Of a stretch of 64,000 nucleotides of DNA, positions 1 through 64,000 are shown piece after piece. Both the position numbers and the translations under genes were made by a program. Positions within the stretch are counted from its first letter, which is position 1, and every line of letters begins with the position of its first letter. This stretch comes from Candidatus Sumerlaeaceae bacterium (GTDB lineage: Bacteria > Sumerlaeota > Sumerlaeia > Sumerlaeales > Sumerlaeaceae): NCBI GenBank assembly GCA_049968255.1, contig JBMFRB010000003.1, forward strand, positions 128,898-192,897. Direction: 5' to 3'. Under the pieces are notes generated by a model, which worked only from the letters and a program-made list of their open reading frames with translations, was not told the origin of the DNA and made no database searches.

Positions 1-225
1 GCGCAGCTCCCGCTCAGCGATGACCCAGCGGCCGAGCCGCGTAACCACGACCGGGCGCACGCACTTATCTGTGAGCGAGATACGTTGGCATACCACCCGA
101 GCCGAACTCAGAGATACCTGAAATTCCGTCGATGGGCCCCCGCACAGAAGCCAAATCTTGCGCAACTGCTATTCCTTTCCGTGAGAGAATTGTGCTCACC
201 ATGACGCGCGTCGCCCCAGTGATGT

Positions 226-1197
226 TCAAGCGTTAGTGCGACGCCGGCGCGCATATTGTTTGGCAAAGTAGGTGAGGATCACATCGGCGCCTGCCCGGCG
301 TATCGCAAAAAGCGTTTCTTCCACCACGCGTTGTTCATCGAGCCAACCGTGGTGCGCCGCCGCCTTGATCATTGCATATTCTCCGCTAACTTGATAAGCA
401 GCTAATGGCAAATCGCATCGGTTACGCAGCTCATGTAACACGTCCAAATAGGGAAGCGCAGGTTTCACCATGAGCATGTCCGCACCTTCAGCAAGGTCCT
501 GCAGCGATTCGCGAACAGCCTCTCGCGGATTTGCAGGATCTAGCTGATGGCTGCGGCGATCGCCAAAGGCTGGCGTGCTGTAAGCCGCATCGCGAAAAGG
601 CCCGTAAAATGCTGAGGCAAACTTCGAGCTATAGGAAAGAATCGGCACATCGGAAAACCCTGCCGCATCCAAGGCTTCGCGGATGGCGCTGACGCGGCCA
701 TCCATCATGTCCGACGGAGCCACTATGTCCGCACCGGCTTCGGCATGCGAAACTGCCACCTTGCAAAGGATTTCGAGCGTCGGATCGTTGAGAATTTTCC
801 CGCCTTTGACCAGCCCGCAATGGCCATGCGACGTGTATTCGCACAAACACACGTCGGTGAGGACGACCAAGTCCGGCGCGACCCGTTTGACCGTCGCGAC
901 AGCGCGCTGGACAATGCCCATGGGGTCATAGGCGCTTGTGGCGTACTCATCTTTGTGGCTCGGGATGCCAAAGAGAATGACACCGCCGAGGCCTAGCTCC
1001 GCTAACTCATGCGCCTCATCTTCAAGCTCGTCGAGCGAGAGCCGCTCAATGCCAGGCATCGAAGCAATAGGTTGACGTTGGCCGCGACCCTCGACGACAA
1101 AGAGTGGCTGGACAAGCTGCTCGACAGCCAGATGCGTTTCGCGCACGAGTCGGCGCAATGGTTCGCTCATTCGCATTCGCCGCAATCGTTTGATCAT
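226..1197 (-). CDS. hemB: Porphobilinogen synthase (delta-aminolevulinic acid dehydratase)
   Basis: Zn-binding DVCLCEYTSHGHCG, APSDMMDGRV, SAFYGPFRDA, active-site MVKPALPYLD, AYQVSGEYAM. Confidence 0.98.
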   Translation of the reverse strand: MIKRLRRMRMSEPLRRLVRETHLAVEQLVQPLFVVEGRGQRQPIASMPGIERLSLDELEDEAHELAELGLGGVILFGIPSHKDEYATSAYDPMGIVQRAVATVKRVAPDLVVLTDVCLCEYTSHGHCGLVKGGKILNDPTLEILCKVAVSHAEAGADIVAPSDMMDGRVSAIREALDAAGFSDVPILSYSSKFASAFYGPFRDAAYSTPAFGDRRSHQLDPANPREAVRESLQDLAEGADMLMVKPALPYLDVLHELRNRCDLPLAAYQVSGEYAMIKAAAHHGWLDEQRVVEETLFAIRRAGADVILTYFAKQYARRRRTNA

Positions 1198-1280
1198 GGC
1201 AGAAATTGTGGCTGAGACGAGAAGGTCATGGCAAGATTCGATCGAACGAAGAGTAAAAAAACAGAAAGCGAAGAGGCCTA

Positions 1281-2255
1281 ATGACGACTTCGCACGACCA
1301 CGAACTCAGTCCAGCCGAGCAGCGTGCCATTTCCCGCGCACACTTCTTTTTCATTCATGGCGACGATGTGGCTAAGATAGAGAATTTTAAAGAAAGCGTT
1401 GTGAGCATTCATCTGCGGCCTGACGAGCGGGAGGAAAATTATAACGAGTACGGCTCACTTGGCTCGCAGGTGAGTCTTCGCTCGGTGCTGGGCGACGTCA
1501 TTGCCGAGCTTTCCACGGTTTCGCTTCTTCCCGGAACCAAGCGCGTGGTGGTGCTTTACAGTCCCCAAGAATTCTACGAAGGCCGATCGCGGACGGCGCA
1601 GAAAAAGCGCCGCTCCACCGAAATGGAGGTTGCAACGAGTCCTAGCCATATTTTGGCGCGATTCATTGAGCGAGAGCTCAACTCATTGCCTGCAGTTCTG
1701 ATCATCGTGGCGCCCGATGATTACGAAAAGGGGCGACGCGTCGCGAAGATTGACCCTGTCTATGCGCTTGCGCAAAAGATGGCCGCAGTACGCGTTTTCA
1801 ATGAGGTGGGACCGCAATTTGCGTTTTTCGACGCTCTCTTCGCCCGCAATGCAGAGCAGGCCTTGCGCCTATGGCGCGACTGGCTGGAACGCGTGGGCAG
1901 CTCGCCCCGCCCATACTACTCACTGGTGTCACAGCTGCGTTTGCTCATCCAGGCCAAGATGCTCACGATGAGGCTCTACGAGCGTCGAGGGCTGAACCGC
2001 GAAGTCTTTGAATCCACCATGCTACCCCCTGACAGTGATTACAACATTCTCAAGCTTCCCTACGATTGGCAGCGCCAGAAGCTCATGCGTGCCAGCGCGA
2101 ATTTCTCACTGACAGAATTGACCACAGCTTACGAAAAGCTTGAAACGTTGGCCAAATATGCCGTCCCGCTGGCCAGCGATCCGAGCGTGCCGGACCGCAA
2201 TCTTCTCAGCGAGGTATGGATTCTAGAATTTTGCACCAGAGAAGAAGCGCCGTGA
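1281..2255 (+). CDS. holA: DNA polymerase III subunit delta (probable)
   Basis: 324 aa; N-terminal FFIHGDD, LSTVSLLPGTKRVVVL segment, FAFFDALFARNAEQAL collar helix and QLRLLIQAK fit the divergent HolA pattern. Confidence 0.7.
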   Translation: MTTSHDHELSPAEQRAISRAHFFFIHGDDVAKIENFKESVVSIHLRPDEREENYNEYGSLGSQVSLRSVLGDVIAELSTVSLLPGTKRVVVLYSPQEFYEGRSRTAQKKRRSTEMEVATSPSHILARFIERELNSLPAVLIIVAPDDYEKGRRVAKIDPVYALAQKMAAVRVFNEVGPQFAFFDALFARNAEQALRLWRDWLERVGSSPRPYYSLVSQLRLLIQAKMLTMRLYERRGLNREVFESTMLPPDSDYNILKLPYDWQRQKLMRASANFSLTELTTAYEKLETLAKYAVPLASDPSVPDRNLLSEVWILEFCTREEAP

Positions 2256-3298
2256 GCAGGTCGACCAAAGTGCAATCCTACCAAGACCATTGGTGGCGAG
2301 CCGCCTACATCGCGGTCGCTTTGTTCGCCGCTGCAGCGGCGCACGCAGTGCCTTCGTCCCGCACAGCGTCGCCCTCGCAGGTTCCCTTGCGCGTGCCGCT
2401 TGAAGCCACTCCAAAACCAGCAGCCATGCCCGCAGGCAAAGCGGTACGCGCGGGCGTGCGAACTCCAGAAGCGAGTGACGAAACACTTAGCCGTTTGCTC
2501 CGCATGCGCAGTCGCTTGCGCAACCTCGAAGTCGACACACGCTGGCTCAACCGCGAAGAGATTACACAGCATTTTACGGCCACCATGGGACGTGGGCACT
2601 TGGTAGGCCATGGTTACATCAATTGGTCTCGGCCCGAGGAACGCCAGTGGGCCAGCGTGGAGATCATCGGCGCGGACGTTGAGGAGTTTCTGCACGTCGC
2701 TGATGTGCGCTTCGACGGAAAAATTCGTGCCCAAGTGAGTGGCCAGCTCGACCTCGAGTGGAACGGAATGCGGTTTCGCCAGATGCGGGCCAGTATGCGT
2801 GGCAAAGGAAGACTCGAGCTTTCCAAGGGCAACGTCACGGCGACGCGTCTGCTCGATAACATTGCGCGTTTTTCGGGCATCGATGAGCTTCGTACGCTCG
2901 AATTCGATCACGGTGGGCTCCAGGGTACTATTAAGGACGGGCGCGTGGAGGTCGAGGAGTTTCGCCTCGAAGGTCGCGATTTTCGTCTGCGAGGAAAAGG
3001 AACCGTCACGCTAGAAACCGGCGCACTCGATGCCCGTTTTGAAATTGCAGTGAAGCCTGCGCTGGCGAAGCGCTCACGCGTTGCGCAGGTGAGGGCCGCC
3101 GGTGAGGCCTTAGCAAAACTATTTGGCGGCGAGAATCAATTCGTGAACGTGCCTCTTCCTGTGAGTTTCGGTGGCACGCTCGAACGTCCCATCCCGTATC
3201 TCGAGGTGCCTGCCCAGGGAGCATTGCGTGTGGGGTGGCAAATTCTCGAAGGGGCTTTGACAACGTCGCCCAGAGAGCGGCGTAGCCACTCGCGATGA
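2252..3298 (+). CDS. Exported protein with AsmA-like C-terminal region
   Basis: GTG overlaps the holA stop (GTGA); N-terminal hydrophobic signal; beta-rich GKGRLELSKG, LRGKGTVTL and PVSFGGTLERP segments typical of AsmA C-termini. Confidence 0.6.
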   Translation: MSRSTKVQSYQDHWWRAAYIAVALFAAAAAHAVPSSRTASPSQVPLRVPLEATPKPAAMPAGKAVRAGVRTPEASDETLSRLLRMRSRLRNLEVDTRWLNREEITQHFTATMGRGHLVGHGYINWSRPEERQWASVEIIGADVEEFLHVADVRFDGKIRAQVSGQLDLEWNGMRFRQMRASMRGKGRLELSKGNVTATRLLDNIARFSGIDELRTLEFDHGGLQGTIKDGRVEVEEFRLEGRDFRLRGKGTVTLETGALDARFEIAVKPALAKRSRVAQVRAAGEALAKLFGGENQFVNVPLPVSFGGTLERPIPYLEVPAQGALRVGWQILEGALTTSPRERRSHSR

Positions 3299-3304
3299 GA
3301 TCGG

Positions 3305-3979
3305 CTAGCGACGTGGACGCGATGGGTTCAGGCGCTGTGACTTGGGAGTCGGTGGCTGGGTCGCTTCGTGGTAGAAATCACTCAGTAATGGCCTCGGGCT
3401 AAAGGCAGAAGTGCGCGGAAGAGCAGAAAAATAGCGCTCGGCGACACGCCATGAGCGGCTGCGCGCTTGCTTTGGGAGCTCGGGCTGCGCTGTGTTTTCC
3501 TGCGCCAAGTGTTCCGTCTGCACAGAAAAAGAATACGGCTGGCATTCACCGAGAATTCGGTGCGCGAGACGTTCGATCGAGGCGGCTGAGAGCGATCCCA
3601 CCTGTCGTTCGTGGCAGGAAGCAAAATTATCAGTGGGGAGGTAGACGAGCAGCGTTGGCGTGTACTGGATGCCGTAGCGAACGGCCAGATCGCGGTGCTC
3701 GTTGAACTCAAGCATCACTTTGACGAAAGGTTCGAGGGCGCGTTGCGCTCGTGGATCGGCGAGGCTGCGCTCCATGCGAGCACAGTCGGGACAACCTTCG
3801 AGGACGAAAAGAATAAGCAATGGCCGCCCCTCGCTGCGGGCGCGAGCTTTGGCCGCAGGAAGATTTGTTTGCCAACCAGCGGGTTGCCCGGTGCTGGGTA
3901 GCGTGATCCACAGGAGGCAAAGCGCAAGCGCAATACGCCGTGCTGCAAGGCCGAGGAACTTGGAGCCGTCATGAGTCAC
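3305..3979 (-). CDS. Exported thioredoxin-fold protein
   Basis: Signal peptide, W..NLPAAKARARSEGRPLLILF, CPDC motif, cis-Pro loop YGIQYTPT. Confidence 0.8.
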   Translation of the reverse strand: MTHDGSKFLGLAARRIALALCLLWITLPSTGQPAGWQTNLPAAKARARSEGRPLLILFVLEGCPDCARMERSLADPRAQRALEPFVKVMLEFNEHRDLAVRYGIQYTPTLLVYLPTDNFASCHERQVGSLSAASIERLAHRILGECQPYSFSVQTEHLAQENTAQPELPKQARSRSWRVAERYFSALPRTSAFSPRPLLSDFYHEATQPPTPKSQRLNPSRPRR

Positions 3980-4481
3980 GATTTTTTAATACCCAAGCGG
4001 ACGAAGAAAGAATCAATCGCCGAAACGACTGGAACCCACACGTACGGCGTGTTGAGGAGTCAGCGAAAAAGAAAGTGACGAAAGTAGGCAGCCGGAATAG
4101 CGATTGCCCGAAGGATTTTCTCGCCCGAAAAAGCTCAGAGCAGAGTTTCGCGCTCTGCTGCAAGTAGAGCCACGCCATGGCCATCGGCTTCGTAGCAGCT
4201 TGCAAGCGATAGCCCGTTCGTTGAGGACAATGGCAGCTGCGGTACGGGATGTGGTAAATCGAGCTTCGTGGTATGCAGCAAGCCAACTACGGCTGAAAGT
4301 CCTGGTCGGGGTGGGCCATCGCGCATCGCCCGCCTTGTGGCAGCATTGTTTTTTGTTTGCCCCTGACAAGAGCAGTGTCGCCGGTATATTTATCGTGTCC
4401 CACAGAATTTGCTTGCTGTCAGAGTCTTGCCTATGACGGTATAAAAAAAGAGGTCAACTCACAGGCGGTCGGGAAAAGCGC

Positions 4482-5873
4482 ATGCGTTTTGGAAAACGTG
4501 AACAAATCGTAGTTCTCTTTATTGGCACAGCGCTGCTCATTTTTCTTGTACACTTGCTGATCTTTCAGCCGCGTGCCACGGAGTACGCCCGCGTAAAGAA
4601 AGAGTTCGAAGACGGCGTAGCGACATTGCGCGACACTGAGCAGCCGCAGTCGCCCAAGCAGGTCGAGGATTTCAATGCCAAGACCGCCAAGTATGAACAA
4701 GAGGTCACGAGCCTGGTCACGCAACTGCGGCTTACGATCCCAAAGCACTATGCACGACTGGGAACCGAGTCGGTGCAGTTGCGCATGAAAGATACACTTG
4801 ATGCGATGCGCGAGCTTGTCGAAATGCGCAAGCGATTGAAAACTCCACAGCTGACGTTTCTCGATGACCGCAAAGACCCCTATGGTGTTCAACAAGGATG
4901 GAACATCCCCGCAGAGCTCTCGGAACGGACCCTGGGCGTGCGCGGCGCCTTGTGGGATATCGTGTCGCAGCTCATTCAGCGCTGGGATACGATGAGCCTA
5001 GTGAAAAGTCCGCTCGATAAACTCCGCCATCGTTTCTACTATAATCAGCAACTCCCCCTAATTGGGCTGCCGCCCCAAGAGGTGTGCGATTGGGTGGCTG
5101 GTGTGCCTGGTCTGGGCTGGGTGTTTTTCAATGACCGCGACCTCAAAAACCAGCTAAAATCGGCTCTCGGGTTCACGCAAGGACAGGTGGATGTTCGACC
5201 CAATCCGTACAGCATCAATAGGTTTGGCCCGCTGCTGCCCGTGTTCAAGCGGCTGTGGGTTGCGGAACTCGTGTGGGCCAAGCGTGATCCCAATACGCAG
5301 ATCACGAAAGAACAACTTTTTGAAGCGCTCGAAGTCTACCCGAAATACTACCCCACCGATCACGGGATTGTGGTGGCAAACAAGGAGCTGCAAGCGCTGG
5401 TCGATATTGTGAAGCTTGCGGAAAAGCACCAGATTCTGGAAATCTCGCGCGTCACTTGTTTGAAATTCACTCCAGTGGAGAAAGCCGTCCGACGCGTCCC
5501 TGGGGCGACCCCAACGCCTGCTGCCTCGCCAACGCCGGCCGCACAGGCAGCTCAACCTGGCATCATCGGTTTTGACGCGGCTCTGGCCGAACCGGGGATG
5601 ATGGGAATGGTCGGACGCCCCGGCGGCATGATGCCAGGCATGGCGCCTGCGGTAGCGACACCAAAAGAAGACACAGCTGTGGGAACCGGAGCCGGCCTCG
5701 AACTGGAAATGCGAGCTTACAATGCCAACCTGGTGAAGTTTCTCTTCGAGTTGACCCACGGCCCGCGGACCTATGCGGTGGACGACCTTTACATCTATTC
5801 AGACCCCAAAGGCGAGCTACGAACCTCGATGACCGTCGAGCTCGTGACCGATCTCAAAGCTCTTAAGGATTAG
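4482..5873 (+). CDS. Membrane-anchored hypothetical protein, PilO/GspM-like layout
   Basis: 463 aa ORF; N-terminal KREQ plus TM helix, coiled coil, Pro/Ala/Met/Gly low-complexity insert, C-terminal ferredoxin-like segment; family call weak. Confidence 0.5.
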   Translation: MRFGKREQIVVLFIGTALLIFLVHLLIFQPRATEYARVKKEFEDGVATLRDTEQPQSPKQVEDFNAKTAKYEQEVTSLVTQLRLTIPKHYARLGTESVQLRMKDTLDAMRELVEMRKRLKTPQLTFLDDRKDPYGVQQGWNIPAELSERTLGVRGALWDIVSQLIQRWDTMSLVKSPLDKLRHRFYYNQQLPLIGLPPQEVCDWVAGVPGLGWVFFNDRDLKNQLKSALGFTQGQVDVRPNPYSINRFGPLLPVFKRLWVAELVWAKRDPNTQITKEQLFEALEVYPKYYPTDHGIVVANKELQALVDIVKLAEKHQILEISRVTCLKFTPVEKAVRRVPGATPTPAASPTPAAQAAQPGIIGFDAALAEPGMMGMVGRPGGMMPGMAPAVATPKEDTAVGTGAGLELEMRAYNANLVKFLFELTHGPRTYAVDDLYIYSDPKGELRTSMTVELVTDLKALKD

Positions 5874-5888
5874 GAGAAACCAACGCTC

Positions 5889-6071
5889 ATGCTTTCTAAG
5901 GAACTGCTGGCCATTCTTGCGTGTCCGAAGTGTAAAGGCGAACTCGAGTATCGCCCAGGCGGTAACGGTCAGCCGGAGGTTTTGGTCTGTTACGCCTGTA
6001 AGCTTGTTTATGAAGTCATTGACGGCATCCCGAATATGCTGATTGAGGAAGCCAAGCCGCTGGAGACTTAG
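5889..6071 (+). CDS. Trm112/YcaR family protein
   Basis: LLAILACPKCKGEL...LVCYACKLVYEVIDGIPNML; AGGAG RBS upstream. Confidence 0.93.
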   Translation: MLSKELLAILACPKCKGELEYRPGGNGQPEVLVCYACKLVYEVIDGIPNMLIEEAKPLET

Positions 6072-6083
6072 GAGTAACCGCCT

Positions 6084-6980
6084 GTGTCGAACATGGAATT
6101 AGAAATCTATCAACTCAGGTCTGATGTTTACATTCTTCTGCGCGGGCGCATCGTCTTGGAGGAATGCGAGCGACTCAAGAGCGCCTGCCTACCGCTCATT
6201 CGCAAAGGCATCGACCAGGTCTATCTTGATCTCTCGAAAGTCGAATATATTGACAGCGCCGGACTTGGCGTGCTCGTTGGGTTCAAGATGACAGCCAGCA
6301 AAAACCGCGCACGCATCGTGCTTATTCAGCCGTCGCGGCCGGTGGCAGATATTCTTTACATCTCGAAGCTCGATGGTATCTTCGACATCTTGACGGGCGC
6401 GGAAGCCGATTTGCTCAAGGCCCAAATGATCCAGACGGCCAATCGAATTGGAGTGCCTGTGGCAGAGAAGTTCGCCAGCGCATCAGCAACGGAGACTCCT
6501 TCCGGCTCCACACCCGCTGTTCCTCGCATGGGAGTCGGAATCAGTCCTCGACCCGAGCCGCCTGTGCCGCCGCGAGGCGAGTGGGGGCCAAAAGCTGCGG
6601 AGGCTGAGCGCGAGCCGATGAGGCCGTTTGCGGCTTCTGTACGTTCAGAGGCTGAACCAGAAGCATTCGCCTCCATGGACTCGGCTGTCCGCACGCAGAA
6701 GGAAATGATTGAGGAGCACTGCCGCAAAGCCGTCGAGTATATGAAGGTTGGCAACTATGACATGGCCGTGCTCGAATACGAAAAGGCGCTGCGCATCGAC
6801 CCCGAATATCTGCCGGCACTCAACAATCTGGCGATTGTTTACGAAAAGCAGCCGTCTTGGATTCCGAAAGCCATCGAGCAATGGGAAATTGTGCTGCGGG
6901 TGAGTCAGCAGCGCGGAGATCAAAAGCATATGGACCGCGCCAGGCGTCACTTGGCCAACCTCCGCCAGCTCCACGGCTGA
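6084..6980 (+). CDS. STAS-domain anti-sigma factor antagonist with C-terminal TPR
   Basis: LDLSKVEYIDSAGLGVLV STAS motif with phosphorylatable Ser, Pro-rich linker, YEKALRIDPEYLPALNNLAIVY TPR; start may be ATG 6093. Confidence 0.85.
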   Translation: MSNMELEIYQLRSDVYILLRGRIVLEECERLKSACLPLIRKGIDQVYLDLSKVEYIDSAGLGVLVGFKMTASKNRARIVLIQPSRPVADILYISKLDGIFDILTGAEADLLKAQMIQTANRIGVPVAEKFASASATETPSGSTPAVPRMGVGISPRPEPPVPPRGEWGPKAAEAEREPMRPFAASVRSEAEPEAFASMDSAVRTQKEMIEEHCRKAVEYMKVGNYDMAVLEYEKALRIDPEYLPALNNLAIVYEKQPSWIPKAIEQWEIVLRVSQQRGDQKHMDRARRHLANLRQLHG

Positions 6981-7172
6981 GAGCCCGGCATTCCCTGAGA
7001 TGGGCGGGAACGCGGGCTCCGCTGCCGCACAACAATGATCGCTGCTCGCAGTCGGTCAGCTTCGGGCAAAGGCGCCTCACCTTGTCCCAAGAATTTTGAA
7101 CATCACAGCTTGTAAATCACGCGCAAAGCGGGGCGCGCCACACACACAGATCACGTAACGGAAGAAGCCCTC

Positions 7173-8627
7173 ATGGGAAAAATTACCGGCTTTCTCGAAA
7201 TTCGCCGGCAAATGACACGCTACCGCGACCCGATCGAGCGGGTTGGTGATTGTCGTCAGGTTCAGCTCGAAGCCCCTGTGGAGCTGGTCCAGCAGCAGGG
7301 GGCGCGCTGCATGGATTGTGGCATTCCTTTCTGTCATAAAGGGTGCCCCCTGGGCAACGTCATTCCGGATTGGAACGATTTGGCCTATCGCGGGCGCTGG
7401 CAAGAGGCTATCGTTGAACTCCACGCCACGAATAACTTCCCAGAATTCACGGGCTGGGTGTGCCCGGCGCCATGCGAGTATGCGTGCGTGCTTGGCATCA
7501 ATGACGACCCCGTGACGATCAAAATGATCGAGTTGGCGGTCGTGGACAAAGCGTTTCAGGAAGGCTGGATCAGGCCGCAGCCCCCGAAGGTGCGCACAGG
7601 TAAGAAAGTCGCCATTGTGGGCTCGGGGCCAGCCGGGCTTGCGTGCGCCCAGCAGCTCAATCGTGCAGGCCATTCCGTCACGGTCTTTGAGCGCGCTGAT
7701 CGAATAGGCGGACTTCTCAGTTATGGGATTCCTGATTTCAAACTTGAGAAATGGATCGTTCAGCGGCGCGTAGCGCTGCTCGCGGAAGAAGGGATAGATT
7801 TCCGCACCAATGCTAACGTCGGGTTCAACGTCTCAGTTGCGGATTTGCGCAAGAATTTCGATGCCATTGTGTTGTGCGGCGGTGCGACGCGGCCACGCGA
7901 TCTGCCCGTGCCCGGTCGCGAGCTTGAGGGTATCTATTTCGCCATGGAGTTCCTCCCCTTGCAAAACCGGCGTGTGGCCGGTGACCGCCTCGACGGTTGG
8001 CGCGATGTGACGGCGAAAGATAAGCGTGTCGTGGTCATTGGTGGCGGCGACACGGGTAGCGACTGTATCGGCACCGCCTTGCGGCAAGGATGCGTGTCGG
8101 TCCATCAGTTCGAACTTTTGCCACGTCCTCCGGAAAGCCGAACGCCCGACATGCCATGGCCGACCTATCCCATGATCTTGCGTACCTCCAGCTCGCACGA
8201 GGAAGGCGAGGCTCTCGGCAAGCTCACCCGTGAGTGGGCGATTTCGACCAAGGGCTTTTCCGGCCGCGATGGCAAAGTTGAAAAACTTCATGCCGTGCGG
8301 CTGGAATGGAGCAAAGATCCCAAAACGGGGCGCCCCGCCATGCGCGAAATTCCTGGCAGCGAATTCACGATGGACGTGGATCTTGTCCTGCTCGCCATGG
8401 GCTTTGTTGGTCCCGAAACCGATGGGCCCATCGGCCAGCTCGGCCTCGATCTTGATCCGCGCGGAAATGTGGCCACGAATGCCGACTATATGACGAGCGT
8501 TGAGGGTGTGTTCGCTGCAGGAGACATGCGCCGCGGTCAGTCGCTGGTCGTTTGGGCCATCGCAGAAGGGCGTAAAGCTGCGCGCGGCGTGGATAAATAT
8601 CTCATGGGCGAAACGCATCTCCCCTAA
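7173..8627 (+). CDS. gltD: Glutamate synthase small (beta) subunit
   Basis: [15 protein letters not shown] and CPAPCE Fe-S motifs, [34 protein letters not shown]. Confidence 0.96.
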
Positions 8628-8740
8628 GCACGAAGTTCCCAGGCGCACCACAACGACAACGCATCGCAATGGGCTGAGAACCTGAGCTGCCACGCAAGGC
8701 AGCTTGACTCGGCACAGCGGGGGAGGCTAACAACCTCTTT

Positions 8741-9919
8741 GTGAGGCGACACAATTACGAGGTTGCGCTGGATGGTAAGCCATCGCCCACGGCGAGAACA
8801 AGCTCGCTGCACACGCAAGGCAGCAGCCCCTGTGCTTTACGTAAGAACACGCCGGTACGTTCAGGCGGGCTCAGCCTAATCCCGCATAGAGAGACGCTGG
8901 TCGCCTTCCTAATGCTCTTGCCCTTTGCTGTGCTTCTGGTTCGGGTCCAGCATGCGTTGTGCGCTCACGCCTCCAACGGCATTTTCAATTCCTTTCTCCA
9001 GGGCCAGCTTGGCCCCGTATTTTCGTCGCGCATTCTCATGCGCCTGCTCATCCCTGGGGTCTGGTCCCTTGCTCCCCACGCTTGGTTTCCGGAGCACGCC
9101 AATCAACTGCTGCAAATAGGCTTCACGGGGATTGGCCTAATTGCCACGTACGAATTGGCTCGCTCATGGCTGAGTGCAACAGCTGCGCTTGGCGTGAGCT
9201 ACCTTGCTGGCGCCTGGCTTGCGTGGGGCATGCTTCCCATGGGCTATAGCTTTGCCTACCCCTACGATCTGCCCACCTTTGCATTTTCGGCGCTCGGACT
9301 TCTCGCGCTCGCGCGCCGCGATCTCTGGGGATTCGCTGGTATGGTGTTTTTCGGCGTGCTCTGCAAAGAGACCATCGTTTGGCTGCTAGTGGTTGTGGCC
9401 ATCATGGAGTGGCGCCGCAGGGGTATGTTATTCGGTTGGTGGGTGTTTTCAGGCCTCGTGTTGCTCGCGATTGTCTGCTATGCTCTTCCACGCCTTGGTT
9501 TCCTCGGAAGCCGCCTGTATCCCTTTGCGACAGTGGAGTTGTGGGAAAACAAAGAAGCAAAGATCACGCGCGTGGCGGCCAATATCCGAGAATTCGGCAC
9601 ATTGGCGCACGGCTCGCCTACCGAAAATATTTACTGGTTTGCCACGATTTTTTTGCCCGTCGTCTTTGTGTGGAGGCACGGGTTGTCGCCATTTCTTCGG
9701 GCGTGCTGGATGGGCGCGCTGGTTCTTTTTACAGGCAACTTCATCTGCGGCAACGTGTGGGAGGTTCGCATCTTTAACGAAATTGTGCCGCTAGGTGCAG
9801 TAACGACGTTTTTGGCCTTTCGCCTGGTCGTGGAGGGCGGCGTTGAGGCTGCCCCCACAGACTTTCCCCCGCTGAGTTCCGTCGCCGAACCACCCTACCC
9901 TGACACCACGAGAAAGTGA
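8741..9919 (+). CDS. Polytopic membrane protein (possibly GT-C-like)
   Basis: Many hydrophobic helices, YPYDLP and LCKET loops; true start probably downstream of 8741. Confidence 0.55.
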   Translation: MRRHNYEVALDGKPSPTARTSSLHTQGSSPCALRKNTPVRSGGLSLIPHRETLVAFLMLLPFAVLLVRVQHALCAHASNGIFNSFLQGQLGPVFSSRILMRLLIPGVWSLAPHAWFPEHANQLLQIGFTGIGLIATYELARSWLSATAALGVSYLAGAWLAWGMLPMGYSFAYPYDLPTFAFSALGLLALARRDLWGFAGMVFFGVLCKETIVWLLVVVAIMEWRRRGMLFGWWVFSGLVLLAIVCYALPRLGFLGSRLYPFATVELWENKEAKITRVAANIREFGTLAHGSPTENIYWFATIFLPVVFVWRHGLSPFLRACWMGALVLFTGNFICGNVWEVRIFNEIVPLGAVTTFLAFRLVVEGGVEAAPTDFPPLSSVAEPPYPDTTRK

Positions 9920-9956
9920 GGAGTGAGCTCTGCGTTTTCTCGCACGCCCGAAGTGC

Positions 9957-9989
9957 AAAAGGGCGCACGGCGGGAGAAGCCGTGCGCCC
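9957..9989 (-). terminator. Intrinsic terminator downstream of the Hsp20 pair
   Basis: Perfect 11-bp stem gggcgcacggc/gccgtgcgccc followed by TTTT on the minus strand. Confidence 0.75.
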
Positions 9990-10085
9990 CTGGGCGGGAG
10001 GAGGAACCCATGCGCGTGAGATGGGGATAGGGAGAGGAGAAACTTGTCCAGCCTTTCTCCCTCGCCGCGATCGTCTGCGTTGCCG

Positions 10086-10643
10086 TTACTCTGTTTTGAC
10101 CTCGATCTTTTTTGCCTCCGGCTGCGCTTGGACTTTGCGCGGGATCGCCACCGTCAGCACACCATTTTTGAACTTTGCAGTGATGTTATCGGCATCTGCG
10201 TCTTCCGGAAGCGTCAGCAGCCGCTCGAAGCTGCCGTAGGCGCGCTCGCTCCGGTAGTAGCCTTTGCCCTTTTCCTCTTGTTCCTGCTTCTTTTCGCCAC
10301 TGATGCGGAGCGTGTCGTTCGACACTTCGACGTTGATGTCCTTTTCGTTCACGCCGGGAAGCTCGACATTTACGGTGTATTCTTTGTCCGTCGCGCTGAT
10401 CTCCACGTTCGGCTTGAACCACTCAGCCGCGCGTGCTACTGGCGCGAACACGCGATCCCAGCGAGCCAGAGGCAAAGCAAAATCACGAGCGAATTCATCG
10501 AAGATTCGGTCAATCTCGCGTTGCAGTCTGGCGAACGACTCTGGCAACGCCACGTCGAAGTCGCGGCGCACGGGCAGAAGACTGCCTTCGCGTTCCTCCT
10601 CGCGTTTGAACCAATTCCATGGTACAAGTTTATCGAACTTCAT
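10086..10643 (-). CDS. Small heat shock protein (Hsp20/alpha-crystallin)
   Basis: VELPGVNEKDINVEV, ERAYGSFERLLTLPEDAD, AKFKNGVLTVAIPR, C-terminal IEV. Confidence 0.96.
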   Translation of the reverse strand: MKFDKLVPWNWFKREEEREGSLLPVRRDFDVALPESFARLQREIDRIFDEFARDFALPLARWDRVFAPVARAAEWFKPNVEISATDKEYTVNVELPGVNEKDINVEVSNDTLRISGEKKQEQEEKGKGYYRSERAYGSFERLLTLPEDADADNITAKFKNGVLTVAIPRKVQAQPEAKKIEVKTE

Positions 10644-10658
10644 GATTCCTCACCTCCT

Positions 10659-11486
10659 TCACTGAATTTTGAGTTCTTGTTTCGTGCCTTTCGAGGCGCC
10701 CTTGGCACGTGGGACCTCGATTGTCAGCACGCCGTTTTCCAACTTTGTTTTCGCTTTCGCGGGTTCGGCATCCGGCGGCAGGTAAACGTCGCGCCGGAAT
10801 TGGCCGTAGAAGATTTCCCGCCTGGCGAAGCCTTTGCGGTTTTCATCTACTCGGCTTTCGCGCTTGCCCTCGATGCTCAGGCGGCCGTTTTCCACGGTCA
10901 CCTTCACCTCGTCCTTGTTCACACCGGGCAAGTCGAAGCGGTAGATGTAGGCGTCATCCCTCTCTTCGAACTCGCCCATGGGGCTAAAGCGCGCCGCCAT
11001 CTGGCCAAACTGACGCGCTTGGTCGCTCATGCGGCGCCACGCCTGCTGGAACATTCGGTCCATGCGGGCCCGCATCTCCTGCATTTCTCGCCACGGGTCC
11101 CAACGCCCCCCAAACGGGGCCCATGCGTCAGTGTCGTTCCAGTTGTTGTCCAGCCAAGGCAAACGATCCACATCTTCTTGTCCGGACGGCGCCGTCGCAC
11201 GTTTCGTGCTAGGAGAGGCCACTTCCTCGCGCTCGAGCATCCGCAGCGCCTCGTTCACGCGTTCGTCAGGGCTCTTGGAGCGGTCGCGGAGAAGGGCCTG
11301 CAGCCTCTCACGCAGACTCTCGCTCGCCTGGATGGCCGGCTTGGCTTTCGCCTGCTCGCTGGTCGCAGTCTCGCTTGATGTGCTCTGGGCCAGCGTGACA
11401 GGCGCCGTCACCGTAAGCACGGCGGCGAGAATCGGTGCGGCCACGTGTCTGCGCTGCGCCTCAAGGATCGTCCACCACATTTTCAT
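10659..11486 (-). CDS. Small heat shock protein with N-terminal signal peptide-like extension
   Basis: FDLPGVNKDEVKV, YGQFRRDVYLP, LENGVLTIEVPR; N-terminus RRHVAAPILAAVLTVTAPVTLA-Q; AGGAGGGA RBS upstream. Confidence 0.9.
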   Translation of the reverse strand: MKMWWTILEAQRRHVAAPILAAVLTVTAPVTLAQSTSSETATSEQAKAKPAIQASESLRERLQALLRDRSKSPDERVNEALRMLEREEVASPSTKRATAPSGQEDVDRLPWLDNNWNDTDAWAPFGGRWDPWREMQEMRARMDRMFQQAWRRMSDQARQFGQMAARFSPMGEFEERDDAYIYRFDLPGVNKDEVKVTVENGRLSIEGKRESRVDENRKGFARREIFYGQFRRDVYLPPDAEPAKAKTKLENGVLTIEVPRAKGASKGTKQELKIQ

Positions 11487-11990
11487 CGCTCCATCCCTCC
11501 TTTCTGTCGAGAAGTCTGAAGCGACTTTCCGTTCGTCCCTATTGCACAGAACGTGCCAGAAACATGTGGGCCTCGTGCTTCGCAGAATGAGCTGAATAAG
11601 CCGTTTCTTTGTGCTGGCCCGTGCAAAAATCGTGGTCGGGGGAGCGCCCGTATTGGCGCAACTTTACGCACGGCACGAGCGAGATCGTGTGAAAATGTGT
11701 CACAGCGAAACTTGTCCAAAAGGAACTTTCTGAGTAACGGGTGAAGGGGGAACGCGCTCCGTGCTCGCATGGCGTACCGTTTTGGAGTGCATACGTCACG
11801 GATGTCTTTGAAAATTCTGGGCTTGTGTTTGGTGTCTCGCCCGTCAGGCGTACGGCGCAAGGCCCGCTCGGCGGCGCGTCTCTTGCTTGGGAGCAAGAGA
11901 GGAGTGGTTCTTGTTTTTGCGTCTTTGTCGAGCAGGCGTGGCCCCCTTGCCAAGCCGCTCGCAAATCGCTAAGCGAGGGAGGACGGGATA

Positions 11991-14318
11991 ATGTCGGATT
12001 TGATGAGGCGTAGCAGCGATCGATTGCACAAAATCGTGCTTATCGGCAACTACCTACCGCGTCAGTGCGGCATCGCGACTTTTACCACGGACCTTTTGAC
12101 CTCCTTGGCCAGTGAGGCGCACGACTCCGAAGTTTGCGCTGTAGTCATGAACGACATCCCCGAAGGCTACGACTATCCGCCCGAGGTGCGCTTTGAGATC
12201 AATCAAAAGAAACTCTCGGACTACCGGCTAGCGGCGGATTTCCTCAACATGAGCCAAGTGGATGTTGTCTGTCTCCAGCATGAATACGGAATTTTTGGAG
12301 GTGAGAGTGGGGCGTACATTTTGGAATTGCTGGCGCACCTGCGGATGCCTGTTGTCTCAACGCTCCACACCGTTCTGCAGCAGCCAACGCCAAGCCAACG
12401 GCACGTTCTGCGCTCGATCTGTCAGCACTCGGACCGTGTCGTGGTTATGAGTAACCGTGCGGTTGAGTTGCTTCAGGAAATCTATGATGTGCCGCGCGAC
12501 AAGATTGTGATGATTGGCCACGGCATTCCCGACGTGCCGTTTGTCGATCCGAACTTTTATAAGGATCAATTCTGCGTCGAGGGGCGCAAAGTCATGCTCA
12601 CCTTTGGCCTGCTGTCGCCAGGCAAGGGCATCGAATACATGATTGAAGCCTTGCCCGAGATCGTAGCGGCGCACCCCGACGTCGTGTACATCGTCCTCGG
12701 GGCCACCCATCCGCACATTAAACGTCAGTCGGGCGAATCCTATCGTATGTCGCTACTGCGACGGGCCCGCGAGCTAGGTGTGGATTCGCACCTTATTTTC
12801 CATAATCGCTTTGTCGAGCTTTCCGATCTCTGTGAGTTCCTTGGTGCGGCCGATGTTTACGTCACGCCCTACATAAACAAAGAACAAATTGTCTCCGGCA
12901 CGCTGGCCTACGCGCTGGGAGCCGGCAAAGCGGTTGTCTCGACGCCCTACTGGTACGCTGAGGAAATGCTTGCCGAGGGGCGCGGGCGGCTCGTTGGTTT
13001 CTGCGACTCGAAATCTTTGGCCGAGCAAATCATCGACCTGCTGACGAACGAAGTCGAGCGCCATGCGATGCGTAAGCGCGCTTACACGTTCACGCGCGAT
13101 ATGGTCTGGAAGGAAGTTGCGCGCAAGTACCTCCACGTTTTCCACGTTGTGAAATGCGAGCGCGCCAGCAAACCCCGGCCGCATTTCCACACACGCACCG
13201 CAGAAGTGCCTCCCCACGAAATGCCGCCCGTGAAACTCGACCACGTGCTGCGCCTGACAGACGACGTCGGCATTCTCCAGCACGCAAAGTTTGCTGTACC
13301 GGATCGCTATCACGGCTACTGCACGGATGACAATGCGCGGGCGCTTATCACCGTTCTTCAAGCTCAGGAGATTCTCACCGAGCCGCTCCCCGGCGGCCGG
13401 AGGATCGAGGAGCTGGCCTATTTATATCTAAGCTTCTTGCATTACGCCTTCAATGAAGAGACCGGTCGCTTTCGCAACTTTATGGCCTACGACCGGCGCT
13501 GGCTCGAAGAGGTCGGCGCCGAAGATTGCCACGGCCGGGCCGTGTGTGGACTCGGCGTGGCCATCGGTCTGTCGCACTCGGACCATCTTGTGGGCGCCGC
13601 CATGCCAATTTTCGAAAAAGCCTTGGCAGCGGTGGAACAGTTTACCTCGCCGCGCGCTTGGGCTTTCGGACTCATCGGAGCCCACGCGTACCTCAACCGT
13701 TATTCCGGCGACAGCGAGGTGCGGCGTATCTGCGATCGGTTGGCCTCGCGTCTGTTTGCACTGTGGCGCGACCATGCCGACGAGCACTGGTGCTGGCCAG
13801 AGCCTTACGTGACTTACGAAAACGCGCGCATACCCCAGGCACTAATCCTAGCGGGGCGCACCCTCGACAGCAGCGAAATGGTCTCGGCCGGAATCAAATG
13901 CCTGGAGTGGCTGGCCCGTTTACAGCTCGATGAACGTGGCCATTTTGTCCCGATCGGCAATCGTGGTTGGTATGCGCGCGGCGCTGAGCGGGCACGCTTC
14001 GATCAACAGCCCGTCGAGGCGCAGGCCATGATCGAGGCCTGCCGCGCCGCGTACGTGGCCACGCTCGATAAAAAATGGAGTGACTACGCACAGCTTTGCC
14101 TCGATTGGTTTCTCGGGCGCAACGATCTGTCCGTCCCTCTCTACGATGAGGTCACAGGTGGTTGCTGCGATGGGCTCACGCCTAATGGTCCGAACCGCAA
14201 CCAGGGGGCGGAATCGACCCTGGCCTGGCTGCTCACCCTGCTCAATGCCTATGAAATGAATAGCCTCCAGGTAGCGGCGGACACAAGCGCCCCGGCACAC
14301 GCGACACTTTCCAGCTAA
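11991..14318 (+). CDS. GT4 glycosyltransferase fused to a C-terminal six-hairpin glycosidase-like domain
   Basis: PRQCGIATFT, QHEYGIFGG, FGLLSPGKGIE, SGTLAYALGAG; C-terminal GYCTDDNARAL, FDQQPVEA, NQGAESTLA. Confidence 0.9.
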   Translation: MSDLMRRSSDRLHKIVLIGNYLPRQCGIATFTTDLLTSLASEAHDSEVCAVVMNDIPEGYDYPPEVRFEINQKKLSDYRLAADFLNMSQVDVVCLQHEYGIFGGESGAYILELLAHLRMPVVSTLHTVLQQPTPSQRHVLRSICQHSDRVVVMSNRAVELLQEIYDVPRDKIVMIGHGIPDVPFVDPNFYKDQFCVEGRKVMLTFGLLSPGKGIEYMIEALPEIVAAHPDVVYIVLGATHPHIKRQSGESYRMSLLRRARELGVDSHLIFHNRFVELSDLCEFLGAADVYVTPYINKEQIVSGTLAYALGAGKAVVSTPYWYAEEMLAEGRGRLVGFCDSKSLAEQIIDLLTNEVERHAMRKRAYTFTRDMVWKEVARKYLHVFHVVKCERASKPRPHFHTRTAEVPPHEMPPVKLDHVLRLTDDVGILQHAKFAVPDRYHGYCTDDNARALITVLQAQEILTEPLPGGRRIEELAYLYLSFLHYAFNEETGRFRNFMAYDRRWLEEVGAEDCHGRAVCGLGVAIGLSHSDHLVGAAMPIFEKALAAVEQFTSPRAWAFGLIGAHAYLNRYSGDSEVRRICDRLASRLFALWRDHADEHWCWPEPYVTYENARIPQALILAGRTLDSSEMVSAGIKCLEWLARLQLDERGHFVPIGNRGWYARGAERARFDQQPVEAQAMIEACRAAYVATLDKKWSDYAQLCLDWFLGRNDLSVPLYDEVTGGCCDGLTPNGPNRNQGAESTLAWLLTLLNAYEMNSLQVAADTSAPAHATLSS

Positions 14319-14344
14319 CTCGAAACCGCCAGGAGGTGTGAGCG

Positions 14345-15571
14345 ATGGCGAATCAACCAATCGTTCTCATAAGTTCCTATCCGCCGCGGCTCTGCGGCAT
14401 TGCCACATTTTGCGAAGAAGCACGCGAGTTCCTACAGCGCGCGGAACCTGAGCGCGACGTGCTCGTGATTTCCCACACGGACGGGGAAGGTGAAGGAGTC
14501 TTTCCGATTATTGACATGCGGCGCGAGGATTGGTGGCGCCCTGTCGTTGAGCAGGTGCGAAGGCTCGACCCTTATGCTGTCCACATCCAGCACGAGTACG
14601 GACTCTACGAGTACCACGACGAGCGTGGTATGGGCGATGGCAATGAGGGCTTTCTCACGCTGCTGTCGGCACTTCACGACTGGCCGGTCATTGTGGAGCC
14701 TCATACCATTCATGGGCGCATGCGCGATTTCGAGGCGGACTTCGTTTACAAGATGTGCCGCCGCGCCCACGTGGTGCTCTTCAAATGCCACTATCAAAAG
14801 TGGCGGTGGGACTGGACATGCAGCGCGCGCCGGTGGCCCATTCCGAAAAACATCATGGTGGTGCCGCACGGCGCTCGCCCCGACAAGCGATGGGGGATCC
14901 ACGAAATTCCCGCGCTGCGCCACGAGTTTGGCCTAGATCAAATCGGCCTGGCAAACCACATTATTGGCATGATTGGGTGGATCCAATCAAACAAGCGTTG
15001 GGATATTCTCCTTTCGATGTGGGAGGAGATCCACAATGAGATCCTGGCACGTACGGGCGAAGACTGGGACCTCCTGGCTGCGGGCGCGATGCGCGACCCC
15101 GCCCATCGTCAGGACTACGAAGAATGGGTTGCAGAGGTGCGGATCCTCGCAGCGAAGGGCATTGCCCACTATCACGAGTTTATCCCGCGCGGCGAGGCGT
15201 ACTACAAGCTCATGGCCGTCTGCGACTTCATCGTGCTCCCCTCGACCGACGAAACCCAATCGGGGACACTGGCGCGCATTATCGCCCTGAACAAGCCCTT
15301 TCTCACTACGGCGCCAATGGAAGGGCTGACGGCCCAAGCACTCGAAAGCGGCGGTGGGCTTCTCTTCACGAACAAGCAAATGCTACGCGAAAACGTCATC
15401 CGTCTGGCCACTGACGAACAGCTGCGCCTCCAGCTTGGCGAGAACTTGCGACGTTATCTTGAGCAGGTCGTCTCGTGGGAAGTGGTCGCGCAGCAATACC
15501 GGGAAGCCTACGAGCTAGCGCGCACGGCACTGCAAACAGGAACACCGGTCACCCTACCGCCGGAATTCTAG
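14345..15571 (+). CDS. GT4 family glycosyltransferase
   Basis: SSYPPRLCGIATF, QHEYGLY, ETQSGTLAR, SWEVVAQQY; paralogous to the N-terminal part of the upstream gene. Confidence 0.88.
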   Translation: MANQPIVLISSYPPRLCGIATFCEEAREFLQRAEPERDVLVISHTDGEGEGVFPIIDMRREDWWRPVVEQVRRLDPYAVHIQHEYGLYEYHDERGMGDGNEGFLTLLSALHDWPVIVEPHTIHGRMRDFEADFVYKMCRRAHVVLFKCHYQKWRWDWTCSARRWPIPKNIMVVPHGARPDKRWGIHEIPALRHEFGLDQIGLANHIIGMIGWIQSNKRWDILLSMWEEIHNEILARTGEDWDLLAAGAMRDPAHRQDYEEWVAEVRILAAKGIAHYHEFIPRGEAYYKLMAVCDFIVLPSTDETQSGTLARIIALNKPFLTTAPMEGLTAQALESGGGLLFTNKQMLRENVIRLATDEQLRLQLGENLRRYLEQVVSWEVVAQQYREAYELARTALQTGTPVTLPPEF

Positions 15572-15872
15572 AAGAGCACCAATGGTGAGGGTTGGCGCCT
15601 TTTGCTCTCGGCGTGCCCCATGCTCTGCGAGTTTAGCTTTGCACACGGAGCAGCGCGCCAAACACGAAGAATCTGGCGCGAAAGGCCTAACGTTGGGCCG
15701 TACACACGTAGCAGGGCGGCAGGGCTAATTGTCTCTAGGACAATGTCCGACTGACCGCGCTGCTCGCTTTTTCACCGTCCCGTCACATGCAATAAACTTG
15801 CGCTTTCCGCAAAATCTGTGCCCCCTTCGTGTTCGGCGCTATTAGCCACTAATTCGGAAGGAGATTTTCGGT

Positions 15873-17309
15873 GTGCTGATTGTCGATCAACTGCGTAGAG
15901 GATTTTCTGCCTTGCGGCTGCTATGCTGGTCTGGAATTGCGTTCGTCATCGCTGGCGCTGCCTCCGGATTTGCCTCATCAACCAGTAACGGCGATGGGGA
16001 AACGACTGGATCGGCCAACAAAAGGACCGGTTTTTTCCCTCCGCTTGTGTGGGGTCAGGAGCGTGAATGGAAGTTGCAAATGCAGGCAGACCAGCGTGTG
16101 CGATTCGAACGCCGCGATAACTATGATCTCGATAAGCGCAAAGCCGACAACGACGACCTCGGCCTGGTGCGAACGCGCGTGAAATTCGACCTTACATACC
16201 GCACGTGGTGGCGCGTGCATCTGGGACTGGTCGATGCGCGCCAGGTCGGGGCTCGAACCGATATCATGCAAGAAGCTTATTGGCACCTCCATCAGTTATT
16301 TGTGGAGGCAAAAGCGCGTGAGGGCTCTCCCTGGACCATCACCGTGGGGCGCCAATCTTTTGACTTTGGCGAAGGGCGCCTTGTCGAGTACGGCACATGG
16401 GCGAATTTCCTAAAGCTTTTTGATGGGGCGCGCCTGCGATATCAGGACTCTGGTATGGATGTAAGTCTCTTTCTCGTCCAGCCGCTCATCTATCAACACC
16501 ATCACACACCCTTTCTCGTCACAGGCGCGCCTCATCCTCAGCGCCACACGTTTTTTTATGGTGTTTATTCCACTTTCAAATGGTGGGCGCCGCATGAAGT
16601 GGATCTCTACGCTCTCGGTCTGAGCGACCGGAGTAACATGCGCACGTTCCCTTCGAGTGTAAAGAGTGAGGCCGGCGAGTACGGCACATCGAGTCGCTAC
16701 ACACTAGGCACACGCTTGCGCGGTCCACTTGTCAAGCACGCGGGGCTAGGCACACTGGGTTATGGGCTCGAGGCGGCTTATCAGTGGGGCAATGTCAGCG
16801 GGGACACTGTGCGTGCCTATATGGTTCACGCCGATCTCAATTACACATGGAACAGCCCTTGGAAACCGATGCTGAAAATTGAAGGCAACCTTGCGAGTGG
16901 CGATCGTCGCTTCGGCGATGGCGAGAACAATACGTTCAACCCGCTTTTTGGCAGTTCTCACACGCCTTATGGCATCATAGATTTTGTGCGCCTTCAAAAC
17001 CTTCGCGAAGTGGCCCTCAATTATAGCATCGAGCCAACCTCGAAACTCAAGCTGCAGGCCGAGGCTCACCACTACTGGCTAGATTCACGAACCGATGCCT
17101 GGTTTGGTGGTCCAGGACTGCGCGACAAGACCGGACAGAGCGGGCGTGACTTGGGCGACGAGCTCAGCCTTGTGGCCAAATACAAATTGACCAAGCGCGT
17201 TTCGCTCGAGGGCGGATTCTCTCATTTTTTCCCAGGCAATTTCCCACGTAAGGCGGGCAAGACCGACGGCGCAAATTTCTTCTATCTCCAATATGAGCTG
17301 CAGCTTTAG
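15873..17309 (+). CDS. Alginate export (AlgE-like) outer membrane beta-barrel protein
   Basis: Signal peptide, RVRFE, VGRQ..FG..RLV, FDGARL, ASGD....NTFNPLF, terminal amphipathic strand FFYLQYELQL. Confidence 0.85.
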   Translation: MLIVDQLRRGFSALRLLCWSGIAFVIAGAASGFASSTSNGDGETTGSANKRTGFFPPLVWGQEREWKLQMQADQRVRFERRDNYDLDKRKADNDDLGLVRTRVKFDLTYRTWWRVHLGLVDARQVGARTDIMQEAYWHLHQLFVEAKAREGSPWTITVGRQSFDFGEGRLVEYGTWANFLKLFDGARLRYQDSGMDVSLFLVQPLIYQHHHTPFLVTGAPHPQRHTFFYGVYSTFKWWAPHEVDLYALGLSDRSNMRTFPSSVKSEAGEYGTSSRYTLGTRLRGPLVKHAGLGTLGYGLEAAYQWGNVSGDTVRAYMVHADLNYTWNSPWKPMLKIEGNLASGDRRFGDGENNTFNPLFGSSHTPYGIIDFVRLQNLREVALNYSIEPTSKLKLQAEAHHYWLDSRTDAWFGGPGLRDKTGQSGRDLGDELSLVAKYKLTKRVSLEGGFSHFFPGNFPRKAGKTDGANFFYLQYELQL

Positions 17310-17471
17310 GGAGAAGAATGCGCACGTGATCCAGTTTTCCACCCGCCCCCTACGGGGCCAAGCTTCGACGCAGAGATCATTTTGTTGCGAGAAGCGCTCC
17401 CCAGTCGCGCGAAAAGGGATGAATGATTGAATATGGTTGTACGACGCCAATAGTTCACCTTAGTAAATCAA

Positions 17472-17981
17472 ATGTCGCCGCGTGTACATCATACCGAATC
17501 GATCATCGCCGACGCTATCATTGCTTTGCAGGCATTAGCCGAAGTCTTCCAGAGGCGGCGCGAGACGTTGGCTCGGCAAGCTGGCCTCACTGTTGAGCAA
17601 TGGCGCGTGCTCGAAGAGATTGCGGGCGAATCATTTATGGCCTCGCTCTTCGCTCGTGAGCGCCGACGCTCCCGCGCAGCGGTCTCAAAGATCATTCGCC
17701 AGCTCCTTGATAAAAAGATCATTGAGACCGCCGTATCGGTGCACGATGGTCGCCAGCGCACGTACCGGCTGACGCCGGCAGGACGAGCCACCTTGCGAAA
17801 ACTGCGCCGGGCCCGCCGCGAGGCCATCGCAAAGGTTTGGTGCAAATTTGATGCGCAACAGCTTCACAGCTTCACCGTGTTCAGCCGCGAGCTGTGCACG
17901 CGGCTTGAAGCGCTGAGCAGCCCGCCGCGCCGTTCGCGGGCGCCACTTGCAGCAACCGAAAGGAAAACCAAAAATGGGTAA
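17472..17981 (+). CDS. MarR family transcriptional regulator
   Basis: [36 protein letters not shown] wing motif. Confidence 0.9.
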
Positions 17982-19407
17982 GAGCCTCTACGACAAAGTC
18001 TTCGATCTGCACACCGTGCGCAAACTGCCTTCCGGGCAATATCAGCTCTTCATGGGGCTGCAGCTCATTCACGAGGTCACCTCGCCCCAAGCCTTTGCCA
18101 TGTTGCGCGAGCGCGGCTGGAAGGTTCTTTATCCGCATCGCAACTTCGCCACCGTTGATCACATTGTGCCCACTCATTCGCAGCAGCGGCCGTTCGAGGA
18201 CCCGCTGGCCGAGGAAATGATGCAAGCCATCGAGCGCAATGCGCGCGATTTCGGCATCAAACTTTTCACGCCGGACACGGGGCAGCAGGGCATCGTGCAT
18301 ATGATTGGCCCCGAGCTTGGTCTGACTCAGCCAGGCATGACTATCTGCTGCGGCGATTCGCACACTGCCACGCACGGCGCCTTCGGCGCCCTCGCTTTTG
18401 GCATCGGCACGAGTCAGGTGCGCGACGTTCTCGCCACACAAACGCTTGCCATGGGTAAGCTCAAGGTGCGGCGCATCGAGGTCAACGGCGAGCTTGCCCC
18501 AGGCGTCTATGCCAAGGACGTCATTCTCTATATCATCAATCGCCTCGGCGTGAAAGGTGGAGTGGGTTACGCCTATGAATATGCAGGCGATGTCTTCGAT
18601 CGCATGAACATGGAAGGCCGCATGACGGTGTGCAACATGTCCATCGAAGGTGGAGCGCGTTGCGGCTACGTGAATCCTGACCAAACGACCTATGACTATA
18701 TCAAAGGCCGTCCCTACGCCCCACCAGCCGAAAAATGGAATGAAGCGCTCCGTTTCTGGGAAAGCATAAAGTCCGATCCCGATGCCGACTACGACGACGT
18801 GGTCACCTATCGCGCCGACAACATTCCGCCTATGGTCACTTGGGGTATCACTCCCGGCCAGTCAATCGGCATTGATGACGTGATCCCAGACAAAAATGCC
18901 TTTCCCCCGAGCGAGCATTCGTTGGTGGAGGAGGCTTACACCTACATGGGGGTGAAGCCAGGCCAGCCCATCAAAGGAATGAAAATTGACGTGGCATTCA
19001 TCGGCTCGTGCACTAATGGCCGCATCTCGGATTTCGAAGAGGTCGTGAAACTCATCGAGGGACGCGGCTACAAAGTGGCGCCTCACGTGCGTGCCCTTGT
19101 TGTGCCAGGCAGCCAGCTCGTTCGCGACGAAATGGTACGTCGCGGCTACGACAAAATCCTCACGCAGGCGGGCTTCGAGTTCCGCGAAGCCGGATGCTCG
19201 ATGTGCCTTGCCATGAACCCTGACAAGCTGCGAGGCAACGAAGTTTGCGCCAGCTCAAGCAACCGCAATTTCAAAGGTCGCCAAGGCTCGCCCACGGGTC
19301 GCACTATCCTCATGTCGCCGGTGATGGTGGCCGCCGCCGCCTTTGCTGGCGAAGTGGTGGACGCACGCGAGTTCTTTGGCATTGGTGCCGTGAAAGGAGA
19401 CTCGTGA
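17974..19407 (+). CDS. leuC: 3-isopropylmalate dehydratase large subunit
   Basis: [51 protein letters not shown]; ATG 17974 with AAGGA RBS. Confidence 0.96.
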
Positions 19408-20024
19408 TGGACAATATGAAAAGAGTGCGCATTGCTGGTAAGGCGATCAGCGTGCGCGGCAACGACATAGATACAGATCGCATTATTCCCGCGCGTTACC
19501 TGCGCTGCGTGACCTTCGACGGCCTCGGCGAACACGTCTTCGAGGACGACCGCGAACAGCTCCGCCGCAGCGGGCAACTCCACCCCTTTGATCATCCCAA
19601 ATTCGCTAACGCAGAAATTCTCTTCGTGAACAAGAATTTTGGGTGCGGCTCATCACGCGAGCACGCTCCCCAGGCCATCATGCGTTGGGGCAAGGGCATC
19701 AAGGCGATCGTCGGCGAAAGCTTCGCTGAAATCTTCTTCGGCAATTGCGTCGCCCTGGGCATTCCCTGCGTCACGGTGAGCGAAGATGTGGCCCATGAAA
19801 TCCAGTCGCTCAACGAAGCTGCGCCAGAGACCGTGTTCTCCGTGGACCTTGAAAGTCTCACGCTGGCGGCTGACAACGGCAAGCAATGGCCTATCCAGCT
19901 GGCCGAAGGGCCCCGCCAGCAGTTCTTGCTGGGGCGCTGGGACTCAACAGCCGAGCTGATGGAGACCATGGACCTCATCGCGAAAACAGCCGAGCGCCTG
20001 CCCTATTTTAACCACTGGCGCTAA
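19407..20024 (+). CDS. leuD: 3-isopropylmalate dehydratase small subunit
   Basis: DIDTDRIIPARYL, NFGCGSSREHAPQA, SFAEIFFGNC; TGATG coupling to leuC. Confidence 0.96.
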   Translation: MDNMKRVRIAGKAISVRGNDIDTDRIIPARYLRCVTFDGLGEHVFEDDREQLRRSGQLHPFDHPKFANAEILFVNKNFGCGSSREHAPQAIMRWGKGIKAIVGESFAEIFFGNCVALGIPCVTVSEDVAHEIQSLNEAAPETVFSVDLESLTLAADNGKQWPIQLAEGPRQQFLLGRWDSTAELMETMDLIAKTAERLPYFNHWR

Positions 20025-21259
20025 TATCGCCCCCTTTTTGCGCAAGGCACTGCGATTGTTGGGTGACAACCGAGACTCTCTTCTACGCCCCTCCGCAAGC
20101 CCCGCGCGTGACGTGGTCCTCGGCCGTATGCGACATTTCGAGGACGCGTCAAAATCTGAGCGCGATGAGGATGAGGTTTAGATCCGGGGCGCTCGCGAAA
20201 AGTCTAGAGCGCCAGCATGTTCGCATGTGGGCATGATCGTCCTCGTGATGCGCAAAACCGGGGAAAGGCCGCGGCTGGCGAGTGGCGCGGGACAATATCA
20301 CGGTTGCTGGCATGCTTGCCTGACCAAGCACACCTGTGTGGGCGCAGTGCTCTGGCCGCGCGCGTGGAAGCGTGCGGAGGTCCCTTATTTTTTTACGTTT
20401 TTCCTCCCGGAGTTAGGTTGCGGCTATCCTTCCTCGTGTTGCCGCTGCCTTCATGCCCGTTGATACGACGCGAGCCACCCGCGCGTCGCCCCACCTCCTC
20501 GTGCCTGAGAAAAAAGCCAGCGATTCACTTCAGTCTAGGCTGAAGCCCCGCATGGGGCGCGTGGAACACAGTGCCGTAGTCGGACTTTTCCCATGAAGGG
20601 CATAAGGGCGTAATTTTAGCTAAATTGCCTCCCAGGGGGCATGCGTTCTTGTTACCTTTGCTCCACAGGAATGTTTCGCAATAAGCACATCTCATGATAC
20701 GAAGTCTTAGCTCCGTTCGTTGGAGCGTCTGCGAAGAAACCCTTCGGGCGCTGCGCGTCATGCCGTGGCAACCGGAGAGCTTCGCCGCTGAGCTGGCGTC
20801 GGTGCAGGTAGATGTTAAGGCGAGAGTGTGGCTCGGTGATCCTTCTAAAAGCAGAGGAATTTGAAGGCCACCTTTGGGGCGTGAAATTCTGCCTAGGAAT
20901 CTGCGGAAAAGTTTGCGTGAGCTCGGGCTGCGAAACAAGAAGAGACAGTGCGTTTTTTTGATTTGGAACGATCCAATTTTTCTTGCGTCTAAATGTGAGA
21001 AACCAAAGTTTATGGTGCATACCTGTGACGGGGTAAAATTTTCGTGCTGGAATGCTTTGCAGGTAAGGTGGAGCACCCAGGGGCCATGAGGCGCGAGCGA
21101 ATGTTGCTAGCTCCTGCGCAACGCGGCGGGTGTGACAGAATGACGCTGTCTCTTCGCGGAACGGCTTCCCACTCGTCTACGTGGACTCCGCCCGTGTCGG
21201 ATCGTCAGTACGGTTTTTTTATTCCTAGGAGCAAAGACCCCAGCCGAAGGTGAAAGGAC

Positions 21260-24200
21260 ATGAGGAGCATGGGCAGAATCGTGCGTTTGATAAGCTTTGC
21301 CTTAGGCGCAACGTGGTGCGCCGCGGGACTGGCTGGTCCCGTCATGCTGCAGTATTTTGAAAGCCGGTGGGAAACAATCGAGAAGAAGCTGCCTGACGTC
21401 TATGTGAGTGGTTATTCTGCTTTCTGGCTTCCGCCGCCCGGAAAAGGCGACACGGGCGGTTACTCTGTGGGCTACGACGTCTACGACCGTTTCGATCTGG
21501 GCAAGCCCTTTGACCAAACACTTTACGGTACGGAAGCCAGTGTCAAACAGATGGTGCGTACGGCGCACCGGGCTGGGCTTGATTGTTATTTTGATTATGT
21601 CGTGAACCACAATGGATTCCGCGACATGAGCACGCCTGGCTTCGACGCAGCCGGCGGCTACCCCGGGTTTGTGCTGACCCTGCCCGACGACATTGACGGC
21701 GACTTTCATAGTGCCTTTGCATCGGGCGACCTCGACATGCGCCTGGCTGGTCTCATTGACATTGCCCAGGAAAAGAATCACGTCTTCATCCGCCACCCCG
21801 TGGTGCCAGACCCGCTCAATATTCCGCGCCAGGCCCCCAAGCCGGAAAATCGCCGCTTTTACCCTGATCGCGATCTGTCCCCGAACTCTCTTGGCATTTA
21901 TCCTTTCAATGTCAGCAATCCCATGGCTGGCGACCCGACGCCAGAAAATGCAACGGGGCTATTGCTGCGCTACACGCAATGGATGCTCGAAGTGATTGGT
22001 GCGGACGGCTTCCGCATTGATGCCGAAAAGCACATCCCAGCTTGGTATTTTTACTCGTTTTTCGACAAGGTATGCTACCAGCGGGGTCGTCCCGATCTTG
22101 TCGGTAATCCCCGCACCCCCTACTCGTTCGGCGAGTGTTTCACGGGCGACTTCAACGTCTTGGGGCAGTACCTGCGCAAGGATGGCTTCGGCAACCGTGA
22201 CCTTCTCGACTTTCCGCTCTTCTTCGCTATGCAGAGCGTGTTCAACGCCGGTGGCTTCGGCGACATGCGTCAGTTGGAGTACGCAAGTGTGGACGGTATT
22301 GATGGCAATGCCAACGACGGTTCGGTGGGCGTGACGTTTGTTTCCTCGCACGATAATGGACCGCCGGCCCTCGATAACCTCGCTTATGCCTACATTCTTA
22401 CTCGCACGGGCTTTCCTATCGTGTATTTCAATGCCCACGAGTTTGGCACCGGCCGCTCATTTCCCATTGATGGCCGCGGCGATGCCCTCGGCGGCGACTA
22501 CGGTAACCTTATCCCCCGTCTTGTCGACATAAGCCGCCGATATGCGAAAGGGGCCTACTACACGCGCTGGATTGACCAAGACACCTTTGTGTACGAGCGC
22601 GACAATTCGTTGCTGGTTGGACTCAACGACCGTGGTGACTCTGGCTACGACACGCGCACTGTCAACACGAATTTCCGCAACGTGACGCTCGTTGAGCTCA
22701 CGGGCAACGCTACCGATCCCATTGTGAACGCGAATGGCGACATCTTCCCGATAATCACCATTGGCAACGACGGCGTGGCGACAATTCGCGTCCCACGCAA
22801 CCGCACCAACGCAACCACCCACAACCGCGGTTTCGTCATGTACGGACTTGCCGTTCCTAGCCAAACACAGACAATTGCACCTGTCACGCAGGTACTGGCC
22901 CCCGAAACCACGGCAGTGGCCAACGGCGTGCGCCGCCTCACCCCCGTGAGTGTGATCACCACGACCACCTTCAGCGTCACAGTTCAGACAGCGGCGACGC
23001 CGGCCGAAGATAACGCCCTTATCAAACTCGATGGTGGCGTGCCGATTGATGCCAATCCCGGGCTCTTTCTCACGAGCGGCGAATTCGCCGGCTTCGAGCA
23101 ATTCACGGATGTCAGCAGTCCGCGTGCTTCTGGCGGCACAGGCACCTATAAGCTCACCATTTCGACGGCTGGCTTGGAAGAGGGCTATCATTTCTTGGAC
23201 ACGATCGCCTTCCTGCCGCGTCCTTCTGGCTCTCCAGCTGCCTACTCCTCGAAACGTTCGGTTATCTATTTGGACCGCGTTCCGCCTCCTGTGGCCCTGC
23301 TTTATCCCAGCACCACGGGGACGTCGGACGTGCAGTCGCAGAACTACACAGTTGTGGCGCAGTGCACGGACTTCACAGCGGACTCGATGCACATCTTCTT
23401 CGACCTGCCAGCCTCTTATGACTTTCTCCACAACGTGAACAGCTCGAACCAGATGACGCGGGTGGATCGCAACGAGTTCCGCTTCACTTGGAACAGTATC
23501 ACGCCGGGCAACCACAGCATCACCATCGTGGCGTTCGAGCCCACGGGCAATCACTCGGTCACGCGTTTCGAGCCTGTGAATGCGGTGGTGCCACAACCCG
23601 ATATGGCCTTCGGTGTCGACCTCGATCCGAGTGCTGGCTCGGTGAATTTTCAAGCGGTGCCTTCGACAATATCAACAGCTGCCTATCCTTACGATTTTGT
23701 GGTTCGCGTGAACAACGTTGGACGCTCCTTCCCGACGGATTTCACAGTGTCGCTGGAGGTCGACGGCGTGAGCTATACCGCCCAGCCTTATAACCCCTCG
23801 CTTCTGCCACCCGTGAACAGGCTTGTTCAGAATGATCAGAACCTGAGCGACCAATGGGACGAGTTCCGCTTTCGCTGGAGTGGCTACAGCCGCGGGACGC
23901 ATAATTTCGTGGCTCGAGCGCATCTGACTTCGGGCTCGGCGCCTGAGAACAGTGCGTCAGCGATTGTGCAGGTTCCCGACAGTGTGGCTGGCCCAACGAT
24001 CTCCATCGTTTCACCCACGCCGGGCACGACCCTCAATGCCCCGACCTCTCTCCCGGTCACCGTGGCCACCAACTCACTTGCACGCAGTGCTGCTGCGTTT
24101 ATCACCGTAGACGGCGCATCGCAACTCATTGAAACGAAGAACGACTTCGGCTCGACCACGGTTACGCTGAGCGCGACATGTGGCAATTATTTCCAGAGCG

Positions 24201-25600
24201 ATGCGGGCGCGAAAATCCAGCTGCGAAACGGAACGTGGCCGATCCGTGCGATTGTCTCCACGGGCCCGAATGGAAGTGGAATTGTCTCGGAGGCCGTGAC
24301 TTCGGTCACGATCACCGGCATGGGCGATGTCCCCGTGACGACTTCCCCCGTGATAGACGGCAATATGAGCGAGTTCTTCGATCGGGCACCTTTGGCGGTC
24401 AGTGCTGCCGATGGGGCCGGCAATTCCCCCGCTGTTGCAGATTTTGGCGCCGACGGCAGCCTCACGGAGCTGCATGGCCGAGTGCGCGACGGCGTGCTGT
24501 ATCTTGCGGTCCGTGGCGACATGTTCGACGGAACGAACCCCAATATGAACGCGACAATTCTTTACGTTGACGTGGATGCGGGGGCCGGCACCGGCGCGAA
24601 GAAAATGACGCCGCCTACCGACCTCTCCGACAATTCCACCCCGGATCGAACCCTTGTCTCGAACTCGGGCTTCCAGCTCAGCTCATCGCTCGTGGCGCAG
24701 GGCATAGGTTTTGATGCTGCCGTAATCATCAACGGCACAAACCCGCTTGACTACGAGATAGTCGGGTTTGGCACAGGCGGCGTCGCAGGAAGCCCGTCGA
24801 GCTTCGCCGCCCTGCCGGGGAACCTCGCCTACGGGCGTGGCCTCGGCAGCTACCCTGGCGCTCCAGGCACAACTATCGCTGGCCCCAGTGGATTTGAGGT
24901 TTCTATCCCGCTGGCTGCTCTCGGCAATGCGAATCCGCGGCAGATGCGTTTTGCTGTCGTGACGACATCGGACTCGTCATTCCCCTCGCCGAACACGCTG
25001 CCCGAAAACGCACAGAACACGTTCGATAGCGTACAGACACTCGACAGCGTGGCCGCATTCCCCACGTATCCGCCACTGAAGATCAATGAGGTTTACAACG
25101 GAACGCCAGATTGGGTCGAAATCTATAACCCAGCGACCACAGCGGTAGACCTGTCGCTGTGGAGTCTGCGCTGGGCTGACGGCAATGGTCTCACCGCTTA
25201 TCTTGCGCTTCCTGGTCTGAACGTGGCCGGCCATGGCTATGCCGTCTTGGCGGATGGATCACTTTCGCCGTCGGTGGGGGAGTACTTGCTGAGCTCGAAC
25301 CTGCCCTACTACCCACCTCGGCCGGCCTCAGCAACACTTGTGGATCCTTACGGTATCGCTGTGGACTACGTGCGATGGTACGGGCTAGATTTTAGTACGT
25401 TCGGCGATAGTGCACTGGCCGGAACATCGTTCAGCGACTGGGCAGTGGGATTCGATTCGCAAGTGGCCAACCGGTCTCTCTCACGCGACGCTAACTCGAC
25501 AGACACAGACCAGGCCTCAGATTGGACGCTCAACGGCCCAACTCCCGGCGCACCAAATGTTCCAGTCTCCGTGGCGACGTCGTGGCTTGAGTATGAATAA
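21260..25600 (+). CDS. Secreted multidomain GH13 alpha-amylase family protein with Ig-like and lamin-tail domains
   Basis: Signal peptide; GH13 regions DYVVNH, GFRIDAEKH, FGECF, FVSSHDN; C-terminal INEV..DWVEIYN...TPGAPN lamin-tail domain. Confidence 0.9.
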   Translation: MRSMGRIVRLISFALGATWCAAGLAGPVMLQYFESRWETIEKKLPDVYVSGYSAFWLPPPGKGDTGGYSVGYDVYDRFDLGKPFDQTLYGTEASVKQMVRTAHRAGLDCYFDYVVNHNGFRDMSTPGFDAAGGYPGFVLTLPDDIDGDFHSAFASGDLDMRLAGLIDIAQEKNHVFIRHPVVPDPLNIPRQAPKPENRRFYPDRDLSPNSLGIYPFNVSNPMAGDPTPENATGLLLRYTQWMLEVIGADGFRIDAEKHIPAWYFYSFFDKVCYQRGRPDLVGNPRTPYSFGECFTGDFNVLGQYLRKDGFGNRDLLDFPLFFAMQSVFNAGGFGDMRQLEYASVDGIDGNANDGSVGVTFVSSHDNGPPALDNLAYAYILTRTGFPIVYFNAHEFGTGRSFPIDGRGDALGGDYGNLIPRLVDISRRYAKGAYYTRWIDQDTFVYERDNSLLVGLNDRGDSGYDTRTVNTNFRNVTLVELTGNATDPIVNANGDIFPIITIGNDGVATIRVPRNRTNATTHNRGFVMYGLAVPSQTQTIAPVTQVLAPETTAVANGVRRLTPVSVITTTTFSVTVQTAATPAEDNALIKLDGGVPIDANPGLFLTSGEFAGFEQFTDVSSPRASGGTGTYKLTISTAGLEEGYHFLDTIAFLPRPSGSPAAYSSKRSVIYLDRVPPPVALLYPSTTGTSDVQSQNYTVVAQCTDFTADSMHIFFDLPASYDFLHNVNSSNQMTRVDRNEFRFTWNSITPGNHSITIVAFEPTGNHSVTRFEPVNAVVPQPDMAFGVDLDPSAGSVNFQAVPSTISTAAYPYDFVVRVNNVGRSFPTDFTVSLEVDGVSYTAQPYNPSLLPPVNRLVQNDQNLSDQWDEFRFRWSGYSRGTHNFVARAHLTSGSAPENSASAIVQVPDSVAGPTISIVSPTPGTTLNAPTSLPVTVATNSLARSAAAFITVDGASQLIETKNDFGSTTVTLSATCGNYFQSDAGAKIQLRNGTWPIRAIVSTGPNGSGIVSEAVTSVTITGMGDVPVTTSPVIDGNMSEFFDRAPLAVSAADGAGNSPAVADFGADGSLTELHGRVRDGVLYLAVRGDMFDGTNPNMNATILYVDVDAGAGTGAKKMTPPTDLSDNSTPDRTLVSNSGFQLSSSLVAQGIGFDAAVIINGTNPLDYEIVGFGTGGVAGSPSSFAALPGNLAYGRGLGSYPGAPGTTIAGPSGFEVSIPLAALGNANPRQMRFAVVTTSDSSFPSPNTLPENAQNTFDSVQTLDSVAAFPTYPPLKINEVYNGTPDWVEIYNPATTAVDLSLWSLRWADGNGLTAYLALPGLNVAGHGYAVLADGSLSPSVGEYLLSSNLPYYPPRPASATLVDPYGIAVDYVRWYGLDFSTFGDSALAGTSFSDWAVGFDSQVANRSLSRDANSTDTDQASDWTLNGPTPGAPNVPVSVATSWLEYE

Positions 25601-25672
25601 AAAGTGGCACCGACGATCGCCGCCGTGGCGAGAACAGAGCAGCTGCGTGCATTGATCAGAGACAAGACGAGA

Positions 25673-25696
25673 GGTGGGTCCGTTGTCGGGCCCACC
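25673..25696 (+). terminator. GC-rich hairpin after the GH13 gene
   Basis: ggtgggtccg-ttgt-cgggcccacc stem with one G-U pair; no immediate U tract. Confidence 0.35.
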
Positions 25697-25902
25697 CTCC
25701 TCCGTTTTCGGCTGATGGCAGCGACCCATGGGGCTGCCTTCTTGGGCACGCTAGGCCGCGATAATACCATCCCAACCCCTGGGCGCTCTGGATACCATCG
25801 GGCTAGAGATGATGCGTGGCACTCGAATTGCTTGGCCAGAGTGAGGGAAGAACTTCTCCTGGAATAGGTCTTGTCAACATCGGAAGGATAGGGAGCCGTA
25901 CC

Positions 25903-26139
25903 ATGAAGAACGAGATTTCACGCCGAGTGTGGTTGATAAGCTTGACTGCGCTGCTTGTGGCTACTGTGGTGGCAGGTGCGTTCGCGGACACCACTCACAC
26001 CCTTGCCAAAATCTCCACAACCAAGCCAAAGATTGAATGCCCGGCGAATTATCAAAAAGGATCGCCGGCCTGCAAACGCGCCAAGGCCGAGCACAAATGT
26101 CCTGAACAGCTCGGCGGCAAATGTTTAGCCAAAAAGTAG
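25903..26139 (+). CDS. Small secreted Cys/Lys-rich protein (78 aa)
   Basis: GGGAG RBS, MKNEISRRVWL plus hydrophobic core and AFA cleavage site; mature part has 4 Cys and 10 Lys. Confidence 0.7.
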   Translation: MKNEISRRVWLISLTALLVATVVAGAFADTTHTLAKISTTKPKIECPANYQKGSPACKRAKAEHKCPEQLGGKCLAKK

Positions 26140-26449
26140 GAATGTCGCTTCGTGTCGAGCGGGGCGAGTTGGGATCCCGACACTATAGCCCAACACTCAG
26201 CTCCTGGCCGATAGGGCAGGAGATGCGAAAGCATGTGGTGGCATGTATTTCAGGTGCAGGCATGCCTCTCCTTCTCAGACGTGGAATCATGCGCCTCGCA
26301 TGTGGCGTCGGAGACTTCTCTGTCGAAAAGTGTGGAACCTGCTTAGGGATAGGCAGCCTATCTTCTAAGGATGCCGAGGGCGAACATCACGACATGAGCA
26401 GGGCAGTACTGTCGGCCATTGACCGCACATTCTTGCTGGGGGGCCGAAC

Positions 26450-26944
26450 TCATGCCTTCCAGCGGCGGAGCTCAATAACGATATTGCCCTGTTCGTCGCG
26501 GTGCTCGCTGACCACATTAGCCCCTCGCCGCTCCATTTCAGTGATCACACGGTTGTAGGCGAACTGTTGGATGAGCTGGTAAGCGAATTGCTCACCGATG
26601 GCCCGGAGCTCTGTGACCGTGCGCGTGTCGGGGGCTATGACCTCGATGGAGAATTTGCTGCGCGCATCGCGCTTGAAGACGAGCGTGACGTCGTCACGAA
26701 CAAAGCGCAGCACCTGTTCGCGACCCACTTCTTCTGCCACCACGCCAGCTACGAGCTCATCGAGTGCGAGCCGTACGGTGCGAAGTTTTTTCATTTGGGC
26801 TGTCAGGCGTCCGCGCAGGGGAGCATCGTCGGCACTTGATGTGTAGAGCTTATACCCAAGTGCTCCGGCTGTACTCATCAGGATGGGCCACAGCAGCGGA
26901 AAAGCCCAACCGACCGTCGGTGTTAAGACAAAGATAGCTCCCAT
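26450..26944 (-). CDS. DUF1257/Ycf35-like protein
   Basis: C-terminal QQFAYNRVITEMERRGANVVSEHRDEQGNIVIELRRW resembles the DUF1257 end; hydrophobic N-terminus; start taken as ATG 26944. Confidence 0.6.
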   Translation of the reverse strand: MGAIFVLTPTVGWAFPLLWPILMSTAGALGYKLYTSSADDAPLRGRLTAQMKKLRTVRLALDELVAGVVAEEVGREQVLRFVRDDVTLVFKRDARSKFSIEVIAPDTRTVTELRAIGEQFAYQLIQQFAYNRVITEMERRGANVVSEHRDEQGNIVIELRRWKA

Positions 26945-27055
26945 GACAGTCTCTCTCATGTTAGGGAGAAGGGTCAGCGGACCACAAGTGTTTTCCTGGG
27001 ACCACCAGAACTCGCGAGTCTTGAAGTCAAGGCACACAAGATTGCCCCAATCTCC

Positions 27056-28822
27056 TCACAATCGCCGCGGGCGGTCGCGCCGAGGTGCAATGGTGCGAAC
27101 GGTCTGTTTGCTGTGGATTTGCCGTGCGAGCGCAACTGCGCCTGCCAAGGCATCCAGTGCGTCATCATGTTTCCCATGGGGAAATGTCCGCGCCTCTTCA
27201 TAGAGTTCTTCTGGTAAACCACGCGCGAAACGGATCCATCCCGCAGACACAAGCGGCTCGAGCGAGGCAATGCGTGTGGCCTTGGGGACGACCGCCGACA
27301 CCGCGAGCAGTTTGGGCTGGCTGTGGTCAACCTCGCACGTATGGGCGTTCTGGGCGACAAACGCCTCTTCGAGAATGCGCTGAAACCCCACAGCCTCGTA
27401 ACCGAACGTATGATAATGCCACCGGCGATGGAGCTCGCGAATGCGCTGAAGTTGTGCCGCCGGTGGCACGCGCCCCAACCATAGATCGAGCACGTAAAGC
27501 ACCGCCGTGGCTGGGGACTTGCCAACGGTGGCAATCGCTGCCCAGTCGCCTTTGCCTAGCGATGGATCAAGGAATCCGACAATGATCAGGTCCGAAAGAC
27601 TGAACCTTGCCGGTGGCGCAGCTCCGATGTTGCCGAAATTTTGGGCGCGGTGATGAGCTGCCTGCAACTCTTCGCTGAAAGCCCCAGACTTTACCTGCTC
27701 CCAATCGAAGGTCTTGCTCGGCTGCTGCGCGGCCAGTGCCGATTTCTCTTTATTCCGGACCGTGGCGCGATGAGTTGACGACGAAATTCCCAAGCTTGCC
27801 GTGCGGGCAGGTGGATCTTGTCGAATCATGCCGTCGAGACCCAATGTGAAGTGATGCCATTCTTCTGGGACAAAGAATGTTCCCTCCCCAGGCGGAGGTA
27901 GGTTCTGCTTCTCCTTGTAGAACGCGGGTCGCCCCATCGCCACGAGTTGTTCGACAAGCTCCAAGTAAGATTCTTTCTCCGGCCAAAGCACGCGTGTGCC
28001 AGCCAGCATGGTCTCTTCGTGAGCGTGAAAGAATTTGCGGCCGCGAGCAAGGCGATCACCACGCTCTGGGTCCGTGACAATTTCCCTCCATTGTTGCCAC
28101 AGGGTGGTCTCGGTGGCCCACTGCTCTACGGCTCGGTAGACCCGCACGTCGAAATGTGGCATGCGGGCCAGCTGGGCGAGGAGTCCCTGGCAATGCAGGA
28201 GAGTTCCGACTACCTCGATGTGTGTGGCTGGCTCGCCGAGCGGCTCGATGACTTCGCGATACCAAGCCGCGAGCGCGTCGCGGTAAGCGGCGCAATGCAC
28301 TCGGTCGGATTCCTCCACGTCGTCGAGAATGATCTTTGTCGGGCGTGTCGCGCAGTGGCCAATCCCGCGCAGCTCGCATCCTGCACCAAAGGCACTAATA
28401 CGGGTCGCGCCGGCAACAAGCGTGCGCGCACTGCATTCGCTCGAGCGCGCTGCATGTGGAAACAGCGTGCGCAGCAGTTCGTTCGTAAGTAACTCGTGTC
28501 GAATAGCCCGCAAGCGGCCGATAGCTTGGGTCATCGTCGCGCTGATGAGCACAATGAACCGCTCGCGCCCAAAACAAAGATCGAGCAGCGGCAGCAGCGT
28601 CGAGTGAATCGCCGATTTGGCATGGCCGCGCGGCGCAACTAACACCAGGCGCTTACCCTTGCGCGACGGCCACGCTTGTCCCGCAGTGAGTGCGTCGTAG
28701 CGGGCGAGACTCTCGCGATGCATGCGCGAGAAGGGTAATCGACACCAGTGCGGAAAAAGGAACTGCAAAGCCAGCGCCGAGCTGCACCGAAGCGAATCTC
28801 GTAAGCAGTCAAGATCAAGCAT
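27056..28822 (-). CDS. Phage terminase large subunit homolog (solitary)
   Basis: Walker A APRGHAKS, LRG motif, Walker B IILDDVE, VGT coupling motif, RNase H-like nuclease GFLDPS...GYEAVGFQ...K..RI..L...FPHGKHDDALDA; ORF open to 28867. Confidence 0.88.
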   Translation of the reverse strand: MLDLDCLRDSLRCSSALALQFLFPHWCRLPFSRMHRESLARYDALTAGQAWPSRKGKRLVLVAPRGHAKSAIHSTLLPLLDLCFGRERFIVLISATMTQAIGRLRAIRHELLTNELLRTLFPHAARSSECSARTLVAGATRISAFGAGCELRGIGHCATRPTKIILDDVEESDRVHCAAYRDALAAWYREVIEPLGEPATHIEVVGTLLHCQGLLAQLARMPHFDVRVYRAVEQWATETTLWQQWREIVTDPERGDRLARGRKFFHAHEETMLAGTRVLWPEKESYLELVEQLVAMGRPAFYKEKQNLPPPGEGTFFVPEEWHHFTLGLDGMIRQDPPARTASLGISSSTHRATVRNKEKSALAAQQPSKTFDWEQVKSGAFSEELQAAHHRAQNFGNIGAAPPARFSLSDLIIVGFLDPSLGKGDWAAIATVGKSPATAVLYVLDLWLGRVPPAAQLQRIRELHRRWHYHTFGYEAVGFQRILEEAFVAQNAHTCEVDHSQPKLLAVSAVVPKATRIASLEPLVSAGWIRFARGLPEELYEEARTFPHGKHDDALDALAGAVALARQIHSKQTVRTIAPRRDRPRRL

Positions 28823-30350
28823 AGGGAGTTTGGTGATCTGATATGCAGTCCGGCTGCACCCTTGCACTCATCACAAAAGACGAAGCTTGAGGACAGGCCG
28901 GTTGCGATCGGTTCATCCATGCCACAATTGCACACCGAGGTTCGCCTGATACAGAACTTCCGTTCTTCAGCATCGAATTTCCAGACGAACCATTGTCTCG
29001 CCCGCGTCACTCTCCGACTGTGCAATGCAGCCCCGCTCGCTCTTTACCGGAGTGTAGCGAGCCAGGCCAATCCCTCGTGCACAATCGCCTAGGCGTGGTC
29101 GCATGATCACCTCCGAGGGCTTTGATTCCCTAAGCGACGTATGACCATACACTAGCAACGGGTTCCCGAGCACGCACTTCCCTTGCCGGCGCCTAAGGAC
29201 CATGGAGGTGTTCCTTTTACCCGTCAGCTTTGCCAAGCCGGCAACCACGTTTCCTTCTTTGCGGTTGGCGGCCTCATGACATTCCGAGAAAAGGCCTAGC
29301 GTTCCCGACACTGCTCAGTATTCCGGAACATTCGCGCTTTACTTATAGGGGACCCATTGTTGAAAGGTATGTGTCGCATTGTTTCTAGGTCGTTCACCTT
29401 TTTAGCCGACAGGCAGAGGCTTTGTCTTTGCCCCCCAGTCCGACCGCTGCCATGCGCAAAGCATGACTTAAGAGAAACACCCGGCGAGGATGCTACCTGT
29501 CGAGGTGCACCGGATTGTGCCCGGCATGGTGGTGCGACCCGGACTTCTTCTCTTTCCCAAGGCTTGCTATTTGTCCTTGAGCGGTGAAGGCGGACTACTT
29601 CACGTTGGGGCGTCTTATGACGAAAAGACGGAAGCTCGATGAAAAGGATGCACGCGCGGCCACTAGGCCCCAGGCTCTGCTCTCGCCAGAAGCCTTGACG
29701 CCATTGTTGTGCCGCGAAAACTCTCCTGACGTTTCGAAAGACTTGAATGGGAAACAGGACGGGCAGCGTCGCAGCAAAGACATTTGCGGCCGTTCTCCCG
29801 AGATCGTTTCAGGAGCCCCAGCGGACGAGAGCGCAAACGCTGGGCCTAATGTGGCAAACACGGGGCGGCTTGCGAAGAAACAAAAATTCTTGAAGCTGAA
29901 TGTGGGGCTGCTCGCCGCCGTCGGCAATGATGTTGACGCTGATCTGCCGGGCGCAGCGCAGCGAATGCGTTTGAGACAACCGTGGAGCCTGGTGCAGCCT
30001 GAAAGCGCGCTGCTGGTTTCCGCTGTTCGGCGCACAGGACAAAAACGCTCAAGCACGCTGCTAGCTTACGCCTCTTGGATTCCTCTTTCGATACGGCGTT
30101 TGGTGGACCTGGGCGCGCATTGGTCCCTTCACTGGCGGAGCATCAACACTCTTGCGTGTCGCCCTGCCCGCGAGTGTGGCCGGGAGCGGTTTCGCCCACG
30201 ATGGCATACATTCATCGTTTTCCAAAGTAGTAAGCCAGACTTGTTGCGAATGGTATTCTCTCTGGTTTTCTCTAGCTCAGGCCGCGTGGGGTACGAGTTT
30301 CTCACGCTCCGAGCTGCCATTGTCCATAATCTCGTTGGCGGAGGTCTTTC

Positions 30351-31148
30351 ATGACTGGACATATGCGCATTCTCTTGATTGGCGATATCATGGGGCGGCC
30401 CGGCCGTCAAATTGTCACGCGCCTCGTTCCACGGTGGCGGAGCGAGGGACGCGTGGATTTTGTCTTGGCCAATGTGGAGAACTGCGCGGGCGGCAAGGGC
30501 GTGACCGCCTCCACCGTGCGCGAAATCCTGGATGCCGGCGTGGACATTGCCACCACGGGCAACCATGTGTGGGATAACAAGGACGTTTTCAATTTTATCG
30601 ATTCTGAGCCGCGAATGTTGCGTCCTGCAAACTATCCGCCCTGGGCCGAAGTGCCGGGCCGTGGTTACACCATCGTCGAAAGCGAGGCCGGGCTAGCAGT
30701 CGGCATCATCAATCTGCAGGGACGCGTATTCATGGAGCCGCTGGAATGTCCCTTCCACATGGCCGAGACGCTTGTGGCAGAGTTGCGCCAACGCACACAG
30801 ATTCTTCTAGTAGATTTTCATGCCGAGGCCACTAGCGAAAAGCAGGCCATGGGCTGGCACCTCGATGGGCAAGTGAGTGCCGTCTTTGGCACACACACCC
30901 ACGTACAGACCGCCGACGAACGCCTGCTGCCACAAGGCACCGCCTACATCACGGACCTCGGGATGACGGGGGCACAGGACAGCGTCATCGGCATGAAGCC
31001 CGAGGAAGTGCTCGTGCGATTTCGGCGCGCGCTGCCCGCGCGTTTCGAAGTGGCGGAGAAAAACATGCAAATGTGCGGGGCGATCGTGACCGTGGACAAG
31101 AATACCGGTCGCGCCGTGGCCATCGAGCGGGTACGTGAGCGAATGTAG
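30351..31148 (+). CDS. YmdB/TIGR00282 family metallophosphoesterase
   Basis: IGDIMGRPGR, NVENCAGG, TGNHVWD, DFHAEATSEK, GTHTHVQTAD, TDLGMTG. Confidence 0.95.
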   Translation: MTGHMRILLIGDIMGRPGRQIVTRLVPRWRSEGRVDFVLANVENCAGGKGVTASTVREILDAGVDIATTGNHVWDNKDVFNFIDSEPRMLRPANYPPWAEVPGRGYTIVESEAGLAVGIINLQGRVFMEPLECPFHMAETLVAELRQRTQILLVDFHAEATSEKQAMGWHLDGQVSAVFGTHTHVQTADERLLPQGTAYITDLGMTGAQDSVIGMKPEEVLVRFRRALPARFEVAEKNMQMCGAIVTVDKNTGRAVAIERVRERM

Positions 31149-31562
31149 CGGGGTTCCGCAAGACGTCATTCGGTCCCCATCACGCTTGTTGTGGGGGAGA
31201 CACGGTCGCGAGAGAGGCTTCGTAATCGTTTGCCTAAGCTCTCACGCCTTCTGCATGGGGGAGATGGTAAGCCCAGCGATGGGGAGCGGAGGAACGCACG
31301 GACAAGCTCTTGTCCTTCGGTGATGAGCACGCATCAACCCTCCTTGACCAGAGCAATGGACATGGGCGTCTTCGTTGCGAGCAGCCGTAGCATAGCTCTC
31401 TCTCCCAAACACCCGAAATTTCCCGAGACCCTAATCTCAACGTTACGCAGAGCTTATTGTCGTTTATAAAAATCGTTCTCATCACGTCCATCAGGGGCCA
31501 TTCTGGCTTGAGTCTTGTCCTCGCTTGCCATTCTGAAAAGATCTGAATATTCGGGAAAGGGT

Positions 31563-34500
31563 ATGACGATGAAGAGTTGGGGCCGTGGACTATTGTGGCT
31601 GACATTGTTTTGGGCGGCCTGCGCCTTTGCATGGGCCAGGTCCCCGGAATACCGCGTCATGTGGGTATCGCGTTTTGAGTGGCCAAGTGCTGACCCAGCC
31701 ACTGCAAAGGCAAATGTGGACAACATCATGCAGACGCTGGCAGCCAATGGCTTCAACGCCGTGCTATTTCAAGTGCGCGGGCAATGCGACGTGCACTATC
31801 CGTCGCCTTACGAGCCGTGGGCCAGCACGTATGGCTGGACGGATCCGGGTTGGGACCCGCTCGCGTACGCGATCCAATCGGCTCATGCGCGTGGTCTCGA
31901 ATTTCATGCTTACATCAACACGCATACCCTGGCGCAGGGCACTCCCCCCGCAAACACAGTCCCCCAACACCCCTACAATCTCCATGGCCCGAATGTCCCG
32001 CTCGAGCAAAGCTGGGTCATCCGTGACCAATCTGGCGCCACCGCAACGAGCGACAACTACACCTGGATCAGTCCCGGTATCCCCGAGGCAAGCTGGTGGG
32101 TGCGCCGTGCCATCATGCATGTGGTGGAAAACTACGATGTGGATGGCGTGCACTTTGACCGCATCCGCACGCCCGGACCACAATACAGTTATGATCCAAT
32201 CACTGTGGCGCGCTTCAATGGCGACGGCAACCCCGACGGCCTGGCTTGGGGCGATTTCATGCGCAGTCAGATCACGCGCGACTTGCGCCACATTTATGGC
32301 GAAATCCAATGGAAGAAGAAAAAGGTCAAAGTCTCGGCCGCGCCCTTCGGCATCGTTTACAAGGACGCAACGACGAACTACCAGGGCACAGGCACACAGA
32401 GCTATTTTCAATGGTACCAAGACAGCTGGGGATGGATGTCAGCGCACGTCGTGGATTTTATGGTGCCACAAATCTATTGGGAGGTGGGCAGCAGCCATCC
32501 CTTCGAGTTGCTTTTAGCCGACTGGCTCAATCATGCTGCAGGGCGCTATGTGGTGGCGGGCAGCACGACGGATGGCGGGACAAAACTCGCCAGCAGCCTG
32601 CTCGCAGAATATCAGCAGACGGTGCAGCAGAACGCAGCTGGGCACTGCATTTTTTCATTTAGCACGATGGGGCCATATTGGACAACTTTCGTGTCGGGGC
32701 CCTACGCCTCGCCCGCCCAGATTCCTGACATGCCGTGGAAAAGTGCCCCGACCACAGGCAACATTGTCGGCTACGTGCGCGACAAAAATGGCTTTCCCGT
32801 CCTGGACGCGAAAGTGAACCGGGTCGGCGATCCTTACAATTATCTTTCAGCCTATGATGGTTTTTTTGCGATCCTTGAAGTGCCGACGTCCGTCCCACTC
32901 ACGCTCACGGCCTCCAAGGCGGGCAAGGGCAAAGCCACAGCTACCGGTATTGTCGTGGCGACCGGAGAAACAACAGTCATTACGCTCACACTCTCGCTCA
33001 GCGAAGGCAGTGTGAAGTTCGATAAGGCGCAGTATCAGTTTGGCGAGCTGGCCCGCATTCGCTTGGACGACGATGATCTTGAAGGAACGGGAACGGTTAG
33101 CGTGAAGGTCTCCAGCCCTTCCGAGCCGACCGGGGAAACGGTGATGCTCGACGAGGGCACCACGCCAGGGCAGTTTTTTGGAAGCATCTTGCTCGTTGGC
33201 GAGGGAGCCACGCAACCGAATGACGGAACGCTGAAAGTCAGCGTGGGCGATGTGGTGACGTGCACATACGAGGATGCCAACCGCGGCGATGGAACGCCGA
33301 CGACGACCACGGCCACGGCCACCATTATTGCGCCGCCAGACATCATCCTGGAGAGTCGCACCCCGAGCGGCGCAGTGACACCCGCACCCTTTTACCAGGA
33401 ATACATCACCACTAGCGGAGCATGGGCCAACACGACGGCCAAGAGTCAGGCGCCTGGACTGCAAGCGCCGGGCAGCCGGTTTACCGCCACGGGCTCGCTG
33501 GGGGCCTACGCGGTCTGGCGACCTCATATCATCACGCCCGGCCTTTACGACGTCTACATCACACTGGCGAACGCAGTGCGGGGGCCAAACAATGATTCGC
33601 CTGGCGCAGGCTTTGTTGTCCAGCATCTCAAAGGAACGACAGCAGGGACATTTGATCTGTCGAAAAACAATCCGGCAATCACAGACAAGTGGATGCTGCT
33701 TGCCAGCGACGTGCCGCTTGGGCCTGGCACGAATGGCAGCCTCACAATTATCAACAATAATCCGAACTCCTCGGCCACACAGCGATTCTGCATGGACGCC
33801 GTAAAGTTTGTCTTCAAAGGATTTGCCGCCACAGGCTCAGGGATGGTGAGTTTCGACAAAGGGAAATACGGTGTGCCAGCTGTGGCAACGGTCCGTTTGA
33901 CCGACGCGAATCTCATGGGCGTCGGCTCAGCGACTGTTTTCCTCACCAGCGGGGCGGAAGTCACCACAGAGGCGCTGGCACTGTCCGAAATCGGTGCTAC
34001 GGGCGTGTTTGAAGGAACTATCGCGTTGGCTCTGGGCATGCCTGTTAGCGGGGACGGGATCCTGCAGGTCAATCCTTTGGATGTGATTGTTGCCACTTAC
34101 AACGATGCTGACAACGGCACCGGCACCCCTGCCGTGGCGACGGCGACCGCACTCGTGGATGGCGTGCCGCCAAGTATTTCCAACATTGAAGTGACAAATA
34201 TCCAGGCCACGCAAGCGACCGTGAACTTTGTCACCGATGAGCCATCCACCGCGGTTGTGCGCTACGGCCAGACCAAGGACGACCTCCACTCTAGCGTGCG
34301 CGCGGACTCTCCGTCGCAAAGCTTTTCGGTTCCACTAAGCGGTCTGTTGAGCGACACAACTTATTATTTCATCGTCGAGGCAGCCGACGAAGTGGGAAAT
34401 CTCGCACGTGCAGATCAGGGCGGGCAGGCGTACTCGTTCCGCACGTCGCCACTGACGTATGGCTTGACCGAGAACTTTGATACTCAGCCTGACCAGTGGA

Positions 34501-37307
34501 GCAAGTCGGGGCTTTGGCGCCTTGTTGGAGCAGACGATGCCTGTCTGTCGCCGGCGTCGCCACCCTATTGCTACCACTATGCAAAGCCTGACACATGCAC
34601 TTATGAAACGGGGGGCATTAATAAAGGAAGTCTCATCTCGCCGGAATTTGTTGTCCCACCGCTGGGTGAACTGACCTTTGCCAGCCGCGAGTGGACGGAG
34701 GGCTCTACTACCCTCTGGGACACAAGGAAAATCTACGTTCTCACGAATAACGGTACAACCCGAAACCTGCTGGCACAACTCACAGGTTCTGGATGGGAAT
34801 GGTACGTTGCCGGCCCATTCAGTTTGGCTGCTTATGCAGATCAGGTGGTCGCGCTGGAGTTCGAGTTCGACACAAAAGACGCCTACCTCAACAGTTTCCC
34901 AGGCTGGGCCGTTGATGACGTCCTGGTGGAGAGCGCGGATAAGCTTGTTGTTTCGAGCGGCTTCTTAGATGCGCGCGGGAACATCGGAGGCCCATTCGAA
35001 CCCGCCGCGGTTGAGTTCGCTCTGTGGAATAAAGGCATGACACCGATTGAGTGGGCAACGAGTCAGACGGTGAGCTGGTTCGACCTGTCTCAAACGAGCG
35101 GCACACTTGCCCCGGACGAGCGCACCACGATCACCGTGGCGCTCAACGACGAAGCCCTTTCCCTACCCGAAGGGCTCCACGTTGGCTCGGTTTCGTTTTA
35201 CAATGTAGCCACGAGCCTCATGAAAGAGCGGAAGATACAGTTGACCGTCGAGAATCCGCCGGCTGCCCCTTCAGATCTGCGCGCGACGAGTGTGACGCAG
35301 ACGGCCATAGCTCTTGAATGGATCGACCAGGCGGACAATGAGACCACTTACGTGCTCCTGCGAGCTCGCGCCGGAGAGGGGCTCTCGCCACGGGCTCTGC
35401 TTCCGGCTAATTCCACCAGCTTTTTCGACAGCGGTCTCGATGCGGACACGAGTTACACTTATGTGGTGAGAGCGGTCAATTCTTGGGGGTATTCGCCGCC
35501 ATCGAACGTGCTCGATGTCCTGACGCTGCCTTGGCCGCCTGCTCAACCAACAAATTTGCACGTCTGCGGTGTGACGCAGACGCAGGTCTGCTTGGCGTGG
35601 AGTGACGAGGCCGAAAATGAGACGGCCTATGAAATCGAACGCGACACGGGTTCCGGATTTGAGCATCTGGCAACTTTGCCGGCAGATAGCGACACATTCA
35701 CCGATCCGTCGCTGGATGCGGAAATGAACGTTCTCTATCGGGTGCGCGCCGTAAATGCAGGTGGCGCATCGCTCTGGTCGAATAGGGTCGAAGTTCGCAC
35801 ACTCCCGTGGGCCCCAGCTATTCCTTTGAACCTCTCGGCCGCTCTCGTCGATGGTCACACTCAGCTCACCTGGATAGACGCGTCGACCAATGAGACGGGT
35901 TTCGAGCTCGAATGGCAGGTGGATGATGGGCCTTTCCTTCCTCTGGCGAATCTGCCCCCGAATACGTCGTCCTATATCCACAGCTTGCCAGCCCCAGGCA
36001 CGCGCAACTCTTATCGCGTGAGAGCGATCAATGCCGGGGGCGCGAGCGACTGGTCGAATACGGCTGAGATGATCACACCCCTCGCCTCGACATTTGTCGA
36101 CGGACCGCAGGGGTGGACGCTCCACGGTATCCCTTCCGAGGTGGTCACGGGCGATTTCGACGCGGAGTGTGGCGCACTCCGCTTGAGAGTGAGCTCATCG
36201 AGCCAGCAGCGTATCCTCGGCTGGCAATCGCCGCGGCTGCCTTTGACGGGCAAACCCGAGACGATTTATCGTTTCAAAGCCTACGTGTTCCGCTCGGGGC
36301 AGGCTAATATGGGCGACCCGAGACAAGTGCCCAATATGCGCCTACGTTGTTCCGTGCGTTATGCGATGAACAGCATGCTCGAAATGTTCTGGCATCTTGC
36401 GCTTGATCCTACGTCTGACGTGGACATGCTGCCGAACATCCCCTCGAGTGATCCGCAAAGGCCGACAGCGTACCGTGTGGATCTCGATCCCGTTGACGTG
36501 CCTGCGCTTGATCCAGTCGCGGCGCCCAACGAAGGTGTGCAGGGAATGTTTGAGGTTTACTCGCTTGAACCACAGGAAAACGGCTCACTGGAGCTGGCCG
36601 AAGCCGCGCTCATGGCACTGCCTGCGCCAGCGAGTGTCAGGCCACTGAAAACTTACGTGACCGGGCCAAACGATGCAGGCGATCTTCACCGCGGCATCTA
36701 TATGCGCTCCACTCTCGGCGGCACAGTTCCCTTGCCGACAATTGACGATTCGACAACCTATGGCCTTATCCTGGATTCTACGGCCTGCTCGCCCGATGAC
36801 GTCGCCGTAGCGGTGGCTGAGATTGATCCGGGAGCTGATTTAGCAACCCGCGTGCGTGTCGAGCCCGGGCGCCAGTATCGCGTGCGCTGGCACGTGGTGA
36901 GTCCCCGCCAAACGAACCTTCAGGCACAATTGCGGTTGCGGTTGCGCACGCTGCGCTTTGCGTGGTCGCAAAAACTTGAACTCGGCGGAGCTTGGGCTGC
37001 TGGCCCCGTCAACAACGCCATTGCTCAGCAGGCACTGCCCGGCGTGGGAACAGGCAATCCAGCCAAGCGGGGGGATGAGCTCCCCGCAGTGCTCGACGGC
37101 GGGTGGTACACGATGTATTTCCACGGGCCTCCTGTGGTGCCACTGAAGCAGCCCGGGCCCGGTGTGCCACGGCCCTCCCGACGCGATGTGAAATGTGGCG
37201 TCGATGTCATCGATACGTTGACCCATGCGTCTGAAGGGCGCAGCGAGGGCGGACTTTTCTTCGTGGACGCGATCGAAGTGGCTGATTTCCCGACCTTGCC
37301 CGATTGA
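31563..37307 (+). CDS. Large secreted GHL10 (DUF187) hydrolase with carboxypeptidase-regulatory-like, golvesin-like and FN3 domains
   Basis: Signal peptide; EYRVMWV, FNAVLFQVRG, DPLAYAIQSAHARGLEFHAY, YDVDGVHFD, DFMVPQIYW; several FN3 repeats (W.D.A.NET...YRVRAVN.GG.S.WSN). Confidence 0.85.
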   Translation: MTMKSWGRGLLWLTLFWAACAFAWARSPEYRVMWVSRFEWPSADPATAKANVDNIMQTLAANGFNAVLFQVRGQCDVHYPSPYEPWASTYGWTDPGWDPLAYAIQSAHARGLEFHAYINTHTLAQGTPPANTVPQHPYNLHGPNVPLEQSWVIRDQSGATATSDNYTWISPGIPEASWWVRRAIMHVVENYDVDGVHFDRIRTPGPQYSYDPITVARFNGDGNPDGLAWGDFMRSQITRDLRHIYGEIQWKKKKVKVSAAPFGIVYKDATTNYQGTGTQSYFQWYQDSWGWMSAHVVDFMVPQIYWEVGSSHPFELLLADWLNHAAGRYVVAGSTTDGGTKLASSLLAEYQQTVQQNAAGHCIFSFSTMGPYWTTFVSGPYASPAQIPDMPWKSAPTTGNIVGYVRDKNGFPVLDAKVNRVGDPYNYLSAYDGFFAILEVPTSVPLTLTASKAGKGKATATGIVVATGETTVITLTLSLSEGSVKFDKAQYQFGELARIRLDDDDLEGTGTVSVKVSSPSEPTGETVMLDEGTTPGQFFGSILLVGEGATQPNDGTLKVSVGDVVTCTYEDANRGDGTPTTTTATATIIAPPDIILESRTPSGAVTPAPFYQEYITTSGAWANTTAKSQAPGLQAPGSRFTATGSLGAYAVWRPHIITPGLYDVYITLANAVRGPNNDSPGAGFVVQHLKGTTAGTFDLSKNNPAITDKWMLLASDVPLGPGTNGSLTIINNNPNSSATQRFCMDAVKFVFKGFAATGSGMVSFDKGKYGVPAVATVRLTDANLMGVGSATVFLTSGAEVTTEALALSEIGATGVFEGTIALALGMPVSGDGILQVNPLDVIVATYNDADNGTGTPAVATATALVDGVPPSISNIEVTNIQATQATVNFVTDEPSTAVVRYGQTKDDLHSSVRADSPSQSFSVPLSGLLSDTTYYFIVEAADEVGNLARADQGGQAYSFRTSPLTYGLTENFDTQPDQWSKSGLWRLVGADDACLSPASPPYCYHYAKPDTCTYETGGINKGSLISPEFVVPPLGELTFASREWTEGSTTLWDTRKIYVLTNNGTTRNLLAQLTGSGWEWYVAGPFSLAAYADQVVALEFEFDTKDAYLNSFPGWAVDDVLVESADKLVVSSGFLDARGNIGGPFEPAAVEFALWNKGMTPIEWATSQTVSWFDLSQTSGTLAPDERTTITVALNDEALSLPEGLHVGSVSFYNVATSLMKERKIQLTVENPPAAPSDLRATSVTQTAIALEWIDQADNETTYVLLRARAGEGLSPRALLPANSTSFFDSGLDADTSYTYVVRAVNSWGYSPPSNVLDVLTLPWPPAQPTNLHVCGVTQTQVCLAWSDEAENETAYEIERDTGSGFEHLATLPADSDTFTDPSLDAEMNVLYRVRAVNAGGASLWSNRVEVRTLPWAPAIPLNLSAALVDGHTQLTWIDASTNETGFELEWQVDDGPFLPLANLPPNTSSYIHSLPAPGTRNSYRVRAINAGGASDWSNTAEMITPLASTFVDGPQGWTLHGIPSEVVTGDFDAECGALRLRVSSSSQQRILGWQSPRLPLTGKPETIYRFKAYVFRSGQANMGDPRQVPNMRLRCSVRYAMNSMLEMFWHLALDPTSDVDMLPNIPSSDPQRPTAYRVDLDPVDVPALDPVAAPNEGVQGMFEVYSLEPQENGSLELAEAALMALPAPASVRPLKTYVTGPNDAGDLHRGIYMRSTLGGTVPLPTIDDSTTYGLILDSTACSPDDVAVAVAEIDPGADLATRVRVEPGRQYRVRWHVVSPRQTNLQAQLRLRLRTLRFAWSQKLELGGAWAAGPVNNAIAQQALPGVGTGNPAKRGDELPAVLDGGWYTMYFHGPPVVPLKQPGPGVPRPSRRDVKCGVDVIDTLTHASEGRSEGGLFFVDAIEVADFPTLPD

Positions 37308-37515
37308 TTCCGAGGTTCTGAGAAGTGGAAAACTGCGATCGCGAAGGGGAGCACTCGGCTCCCTGATGGCAAGCAACGCAGGACCGCGGCCGCTAGACTT
37401 TTGATTCACGACGATTTACGCACCTATTTCCGCCTTCATGGGGGATGAAGGAATTGGAGTATTTCTTGCTAATCCGTGTCATTGAACCCAGATCATTGAA
37501 CTGCTTGAGAAACGC

Positions 37516-38346
37516 ATGAGATTCTGGGCGAAAGGGCGAACGGGCATGGCAAACCGCACATGTGGGATGATGGGAAAGCACGCCGGGTGGTGGGGGAGGA
37601 GCGGCTCTCGGGCTGCCGCTCTTGCGGCCAAAGGTGGTAGTAGAACGACAGATCCTTTGCAAAGCGAAACGACATATCAGCCGCGGTGGCGCATTGTTGC
37701 TTTGCATGGTCTTCTGTGCGTTTTGGGCTGCTTGGTGTTGGCCAGTTGCCAGCAGCGCGATGTGGTCGAACCTTTGAAAAGGCCAGAAGAAATTCGCGCC
37801 AAGATGGAAAAAGAAAAGGCCGAAAAGTCCAAAGCACGTCCAAAGTCCACGGTGCGTGCAAACGTGCGTCGGCCAGGCGCTATGGCCCAGGCGAAAGCGA
37901 CGCCTTCGCCCACACCGGCGCCGCCAATTGACTATACCCCGATCGTGATTGATGCTGCTAACATGTGGACAGATAAAGGCACGTCCGACCCTGCTGGCGG
38001 GAAAAAACTCTCGCGCAATGGCTTCCTGCAGATCGATAACGTCCAAGTTCCCTACCCCGTGGGGGAGGTGATTCTCGAAATGAAGGGAAGCCCGCTCGGC
38101 AATGTGTGGCCGGAAGTGGATCTAAACATGTTCAACCGAACCGAGAAGCGCAACTTCTTCCCGTGGGGGCGAGATTACGTCACCACATCGAGCTTCCACC
38201 TGTTTGCGAAAAAAGTTGATCCTCCGATGCCGCCGGGGACCTATCTTGTCACGTTCCGTTACTATAATGACACTCTGTCCGAGAATCCGAATGAGGACAG
38301 AGCAGTCACTTTGAAACGAATTGAACTTACGCCCGCACAGCGCTAG
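37516..38346 (+). CDS. Putative lipoprotein with C-terminal carbohydrate-binding-like module
   Basis: Lipobox LVLASC, Pro/Thr linker, YYND....EDR.V....IEL reminiscent of Ca-dependent CBMs; start uncertain. Confidence 0.55.
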   Translation: MRFWAKGRTGMANRTCGMMGKHAGWWGRSGSRAAALAAKGGSRTTDPLQSETTYQPRWRIVALHGLLCVLGCLVLASCQQRDVVEPLKRPEEIRAKMEKEKAEKSKARPKSTVRANVRRPGAMAQAKATPSPTPAPPIDYTPIVIDAANMWTDKGTSDPAGGKKLSRNGFLQIDNVQVPYPVGEVILEMKGSPLGNVWPEVDLNMFNRTEKRNFFPWGRDYVTTSSFHLFAKKVDPPMPPGTYLVTFRYYNDTLSENPNEDRAVTLKRIELTPAQR

Positions 38347-38361
38347 AAGGGGGCAACTCGT

Positions 38362-40026
38362 TTGAGTTCGTGGAGCATAGGGCAAAGTGGCACGGCACCC
38401 CGAGCGTTTGCGCCTCAGGGGGGCCTTTTGCGCTTTTGCCTGGGAGAGCCCCTCGATCGGCATTTCTGGTGGGTCGTTGTCGTGGCTATGCTCTCTGCTG
38501 GGGCCAGGGCGTGGGTGGCGAATCGGCTCGAGCTTTTTCAAGATGAATCGCTCTACTGGTATATTGGTGTCTTTGCGCCCCTGACGTTTTCACCCCATCC
38601 GCCCGGGCTGCCGCTGATTGCGCGTTTTGGTGCTGCCCTTTTCGGCAAGACCGAGCTTGCCATCCGCTTTGGCAACGTGGTGCTTGGCTCGCTTGCGCTC
38701 CCGCTGTTTTATTTTCTTGGTCGGCGGATTCTTGCAAGCAGTGCCGTGGCGTGGTTGGCAACGCTGGCCTTCGCGCTTACCCCCATCTATTTCGCCTTCG
38801 GCGCCATTTGCACGCCGGATATGCCTCAGCTCTTTTTTTGGGTTGCTCTGCTGTATGCCACATGGCGTGCGATTGAGGGCGAGGAGCTGTGGTGGGTTTT
38901 GGTAGGCGCCCTTTTTGGGGTCGGACTTTACTTCAAATACATCCTGATCCTTTACGCTCCCGCCCTAGTGATTTATTTTTTGTGGAGCGGTGAGCTCTGG
39001 CGCGCCCTCCATTCGCGCTTCTTTCGGCTGGGAGTTTTTCTTGCCCTGCTGCTCTTCTTCCCTGTTGCCGTCTGGCGTGAGGCACAAACTGGCTGGGACG
39101 CTCTCGCTTATCATTTGCGCGACCGCCAGGATTTCGACTTTTCTCCTTTGCGCAATGGATTCGTCTATTTTGCCGTTCATCTGGCGTACTACTCTCCGCT
39201 CTTTTATGTGGGAGCTATTGCGGGAATTGTCGCGTCGGCCTGGCGTGCCTGGCGCCAGCGTGATTGGCGTTTAGCTTATCTGGCCACCTTTGGTGCGGTC
39301 CCTTTTTTGTTTTTTGCTTCCATCGCGTTTTTCACGCGGCGCGAACTCAGCCGAGAGCAGTGGGATGCGCCGGCGTACGTGGCCGGGCTGATCGCGGCAG
39401 CGTGGCTAGTTCGCGAGCTTATGCATGGCGCAAGGACGCGAGTTGCGCGTTTGCGGTTTCGCGCACTCGTGCAGGTGGCGTTTGTTCTGGCGGCGCTCAC
39501 TGTGGCGATTGTGACCACCGAGGCATTCACGACGTTGCCATCGAAGCTTCTTGGTTTCCGGCCGCTATTTTCTGTGATGGAGGGAGGGCGTGCGCTTGCC
39601 CGTCGGGTCGATGCGATCCGCACCACACTGCCGGCAGAAGCCCACACGGTGGTTCTTGGCAATTCTTTCATTCCCGCCATGCAGTATGCGTTTTACTCAA
39701 AGAGCACGCCAAAAGTTTTCACACTGGAGCACAAGCACAACCGGCGCTACGGCTTGCGAGGGATTATCGAGCGCACAGGGATGTCAATGCGTGATCTTGC
39801 CCAGAGGACGGGTGTGGATGCAATTTTTGTTGCCAGTGGCGGGCCCAACGAGGACTCAACGCGCAAGCTTGCTGAGCTCAAGCAAAGATTGCTCCAGTAT
39901 TTTGAAGCGGTCGAAGTGCTTCCCCCCCTGCCTATTCTCACGAATGGGAGAGAGATCGGGCGGTTTTACCTTCTTTACTGCCGCCGCCTCTACATTTCGG
40001 CTTCTCCCTCGTCACGAGCTGAATAA
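38362..40026 (+). CDS. ArnT/PMT family (GT-C) membrane glycosyltransferase
   Basis: DESLYW, HPPG, ELAIR, TPDMPQLFFW, GLYFKY, multiple TM helices. Confidence 0.88.
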   Translation: MSSWSIGQSGTAPRAFAPQGGLLRFCLGEPLDRHFWWVVVVAMLSAGARAWVANRLELFQDESLYWYIGVFAPLTFSPHPPGLPLIARFGAALFGKTELAIRFGNVVLGSLALPLFYFLGRRILASSAVAWLATLAFALTPIYFAFGAICTPDMPQLFFWVALLYATWRAIEGEELWWVLVGALFGVGLYFKYILILYAPALVIYFLWSGELWRALHSRFFRLGVFLALLLFFPVAVWREAQTGWDALAYHLRDRQDFDFSPLRNGFVYFAVHLAYYSPLFYVGAIAGIVASAWRAWRQRDWRLAYLATFGAVPFLFFASIAFFTRRELSREQWDAPAYVAGLIAAAWLVRELMHGARTRVARLRFRALVQVAFVLAALTVAIVTTEAFTTLPSKLLGFRPLFSVMEGGRALARRVDAIRTTLPAEAHTVVLGNSFIPAMQYAFYSKSTPKVFTLEHKHNRRYGLRGIIERTGMSMRDLAQRTGVDAIFVASGGPNEDSTRKLAELKQRLLQYFEAVEVLPPLPILTNGREIGRFYLLYCRRLYISASPSSRAE

Positions 40027-40139
40027 CCGGCCGTAGCGTACGAAATAGAGTCCCAGGCACGTTGAGGGGGCATGATATTTGTCCGAGACGCAAGTCCCTC
40101 CGAAGTTTTTTCTGCAAGCTGTGCGGTAGTGGCACGCCG

Positions 40140-41414
40140 CTAGCGCTTTTCCTCACCGCTTTTTCTAAGTTTTTCAATGAGTTGCGACGGGACGGGGAGC
40201 GTGCTGCCGGAAACTTTCTCGCTGCCGGTCACCGCGGCGGGACTGGTGCGCGAGGGAATTTCGCGCCGATTGAAAATACCGCCCGAGGCAAAAAGTTGAA
40301 GCGCGAGAATGAGAAGAACGCCTGCTGCAAACGAGCCGAGAGTGAGGTACATCAGCCCACGCGTACGCCGCCGGATCGTCTCTACAGCGTCACGGATATA
40401 GGTGGCGATTTTCATGCGCATTTGCGTTTCGAGCTCCCGTGCCACAATGGCTTCCACGAAATTTGGCAACTGCTTGTCTATGGCATTAGCCACTTCTCGC
40501 TCGACAATTTCCCCCGTGATATCTTTCGCGAGTTTGGGAACGACCTTTTGTGCCGCAGAGTCTATCACCCCAATCACGCGCTGCGACGCTTCGGGCACAA
40601 GGTTCTCGACTTCCTTTTGCACGCGGCGTTGGACTTCGCGCGGAAGCACCTGCTCCAAAGCTTCACGCAGACGCTCGCGGGCGATTCCCGGAAGAATGCT
40701 GTCGGCCGCACGTCGCACAGCGCGTTCGGTTTCGTCGCGGAGCACCACGTCCACTGCTTCGGCCACTTTGCGCTCCGCAAGTTTTTCCACCATGCTGCGT
40801 GCCACCTCGTGGACGGTCATCTTCACGAGTTCTTCTTGCTTCTCCGCTGTGAGCTGTGTGACGCGCTCGTCCACCTCGCGACGGGCACGCTGGTCTACCT
40901 GCGAAACGACAAGCTGAAGCACGCGTTCGATGATGATCTGGGTGCGCTGCTCGACGGCTTGCTGGATGTGCACTTCGGCCAGTCGCTTGATGGTGGCCTC
41001 TGCTGCCTCGCGTAGGAATTGGCGACTCTTCTCAAGGATTTGCTTTTCTTCGAGCATGAGCTCGACTTTTTTCAGCAGCAGTTCCGGCTCGAAAGGTTTC
41101 TTTATCCACCCGTTAGCGCCCATAAGGGTGGGGCTTTCGTCGCCACGCAACTCTTCTTCGGGGATCATCAGCAGGACCGGCTTGAAATGGAACTCCTCGT
41201 CGCTTTTGAGCATCCGCGTGGTTTCGAGGCCGGTCATCTCGCGCAGTTTCGCATCCACAATAATGAGGGCCACGCTTTCCAGGTCCGGAAAGGTCAGTGC
41301 GGCAACCCCATTGGAGGCCACGCTCACGCGGTAGCCATTTGGTTCGAGAATTGCGCGAACCAATTCCTGGACCGCCACGTTGTTGTCCACGATGAGAATG
41401 TTTTCACCGGCCAT
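40140..41414 (-). CDS. Receiver-domain protein with long coiled-coil repeats and C-terminal TM helix
   Basis: ILIVDNN...LIIVD...GANGWIKKPF receiver; E/R/V-rich helical region; TM LMYLTLGSFAAGVLLILALQLF. Confidence 0.85.
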   Translation of the reverse strand: MAGENILIVDNNVAVQELVRAILEPNGYRVSVASNGVAALTFPDLESVALIIVDAKLREMTGLETTRMLKSDEEFHFKPVLLMIPEEELRGDESPTLMGANGWIKKPFEPELLLKKVELMLEEKQILEKSRQFLREAAEATIKRLAEVHIQQAVEQRTQIIIERVLQLVVSQVDQRARREVDERVTQLTAEKQEELVKMTVHEVARSMVEKLAERKVAEAVDVVLRDETERAVRRAADSILPGIARERLREALEQVLPREVQRRVQKEVENLVPEASQRVIGVIDSAAQKVVPKLAKDITGEIVEREVANAIDKQLPNFVEAIVARELETQMRMKIATYIRDAVETIRRRTRGLMYLTLGSFAAGVLLILALQLFASGGIFNRREIPSRTSPAAVTGSEKVSGSTLPVPSQLIEKLRKSGEEKR

Positions 41415-41428
41415 AGCGTGCACCCTGC

Positions 41429-42778
41429 CTAGCCATAGATTTTCTCCGCGTATTCTTGGAAGTAAAACTCACCGCTGTCGCGGATGGTCGAGCGCTGTCG
41501 GAAATCCTTAAAAAATTCCGAGAAGAACTTGCGCGCCGCTCGTGTGCCCATGCGTTCGGCTGCTGTGACAAACAGCAGTTTGAGTAGGCGTGCCAAGGCT
41601 TCGAGTGTGTCGTTGAGAATGATCTCGAAAGGACCTTTTGTTCCGACCACCCGGGCGAAACGGGTGAATTGACTCGCGTCGATTTTGTTGCCGCTGGCTT
41701 GCAAGAGGTCCGCTTTAGGAAACGCCATAACGACGTTGCGCCACAATCGCTCGACGAGTTTGTCGTCGCGCTGGCCGCGATAGAATTCGTGTTGCTCGCA
41801 CAGAGCAGTCACAAGCTGATTCGTGAGCTCGGCGACGAATTCTACCGGCGTAGGAAATTCTAAGATCGTGGCAGGCTCACGAGGCTGAGGTGGAGCTTCT
41901 CCGCGCTCCTCGGCAGCTTTGCGCCGCACGAACATCGCTAAGATGCGCGCCGACGTCGAGCCAGTGGATTCGGGATGGTCCAGATCCGGGTCTTCCTGTG
42001 GCACGATGGCGTCGATGTCCAGCGGAGCATAGGCATCCGCAATGACGTCCTGATCGTCGGGCAGGCGGATTGTGATGTAGCCCGAGGCCAGAAACGAATT
42101 GAGAATGCGATATGCCTCGAATTTGCTAATGCCACTACGCGCTGCGATCGCGCCAACATTGGCCACCCCATTGATTAGCGAAAGCACTTTCCACTCACTG
42201 TCGCTGAGCTGCATCTCTTCGCGCGCATCTTCGACAGCTAAGGGACGCAACACTGGGATGGCGTGGTCCCCGGGGATATTGCGCACGATGCGCACCCATT
42301 CGTCGAGGCGCCGCGTGCCTTCAATAATCAAGGGTTCGACGTCGAGCTCGACGAGTACCTCGCCCACGGAGTCCTCGTCGCCGTAATCAAATTTGAATGA
42401 GCCTTCTTGTAAAGAAAAGAGGTCCCACATCTCCTCCTCGAGTTGCAGGCGAATTGCCTGACGTAGCTGATCACGCGTGAGCAGACCTCGCTCGATGAGG
42501 ATATGACCCAGTGGTGGTTTTTCAGGGTGCGACCGCTGATAGCGCAGAGCCTCTTCTACTGCTTGACGCGGAACGAGCCCCTGAGTGACAAGCATTTGCC
42601 CCAGCTTGCGCGGCCGGCCCAAACTCGATGAATTCACAAGCTTGCCCCGACGCAGATACAAACGGACCGTGTAATTTCCGTGTTGTACGGTCAATGTGCC
42701 TGTGAGTTTGCCCATGCTCAAAAACTGCAGGATTTCGGGCAAGCTCAGCGTCGGATTAAGTTTTCCTTCGAGTTCCAT
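41429..42778 (-). CDS. DUF4388 (PatA-N-like) protein with inserted MshEN-like motif
   Basis: LEGKL...LPEILQFLSMGKLTGTL, tandem KLGQML..GL/PLGHIL..GL motifs, EGSFKF, LIIEGTRRLDEW, winged-helix LSDSEWKVLSLING. Confidence 0.85.
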   Translation of the reverse strand: MELEGKLNPTLSLPEILQFLSMGKLTGTLTVQHGNYTVRLYLRRGKLVNSSSLGRPRKLGQMLVTQGLVPRQAVEEALRYQRSHPEKPPLGHILIERGLLTRDQLRQAIRLQLEEEMWDLFSLQEGSFKFDYGDEDSVGEVLVELDVEPLIIEGTRRLDEWVRIVRNIPGDHAIPVLRPLAVEDAREEMQLSDSEWKVLSLINGVANVGAIAARSGISKFEAYRILNSFLASGYITIRLPDDQDVIADAYAPLDIDAIVPQEDPDLDHPESTGSTSARILAMFVRRKAAEERGEAPPQPREPATILEFPTPVEFVAELTNQLVTALCEQHEFYRGQRDDKLVERLWRNVVMAFPKADLLQASGNKIDASQFTRFARVVGTKGPFEIILNDTLEALARLLKLLFVTAAERMGTRAARKFFSEFFKDFRQRSTIRDSGEFYFQEYAEKIYG

Positions 42779-42980
42779 CCTGATTAGGCAGCGTCTCTGT
42801 CATGAACTCGCACTCTAGTCTATGCCCAAATGCGCGACTTTGTTGAATTCATGCAATGAAAAAGCATTGCCACCAGGCGCACTGCTGGTAACTTGGGATA
42901 ACGAAGTGTGGATGAAAGACACGAAAAAAGCTATACTTAGAGTTTGTTGCTAAACAGGGGCACGGACTAAGTCGGCTGGC

Positions 42981-45900
42981 ATGGGAGAACTAAGGCATAT
43001 TATCGGAATAGATCTTGGCACCACGAATTCCGTGGTCGCAGTCATGGAAAACGACCAGCCCGTCGTGCTAGCGACAAGTGAAGGAACGACGCGCTTACCT
43101 TCCGTGGTGGCATTTTCGGACGACCCCAATGCGCCGCCGATTGTGGGAGAGTTGGCAAAGCGACAAGTAGTCATGTACCCCGAGCGCACAATTATCAGCG
43201 TGAAGCGCCTTATGGGGCGCTCGCTGGCCGATATCGCAGATTGGCGCGACGAATTGCCCTACGAGGTGATCGAACAGGACGGACGCCTGCTCATTCGCGT
43301 GGGCGAAGCAGGCTATACCCCTAGTCAGATTTCTGCGTTTATTCTCCAAAAATTGAAGAAGACGGCCGAAGATTATTTGGGTGAGCCCGTGGAACAGGCC
43401 GTCATCACCGTGCCGGCTTACTTTGATGACTTGCAGCGGCAAGCGACCTATGAAGCGGCCGAGCTCGCCGGCCTGCAAGTCCTGCGCTTGCTCAATGAAC
43501 CCACGGCCGCTGCCATCGCCTATGGCTTGGGCCGCAATCGGGAAGAACGCGTTGCTGTGTATGACTTTGGTGGCGGCACGTTCGACCTGACCATTCTCGA
43601 CATCGCTGGCCAGACATTTGAGGTGCTTACATCTTTGGGCGATACGCGGCTCGGGGGCGACGACATTGATTTTCTCTTGGTGGAGCGCCTGGTTGCGGAA
43701 CTGCGTAAGAAAATCGGCGAACACTATATGCCCGATGCCTTGGCAATGCAGCGCTTGCGCGAAGCTGCAGAGAAAGCAAAGTGCGAGCTTTCCTATGCGC
43801 GGCAAGCCACGGTCAGCCTGCCTTTTCTTGCCTATCACGGTGGCGACCCCGTTCACCTGGAAGTGACCATTCGGCGCGCGGAGCTGGAGCAAATGATTCA
43901 GCCCCTGGTGGAGCGAACTATGAAATGCTGCGAGCGCGCGCTTGAATCATGTCGGCTGCGCCTTGGTGATATTGATCGTGTCATTCTCGTCGGTGGGACC
44001 ACTCGCATTCCCTATGTGCAGCAGGCGGTGGAAGAGTTTTTTTGTTGCGCGCCCTACAAGGGAATCAACCCAGACGAGATCGTTGCCATGGGCGCTGCTA
44101 TGCAGGGCGCAATCATGCAGGGCCAACTCAAGGAAGTTGTGCTGCTCGACGTCACCCCGCACTCGCTTGGCGTAGAAATCGAAGGAGGGCGCGTTTCGCG
44201 CGTGGTCGAGCGAAACTCCACCATCCCCATCAAGGCGGCCAAGCTCTTCACGACGACAGAGGATAATCAAGAAGTTGTCGTGGTGCACGTCGTTCAGGGC
44301 GAGGGAGAAAAGATTAATGAATGCCGCTCGTTGGGGAAGTTTGTTCTGACGGGCATTCAAAAAGCCAAGGCGGGCGTGCCACGCATCCAGGTCACATTCC
44401 ATATCAATGCGGACGGTATGGTGGAAATTTCTGCCCAGGATCTGGCCACCAAAGAGGAAGCCGGGATCACCTTGGCCGTGGCGCCAGGCATGGAGCAGGA
44501 CGAAGGCTCGCGCCGCCGCCGAGCACGTCGCCGGCCGCAAGCTGCGGAGTCGACAAAGAAAGAAGTTGTGGCTGGACAGGCTACTGTCACACAAGAGCAC
44601 CAGCCTCAAATCACTGTCCAGCGTCAGGCTGCACCGGGCTTCGCACCGCTGCGCTTGCAGGAGACCAGGTCGTCGCTGACACCCCAGACGCTCTCAACCG
44701 TTGCCCAACCTGAGCCGAAAAATCCCCTTAGCACTGTGCCGGTTGGAGATGACATGCAGACGGCCGTACAGGCTTTTGAGCTTCCTGCCCCCGCTTCCCT
44801 CCCATGTTCGCCGTCCACGCGCGAGTTACTAGAAAAGTTGCGCACGGTTGACCTTGGCCAGGTCGGCGGATCACCGGAAACACTCGCAGCGGCGTGCAAA
44901 GAGCTTGGGGCGGTTGCGCGCGCGATGCCTGAGAAACCGGCAGTCTGGCCGTGGTGGATTTATCTGCTTATTCTGCAAGGCGAGATCGAAGAAGCGCGCC
45001 GACGTCTTCTGGAGTGGGCTGCAAGCAACGCTCCAGACCGGAACCTGCTCCCCTTGTGCGCCGATTTCCTTGAGCTGCGGGCGGGAGTAGATCCTTATAC
45101 GGTAGCAGCACGGGCACTGTCAGCGACTGCCGCAGGCGACAACCACGCTGCGTGGGATCTGCTCGTGCCCTGGATGAAAACGGAAGATCTGCCGCGCGAA
45201 GTCTGCGAGATCTTTGTGCAAGTGGCAAAAAAGCGTCTCGACGAAAAAGCAGATGTGCTGGCGAAGCTTCTCTTGGCCAATGCTTTGGTCCATCTCGGCA
45301 GGTTCGATGAAGCACTCGCGATCTTGGAACAAATTGTTGGTCTGCCCGAAGTTCAAGTGTCCGCAACAAAGTTGATGGGTATCTGCTGCTGGAAGAAAGG
45401 AATGAATTATCTCGCATGGCAGAAGCTGGCGATGCTTCCGCCTACTGACGATGTGAGAGAGCTTCTCTACCGGCTGGCCGACGACTCCGAGAAGGTGGGA
45501 CAACGCGAGTTGGCGCGGGATATTTTTTCTTATCTCGCTAATTTGTCGGGATCTTATCGCGACGCCTGCACACGCTGTTCCGCATTGGCCAAACATGGAC
45601 AAACGTCCCCTGTTCCCGCCACACCAGCGCCGGGCTCCGACCTTGAGCAGATCGTGGCGGCTTTTGCGGATTCACGCTTCGTCATTCTCAGCGAAATTAA
45701 CCGGGGCTCGATGGGCGTCATTTATCGCGCGCGCGACCAAGTGCTCGATGAGATTGTGGCACTGAAAGTGCTCAACGATTATCTGGCCACTGATCCCACG
45801 GCGCTCGAGCGCTTCAAACGAGAAGCGCGCGCGGCCAAGCGCCTTTCGCATCCAAATATCGTGCGCATCCACGACATGTACGAGATCGGCCCCAAGCGCC

Positions 45901-46463
45901 TGCTTTCCATGGAGTACATCGCAGGCCGCGACCTAAAAACCATTCTGCGCGAGGGTAGGCCTTTGCCCTGCGAAGAGATTGTGCGTGTCGGCCGATGCGT
46001 GTGTGACGCTTTGGCCTACGCCCACCGTATGGGAATTGTGCATCGCGACATCAAACCCGCCAACATTATGATTGCCGAGAATGGTACGGTCAAGGTCACC
46101 GACTTCGGCATAGCGAAATTTACGCTCCAGCAGGCCGATATCACTCGCTCTGGGTCGCACATTCTAGGGACGCCGCTTTACATGGCTCCCGAACAAATCA
46201 AAGGGGGCGAAGTGGATGGGCGTGCGGATCTCTATGCGCTTGGCGTGACGCTTTATGAGATGGCATCTGGTCATCCCCCATTCTTCGAAGGAAACATTGA
46301 ATATCATCATCTTCACACGCCGCCTCCTCCACTGCGTGTGCCTCTGCCACTTGGTCTTGCGGAAGCTATCCTCAGGTGTTTGGCAAAGGATCCGGAGCAG
46401 CGCTTCCAAAGCGCAGAAGAACTTGCTGAAGCACTCGCGGCAGTGGACTGCGCGGGACTCTAA
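42981..46463 (+). CDS. Hsp70/DnaK-like domain fused to TPR-like region and Ser/Thr protein kinase
   Basis: GIDLGTTNS, TVPAYF, NEPTAAA, DFGGGTFD, VGGTTRIP, VLLDVTP linker; kinase VALK, HRDIKPAN, DFG, GTPLYMAPE; single uninterrupted 1160-aa ORF. Confidence 0.93.
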   Translation: MGELRHIIGIDLGTTNSVVAVMENDQPVVLATSEGTTRLPSVVAFSDDPNAPPIVGELAKRQVVMYPERTIISVKRLMGRSLADIADWRDELPYEVIEQDGRLLIRVGEAGYTPSQISAFILQKLKKTAEDYLGEPVEQAVITVPAYFDDLQRQATYEAAELAGLQVLRLLNEPTAAAIAYGLGRNREERVAVYDFGGGTFDLTILDIAGQTFEVLTSLGDTRLGGDDIDFLLVERLVAELRKKIGEHYMPDALAMQRLREAAEKAKCELSYARQATVSLPFLAYHGGDPVHLEVTIRRAELEQMIQPLVERTMKCCERALESCRLRLGDIDRVILVGGTTRIPYVQQAVEEFFCCAPYKGINPDEIVAMGAAMQGAIMQGQLKEVVLLDVTPHSLGVEIEGGRVSRVVERNSTIPIKAAKLFTTTEDNQEVVVVHVVQGEGEKINECRSLGKFVLTGIQKAKAGVPRIQVTFHINADGMVEISAQDLATKEEAGITLAVAPGMEQDEGSRRRRARRRPQAAESTKKEVVAGQATVTQEHQPQITVQRQAAPGFAPLRLQETRSSLTPQTLSTVAQPEPKNPLSTVPVGDDMQTAVQAFELPAPASLPCSPSTRELLEKLRTVDLGQVGGSPETLAAACKELGAVARAMPEKPAVWPWWIYLLILQGEIEEARRRLLEWAASNAPDRNLLPLCADFLELRAGVDPYTVAARALSATAAGDNHAAWDLLVPWMKTEDLPREVCEIFVQVAKKRLDEKADVLAKLLLANALVHLGRFDEALAILEQIVGLPEVQVSATKLMGICCWKKGMNYLAWQKLAMLPPTDDVRELLYRLADDSEKVGQRELARDIFSYLANLSGSYRDACTRCSALAKHGQTSPVPATPAPGSDLEQIVAAFADSRFVILSEINRGSMGVIYRARDQVLDEIVALKVLNDYLATDPTALERFKREARAAKRLSHPNIVRIHDMYEIGPKRLLSMEYIAGRDLKTILREGRPLPCEEIVRVGRCVCDALAYAHRMGIVHRDIKPANIMIAENGTVKVTDFGIAKFTLQQADITRSGSHILGTPLYMAPEQIKGGEVDGRADLYALGVTLYEMASGHPPFFEGNIEYHHLHTPPPPLRVPLPLGLAEAILRCLAKDPEQRFQSAEELAEALAAVDCAGL

Positions 46464-47010
46464 CGGCGCGCAAGCGAGCGGACGCACATGATCGCTCATT
46501 GTCGAGTTCCCTTGGTGGCGTCATCGGGTCGTCGCGTGGTCAATCCGACCGACGCGAAAGGTGATCAGCACAGCGCGGACTGGAAAGCGTGACCTCGCAC
46601 GCCGCAATGCTCTCCCTGGCTGCGCGCGCACAGGAGAAAGACGCGCTTGCTTGCTGGGAATCTTTGCGACCATTTCTTTGCCGTGCGGGCGCAAGAGAAA
46701 GGCCTACAAAAACACGCCCAAACTCCGGCATGACCAGCTCGCCGTGCGCGCGTAAAAAAACGTTTCTCGGATGATTACCTCGTGAGAAAGCTAGCTCGCG
46801 CCGCCAAGTGCAAAGTAACGCGGGACCGCGAAATGCGTTTGGGCCTTCTGCCAGCGCTGCTTATTCCACTACGCTAAAGAGAAGCATGGCGGCAACCTCA
46901 CTTGCCCCCAGCTGCTGCTCTTCTTGCCTGAAATCGATGGTAGAGATCCCAGGGAGCGTAATCTTGAAATACTCTTGCTTTGTTCGGGCGGAGGCCGAGG
47001 CGACCGCTAA

Positions 47011-47688
47011 TCATGTCTCGATGGGAGCAATGCACTCTGGGACATCATGACGCGGATTATTGACAAGGGGGGAAACCTTGTAAGCCACAAGCAGCTCGGG
47101 CGGGGGAGCAATGAGAAGCGAGCGCACCACGCCTACGTCGTCGAGATGCCGGTCGAGCCACGGCGCGTAGTGATCGCGCGTGAGAATGGCCGGCATGCGG
47201 TCATGAAAGCGGCGCACGGGTTCCACTGCAGGAATAGTGAGGATCGCGCATGTTTCAAGTTGTTCGCCATGAGGCCCGTTCCACACCTCCCACACGCCGG
47301 CAAAGCCAAAAAGCTGCCCGCGGCGGGGTCTGAAAAAGAACGGCTGCTTCACTGCGCCTGTCTTGGCCCATTCGTAGAAACCAGAAGCTGGCACGATGCA
47401 GCGTCGACGGCGAAATGCGTGGCGAAATGCAGGTTTTTCCGCGGCCGTTTCAGCGCGCACGTTGATCATCTTGCTGCCAAAGGAAGGATCAGAAGCCCAC
47501 GACGGGACAAGTCCCCAGGCGAAGTGCGTAATCTCGCGCGCATCGTCTGGCCGCTCTCGCACGGCCAGAACTGGCTGCGACGGAGCGATGTTATAGCGAG
47601 GCGCAAGAGCGCCCACGGCTTCCGCCGGCACCCCGAACTCTTGTGCAATCTGCTGTGCATTGGCAACAAGCGCAAAACGTCCGCACAT
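47011..47688 (-). CDS. SRAP (YedK/HMCES) abasic-site protection protein
   Basis: N-terminal MCGRF, RYNIAPSQ, WGLVPSW, GFYEW, HDRMP. Confidence 0.96.
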   Translation of the reverse strand: MCGRFALVANAQQIAQEFGVPAEAVGALAPRYNIAPSQPVLAVRERPDDAREITHFAWGLVPSWASDPSFGSKMINVRAETAAEKPAFRHAFRRRRCIVPASGFYEWAKTGAVKQPFFFRPRRGQLFGFAGVWEVWNGPHGEQLETCAILTIPAVEPVRRFHDRMPAILTRDHYAPWLDRHLDDVGVVRSLLIAPPPELLVAYKVSPLVNNPRHDVPECIAPIET

Positions 47689-48049
47689 GAGAATAAGCTT
47701 TGCTCCGTTTTTGGGTTCCTAGCGCGCCGGAGGCTTTCTCTTCAAGATCGCTAAGCTGGGGGTGTGCAAGCATACTTTTGACCAAACCGAGCCCATTCTT
47801 GTCCAGGCATGTTTCTCGTAGGCTTCCACGTGTTGCCCCCATGTCGGAGTCGTAGGCCGACCTTCTCTTACTCGGGAGACACCAATGACGACACTCTGTC
47901 TGTTCGCCACCTTTTTGTTCGGCAAAGCGAGAAAGAGAACTTGAACTTATCGAGAGCACAGCGCCGCAACCCGCATATTCGTTCTTGACCACATCTCATC
48001 TGGACGCGAAGAATTTATTTTGATTTTGTGATAATTTTCGAGGCGTTAC

Positions 48050-50629
48050 GTGAACCAAGCACAAAGCTGCGGCGACCTGTGCCAGCTTCACGATGAGGTG
48101 AGCGCTCGTGAGTTGTGCCCCAAAAGCCACGAAGAAAAACTAGCGGCGGTCGAAATGATGCACAGGGAAAAAATGATGAGGTCTCCACTCTTTATCCGGG
48201 CGCGACGGCCTTACGGTTTCCGCGGCGTCTGCGCCAACCCGACAGCAGCTGCGGACAGAGCGCGAAGGTTGATCGCTAGACCTCTTTGCATTTCGTCGCC
48301 GCGTCAAGCCAGTCGCCGAAGGCAAGTTTTTGCTAGTTTTGGCTTTCCTGCATGCTTTTCTCGTCTGCGGTTTCGGGGATGGCTCCTCGTGGTAGCTGTG
48401 CTTGGCGTGTTATTCTCTGTCGGAACCTGCGCGGCTGCTGAGAAGGTGCGGATTCGATACCTGAGTTGGGAGACATCCTTCGAGCAGATCGCGATGGTCA
48501 AGAAGCTCATCGCGGAGTTCGAGCGACGCAATCCGGATATCAAAATCTCGCTCGAATCCAGTGCCGATGCCACGCGCATCTTTCTCACCGATGCGGCTGC
48601 GGGGACGCCTCCCGACGTCATGTACATTACGACCGAGTTCATTGCGCCGCTCGTCGAAAAGCGCATTCTAGAACCGCTCGACCCTTACATCGAGCGTGAC
48701 CATATCGATATGGGCATGTTCATCCCCTCTACAATTGAGGGTCTGAAGGTCGGCGGTGGCCTCTATGCGTATCCGATTCACTTCTCCGTGGATTTGCTGT
48801 TCTACAACAAGCGGCTATTTGATGAACGGGGCGTGTCTTATCCGGATGAAACCTGGACCTGGCAAACGTATCGCGACGCTGCAACCTCGCTGACGATTGA
48901 CCGCAACCGCGACGGGCAGCCTGAAGTTTTTGGCTGTATGCAGGTGGACTGGCAGCTGATCGTGAAAAGTTTCGGTGGGCGTATCTTTGATCCGAAGCGC
49001 TATCGCTTTGTCAACGATTCGCGCGAGGCGCTTCAAGCCTTCGCTTTCAATTCTTCGCTGCAAGGCAAACAGGCGCCAAGTGCGGCTCAGGCGATGGACA
49101 CAACGGATATGCAGCTTTTCTCCAACGGCCGCGTGGCGATGTTCGTCGGCCGCACGTGGCAGCTTCCTCAGATCATCAAGACCATGCGCGATCCGTGGGA
49201 TATTGCCCACGTACCGAAAGGCAAGCAGCGCACCTGCATTTTGAACGTCGGTGGCAACTGCATCGCTGCTGGTTCGCCGCACAAGGAGGCGGCCTGGAAG
49301 TTTGTCAAGTTCTACTCATCGCCCGAGGGCCAGCGGCTGCTAGGAGTGCAAAAGAACTGTACGCCAGCTGTGCGCGAGCTAGCCACGAGCCCCGATTTCT
49401 TTCTCAGTCCGCCGCCACCAAGCCTGCGCGTGGCGGTGGACGCAGCTGATTACGCAAGCGGACGCCTGTATCCTGATGACGCCTGGGCGCCTGAATTCTA
49501 TGCGCGTGTGTGGCAAACTACAGTAGATCAATTCCGCATGACGTCGCCCATCACGCCCGAAGCAGCCCTGGCACGCATCGTGCGTGCGGGCAATGCACTC
49601 ATCGAAAGCCATGAACGCGAAAAGGCCGAGTGCGGCCCTGTGCAGCCGGGCGCCGACACAACGAGCTTCCTCATTCGCCTCATGCTCACGCTCATGGCCA
49701 TCGGGGCTATGGCGCTGCTCGGGTTGGCCCGCACGAACCGCCGCTACTGGGAGGGCTACGCGTTCGTGGCGCCGTGGCTGGTGGGCTTTGTCCTCTTCAC
49801 CCTCGGACCTGTGCTGGCATCGCTCTATCTCAGTTTCTGTCGCTACGATTTGCTGACGCCGCCAAAGTGGGTCGGGCTGCGTAACATCGTCGAGCTAGTC
49901 ACCGACCCGGTCTTCTGGATTTCGCTCAAGAACACACTTTACTACTCGGCACTGGTTGTGCCGGGCACACTAGTCATGTCGCTGGGGCTTGCCATGCTTC
50001 TCAACACGGGGGTGCGCGGCACGACGTTTTTCCGCGCCGTGTACTACTTGCCCGCACTCACAGCCGGCGTTGCCACGAGTTTGCTCTGGCGCTGGATTTT
50101 CAACCCGCAGCTTGGGCTTTTTAACATGTTTCTCAATTGGGTCGGGCTGCCGGGGCCAGAGTGGCTGACCTCGCCGCGATGGGCCATGCCAGCGATCATT
50201 ATCATGAGTATCTGGGGCGGTGTGGCCGGGCCCATGCTTATTTACCTGGCCGGTTTGCAGGGCATTCCCCAGCATCTGTATGAGGCGGCTGCGATCGACG
50301 GAGCGTCGCGCTGGCAGATGTTCCGCCATGTTACGTTGCCCATGCTCAGCCCCACGATCTTTTTCAATCTCATCATGGCGATCATCGGCTCGTTCCAGGT
50401 GTTTACGACGGTTTTTGTGATGACAGCAAACACGGCGGCCTCACAGGAGCCCGGCGGGCCGGCAAACTCCACCATGGTCTACGTGCTTTACCTCTATCAG
50501 ACAGGGTTTCGCTACTTGGCGATGGGGAAAGCGTGTGCTATGGCGTGGATTCTGTTTCTTATCATCCTGGGGCTGACGCTGTGGAACTATCGCATGTCGC
50601 AACGGTGGGTGCATTATGACCAAGCCTGA
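48050..50629 (+). CDS. Carbohydrate ABC transporter: solute-binding domain fused to permease
   Basis: SBP motifs (PDVMY, LFYNKRLFD, FSNGRVAM, KEAAWKFVKF) then permease with EAA loop YEAAAIDGASRW; real start probably about 100 codons downstream. Confidence 0.9.
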   Translation: MNQAQSCGDLCQLHDEVSARELCPKSHEEKLAAVEMMHREKMMRSPLFIRARRPYGFRGVCANPTAAADRARRLIARPLCISSPRQASRRRQVFASFGFPACFSRLRFRGWLLVVAVLGVLFSVGTCAAAEKVRIRYLSWETSFEQIAMVKKLIAEFERRNPDIKISLESSADATRIFLTDAAAGTPPDVMYITTEFIAPLVEKRILEPLDPYIERDHIDMGMFIPSTIEGLKVGGGLYAYPIHFSVDLLFYNKRLFDERGVSYPDETWTWQTYRDAATSLTIDRNRDGQPEVFGCMQVDWQLIVKSFGGRIFDPKRYRFVNDSREALQAFAFNSSLQGKQAPSAAQAMDTTDMQLFSNGRVAMFVGRTWQLPQIIKTMRDPWDIAHVPKGKQRTCILNVGGNCIAAGSPHKEAAWKFVKFYSSPEGQRLLGVQKNCTPAVRELATSPDFFLSPPPPSLRVAVDAADYASGRLYPDDAWAPEFYARVWQTTVDQFRMTSPITPEAALARIVRAGNALIESHEREKAECGPVQPGADTTSFLIRLMLTLMAIGAMALLGLARTNRRYWEGYAFVAPWLVGFVLFTLGPVLASLYLSFCRYDLLTPPKWVGLRNIVELVTDPVFWISLKNTLYYSALVVPGTLVMSLGLAMLLNTGVRGTTFFRAVYYLPALTAGVATSLLWRWIFNPQLGLFNMFLNWVGLPGPEWLTSPRWAMPAIIIMSIWGGVAGPMLIYLAGLQGIPQHLYEAAAIDGASRWQMFRHVTLPMLSPTIFFNLIMAIIGSFQVFTTVFVMTANTAASQEPGGPANSTMVYVLYLYQTGFRYLAMGKACAMAWILFLIILGLTLWNYRMSQRWVHYDQA

Positions 50630-51515
50630 TGATTCGATGAATCTACGAACGAGTGCCGGGAAGCGGCCGCGCGTGTCGTGGGGTCGACGCGTACGCCGTG
50701 CGTTGTGGCTCGTCGTCATCTATACGCTTCTCATCATTGGCGGTGCCATTTTCGCGCTTCCTTTCCTTTGGATGGTGCGCACCGCGCTCATGGACTACGC
50801 CCAGGTGCTCCGTGTCCCCATCGAGTGGATTCCCCAACCGGTGCGCTGGGGAAATTTCCGCGAAGCGCTTGGCTTCATGGATTTCCCTATTCTGCTGCGC
50901 AACACGCTCGTGATCACGCTACTGGTGATCATTGGCCAATTGCTGTCGTGCTCACTCGTGGCCTTTGGGTTCGCACGCCTTGAATTCCCGGGGCGCGAGT
51001 TTCTGTTCTTCGTGCTGCTCAGCACGATGATGTTGCCTGCAATGGTCACCGAAATTCCGCGCTTTATTCTTTTCCGGCATTTCGGTTGGATCGACTCCAT
51101 TCTCCCGCTTGTCGTCCCCGCCTATTTTGGAGCGCCGTTCTTCATCTTTCTTCTGCGCCAGTTTTTCAAAACCATACCCAAGGATCTCGATGACGCAGCA
51201 CGCATCGACGGGTGCTCGGCGTGGCGCATCTGGTGGCAAATTATGCTCCCCCTCTCGAAGCCCGTGCTTGCGGTTGTTGTGATCTTTGGATTCATTTGGA
51301 CGTGGAATGATTTTTGGGGACCCCTGATTTACCTTCGCACCGCCGACAAGAAGACGTTGTCCCTCGGGCTGCAAGTGTTTCAGGGCATTTATCAAACTTA
51401 CTATCACTACCTCATGGCGGCATCGCTTGTTGTGCTGAGTCCTGTGCTCGCGCTCTATGTCTTCTGCCAGCGTTATTTCACACAAGGCATCGTCATGACG
51501 GGCATGAAAAGCTGA
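50616..51515 (+). CDS. Carbohydrate ABC transporter permease (MalG-like)
   Basis: PFLWM, FLLRQFFKTIPKDLDDAARIDG, WNDFWGPLIYL, QRYFTQGI. Confidence 0.95.
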   Translation: MTKPDDSMNLRTSAGKRPRVSWGRRVRRALWLVVIYTLLIIGGAIFALPFLWMVRTALMDYAQVLRVPIEWIPQPVRWGNFREALGFMDFPILLRNTLVITLLVIIGQLLSCSLVAFGFARLEFPGREFLFFVLLSTMMLPAMVTEIPRFILFRHFGWIDSILPLVVPAYFGAPFFIFLLRQFFKTIPKDLDDAARIDGCSAWRIWWQIMLPLSKPVLAVVVIFGFIWTWNDFWGPLIYLRTADKKTLSLGLQVFQGIYQTYYHYLMAASLVVLSPVLALYVFCQRYFTQGIVMTGMKS

Positions 51516-51707
51516 CGGACCGTCCAGCATGGCCGGCGGCAAACGCGCGCCACGGCGCTTTTGCCTAGAGCGCCCGGGGACGTGTTCAGCAAATTCACCA
51601 TGCCCTTCGGGATCGCTTCGGGTAAAAGCAAGAAGGCGACGCACCGAGTTGCCGCCGGGACTGCGCCGCCTTTCTCTTCGAGCGAGCGGAGCGTTCCCCC
51701 AATCTCG

Positions 51708-53609
51708 CTACTTTTGCTGCCCTGCTTGCGATTTTATGATGTCGCGCTGACGGCTGAGCCAGTCCTCGATGCCTTGCACCACCGCTTTCATCATCGTGGA
51801 GCGAAATTCCGGATCGAGTAACTTCGCTTCGTCCTCGGGATTACTCATGAATGCCTGCTCCACAAGCATCGAAGGCATCCAGGTGACCTCGCAAATGGGG
51901 AGATAGTTAAAATTTCCCACATTTCCAAAATCGCCCAGCTTTGTCATTTCTAAAAGGCGCGTGTGGATCGCGTCAGCAAGGTCGCGCGAGAAACTGTACT
52001 TGTAGTACGTGCTGGTCCCTGAAACGCGCAGGTAGCCACGTGATTGATCTGCTGAGTTGGCGTGCACGCTGATAAACAATGTTGCGCTCGATTCCGTAAC
52101 TTTTTCGGCGCGTGCTTTGAGCGAGGGATCTGTGTCGTCCGGCCGCACGTCGACAGTCGTTGCGCCCTTGGCTTGGAGTTGCCGCGCCAGCTCGTCCACA
52201 GCCATGCGATTGATATCTTTTTCGTGGCTGCCGCTCACACCTTGGGCGCCAAGATTCCTCGGCCCACCGTGGCCTGCTTCCAGTGCAACGACGAGCCCCT
52301 TCAGTGGCGACTCCGGCGCTTCGGCCAATTGAGGGGCGCGACGCACGCGTACCATGAGCGAGCCGGTCGTCACCTCGGTGAGGTAGCCCCAGAGCTGTTT
52401 ACTGCTGAGCTCGATTTTCACGCGTACGTGTTCGCGTGCCGGTTGCTCCACCGTAACCTCGCGAATGGTCTTCGCTGTGGGGCGGTGGCTGATCCATGTC
52501 GTGGCGTGGTGAGCTCCATAGAAATCTACCCAAATCTGAGCGCGGCCTTCCGGACCTACTATGGGCGTGACGGAATAGGGCACGCGATCCGATTTAGGGA
52601 AGGGAATTGTCACGATGTCCGAAAGCTCATCGCCACCCACGGAAACCAAAGTGAAAAACAGATGCGGTGGAGGTGTGCCCTCTGGTAGCAACTCGATGCT
52701 GTTTTCGGAAACCCATGCGTCGAGGCCGGGGGTAAGAGCCACATGCCAATAGCCCTCGCGCTTACCAGTCAGGCGCAGGATGATATTTTGCGGCAACACG
52801 CACACATAGGGGCCGCCAAGGCGAACTTCATGCAGCCCATAGACGAGGCCAGTGCTGTCCGAACGCGTGCGGGCGAGGTGAACTTTTGTGCCGTCCCACA
52901 ACGTGACACAGGTTTTTGTGGCGAGCTTGACTTCCCGGGGACCAAGAATGCGGATGGGGGATGTCCTAGGCGATTGTGCGCGAAGGCGAAACTCTAGCGG
53001 CTGTGGTCCCTGCGCTGGGCGAGTTGGGGCTGCAAACACCCCGCGATAGCGGCCCGTTGGCGCAGTAGAGTTGCCGTCTTGCTGCTCGACCATAGGCAAC
53101 CATTCCCCGTCGCCCACGCGAAACGCGGCCATTTGTCCCGGCGTGCCATTCACGCTCACAATAAGCTCTTCGCCGGGCGAAAGAATAACTTCGCCGGAAG
53201 GCGAAACGGATTCAGCCTGGAGGCGGAGGCGCTGCGGTGCGGTAGAAAGCTCAGAGACGGGCTTCGTGATTCGCTCGATGACAAGCGTACGTGCCTCGCG
53301 TTCGCCGCTCGCTTCAGCCACGACCTCGATCTGGTTGCGCTCCGGCGCTAGCGGCACCTGGTCACGAACGAAAATCCCCGTCGCGAAAACCCGGGCAGGC
53401 TTATCACCGACTCGCACTTTTGCGTCGGGCCTCGTCCGTCCCATGACGTTGATAAATTCACGAGTTGTCGTCGTGGCTAGCTGTTCGGGATCGAGAATCT
53501 TTAGTAGCAGCTTGTGTTCAGGTTTCGCGAGAGTGACCGTTGGCGCGACGCCGATGGCGAGTGCCGCAACGCAGCACCCGTGTGCAATACGCGGGAAAAA
53601 CCTAAGCAT
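51708..53609 (-). CDS. N-acetylmuramoyl-L-alanine amidase (Amidase_3) with long N-terminal extension
   Basis: Signal peptide from ATG 53609; LEAGHGG, EKDIN, ISVHANS, LVEQAFMSN. Confidence 0.9.
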   Translation of the reverse strand: MLRFFPRIAHGCCVAALAIGVAPTVTLAKPEHKLLLKILDPEQLATTTTREFINVMGRTRPDAKVRVGDKPARVFATGIFVRDQVPLAPERNQIEVVAEASGEREARTLVIERITKPVSELSTAPQRLRLQAESVSPSGEVILSPGEELIVSVNGTPGQMAAFRVGDGEWLPMVEQQDGNSTAPTGRYRGVFAAPTRPAQGPQPLEFRLRAQSPRTSPIRILGPREVKLATKTCVTLWDGTKVHLARTRSDSTGLVYGLHEVRLGGPYVCVLPQNIILRLTGKREGYWHVALTPGLDAWVSENSIELLPEGTPPPHLFFTLVSVGGDELSDIVTIPFPKSDRVPYSVTPIVGPEGRAQIWVDFYGAHHATTWISHRPTAKTIREVTVEQPAREHVRVKIELSSKQLWGYLTEVTTGSLMVRVRRAPQLAEAPESPLKGLVVALEAGHGGPRNLGAQGVSGSHEKDINRMAVDELARQLQAKGATTVDVRPDDTDPSLKARAEKVTESSATLFISVHANSADQSRGYLRVSGTSTYYKYSFSRDLADAIHTRLLEMTKLGDFGNVGNFNYLPICEVTWMPSMLVEQAFMSNPEDEAKLLDPEFRSTMMKAVVQGIEDWLSRQRDIIKSQAGQQK

Positions 53610-53888
53610 AAATCTTTCCTTCCCATCCCAATGAATTCTAGGGCGCAAAGTGAGAGCCCAACGGCGAAATCGCGGGCACAAGTGCGTAAGTGCTGCAAGC
53701 GCGAAATACAAAGGGAAACGAAAGCAAGGTGCGGAAAAAGAAATGAAAGGCAATGTTTTCGGGATTCCCTCAGCCAGTTGGCCCGCCACGAACAGACCTT
53801 ATCGGCGCAGCAATTGCTGTAACCACCCGCGATCCTAGCTACGAATTGGCGGCGCGGAGGCCGACTCCTTAGCATCACACGGGCAGGC

Positions 53889-54923
53889 TCAGCACGCAGC
53901 GACGGCAGGGGTCTCGAAGTATTCGCTCAGATACTGGCGAATAACGCTCAGTGCACGATCGCGCGCCGTCTCGTAGGGCTCTTTGATGTAAGCGCCACTA
54001 GCGTTGTGATGGCCGCCCCCGCCCAGCATCTGTGCTAACTTACTGACGTTTACTTTCCCTTTGCTGCGAAAACCGATGCGGCACCACCCCTCCGGTGTCT
54101 CGTGAAACAGGACGGCGATCTCCACACCGGCGATGCCGCGCAGATCGCTGCATAGTCCCTCGGGCTCATACTCATCACCGCCAGCCAGCTCATAGAGCTC
54201 ACGCCGCAATTCGTTCCAGACGAATCTACCACCGAATTCGTAGCGCAGTGACTGATAGATGATGCCTGTGATTTTCACGGCTTGGGGCTTGCGGCTTTCG
54301 AAGACTGCTTCAGCGATGGCTGCGGGGTTTGCACCAGCTGCCACCAGCGCCGCCGCAGCCTCGAAGGTTACGTGGTCCGTATTGGAGAACCGGAAGCCGC
54401 CCGTGTCGGCCATGATTGCCGTGAAGAGGCATGTGGCCGCATCCGGGCTGATGGGCACATTAAGCTCAAGGGCTAGGCGATAAATGAGTTCACCGGCGGC
54501 GCAGGCCTCCGTGTCCACCCAGTTCAGGTTGCCGAAGAAAGCATTGCTGAGATGATGGTCAATGTTGATGATGAACCCTTCGGGTTTGAAAATCTCGTCC
54601 ACCCGCTCGAAGTCCCCGCAATCCACGTAGAGAATAATTTCCCCCCCGCGGATTTGCGGATGCTCTGTGAGCGTTTCGCCGATGTAAGGGAGGAAGCCGA
54701 AGAAGTCTTGGATGGGGCCCGGCGTGAAAAAGCGCACATCTTTGCCCATTTCGCGCAAGATCGTGAGCAAGCCAAGGCATGATCCCAGGCAATCGCCGTC
54801 GGGGCGACCGTGGCCAACGATGAGAAAGCGCTCGTTGCTGCGAAGGATGTTGCAGATTTCGGTTACAACGGGTGGTTCGTGAAAGCGGCCATTGCCTTTT
54901 TGAGCAAGCGATGTCACTGTCAA
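53889..54923 (-). CDS. nrnA: DHH/DHHA1 phosphoesterase (NrnA-like oligoribonuclease/pAp phosphatase)
   Basis: H.RPDGDCLGS, VDCG, NIDHH, DTGGFRF, GGGHHNASG. Confidence 0.92.
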   Translation of the reverse strand: MTVTSLAQKGNGRFHEPPVVTEICNILRSNERFLIVGHGRPDGDCLGSCLGLLTILREMGKDVRFFTPGPIQDFFGFLPYIGETLTEHPQIRGGEIILYVDCGDFERVDEIFKPEGFIINIDHHLSNAFFGNLNWVDTEACAAGELIYRLALELNVPISPDAATCLFTAIMADTGGFRFSNTDHVTFEAAAALVAAGANPAAIAEAVFESRKPQAVKITGIIYQSLRYEFGGRFVWNELRRELYELAGGDEYEPEGLCSDLRGIAGVEIAVLFHETPEGWCRIGFRSKGKVNVSKLAQMLGGGGHHNASGAYIKEPYETARDRALSVIRQYLSEYFETPAVAAC

Positions 54924-55170
54924 GTTCTCCTCAATCTTCGCCGGCTGGTTGAAAGCATGGTCGCTGCCGGCCTGCGAGGCGGCGTGATCACTTCACCTTT
55001 GCCGACCGCATGAAATACCATGAGGCTAAAATATATTCGGTAGCCATCCTCGTGACCGACGCATCGAGGCGACGGAAAATCGCCACGCGGCAACCTTCTC
55101 TGGCGAGAGCTCATTTCACTGAGCAGCCGCACAAGCAGAGATCCGCTTTGCTCGAGCCGGCGCCCACGAC

Positions 55171-56340
55171 TCACACAAAAATGTTATTCTCTAGGAATTC
55201 GCGAATGGTCTGCACAACCCGTTGGATTTGTTGGCGCTTGAGGCCAGGCCACACGGGCAGCGACAAACAACGTTGGGCGCAGTCTTCTGCCACGGGGAAT
55301 TGCCCCCTCTTATAACCAAGAAATTCCAGGGCTGGGGTCGTGTGCAGGGGAGTTGGGTAATAAATAGCGCTCTGGATGCCGCAGTGCGCAAGGTATGCTT
55401 TGAGCCTATCGCGGTCGGGAGCTTTTATAGTATACAAGTTAAAGGCGTGGCGCAAGTCCCCGGGGACGGCTGGTCGCTCGATGCGCGGGCGGTGCTCGCC
55501 ATAGCGAATTTCGAACGAGTGGTCCACTTCGGCCAAAAGGGCATCATAGAGTTTCGCGTTCTCGATGCGGTCGAGCAGGCTGTCGTCGAGATCAGGTAGC
55601 TTGTGGGCCAAGTACATGGCCTGGATTGTGTCGAGCCGGCTATTGTAGCCGATGCACTCGAACGTGCCAGCAGGTGTCCGGCCATGATCTCGGAACCAGC
55701 GAATTTTCTCGGCCAGCGTGTCATCGTTCGTGGTCACGATGCCCGCGTCGCCAGCGGCGCCAATATTTTTCGTTGGATAGAAGCTAAACGCGCCGAAGGT
55801 TCCAATAGCGCCCGCGCGCCGATTTTCGGCGTCCGTTGCGCCACAGGCTTGAGCAACGTCTTCAACGACGGGCAGCTTGTGGCGCTCTGCGATGGCCATG
55901 AGCGCGGCCATATCGCACGTTTGGCCGAAAAGGTGCACAGGGATGATCGCCTTCGTGCGGGGAGTGATCGCGGCTTCCACGGCCGAGGGGTCAATGTTGA
56001 AGGTGTCGGGCTGAACATCGACAAACACGGGGCGCGCCCCGAGGCGAACAACAACGTCGGCGGTGGCGATGAAACCGAAGGCGGGAAGAATGACCTCATC
56101 GCCGCGCGTCACGCCAAGAGCATCAAGGGCTAATAAAAGGGCATCCGTGCCGGAGTTCACACCCAAGGCGTGCTTCACGCCGATATATTTGGCGAATTTC
56201 TCCTCGAATGCCGCAACGCGTTTCGAGCTAGCGCCAATGAAATCGCAGGCACGGAAAAGGTCCTTAAGCTCCTCGAAATAGTCTTTGATGAACTCCTCGT
56301 GCGTGGAGCGCAGGTCAATGAACGGAATGGTTTCGGCCAT
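55171..56340 (-). CDS. DegT/DnrJ/EryC1/StrS family PLP-dependent aminotransferase
   Basis: NSGTDALLLAL, PVHLFGQ, EDVAQA, FSFYPTKNIGAAGDAG, GYNSRLD; start MAETIPFIDL. Confidence 0.95.
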   Translation of the reverse strand: MAETIPFIDLRSTHEEFIKDYFEELKDLFRACDFIGASSKRVAAFEEKFAKYIGVKHALGVNSGTDALLLALDALGVTRGDEVILPAFGFIATADVVVRLGARPVFVDVQPDTFNIDPSAVEAAITPRTKAIIPVHLFGQTCDMAALMAIAERHKLPVVEDVAQACGATDAENRRAGAIGTFGAFSFYPTKNIGAAGDAGIVTTNDDTLAEKIRWFRDHGRTPAGTFECIGYNSRLDTIQAMYLAHKLPDLDDSLLDRIENAKLYDALLAEVDHSFEIRYGEHRPRIERPAVPGDLRHAFNLYTIKAPDRDRLKAYLAHCGIQSAIYYPTPLHTTPALEFLGYKRGQFPVAEDCAQRCLSLPVWPGLKRQQIQRVVQTIREFLENNIFV

Positions 56341-56695
56341 TCGACTTCCCTTTCCAGGCAACAATTTGTGCCCGTTTTTCGAATGATTGAGTCTGCGGAA
56401 AAGCTTTTTGGCAAGGGTGGGCATGTCAAACCGAAATGTTCGGTGTCCCGTGGTTGGGGGCTGGCAACGCGGTCGTCCGCTTAGTGTTTCCCTCTTTGGG
56501 AGCGACAGGAAGAAAAAATTCGGAACTTGCGGCCCGTTTTTCTTTCTGATACAAGATGATGCAAGAAAACTGAGGGAAGAACTATTTCCCGAGTTTGGAA
56601 GTAGACATTGATCAAGGTGGGCAAGCAAAGCTCAGCCCTCTAATTTGCTGGGACTTGCTGCTGCATTTGGCAGCAGCCGGAAAGAGTATGGAACG

Positions 56696-57511
56696 ATGAC
56701 GAATGCAGAGCTACGAATTCCTGATGTCACGATTTCGGCAGATTCTTACGAGGAGGCAGTAGCAGAGGGGATGAGACAACTCGGCGTTCCCGCCGACGCT
56801 GTGGAGATTGAGAAACTTGATCACGCCCACGAGGAGACGTTGCCGGGGGCAGAGCCACTGCCTGGCGTGACTGTGCGTTTCCGGCTAAAGCCGGACATGC
56901 TGCTCGAACATGCCCGGCGCCACGTGGAAAAGATCCTCGAGCTATTGGGCATTCCCGCAAAGGTGACAGGCGCCATTACCCGCCGCGGCCTAGTGGTCAA
57001 TATCGAGGCTTCGGCGGACGGGGCCCTCGTCATTGGAAAGGGGGGACAAAATTTGGACGCGCTTCAGTTCCTGGTAGCCCGTATGGTCTTGCGTAGCGGA
57101 CGTGAAATCGTGCCGATCCTTGTGGATTCCGAAGGCTACCGTGAGCGCCACTACGCCCAACTTGAGCAGTTGGCCAAGCGGGCTGCGCGCAAAGCTCTTC
57201 GCTTCAAGCGCGAGGTGGCCCTCAAACCGATGCCGCCTGCTGATCGCAAAATCATCCACCTGGCGCTGCGTGAGTTCCGCGGTGTGCACACGATCAGCCG
57301 TGGAGAAGAGGGCAATCGGCGTGTCGTGATCACGCCAGCCGAAGGCACTGCGCCCCCACGGGGCGTCGTCCGTGGGCGTAGGCCGATGCGGCGGGAAGGC
57401 GAGAGACGGCCCGCGAGTTTTCGCCGGCAGGACGGGCAGCAGGTGGAGGGCTCGCCCGGTGAACCGAGCGCACCACCTCCCACGCCCAACGATTCAACAC
57501 CCACCGCCTGA
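56696..57511 (+). CDS. jag: Jag/EloR (KhpB) RNA-binding protein
   Basis: Jag_N-like EEAVAEGMRQLG, KH VIGKGGQNLDALQFL, R3H PMPPADRKIIHLAL, SRGEEGNRRVVI. Confidence 0.93.
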   Translation: MTNAELRIPDVTISADSYEEAVAEGMRQLGVPADAVEIEKLDHAHEETLPGAEPLPGVTVRFRLKPDMLLEHARRHVEKILELLGIPAKVTGAITRRGLVVNIEASADGALVIGKGGQNLDALQFLVARMVLRSGREIVPILVDSEGYRERHYAQLEQLAKRAARKALRFKREVALKPMPPADRKIIHLALREFRGVHTISRGEEGNRRVVITPAEGTAPPRGVVRGRRPMRREGERRPASFRRQDGQQVEGSPGEPSAPPPTPNDSTPTA

Positions 57512-57611
57512 GCGGGGTGTTGGCGAACAGGCAAGATTGAGACGGGAGGGCAACTCTTCCCCGCTGCGCCTTAGCGGCGAAGCTCGCGCGCGCACCAGCG
57601 CGGCCGTGGTT

Positions 57612-58355
57612 TTAGACCGCACGCCGGCCGATAACAAAATAGCCCAAAGGAAGCAGGCGAGCACTTTTCCTGGAGAGCGAGCGCCAGAATCGAAGACGCC
57701 GCAAAGCAAGCGCGCCAGATGTGATGGCATTCGCGAGAGTTCGCCCCACGAGAGGGGCAGTCGCCAGATGCTTGGCTGCTAAATCGGCAAAAACCTCGGG
57801 TGAGCCGCCGATAGCTTCGAGCACCTCGATCCTGAATCCTGCTTGCTCGAGCAGGTAGCACAGGGCGAACTCCGTGTAGCGGTAGTAGTCGTGCGGCGTC
57901 TCGTGCAGCCAGTAGAAGAAGGGCGTGTTCATGAGAAGTACACCGTTGGGCCTCAGGATCCGTGCGATCTCTCGCACGCACTGCTGTGGTTCGGGGATGT
58001 GTTCGAGAACGTCTGAGAGCAAAACGGTGTCGAACACTTCGTCGCGAAAAGGAAGCGGGCGGGCAAGGTTGCAGGCCACGTCAATATGCAAATTCTTGTG
58101 GAGGGAGTAAGGCCAATCGGCACATGTGACGCAGGTGACATGCTCGCGGTACATTCCCCAAAATGGGACTTTGCCACAACCCAGATCGGCCAAGTGCCCA
58201 CTCGCAAACGCCGGAAGGTGGCGCTCATATGTTTCGGCCACGAGTGCCGCAATGAGCCGCGAACCGGGGGTGAGCTCGCGAGGATTGGAGCTAGGGGACC
58301 AGTGCCCCCGGCGAAAGACAAACTTTGACTCTCTCCACAGATCGCAGTTGCGCAT
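57612..58355 (-). CDS. Class I SAM-dependent methyltransferase
   Basis: DLGCG, LPFRDEVFD, VLEHIPEP, RILRPNG, PFFYWLHETPHDYYRYT; start uncertain. Confidence 0.88.
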   Translation of the reverse strand: MRNCDLWRESKFVFRRGHWSPSSNPRELTPGSRLIAALVAETYERHLPAFASGHLADLGCGKVPFWGMYREHVTCVTCADWPYSLHKNLHIDVACNLARPLPFRDEVFDTVLLSDVLEHIPEPQQCVREIARILRPNGVLLMNTPFFYWLHETPHDYYRYTEFALCYLLEQAGFRIEVLEAIGGSPEVFADLAAKHLATAPLVGRTLANAITSGALALRRLRFWRSLSRKSARLLPLGYFVIGRRAV

Positions 58356-58443
58356 CGGTGACAACCTTAGTGTCGCTTTGTGCCACAGCAGCAAAAGCGT
58401 CAGGTGGGCGTCAAGCATTGACAGCAGGGCAGGGCGGGGCACC

Positions 58444-58989
58444 CTAGCGGGGAAGCAGGAGGACATCTATCCCGTCGGCCTCCGCGGCTTGGGCGAGATC
58501 GGATCGAAGCTTTGCCACGGACGTAGATGCGGGAATATCCACCTCCATCGAGACGCGAAAAACCGGTGTGCTGGTGAAAGGCGCCTGTTCGATATGGGTT
58601 GCAGCCTCTGCAATGCTCGCGCCGTGGGCGCGAAGGACTTGCGCGATGCGATTCACAATGCCGGGATGATCGAGCGCGGTGGCCTCGAGCCGATAGCGAA
58701 GCGATGGGGCAGCACCGGCCACAAAACCTGCCGCCACCGGCTTGAGGACAACGTTCAAGCTTGTTTCGCGCTCGAAAGCTTCGCGAGTGGCGGAAAGCTT
58801 TTCCGTCAGGCATGGCGCTCCGCTCACCAGCACCAGCGCGGCAAACTCGGATCCTAGGCGTGCCATGCGGCTTTCTTCCACATTGCCCCCCGAGTCGAGA
58901 ACCCACCGAGTGAGATCCTCAACAATCCCAGGGCGATCGGCTCCGAAACAGGTGACTAGCACGTGTTCGTGGTTGGTCGGCGACATCAT
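58444..58989 (-). CDS. GcvR-like tandem ACT domain protein
   Basis: GADRPGIV, GNVEESRMARLGSEFA, ALDHPGIV. Confidence 0.88.
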   Translation of the reverse strand: MMSPTNHEHVLVTCFGADRPGIVEDLTRWVLDSGGNVEESRMARLGSEFAALVLVSGAPCLTEKLSATREAFERETSLNVVLKPVAAGFVAGAAPSLRYRLEATALDHPGIVNRIAQVLRAHGASIAEAATHIEQAPFTSTPVFRVSMEVDIPASTSVAKLRSDLAQAAEADGIDVLLLPR

Positions 58990-59282
58990 GTCTCTATCCT
59001 TTCCTTGTCGCTGTGGCGTTTCTGCGATGGCTCAAAGGTTGATTGCAGAAAGCGCCATTTTGCCGTGCCGTCGCAACGCGAAAAATTGATAGCTTCCTCC
59101 CGATGATTCTGATTCAGCTCTTTGACAATTGTGAGGGGCGCTCGCTCAGACGCCGTCGTTTTGAAATTGACACGCAAGACTGTTCGTCGAGGGAAATTGT
59201 CATAAACTAGGTGGTGGGGGCGGGCGCGGGTGTGCAGCGCTGTCGCCTGCGTCGTCTCGCCCAAAATTTGAGGGATAATGGT

Positions 59283-62200
59283 ATGGTCACACGCGCAAAG
59301 TTTTCAAAGCAATCTACTTTTCGGTGGGCCGTCTTTATCATTGCCTTTATAGGCATGAGGTGTACTCTTCAGGCCGAAACAGTTCGGGTTCTCATGCTGC
59401 GAGATGGCGCGCCCGTGTGGATTGAGCGCGAAGCAATGGCGCTGCCCGGCGGACTCGTGCGCGCAACGACGCAAGCAGATAGCTCTCTGGCCCAGAACTT
59501 GGCCGCGGCCCTCCAGGCGCAAGTAAGTCCACCGCCCCAGGATGTGAAAGCTCAGGGGGTAAAAAATTTCGTCCCCGAGGGAGCGCACGTCGCGGCTGTG
59601 GAAGTCACCGACGGGATGTGCACTGCAGCGCTCGAATTGCCACCCGACTATCTTGCAGCAGGGATCAGCGATGAGGATTTAGAACTTTTTGCAGAGATGC
59701 TGGCCGGGCTCGCCACACAATATCCGGACATACGTTCGCTTGTTCTTGTGACGCGCGAATCCGACACGAGCCCGTGGAAGCCGCTCACGGTTTTCGCAAA
59801 GCCGGCGCCCCCACAGCTCGAGAAGCCTGCATCGAAGAGTGAGACGACGTCCTCCGAGAGCATTTTGCCGAAAGCTGGTCAGAATGCGGCCCAGGGACAG
59901 CCGCAGCCAACAGGCGCGCTCACGGGCGCCTCTATTTTCCTCAGCCCTGGTCACGGGTGGGCTTACAATTCTTCGCTCGGTCGCTGGGCCACACAGCGCA
60001 CCTATACGAATGGCCTGATCGAAGACCATTCGAACGCCGAGGCGTGCTTGCAGTACCTCGTGCGCTATCTGTGGAACGCGGGTGCCCGCGTCTATACGGT
60101 GCGCGAGCGCGACATGAACACCAATATGGTCATCGTGGACAATGCTTCCGCCACATACTCCGGCACATGGACTTTAGAAACAGCAAGCGGAGCCTATGGT
60201 GGGAACCATAGTTATGCGGTGACGGTGACAGGCAGCCCGACCGCTACGGCCACCTACACGCCGAACATTCCGGTGGCAGGTTATTATGCCGTCTACGTTT
60301 GGTATCGCAAATCTGCGAGCGGGACTACCACCGCCGACGCCCGGATTCGCATCAATCACACTGGCGGCACAACGGTGTGGACTCAAGACCAGAACGTGGA
60401 CGGTTATACGTGGAAATATGTGGGCACTTACTACTTCCAGGCAGGAACAAATCCCGCCAGCGGCTCTGTGGTGATTGATAACCTGAGCTCAACCGCGGGC
60501 AATTGTGTCATCGCCGATGCGGTGCGTTTTGGCGGAGGCATGGGGGATGTGGCCGACAACGTGAGCGGCACCACGAGCGGTTGGCCGCGCTGGGAGGAAT
60601 CCGGCCGCTATTATGCAGCTTTCATGGGAAAAAGCGACTGGGCGAGCTACAACACGGTTACGGCGATGCCGAGCTATGCCTCATGGGAGTGCGAAAGCTG
60701 GGAGAGCGGCCGGAGCGTCTACGTGGCTTGGCACACCAACGCGCCGAATCCCGGCACGGGCACGGAAACCTATGCCTACGCGAGCGGCGGATACGACACC
60801 ACATTCGATGGTGTGCCCGGGGGGCTCGAGCTACGCAACTTCATTCATAATGAGATTATCAACGACATCCGCAAAGGCTACGACTCCGGCTGGACCGATC
60901 GCGGCAAGCACACGAACTGGTACGGTGAGCTCAACCCAAGCTACAACAACAAGATGCCCGCCGCGCTCACGGAGATCGCTTTCCACGACACGCCCTCCGA
61001 CGCCGCCAAGCTCAAGGATCCCGTGTTCCGCCAAATTGCAGCGCGCGCTGTCTATCAGGGGATTGTGAAATTTTTCAACTCCTATGACCCCGGCACGTTT
61101 CCTAACGCAACGCTGCTGCCCGAGCCGCCAACAAACCTCCGTGTGGTACGCACTGGGCCTAACAGCGTGACGCTGAGCTGGAACGCCCCTCCCTACAACA
61201 CGGGCGATGGCCTGCTCGGCGATGCTGCCACGGGCTACAGAGTTTATCGCTCGACCGACGGAAAAGGCTTCGACAATGGGACGCCGGTCACAGGCACCTC
61301 GTACACAATGACGGGGCTTACGCCAGGCCAGGTCTATTATTTCCGCGTGAGCGCGACCAACGCTGGTGGGGAGAGCTTCCCCACGGAAACACTCGCGGCG
61401 AGCTGCTACGCCAATGGGCCCAACCCCATCCTCATCGTCAACGGCTTCGACCGACTCGATGCAGCGATGAGCGTGCAGGAGCCAGACCCATATTCCACGG
61501 GGATCCTCGCGCGTCACTACCTGTGGAAGATGAATTCCTATGACTATATCATTGCGCATGCGAAAGCTATAAAAGCCTATGGACGCGATTTCGATTCGTG
61601 CTCGAATGAGGCGGTGCGCGACGGACAAATCTCGCTGAGCAACTACGCGACGGTGATCTGGATCCTGGGACGCGAATCGTCAGTCGACAAAACCTTCGAT
61701 TCGGCTGAGCGCACTGCGATACAAAATTATCTTGCTAACGGAGGGAAACTCTTTGTCACCGGATCGGAGATCGGCTACGAACTCGATGGATTGAGCGTGG
61801 CACCCACGTTCTATAACAATGTGCTGCGCACGGATTATGTGCAGGATTCCGCCGGCACCTATGACGTGCAAGGTGTGAGTGGTTCAATCTTCGATGGCCT
61901 CTCGTTCTCTTTCGACAATGGCAGCCTCGTCTACGACGTCCCCTCGCCGGATGTCATCTCGCCGATCAATGGCTCGCAGGCCGCACTAAAGTACACCAAC
62001 ATGGGCACAACGCTACTTGATTCGCTCGACAGTGTGGCAGGCTGGTGGGATCCGAATTCGAGCGGTTCGACGGATCCGGGCGTGGACCCTGCCTCGGCCT
62101 TCACGCTTGCCTCGTCGCCAGTTCATCAAGGCTCGGGGGCGGGCGATCTCTACTATGTGTGGGGGACGGGACAGTTCATCCGTGAGTACAATTCGAACCA

Positions 62201-62702
62201 ACCGCAACTGCCGGCCAATGCTACGCTTTCCATGTGGGTCTACGGCGACGGCTCGGGCAATCAGGTGCGCTTCTGCATCCGCGACTCAGAGCCTAGCCCT
62301 GGCCCCGACCTTTTCGTCAGCGATTACTTCACCATTAACTTCACAGGCTGGCAGAAGCTGACGTGGCAAATCGGCGTTGATCCAACCACAAAGTGGGCAG
62401 GTGGCGGCGACGGACTTGTCACAGGGCCGTATGTGAAGTTCGATAGCATCCATATCAAGAAGGGCGCCAGCTCACCGGCCAGCGGCCATCTCTACTTCGA
62501 TGAGATCACGTATAGCACAGGGGGCAATGCCGTGGCGGCCATCGTCTACGACGGGGGCACTGGAGGCCCAAAGCTGGTCTACTTTGCCTTCCCGTTCGAG
62601 ACAATCACCTCCGAAAGTGCTCGCAACGCGGTCATGTCCAACGTGCTCAACTTCTTCAACACTCCACTCCCTGTGAGCTTGAGCGAGTTCATCACGGAGT
62701 AG
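59283..62702 (+). CDS. Secreted multidomain Amidase_3-like protein with golvesin-like insert, FN3 and CBM-like domains
   Basis: Signal peptide; IFLSPGHG, IEDH, AWHTNA, LTEIAFHD; golvesin-like TPNIPVAGYYAVYVWY...ADAVRFGGG; FN3 YYFRVSATNAGGES; INFTGWQ CBM-like module. Confidence 0.8.
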   Translation: MVTRAKFSKQSTFRWAVFIIAFIGMRCTLQAETVRVLMLRDGAPVWIEREAMALPGGLVRATTQADSSLAQNLAAALQAQVSPPPQDVKAQGVKNFVPEGAHVAAVEVTDGMCTAALELPPDYLAAGISDEDLELFAEMLAGLATQYPDIRSLVLVTRESDTSPWKPLTVFAKPAPPQLEKPASKSETTSSESILPKAGQNAAQGQPQPTGALTGASIFLSPGHGWAYNSSLGRWATQRTYTNGLIEDHSNAEACLQYLVRYLWNAGARVYTVRERDMNTNMVIVDNASATYSGTWTLETASGAYGGNHSYAVTVTGSPTATATYTPNIPVAGYYAVYVWYRKSASGTTTADARIRINHTGGTTVWTQDQNVDGYTWKYVGTYYFQAGTNPASGSVVIDNLSSTAGNCVIADAVRFGGGMGDVADNVSGTTSGWPRWEESGRYYAAFMGKSDWASYNTVTAMPSYASWECESWESGRSVYVAWHTNAPNPGTGTETYAYASGGYDTTFDGVPGGLELRNFIHNEIINDIRKGYDSGWTDRGKHTNWYGELNPSYNNKMPAALTEIAFHDTPSDAAKLKDPVFRQIAARAVYQGIVKFFNSYDPGTFPNATLLPEPPTNLRVVRTGPNSVTLSWNAPPYNTGDGLLGDAATGYRVYRSTDGKGFDNGTPVTGTSYTMTGLTPGQVYYFRVSATNAGGESFPTETLAASCYANGPNPILIVNGFDRLDAAMSVQEPDPYSTGILARHYLWKMNSYDYIIAHAKAIKAYGRDFDSCSNEAVRDGQISLSNYATVIWILGRESSVDKTFDSAERTAIQNYLANGGKLFVTGSEIGYELDGLSVAPTFYNNVLRTDYVQDSAGTYDVQGVSGSIFDGLSFSFDNGSLVYDVPSPDVISPINGSQAALKYTNMGTTLLDSLDSVAGWWDPNSSGSTDPGVDPASAFTLASSPVHQGSGAGDLYYVWGTGQFIREYNSNQPQLPANATLSMWVYGDGSGNQVRFCIRDSEPSPGPDLFVSDYFTINFTGWQKLTWQIGVDPTTKWAGGGDGLVTGPYVKFDSIHIKKGASSPASGHLYFDEITYSTGGNAVAAIVYDGGTGGPKLVYFAFPFETITSESARNAVMSNVLNFFNTPLPVSLSEFITE

Positions 62703-62755
62703 TAAGGCCCCCTGTCGCAGGTGCGCAACGAGCACACTGCGTTCGCATGGAAAGC

Positions 62756-62792
62756 GCCGAGGCTGGGCGAGCCGCAGCCTCGGCCTTTTTTT
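62756..62792 (+). terminator. Intrinsic terminator
   Basis: gccgaggctg...cagcctcggc 10-bp stem followed by c and T7. Confidence 0.85.
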
Positions 62793-62932
62793 GATTTCCG
62801 TACTTCTGCCGGCTCAGCAAGTGTCTCTAAATGTTTGGGGTGAGTCGCACGATAGCGAGAGTCTTTCTGCTTGAATTTGTCATTTCGCCCAGCAGCTCTA
62901 CGAGGAGAAACAATTGGGGAGGCACGGCTCTG

Positions 62933-64000
62933 ATGTGTCGGGCGGAATGGATTTTCGCTACTGTGGGATCTAATCAAAAAAGGCGCGACAGCAGTGCAGA
63001 TGAATTTTATAAAGACAATCCAGTCCAGAAGTTTGTCCGTGAAGTGATTCAGAATTCCCTGGACGCAAAAAGAGAAAATAGTGAATGCGTAAAAGTTCGG
63101 TTCTCTTGGGGAGAGGTTGAGACCCACCACGTCCAGAAATATTTCAACACACTCCTCCCTCATGTTCAGGCGTCTACGGGTCAAACAAAATCTCTTCCGG
63201 AAAGATGCCGCTACCTCGTTGTCGAAGACTTCGGTACGCGAGGTTTGCGCGGTTCCCTTGATAAAGAATGGGGCAGGCAATCCGGCACCAGCAACGATCT
63301 TTTTGATTTTTTCATGCGCGAGGGGTGCTCGGAAAAACACGGTACCAACGCACGGGGAAGGCGAGGGCTCGGCAAACAAGTCTTTATGTCAGCGAGTCAA
63401 CTCAGAGCATGTCTCGTGTGGACATGGCGTGACGACGAGGAGCAGAGATCGCTCATTTGCGGCATGTGTGTGTTGAAGGGATACGAACTCGACGGGAAAG
63501 AATACACCGGTGATGGTTGGTATGCAATCCCCCAGGATGACCGATTCACACCTGTTACCGACGAAAACGAAATTAACGATTTCCGAGAAATTTTCAAGCT
63601 GAAGCGCCAAGTGGGCGAACACGGCCTCAGTGTCGTGTCTCCCTTTCTCGATGATAAAGTCTGGAAAGAGCTTCAGAAGGGCGGACACCTTGGTTTCTGG
63701 GTGATCAAGGAGTTTTTCTTCCCGATTTTGAAAGATACACTTGTGGTGGAGGTCGAGGGCAACAATGACCAGTGGCGGATTGATTCTAGTTTCTTGGAGG
63801 ACGAGAACAGGATCAGTGACCTATTGCAGAGAGTTCAATCTTCGCCTGGCGAGGGGGATTCGGCTATAACTGAGGAGGACGTAACCCTGCTCAAGGAACA
63901 GATCGCCCTGACACGGGATTATGTCCGTTGGCTGAGACGTGAAAAGAATATCTCTAACAAAACCGACGAAGTCTTTGGTGAGCCTTTGAGGTTGGACTTT
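62933..64000 (+). CDS. GHKL (HATPase-like) ATPase domain protein, 3' truncated by window edge
   Basis: Hand translation from ATG 62933 (GGGGAGG RBS) is open to the window end: MCRAEWIF...VREVIQNSLDA...YLVVEDFGTRGL...RGRRGLGKQVF; missing from the ORF track because no stop lies in the window. Confidence 0.82.
   Translation, partial: MCRAEWIFATVGSNQKRRDSSADEFYKDNPVQKFVREVIQNSLDAKRENSECVKVRFSWGEVETHHVQKYFNTLLPHVQASTGQTKSLPERCRYLVVEDFGTRGLRGSLDKEWGRQSGTSNDLFDFFMREGCSEKHGTNARGRRGLGKQVFMSASQLRACLVWTWRDDEEQRSLICGMCVLKGYELDGKEYTGDGWYAIPQDDRFTPVTDENEINDFREIFKLKRQVGEHGLSVVSPFLDDKVWKELQKGGHLGFWVIKEFFFPILKDTLVVEVEGNNDQWRIDSSFLEDENRISDLLQRVQSSPGEGDSAITEEDVTLLKEQIALTRDYVRWLRREKNISNKTDEVFGEPLRLDF

Follow-up and report, generated by a model that had tools for sequence, protein, structure and literature searches.

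A lidless Hsp70 fused through TPR helices to a Hanks-type kinase in Sumerlaeota: a candidate chaperone-gated signalling protein

The Hsp70s are usually viewed as folding machines and the Hanks-type kinases of bacteria as membrane receptors. Chaperones are also known as the titratable component of several stress sensors, typified by BiP with IRE1 and PERK, Hsp70 with HRI, and DnaK with sigma-32, and how chaperone occupancy is converted to a signal is still debated for the eukaryotic unfolded-protein response. The pairing of TPR and kinase domains has been noted for several bacterial kinase families (bioRxiv 10.1101/2025.01.12.632604, accessible portion of the text), and the terms Hsp70, DnaK and chaperone have 0 occurrences in that same portion of the preprint. 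The window analysed here, a stretch of 64,000 nucleotides of DNA, contains a single gene that couples what looks like a functional Hsp70 engine straight to what looks like a functional Ser/Thr kinase, an arrangement kept in most of Sumerlaeota, a phylum of uncultured bacteria. No literature on this fusion was found by full-text search. New here are a cassette shared with a receptor-type paralogue, the repeated origin of mostly lidless fusions in other lineages, some of them with GrpE, and conserved motifs in the linker that stands in place of the lid.

Anatomy of the fusion protein

The fusion gene begins with an ATG and proceeds in a single frame with zero internal stops (translation of 42981..46463, + strand). 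The frame remains open upstream of this ATG for only 9 codons more (1169 aa at most), and GC content is even along the length of the gene (0.57-0.59). The product matches Pfam HSP70 over residues 7-535 (profile positions 1-533 of 599, E 6.6e-181) and Pfam Pkinase over residues 902-1145 (E 3.2e-51), and its parts are arranged as follows.

42981..46463, + strand: whole gene of 1160 aa, lidless Hsp70, disordered linker, TPR and Ser/Thr kinase (ORF, Pfam, NCBIfam, homologues)
42981..44132, + strand: Hsp70 nucleotide-binding domain (NBD), residues 1-384 (Pfam, alignment to DnaK 2kho, AlphaFold2, family conservation)
44133..44159, + strand: interdomain linker EVVLLDVTP, residues 385-393, equivalent to DnaK 389-VLLLDVTP-396 (translation, DnaK alignment, conservation)
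44160..44477, + strand: substrate-binding domain beta (SBD-beta), residues 394-499 (DnaK alignment, AlphaFold2, conservation)
44478..44786, + strand: disordered linker rich in A, P, R and S, residues 500-602 (AlphaFold2, composition)
44787..45602, + strand: TPR superhelix of 14-15 helices, residues 603-874 (Pfam, AlphaFold2, Foldseek, conservation)
45603..45665, + strand: short flexible TPR-kinase junction, residues 875-895 (pLDDT < 50 at 875-885)
45666..46445, + strand: Hanks-type Ser/Thr kinase, residues 896-1155 (Pfam, NCBIfam, AlphaFold2, conservation)
46461-46463, + strand: stop codon of the fusion gene

This anatomy had been described in a first-pass annotation made from the sequence, and it proved right in every point. 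The Hsp70 ATPase domain, interdomain linker and SBD-beta named there are recovered by the Pfam match, the translation and the alignment to DnaK. In comparison with 2kho, the equivalents of E. coli DnaK D8, T11, K70, E171, D194, T199 and D201 are all present in the fusion, and the positions of D8, K70, E171, D194, T199 and D201 are kept in 74-77 of the 77 family members. For the DnaK catalytic residues together with P143, R151, D393, D481 and K414, presumably residues of the DnaK switch and interdomain coupling, the range is 73-77 of 77, as it is for R167, N170 and T173, which contact the J-domain (all DnaK numbering). The equivalent of K155, assumed here to take part in interdomain signalling in DnaK, is not conserved among the 77 members. 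Within the hydrophobic stretch VVLLD of the interdomain linker (386-390), L388 is found in 77/77 and D390 in 74/77. The floor of the peptide pocket is also kept, with F423 and V433 in 77/77 and Ile or Val at 398, 435 and 469 (DnaK numbering). The arch, which in DnaK is presumably formed over the peptide by M404 and A429, is altered: the M404 position is variable and polar or charged (K/E/A/T/R), the A429 position is Thr in 75/77, and the V407 position is Arg or Lys in 72/77. The AlphaFold2 model presents the Hsp70 part in a docked ATP-type conformation, with a target-normalised TM-score of 0.86 and rmsd of 4.1 to 7kzu, and an rmsd of 2.8 to BiP-ATP (6asy) compared to 16 to the ADP state (2kho).

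The lid region of the profiles is unmatched, the Pfam HSP70 match ending at 533 of 599 and the DnaK models at 527 of 625; NCBIfam DnaK NF001413 scores 668.4 bits against a cut-off of 648, and TIGR02350 scores 653.1 against 822.55. The absence of a helical lid, also claimed at first pass, is borne out by the AlphaFold2 model, in which no helix is formed from residue 500 to about 600 and pLDDT is 28-37 throughout the linker apart from a block at 561-570 (72). The linker contains 10% S and 6.8% T, and across the family the tether from the binding site to the TPR-kinase part measures 79-266 aa. It bears four short sequence features.

44511..44534, + strand: polybasic patch RRRRARRR, residues 511-518, directly after SBD-beta
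44562..44576, + strand: short linear motif EVVAG, residues 528-532, pattern [DE][VI][VIL][TAPS][GAP]
44640..44651, + strand: short linear motif FAPL, residues 554-557, pattern F-x-x-[LVI] with Asp, Glu or Gln next
44673..44693, + strand: short linear motif SLTPQTL, residues 565-571

The patch occurs in 76/77 members (shuffled mean 3.5), EVVAG in 28/77 (1.7), FAPL in 40/77 (6.4) and SLTPQTL in 17/77 (1.7), counts for which the shuffled controls overstate significance because the family members are related. The short motifs are conserved only within subgroups of the family, and SLTPQTL sits in the sole stretch of the linker predicted with some confidence. With the patch and three motifs far above shuffled expectation, the linker is, by every appearance, more than a spacer.

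The TPR-like helices, put at about 270 aa when first noticed, are real. The full-length AlphaFold2 model contains 14 helices at 611-874 with pLDDT of 94-97, and the domain folded alone contains 15 (pLDDT 91.4, pTM 0.84). TPR arrays are its best Foldseek matches, headed by the consensus TPR 8chy (E 2.6e-5), with the OGT and PEX5 arrays weaker, and VIA-align to three-repeat TPR domains gives Z of 10.5-12.5. The matches to the EEVD-clamp TPRs of Cns1, FKBP52, Hop TPR1 and Sgt2 (Z 10.5-12.0) tie with those to unrelated TPR domains, and the C-terminus of the genome's own DnaK is ...EIVDENK, not EEVD. The TPR_19 match, at 25.0 bits, lies right at its cut-off of 25, and many homologues have precomputed Pfam TPR families. 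Conservation within the domain is highest over the last ~120 residues, which are common to a membrane receptor-kinase paralogue.

All of the kinase motifs originally listed are found in the translation, comprising INRGSMG (906-912), VALK (926-929), HRDIKPAN (1021-1028), DFG (1041-1043) and APE (1069-1071). The domain has K929, E948, the HRD of 1021-1023, N1028, the DFG and APE motifs, and the activation-loop T1055. Residues K929, E948, H1021, R1022, D1023, K1025, N1028, D1041, G1043, P1070 and E1071 are kept in 77/77 members, and the residue set including the activation-loop Thr is conserved in 72-77/77. The first Gly of the Gly-loop N-R-G-S-M-G is replaced by Asn (N907) in 77/77. With its RD-type core complete and a Thr in the activation loop, the domain looks like an active kinase that would be competent for phosphotransfer, and both enzymes of the fusion look functional. 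A membrane segment is absent from the fusion, its top 19-residue Kyte-Doolittle mean being 1.22 versus 2.15 for the membrane helix of the paralogue, which agrees with the cytoplasmic location initially assigned. No fixed arrangement of the Hsp70 against the TPR-kinase part is predicted by the full-length model (pTM 0.51).

Distribution, paralogues and fusions in other lineages

In 46 of the 75 Sumerlaeota genomes, separate queries with the Hsp70 and TPR-kinase halves fall within a single open frame of 1155-1368 aa, and the best 120 database matches all combine PF00012 with PF00069 (1141-1317 aa). That the gene is an artefact, with two genes joined by misassembly or a missed stop, is so improbable that it can be set aside: the continuous frame recurs in all of these homologues, including on contigs of 0.86-3.3 Mb, and a chimeric join is ruled out because proteins of the same architecture sit on many independent contigs. 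The fusion gene is real and, as its conservation indicates, under selection. It is absent from one whole Sumerlaeota family (7/7 genomes, including a single-contig genome that is 96% complete), and is therefore not indispensable. Public databases label the homologues 'molecular chaperone DnaK', a label that gives no hint of the kinase and is the wrong name for the gene.

The genome has four Hsp70 genes, only one of which is the fusion. Its canonical DnaK, of 643 aa and scoring 930 bits, is encoded on contig C1; on the Hsp70-domain tree the fusion groups with another Hsp70 paralogue and not with this DnaK, and 20 Sumerlaeota-type fusions form one clade (SH-aLRT 100). The fusion is an Hsp70-family member and not the organism's own DnaK. 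Its Hsp70 part is the best conserved, with 85% identity to the nearest homologue, and the TPR domain and TPR-kinase part are 50% and 65% identical, respectively, to a same-genus relative. No J-protein or GrpE gene was found in the flanks of the fusion gene; the two other Hsp70 paralogues of the genome adjoin dedicated J-protein/GrpE genes. Among 21 loci compared there is no neighbour conserved phylum-wide, a DUF4388 protein and a response regulator being the only recurring neighbours, in 4 closely related loci, and the flanks of 19 loci scanned with Pfam contain unrelated housekeeping genes.

A second protein of the same genome bears directly on the organization of the fusion. This paralogue of 1613 aa (contig C1, L037:1329-6170) carries FG-GAP repeats, a single membrane helix and a long TPR array ahead of its kinase, and is 43% identical to residues 702-1152 of the fusion over 459 aa (E 4e-93); its class is present across Sumerlaeota. 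What the two have in common runs from the last TPRs through the junction into the kinase and includes an unusual PPF-x-EG-[ND]-I-x-Y-x-H after the APE motif, whereas the paralogue takes its input through an extracytoplasmic FG-GAP domain, a membrane helix and a far longer TPR array, and the fusion has a cytoplasmic Hsp70 in their place. Since the same terminal-TPR and kinase cassette follows an extracytoplasmic sensor in the paralogue, the Hsp70 occupies the input position.

Outside of the Sumerlaeota-type family, HSP70 and Pkinase are combined in 23 of 43 scanned multi-domain relatives, 12 in the order Hsp70 to kinase and 11 in the order kinase to Hsp70. In 18 of the 23 the HSP70 match extends no further than profile position 535 of 599; three also contain a GrpE domain (P0171, P0232, P0259), and TPR is found in some (P0193, P0233). 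These proteins are scattered among plain Hsp70s on the tree, where well-supported branches force at least 5 and at least 7 label changes for the two orders. As far as the tree reveals, Hsp70-kinase fusions arose repeatedly, mostly lidless and in both domain orders.

Proposed mechanism and alternative readings

The best explanation, held tentatively and at a little short of an even chance together with its whole mechanism, is that the gene product is a soluble, cytoplasmic signalling protein in which a DnaK-derived Hsp70 would serve as the ATP-driven input module of a TPR-anchored Ser/Thr kinase, gating phosphorylation by client binding. The Hsp70 part would cycle through two states, docked with ATP and undocked with ADP, and bind exposed hydrophobic segments, either of unfolded proteins or of one specific client, with the conserved short motifs of the linker possibly acting as a competing pseudo-substrate. 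Fast-on/fast-off binding is expected because there is neither a lid nor a hydrophobic arch. Occupancy and nucleotide state may then alter how freely the TPR-kinase part moves or associates with itself, and this change would set trans-autophosphorylation in the activation loop (around T1055) and thereby phosphorylation of downstream targets. The net effect would be the conversion of chaperone load or client presence to a phospho-signal, as with BiP-IRE1/PERK or DnaK-sigma-32 but in one polypeptide. An Hsp70 sensing clients was the first of two alternatives offered at first pass, and it appears to gain indirect support from the cassette shared with the paralogue, from the conserved Hsp70 residues (ATPase, coupling, J-contact and pocket floor) and from the recurrence of fusions. 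The sequences and models establish how the protein is built, its intactness and conservation, the kept catalytic and allosteric residues, the docked-state model, the cassette shared with the paralogue and the independent fusions; which part controls which, what the linker motifs do and what the clients and substrates are is inferred.

Other arrangements of the same parts can be envisaged. The SBD-beta, perhaps with the TPR, might capture selected proteins, or chains that are unfolded or nascent, for the tethered kinase, such that the Hsp70 would define what is phosphorylated and not when the kinase is on. A kept pocket floor beneath an arch remodelled family-specifically at the A429 and V407 positions fits altered, perhaps narrower, clients, the flexible tether separates the binding site from the TPR-kinase part, and TPR domains, as the fold matches illustrate, are peptide-binding scaffolds. 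The equivalent domain of the paralogue is extracytoplasmic, however, and cannot deliver cytoplasmic substrates. Such recruitment is considered unlikely, and is compatible with gating of the kinase by the Hsp70. Control might instead be reversed, as in the second first-pass alternative, with the kinase as regulator and a specialised chaperone or remodelling activity as the output, tuned by autophosphorylation of the linker or Hsp70. The Ser/Thr content of the linker and the superior conservation of the Hsp70 part suit this arrangement; Hsp70s are documented kinase targets in eukaryotes, and a Legionella kinase also phosphorylates them (PMC13215673). A chaperone that lacks a lid, an arch and an adjacent J-protein or GrpE gene would nevertheless be ill suited to holding clients stably, the order of domains matches that of the sensor-kinase paralogue, and the recurrence of both kinase-first and Hsp70-first fusions is left unexplained; reversed control is considered quite unlikely.

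A role as the NTPase-kinase of a phage-defence or conflict system is very improbable. The PADLOC models PD-T4-6, mad6 and PglW match the kinase domain, and Hsp70 components of conflict systems have been described (PMC7159879), but the PADLOC matches cover only residues ~821-1155 with none over the Hsp70 part, and the NCBIfam scores are far under their cut-offs (MAD6, 160 vs 460; PglW, 94.5 vs 990). Moreover, only one of the four Hsp70 genes is fused, the family is one clade, and its housekeeping flanks are without conserved partner genes. Membership of the PD-T4-6, MADS mad6 and BREX PglW anti-phage kinase systems was rejected on the kinase-only match and the lack of system partner genes in the flanks.

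A wider version of the gated-kinase reading, rather unlikely in its entirety, would have a one-chain chaperone-gated kinase built repeatedly by bacteria, its lidless Hsp70 using the ATP cycle and peptide pocket to sense clients or the state of proteostasis in the cytoplasm. The linker motifs, which may derive from the lid and tail by loss of structure, would be a tethered pseudo-substrate displaced by unfolded proteins, leaving the TPR-kinase part free for self-activation, in a prokaryotic cis counterpart of BiP-IRE1/PERK. The protein would then be the core stress-sensing kinase of Sumerlaeota, with convergent examples in Planctomycetota, Actinomycetota and others. If the Hsp70 does gate the kinase, the fusion would provide a minimal, soluble, single-protein model of how chaperone occupancy becomes a signal, and could be a natural template for protein-unfolding biosensors. 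Even with control reversed, it would represent a bacterial Hsp70 carrying its own regulatory kinase, undescribed within the literature searched.

Comparison with known systems

Residues 6-518 of the fusion align to residues 3-521 of E. coli DnaK (2kho, 4b9q; E 7e-150), and the fusion is like the lid-truncated Hsp70s (Mycoplasma genitalium DnaK without SBD-alpha, 5obu; lid-truncated BiP, 7a4u) in having NBD, linker and SBD-beta. DnaK has a helical lid and a hydrophobic arch, whereas the fusion has a polar arch and continues, with the lid replaced, for 660 aa further through linker, TPR and kinase. The Hsp70-kinase fusions of Planctomycetota, Actinomycetota and metagenome lineages contain the same domain pair and are mostly lidless, but are of separate origins, shorter (721-1205 aa) and mostly without a TPR superhelix between the enzymes.

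As in PknB-type enzymes, the catalytic core of the kinase is complete and of the RD type, and its activation loop has a Thr. In contrast to the PknB/Stk1 PASTA kinases, the fusion has no PASTA domains and no membrane helix, and NF033483 matches the kinase domain only (301.6 vs a cut-off of 450). The pairing of kinase and TPR is also common to PknG from M. tuberculosis, in which the TPR is C-terminal to the kinase. PknG-type membership was rejected: neither PknG_TPR nor rubredoxin was matched by the fusion at E up to 0.1, and its TPR comes ahead of the kinase.

The likeness to BiP-IRE1/PERK, Hsp70-HRI and DnaK-sigma-32 lies in the proposed logic, by which client occupancy of an Hsp70 would set signalling activity; the fusion has no homology to the IRE1/PERK sensor domains. 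Those systems are composed of separate proteins with a lidded Hsp70, whereas here the chaperone and the kinase are contained in a single chain from which the lid is absent.

Integrity and surroundings of the fusion gene

The fusion is encoded by a single open reading frame of 1160 codons with no internal stops, and its start is well constrained, since just 9 codons upstream of the ATG stay open (1169 aa in all). The GC content is even along the whole gene. Pfam places HSP70 at residues 7-535 (profile positions 1-533 of 599; E 6.6e-181), Pkinase at residues 902-1145 (E 3.2e-51) and a borderline TPR_19 match at residues 757-785, while the DnaK models of NCBIfam cover the protein at profile positions 3-527 of 625 only and its PknB-type kinase models cover only the kinase domain. 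Every sequence motif quoted for the protein in the first-pass annotation is present in the translation, in the order given there. The claim that it lacks a transmembrane segment is borne out by a highest 19-residue hydropathy mean of 1.22, a maximum that indicates the absence of a membrane helix. As had been proposed, Hsp70, TPR-like helices and kinase lie in one chain, and the fused gene is confirmed as real. Matching pieces occur in only one public run (X1, Logan contigs of a hot springs metagenome), at a small share of sampled words (0.14), and no RNA data set came up in that search; among 8 short pieces from this run, 4 are at least 99% alike and 0 span a domain junction.

Genes at and around the fusion (window coordinates)
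42981-46463, plus strand: the fusion, a lidless Hsp70, disordered linker, TPR and Hanks-type kinase protein
41429-42778, minus strand: upstream and divergent, a DUF4388 (PATAN-type) protein with a weak helix-turn-helix match
40140-41423, minus strand: after the DUF4388 gene, a response regulator of 427 aa whose C-terminal half has no domain assignment
Downstream of the fusion, minus strand: an SRAP peptidase gene
46808-47050: the next open reading frame downstream, 80 aa, with no Pfam match; a STAS gene is absent here

A promoter scan of window 42600-47200 gave nothing distinctive (4 promoter-like sites vs 1.3 expected), and the number of terminator-like sites in the same interval is that expected by chance. 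Of the 21 loci compared, 4 have the DUF4388 and response-regulator pair next to the fusion; these 4 come from the window's own taxonomic family, and no neighbour is common phylum-wide. Pfam scans of 19 of these loci, with L034 and L035 left out because long shadow frames were picked there, assign unrelated functions to the flanking genes. The fusion gene appears to stand alone.

Other features of these regions merit mention in their own right. In G059 and G065, two genomes related to each other, the gene immediately upstream of the fusion encodes a KaiC-like double ATPase (L019:6178-7836 and L022:11666-13444). At window 48050-50629 (plus strand), an 859-aa protein combines SBP_bac_1 (extracellular solute-binding) and BPD_transp_1 (ABC permease) in one chain and is followed by a second permease gene at 50616-51515; the same solute-binding/permease fusion is found in loci L017 and L027. 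The product of window 31515-37307 (plus strand) has 1930 aa, with GHL10 glycosyl-hydrolase-like, three fn3, Golvesin_C, CarboxypepD_reg and BACON-like matches; this large protein is probably secreted and glycan-active.

Predicted structure, linker and conserved residues

The full-length AlphaFold2 model, built from an alignment of 77 family members (A1), has a mean pLDDT of 85.6 and a pTM of 0.51. Residues 1-499, comprising the nucleotide-binding domain and SBD-beta, are modelled confidently, followed by a disordered region at residues 500-602 (pLDDT 28-37, with the exception of 561-570 at pLDDT 72), 14 helices at residues 611-874 (pLDDT 94-97), a short flexible junction at 875-885 and the kinase at 887-1155. 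The model contains 0 lid helices, in keeping with the earlier statement that the Hsp70 lid is missing. In superpositions, the Hsp70 part fits docked ATP-type Hsp70 structures best (7kzu, TM-score 0.86 normalised to target, rmsd 4.1; 4b9q, rmsd 4.2; BiP-ATP 6asy, rmsd 2.8) and the undocked ADP-state 2kho poorly (rmsd 16). The helical domain modelled alone from a second alignment (A2, 24 sequences) has 15 helices, a pLDDT of 91.4 and a pTM of 0.84, and the top Foldseek ranks are held by consensus TPR arrays, OGT, PEX5 and APC/C TPR subunits (E 2.6e-5 to 1e-3); it can thus be assigned as a TPR superhelix. In VIA-align the final three repeats (model residues ~159-285) match many three-repeat TPR domains at Z 10.5-12.5, scores of a size that the tool itself describes as common among helical repeats, and the tied matches include a type III secretion chaperone, Cns1, FKBP52, Hop TPR1, Sgt2 and YbgF, so that no closer family can be named.

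The linker between SBD-beta and the TPR domain ranges from 79 to 266 aa among the 77 members (median 134), is rich in Ala, Pro, Arg and Ser, and is poorly conserved overall. Short elements nevertheless recur, at counts whose significance is overstated by the shuffle controls because the family sequences are related: a polybasic patch directly after SBD-beta (76 of 77 members vs a shuffled mean of 3.5); the motif [DE][VI][VIL][TAPS][GAP] (28 of 77 vs 1.7; here EVVAG, residues 528-532); F-x-x-[LVI] with an acidic residue or Gln after it (40 of 77 vs 6.4; here FAPL, 554-557); and [ASGE][LM]-x-P-x-x-[LI] (17 of 77 vs 1.7; here SLTPQTL, 565-571), the last lying within the sole linker segment of raised model confidence (561-574). 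The Hsp70 alignments of both Pfam and NCBIfam extend approximately 35 residues beyond the last β-strand, and the canonical DnaK of the same genome (G000:C1:405676-407454) ends in ...PEVVEGEIVDENK, similar to the EVVAG of the linker (window 44562-44576). These two features suggest that the disordered linker may be a degenerate remnant of the ancestral DnaK lid and tail.

Residue conservation was read in Escherichia coli DnaK numbering, transferred through an alignment to 2kho (query 6-518 vs DnaK 3-521, E 7e-150), with functional roles as ascribed to the DnaK residues. D8, T11, K70, E171, D194, T199 and D201 are retained in 74-77 of the 77 members, and P143 and R151 in all 77. The presumed J-domain contacts R167 and N170 are likewise found in 77 and T173 in 76, the interdomain linker keeps L391 in 77 and D393 in 74, D481 is present in 74, and position 414 is Lys or Arg in all 77. 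Position 155 is not conserved (Arg in 21, Ile in 15, Tyr in 12, Met in 9 and Lys in 7 of the 77). The floor of the SBD-beta pocket is retained, with F426 and V436 in 77 of 77 and Ile or Val at 401, 438 and 472; the arch is altered, M404 being replaced by Lys, Glu, Ala, Thr or Arg, A429 by Thr (75 of 77) and V407 by Arg or Lys (72 of 77). With both the lid and the hydrophobic arch absent, peptide exchange would be expected to be fast.

In the kinase (fusion numbering), K929, E948, the HRD motif, K1025, N1028, D1041 and G1043 are invariant across the 77 members, as are T1064, P1070, E1071, D1083 and R1141; T1055 of the activation loop is present in 72, and Asn replaces the first Gly of the Gly-loop in all 77. 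Judged by this conservation, both enzymes appear to be active, and the Hsp70 appears to be coupled allosterically. Separately, a near-invariant, family-specific stretch, PPF-x-EGNIEYHHLH-x-PPPP, follows the APE motif at residues 1099-1120 (window 46275-46340); it bears 3-4 His residues, is partly common to a receptor-type paralogue encoded in the same genome, and may represent a docking site or a metal site.

Family assignment and distribution

Every sequence criterion tested places the protein in both the Hsp70 and the Hanks kinase families, with the absent lid and the altered arch as exceptions. Several more specific identities were considered and rejected. The fusion is not the organism's DnaK, as the canonical 643-aa DnaK is a separate gene; a PASTA or PknG-type kinase was dismissed on the Pfam and NCBIfam matches, and a known defence kinase on a defence-system search that gave only generic kinase matches. 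In full-text literature searches no published account of an Hsp70-kinase fusion came to light. Conflict systems with Hsp70 components have been described, with no Hsp70-kinase fusion among them in the portion of that account drawn on here (PMC7159879). The main text of a kinase atlas (bioRxiv 10.1101/2025.01.12.632604) has 0 occurrences of Hsp70, DnaK or chaperone, and that of a kinase survey (PMC11032199) has 0 of Hsp70 and 0 of DnaK, with one unrelated mention of 'chaperones'.

Within the Sumerlaeota the architecture is widespread. The best 120 matches in a collection of 5.8 billion proteins all carry PF00012 and PF00069 in 1141-1317 aa, and the named ones among them are 'molecular chaperone DnaK' or 'Hsp70 family protein' of Sumerlaeota (BRC1). 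One open frame of 1155-1368 aa is matched by both whole-protein and TPR-kinase queries in 46 of 75 phylum genomes; in approximately 10 more the halves sit on different short contigs or at the ends of contigs, and in genome G063 a TGA splits them. Only plain Hsp70s and other kinases were found in all 7 genomes of family f16 (one a single-contig genome of 6.0 Mb), and likewise in G014 and G064. Of the 4 Hsp70 genes in the window's own genome (3.12 Mb, 95.75% complete), the fusion is one, and beside it there is no co-chaperone gene.

Other Hsp70 genes of the window's own genome
Canonical DnaK: 643 aa
Hsp70 paralogue: 639 aa, with a 251-aa J-protein gene directly upstream
Hsp70 paralogue: 587 aa, in a J-GrpE-Hsp70 cluster with a GrpE gene and a 433-aa J-protein gene
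Loci of the 639-aa and 587-aa paralogues, each with dedicated co-chaperone genes: G000:C2:245672-248199 and G000:C1:275911-279467

Beyond this phylum, clusters with HSP70 and Pkinase occur in the Atlas in Planctomycetota (792-883 aa) and Actinomycetota (822 aa). A search of 1.84 billion representatives gave 43 multi-stretch matches that were scanned with Pfam, and 23 of these carry both domains, 12 in the order Hsp70 to kinase and 11 in the order kinase to Hsp70; tandem Hsp70s make up most of the other 20, alongside one Hsp70-TIR protein (P0207), one Hsp70-TPR protein and two multi-kinase proteins. In 18 of the 23 fusions the best HSP70 stretch reaches no further than profile position 535, so these lack the lid as well. 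GrpE domains are built into three (P0171, P0232 and P0259), in three different arrangements of Hsp70, GrpE and kinase, and TPRs into two (P0193 and P0233). In an Hsp70-domain tree of 79 author-selected rows (IQ-TREE quick mode, LG+G4, unrooted; 20 Sumerlaeota-type fusions, 23 other fusions, 33 plain Hsp70s and 3 from the window's own genome), the Sumerlaeota-type fusions group into a single clade (SH-aLRT 100) with P0127, a 1127-aa fusion retaining more of the lid, as its sister, and together they join the 639-aa paralogue of the window's genome, not its DnaK (95). The remaining fusions are scattered among plain Hsp70s, and well-supported branches force at least 5 and at least 7 label changes for the two orders, which in an unrooted tree is a rough lower bound on the number of origins. 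That Hsp70 and kinase were fused repeatedly is nonetheless clear. Together with the frequent loss of the lid and the GrpE domains built into some chains, this recurrence argues for a functional tie between the nucleotide cycle of the Hsp70 and the kinase.

The TPR-kinase cassette and its proposed input

The TPR-kinase query also matches a second class of protein, of approximately 1600-1830 aa, in most phylum genomes. The representative in the window's own genome (G000:C1, locus L037:1329-6170), the receptor paralogue, is a 1613-aa protein with FG-GAP repeats, one membrane helix (residues ~505-527, hydropathy 2.15), a very long TPR array and a kinase, and it shares 43% identity over 459 aa with residues 702-1152 of the fusion (E 4e-93). 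This identity across the last TPRs and the kinase points to an output cassette common to both proteins. The first-pass annotation had proposed that the Hsp70 part senses unfolded or specific clients and controls kinase output; such a role as the input or sensor module is plausible and indirectly supported, although unproven, and the main argument in its favour is one of position. In the receptor paralogue the cassette comes after an extracytoplasmic sensor domain, whereas in the fusion the Hsp70 is what the cassette comes after.
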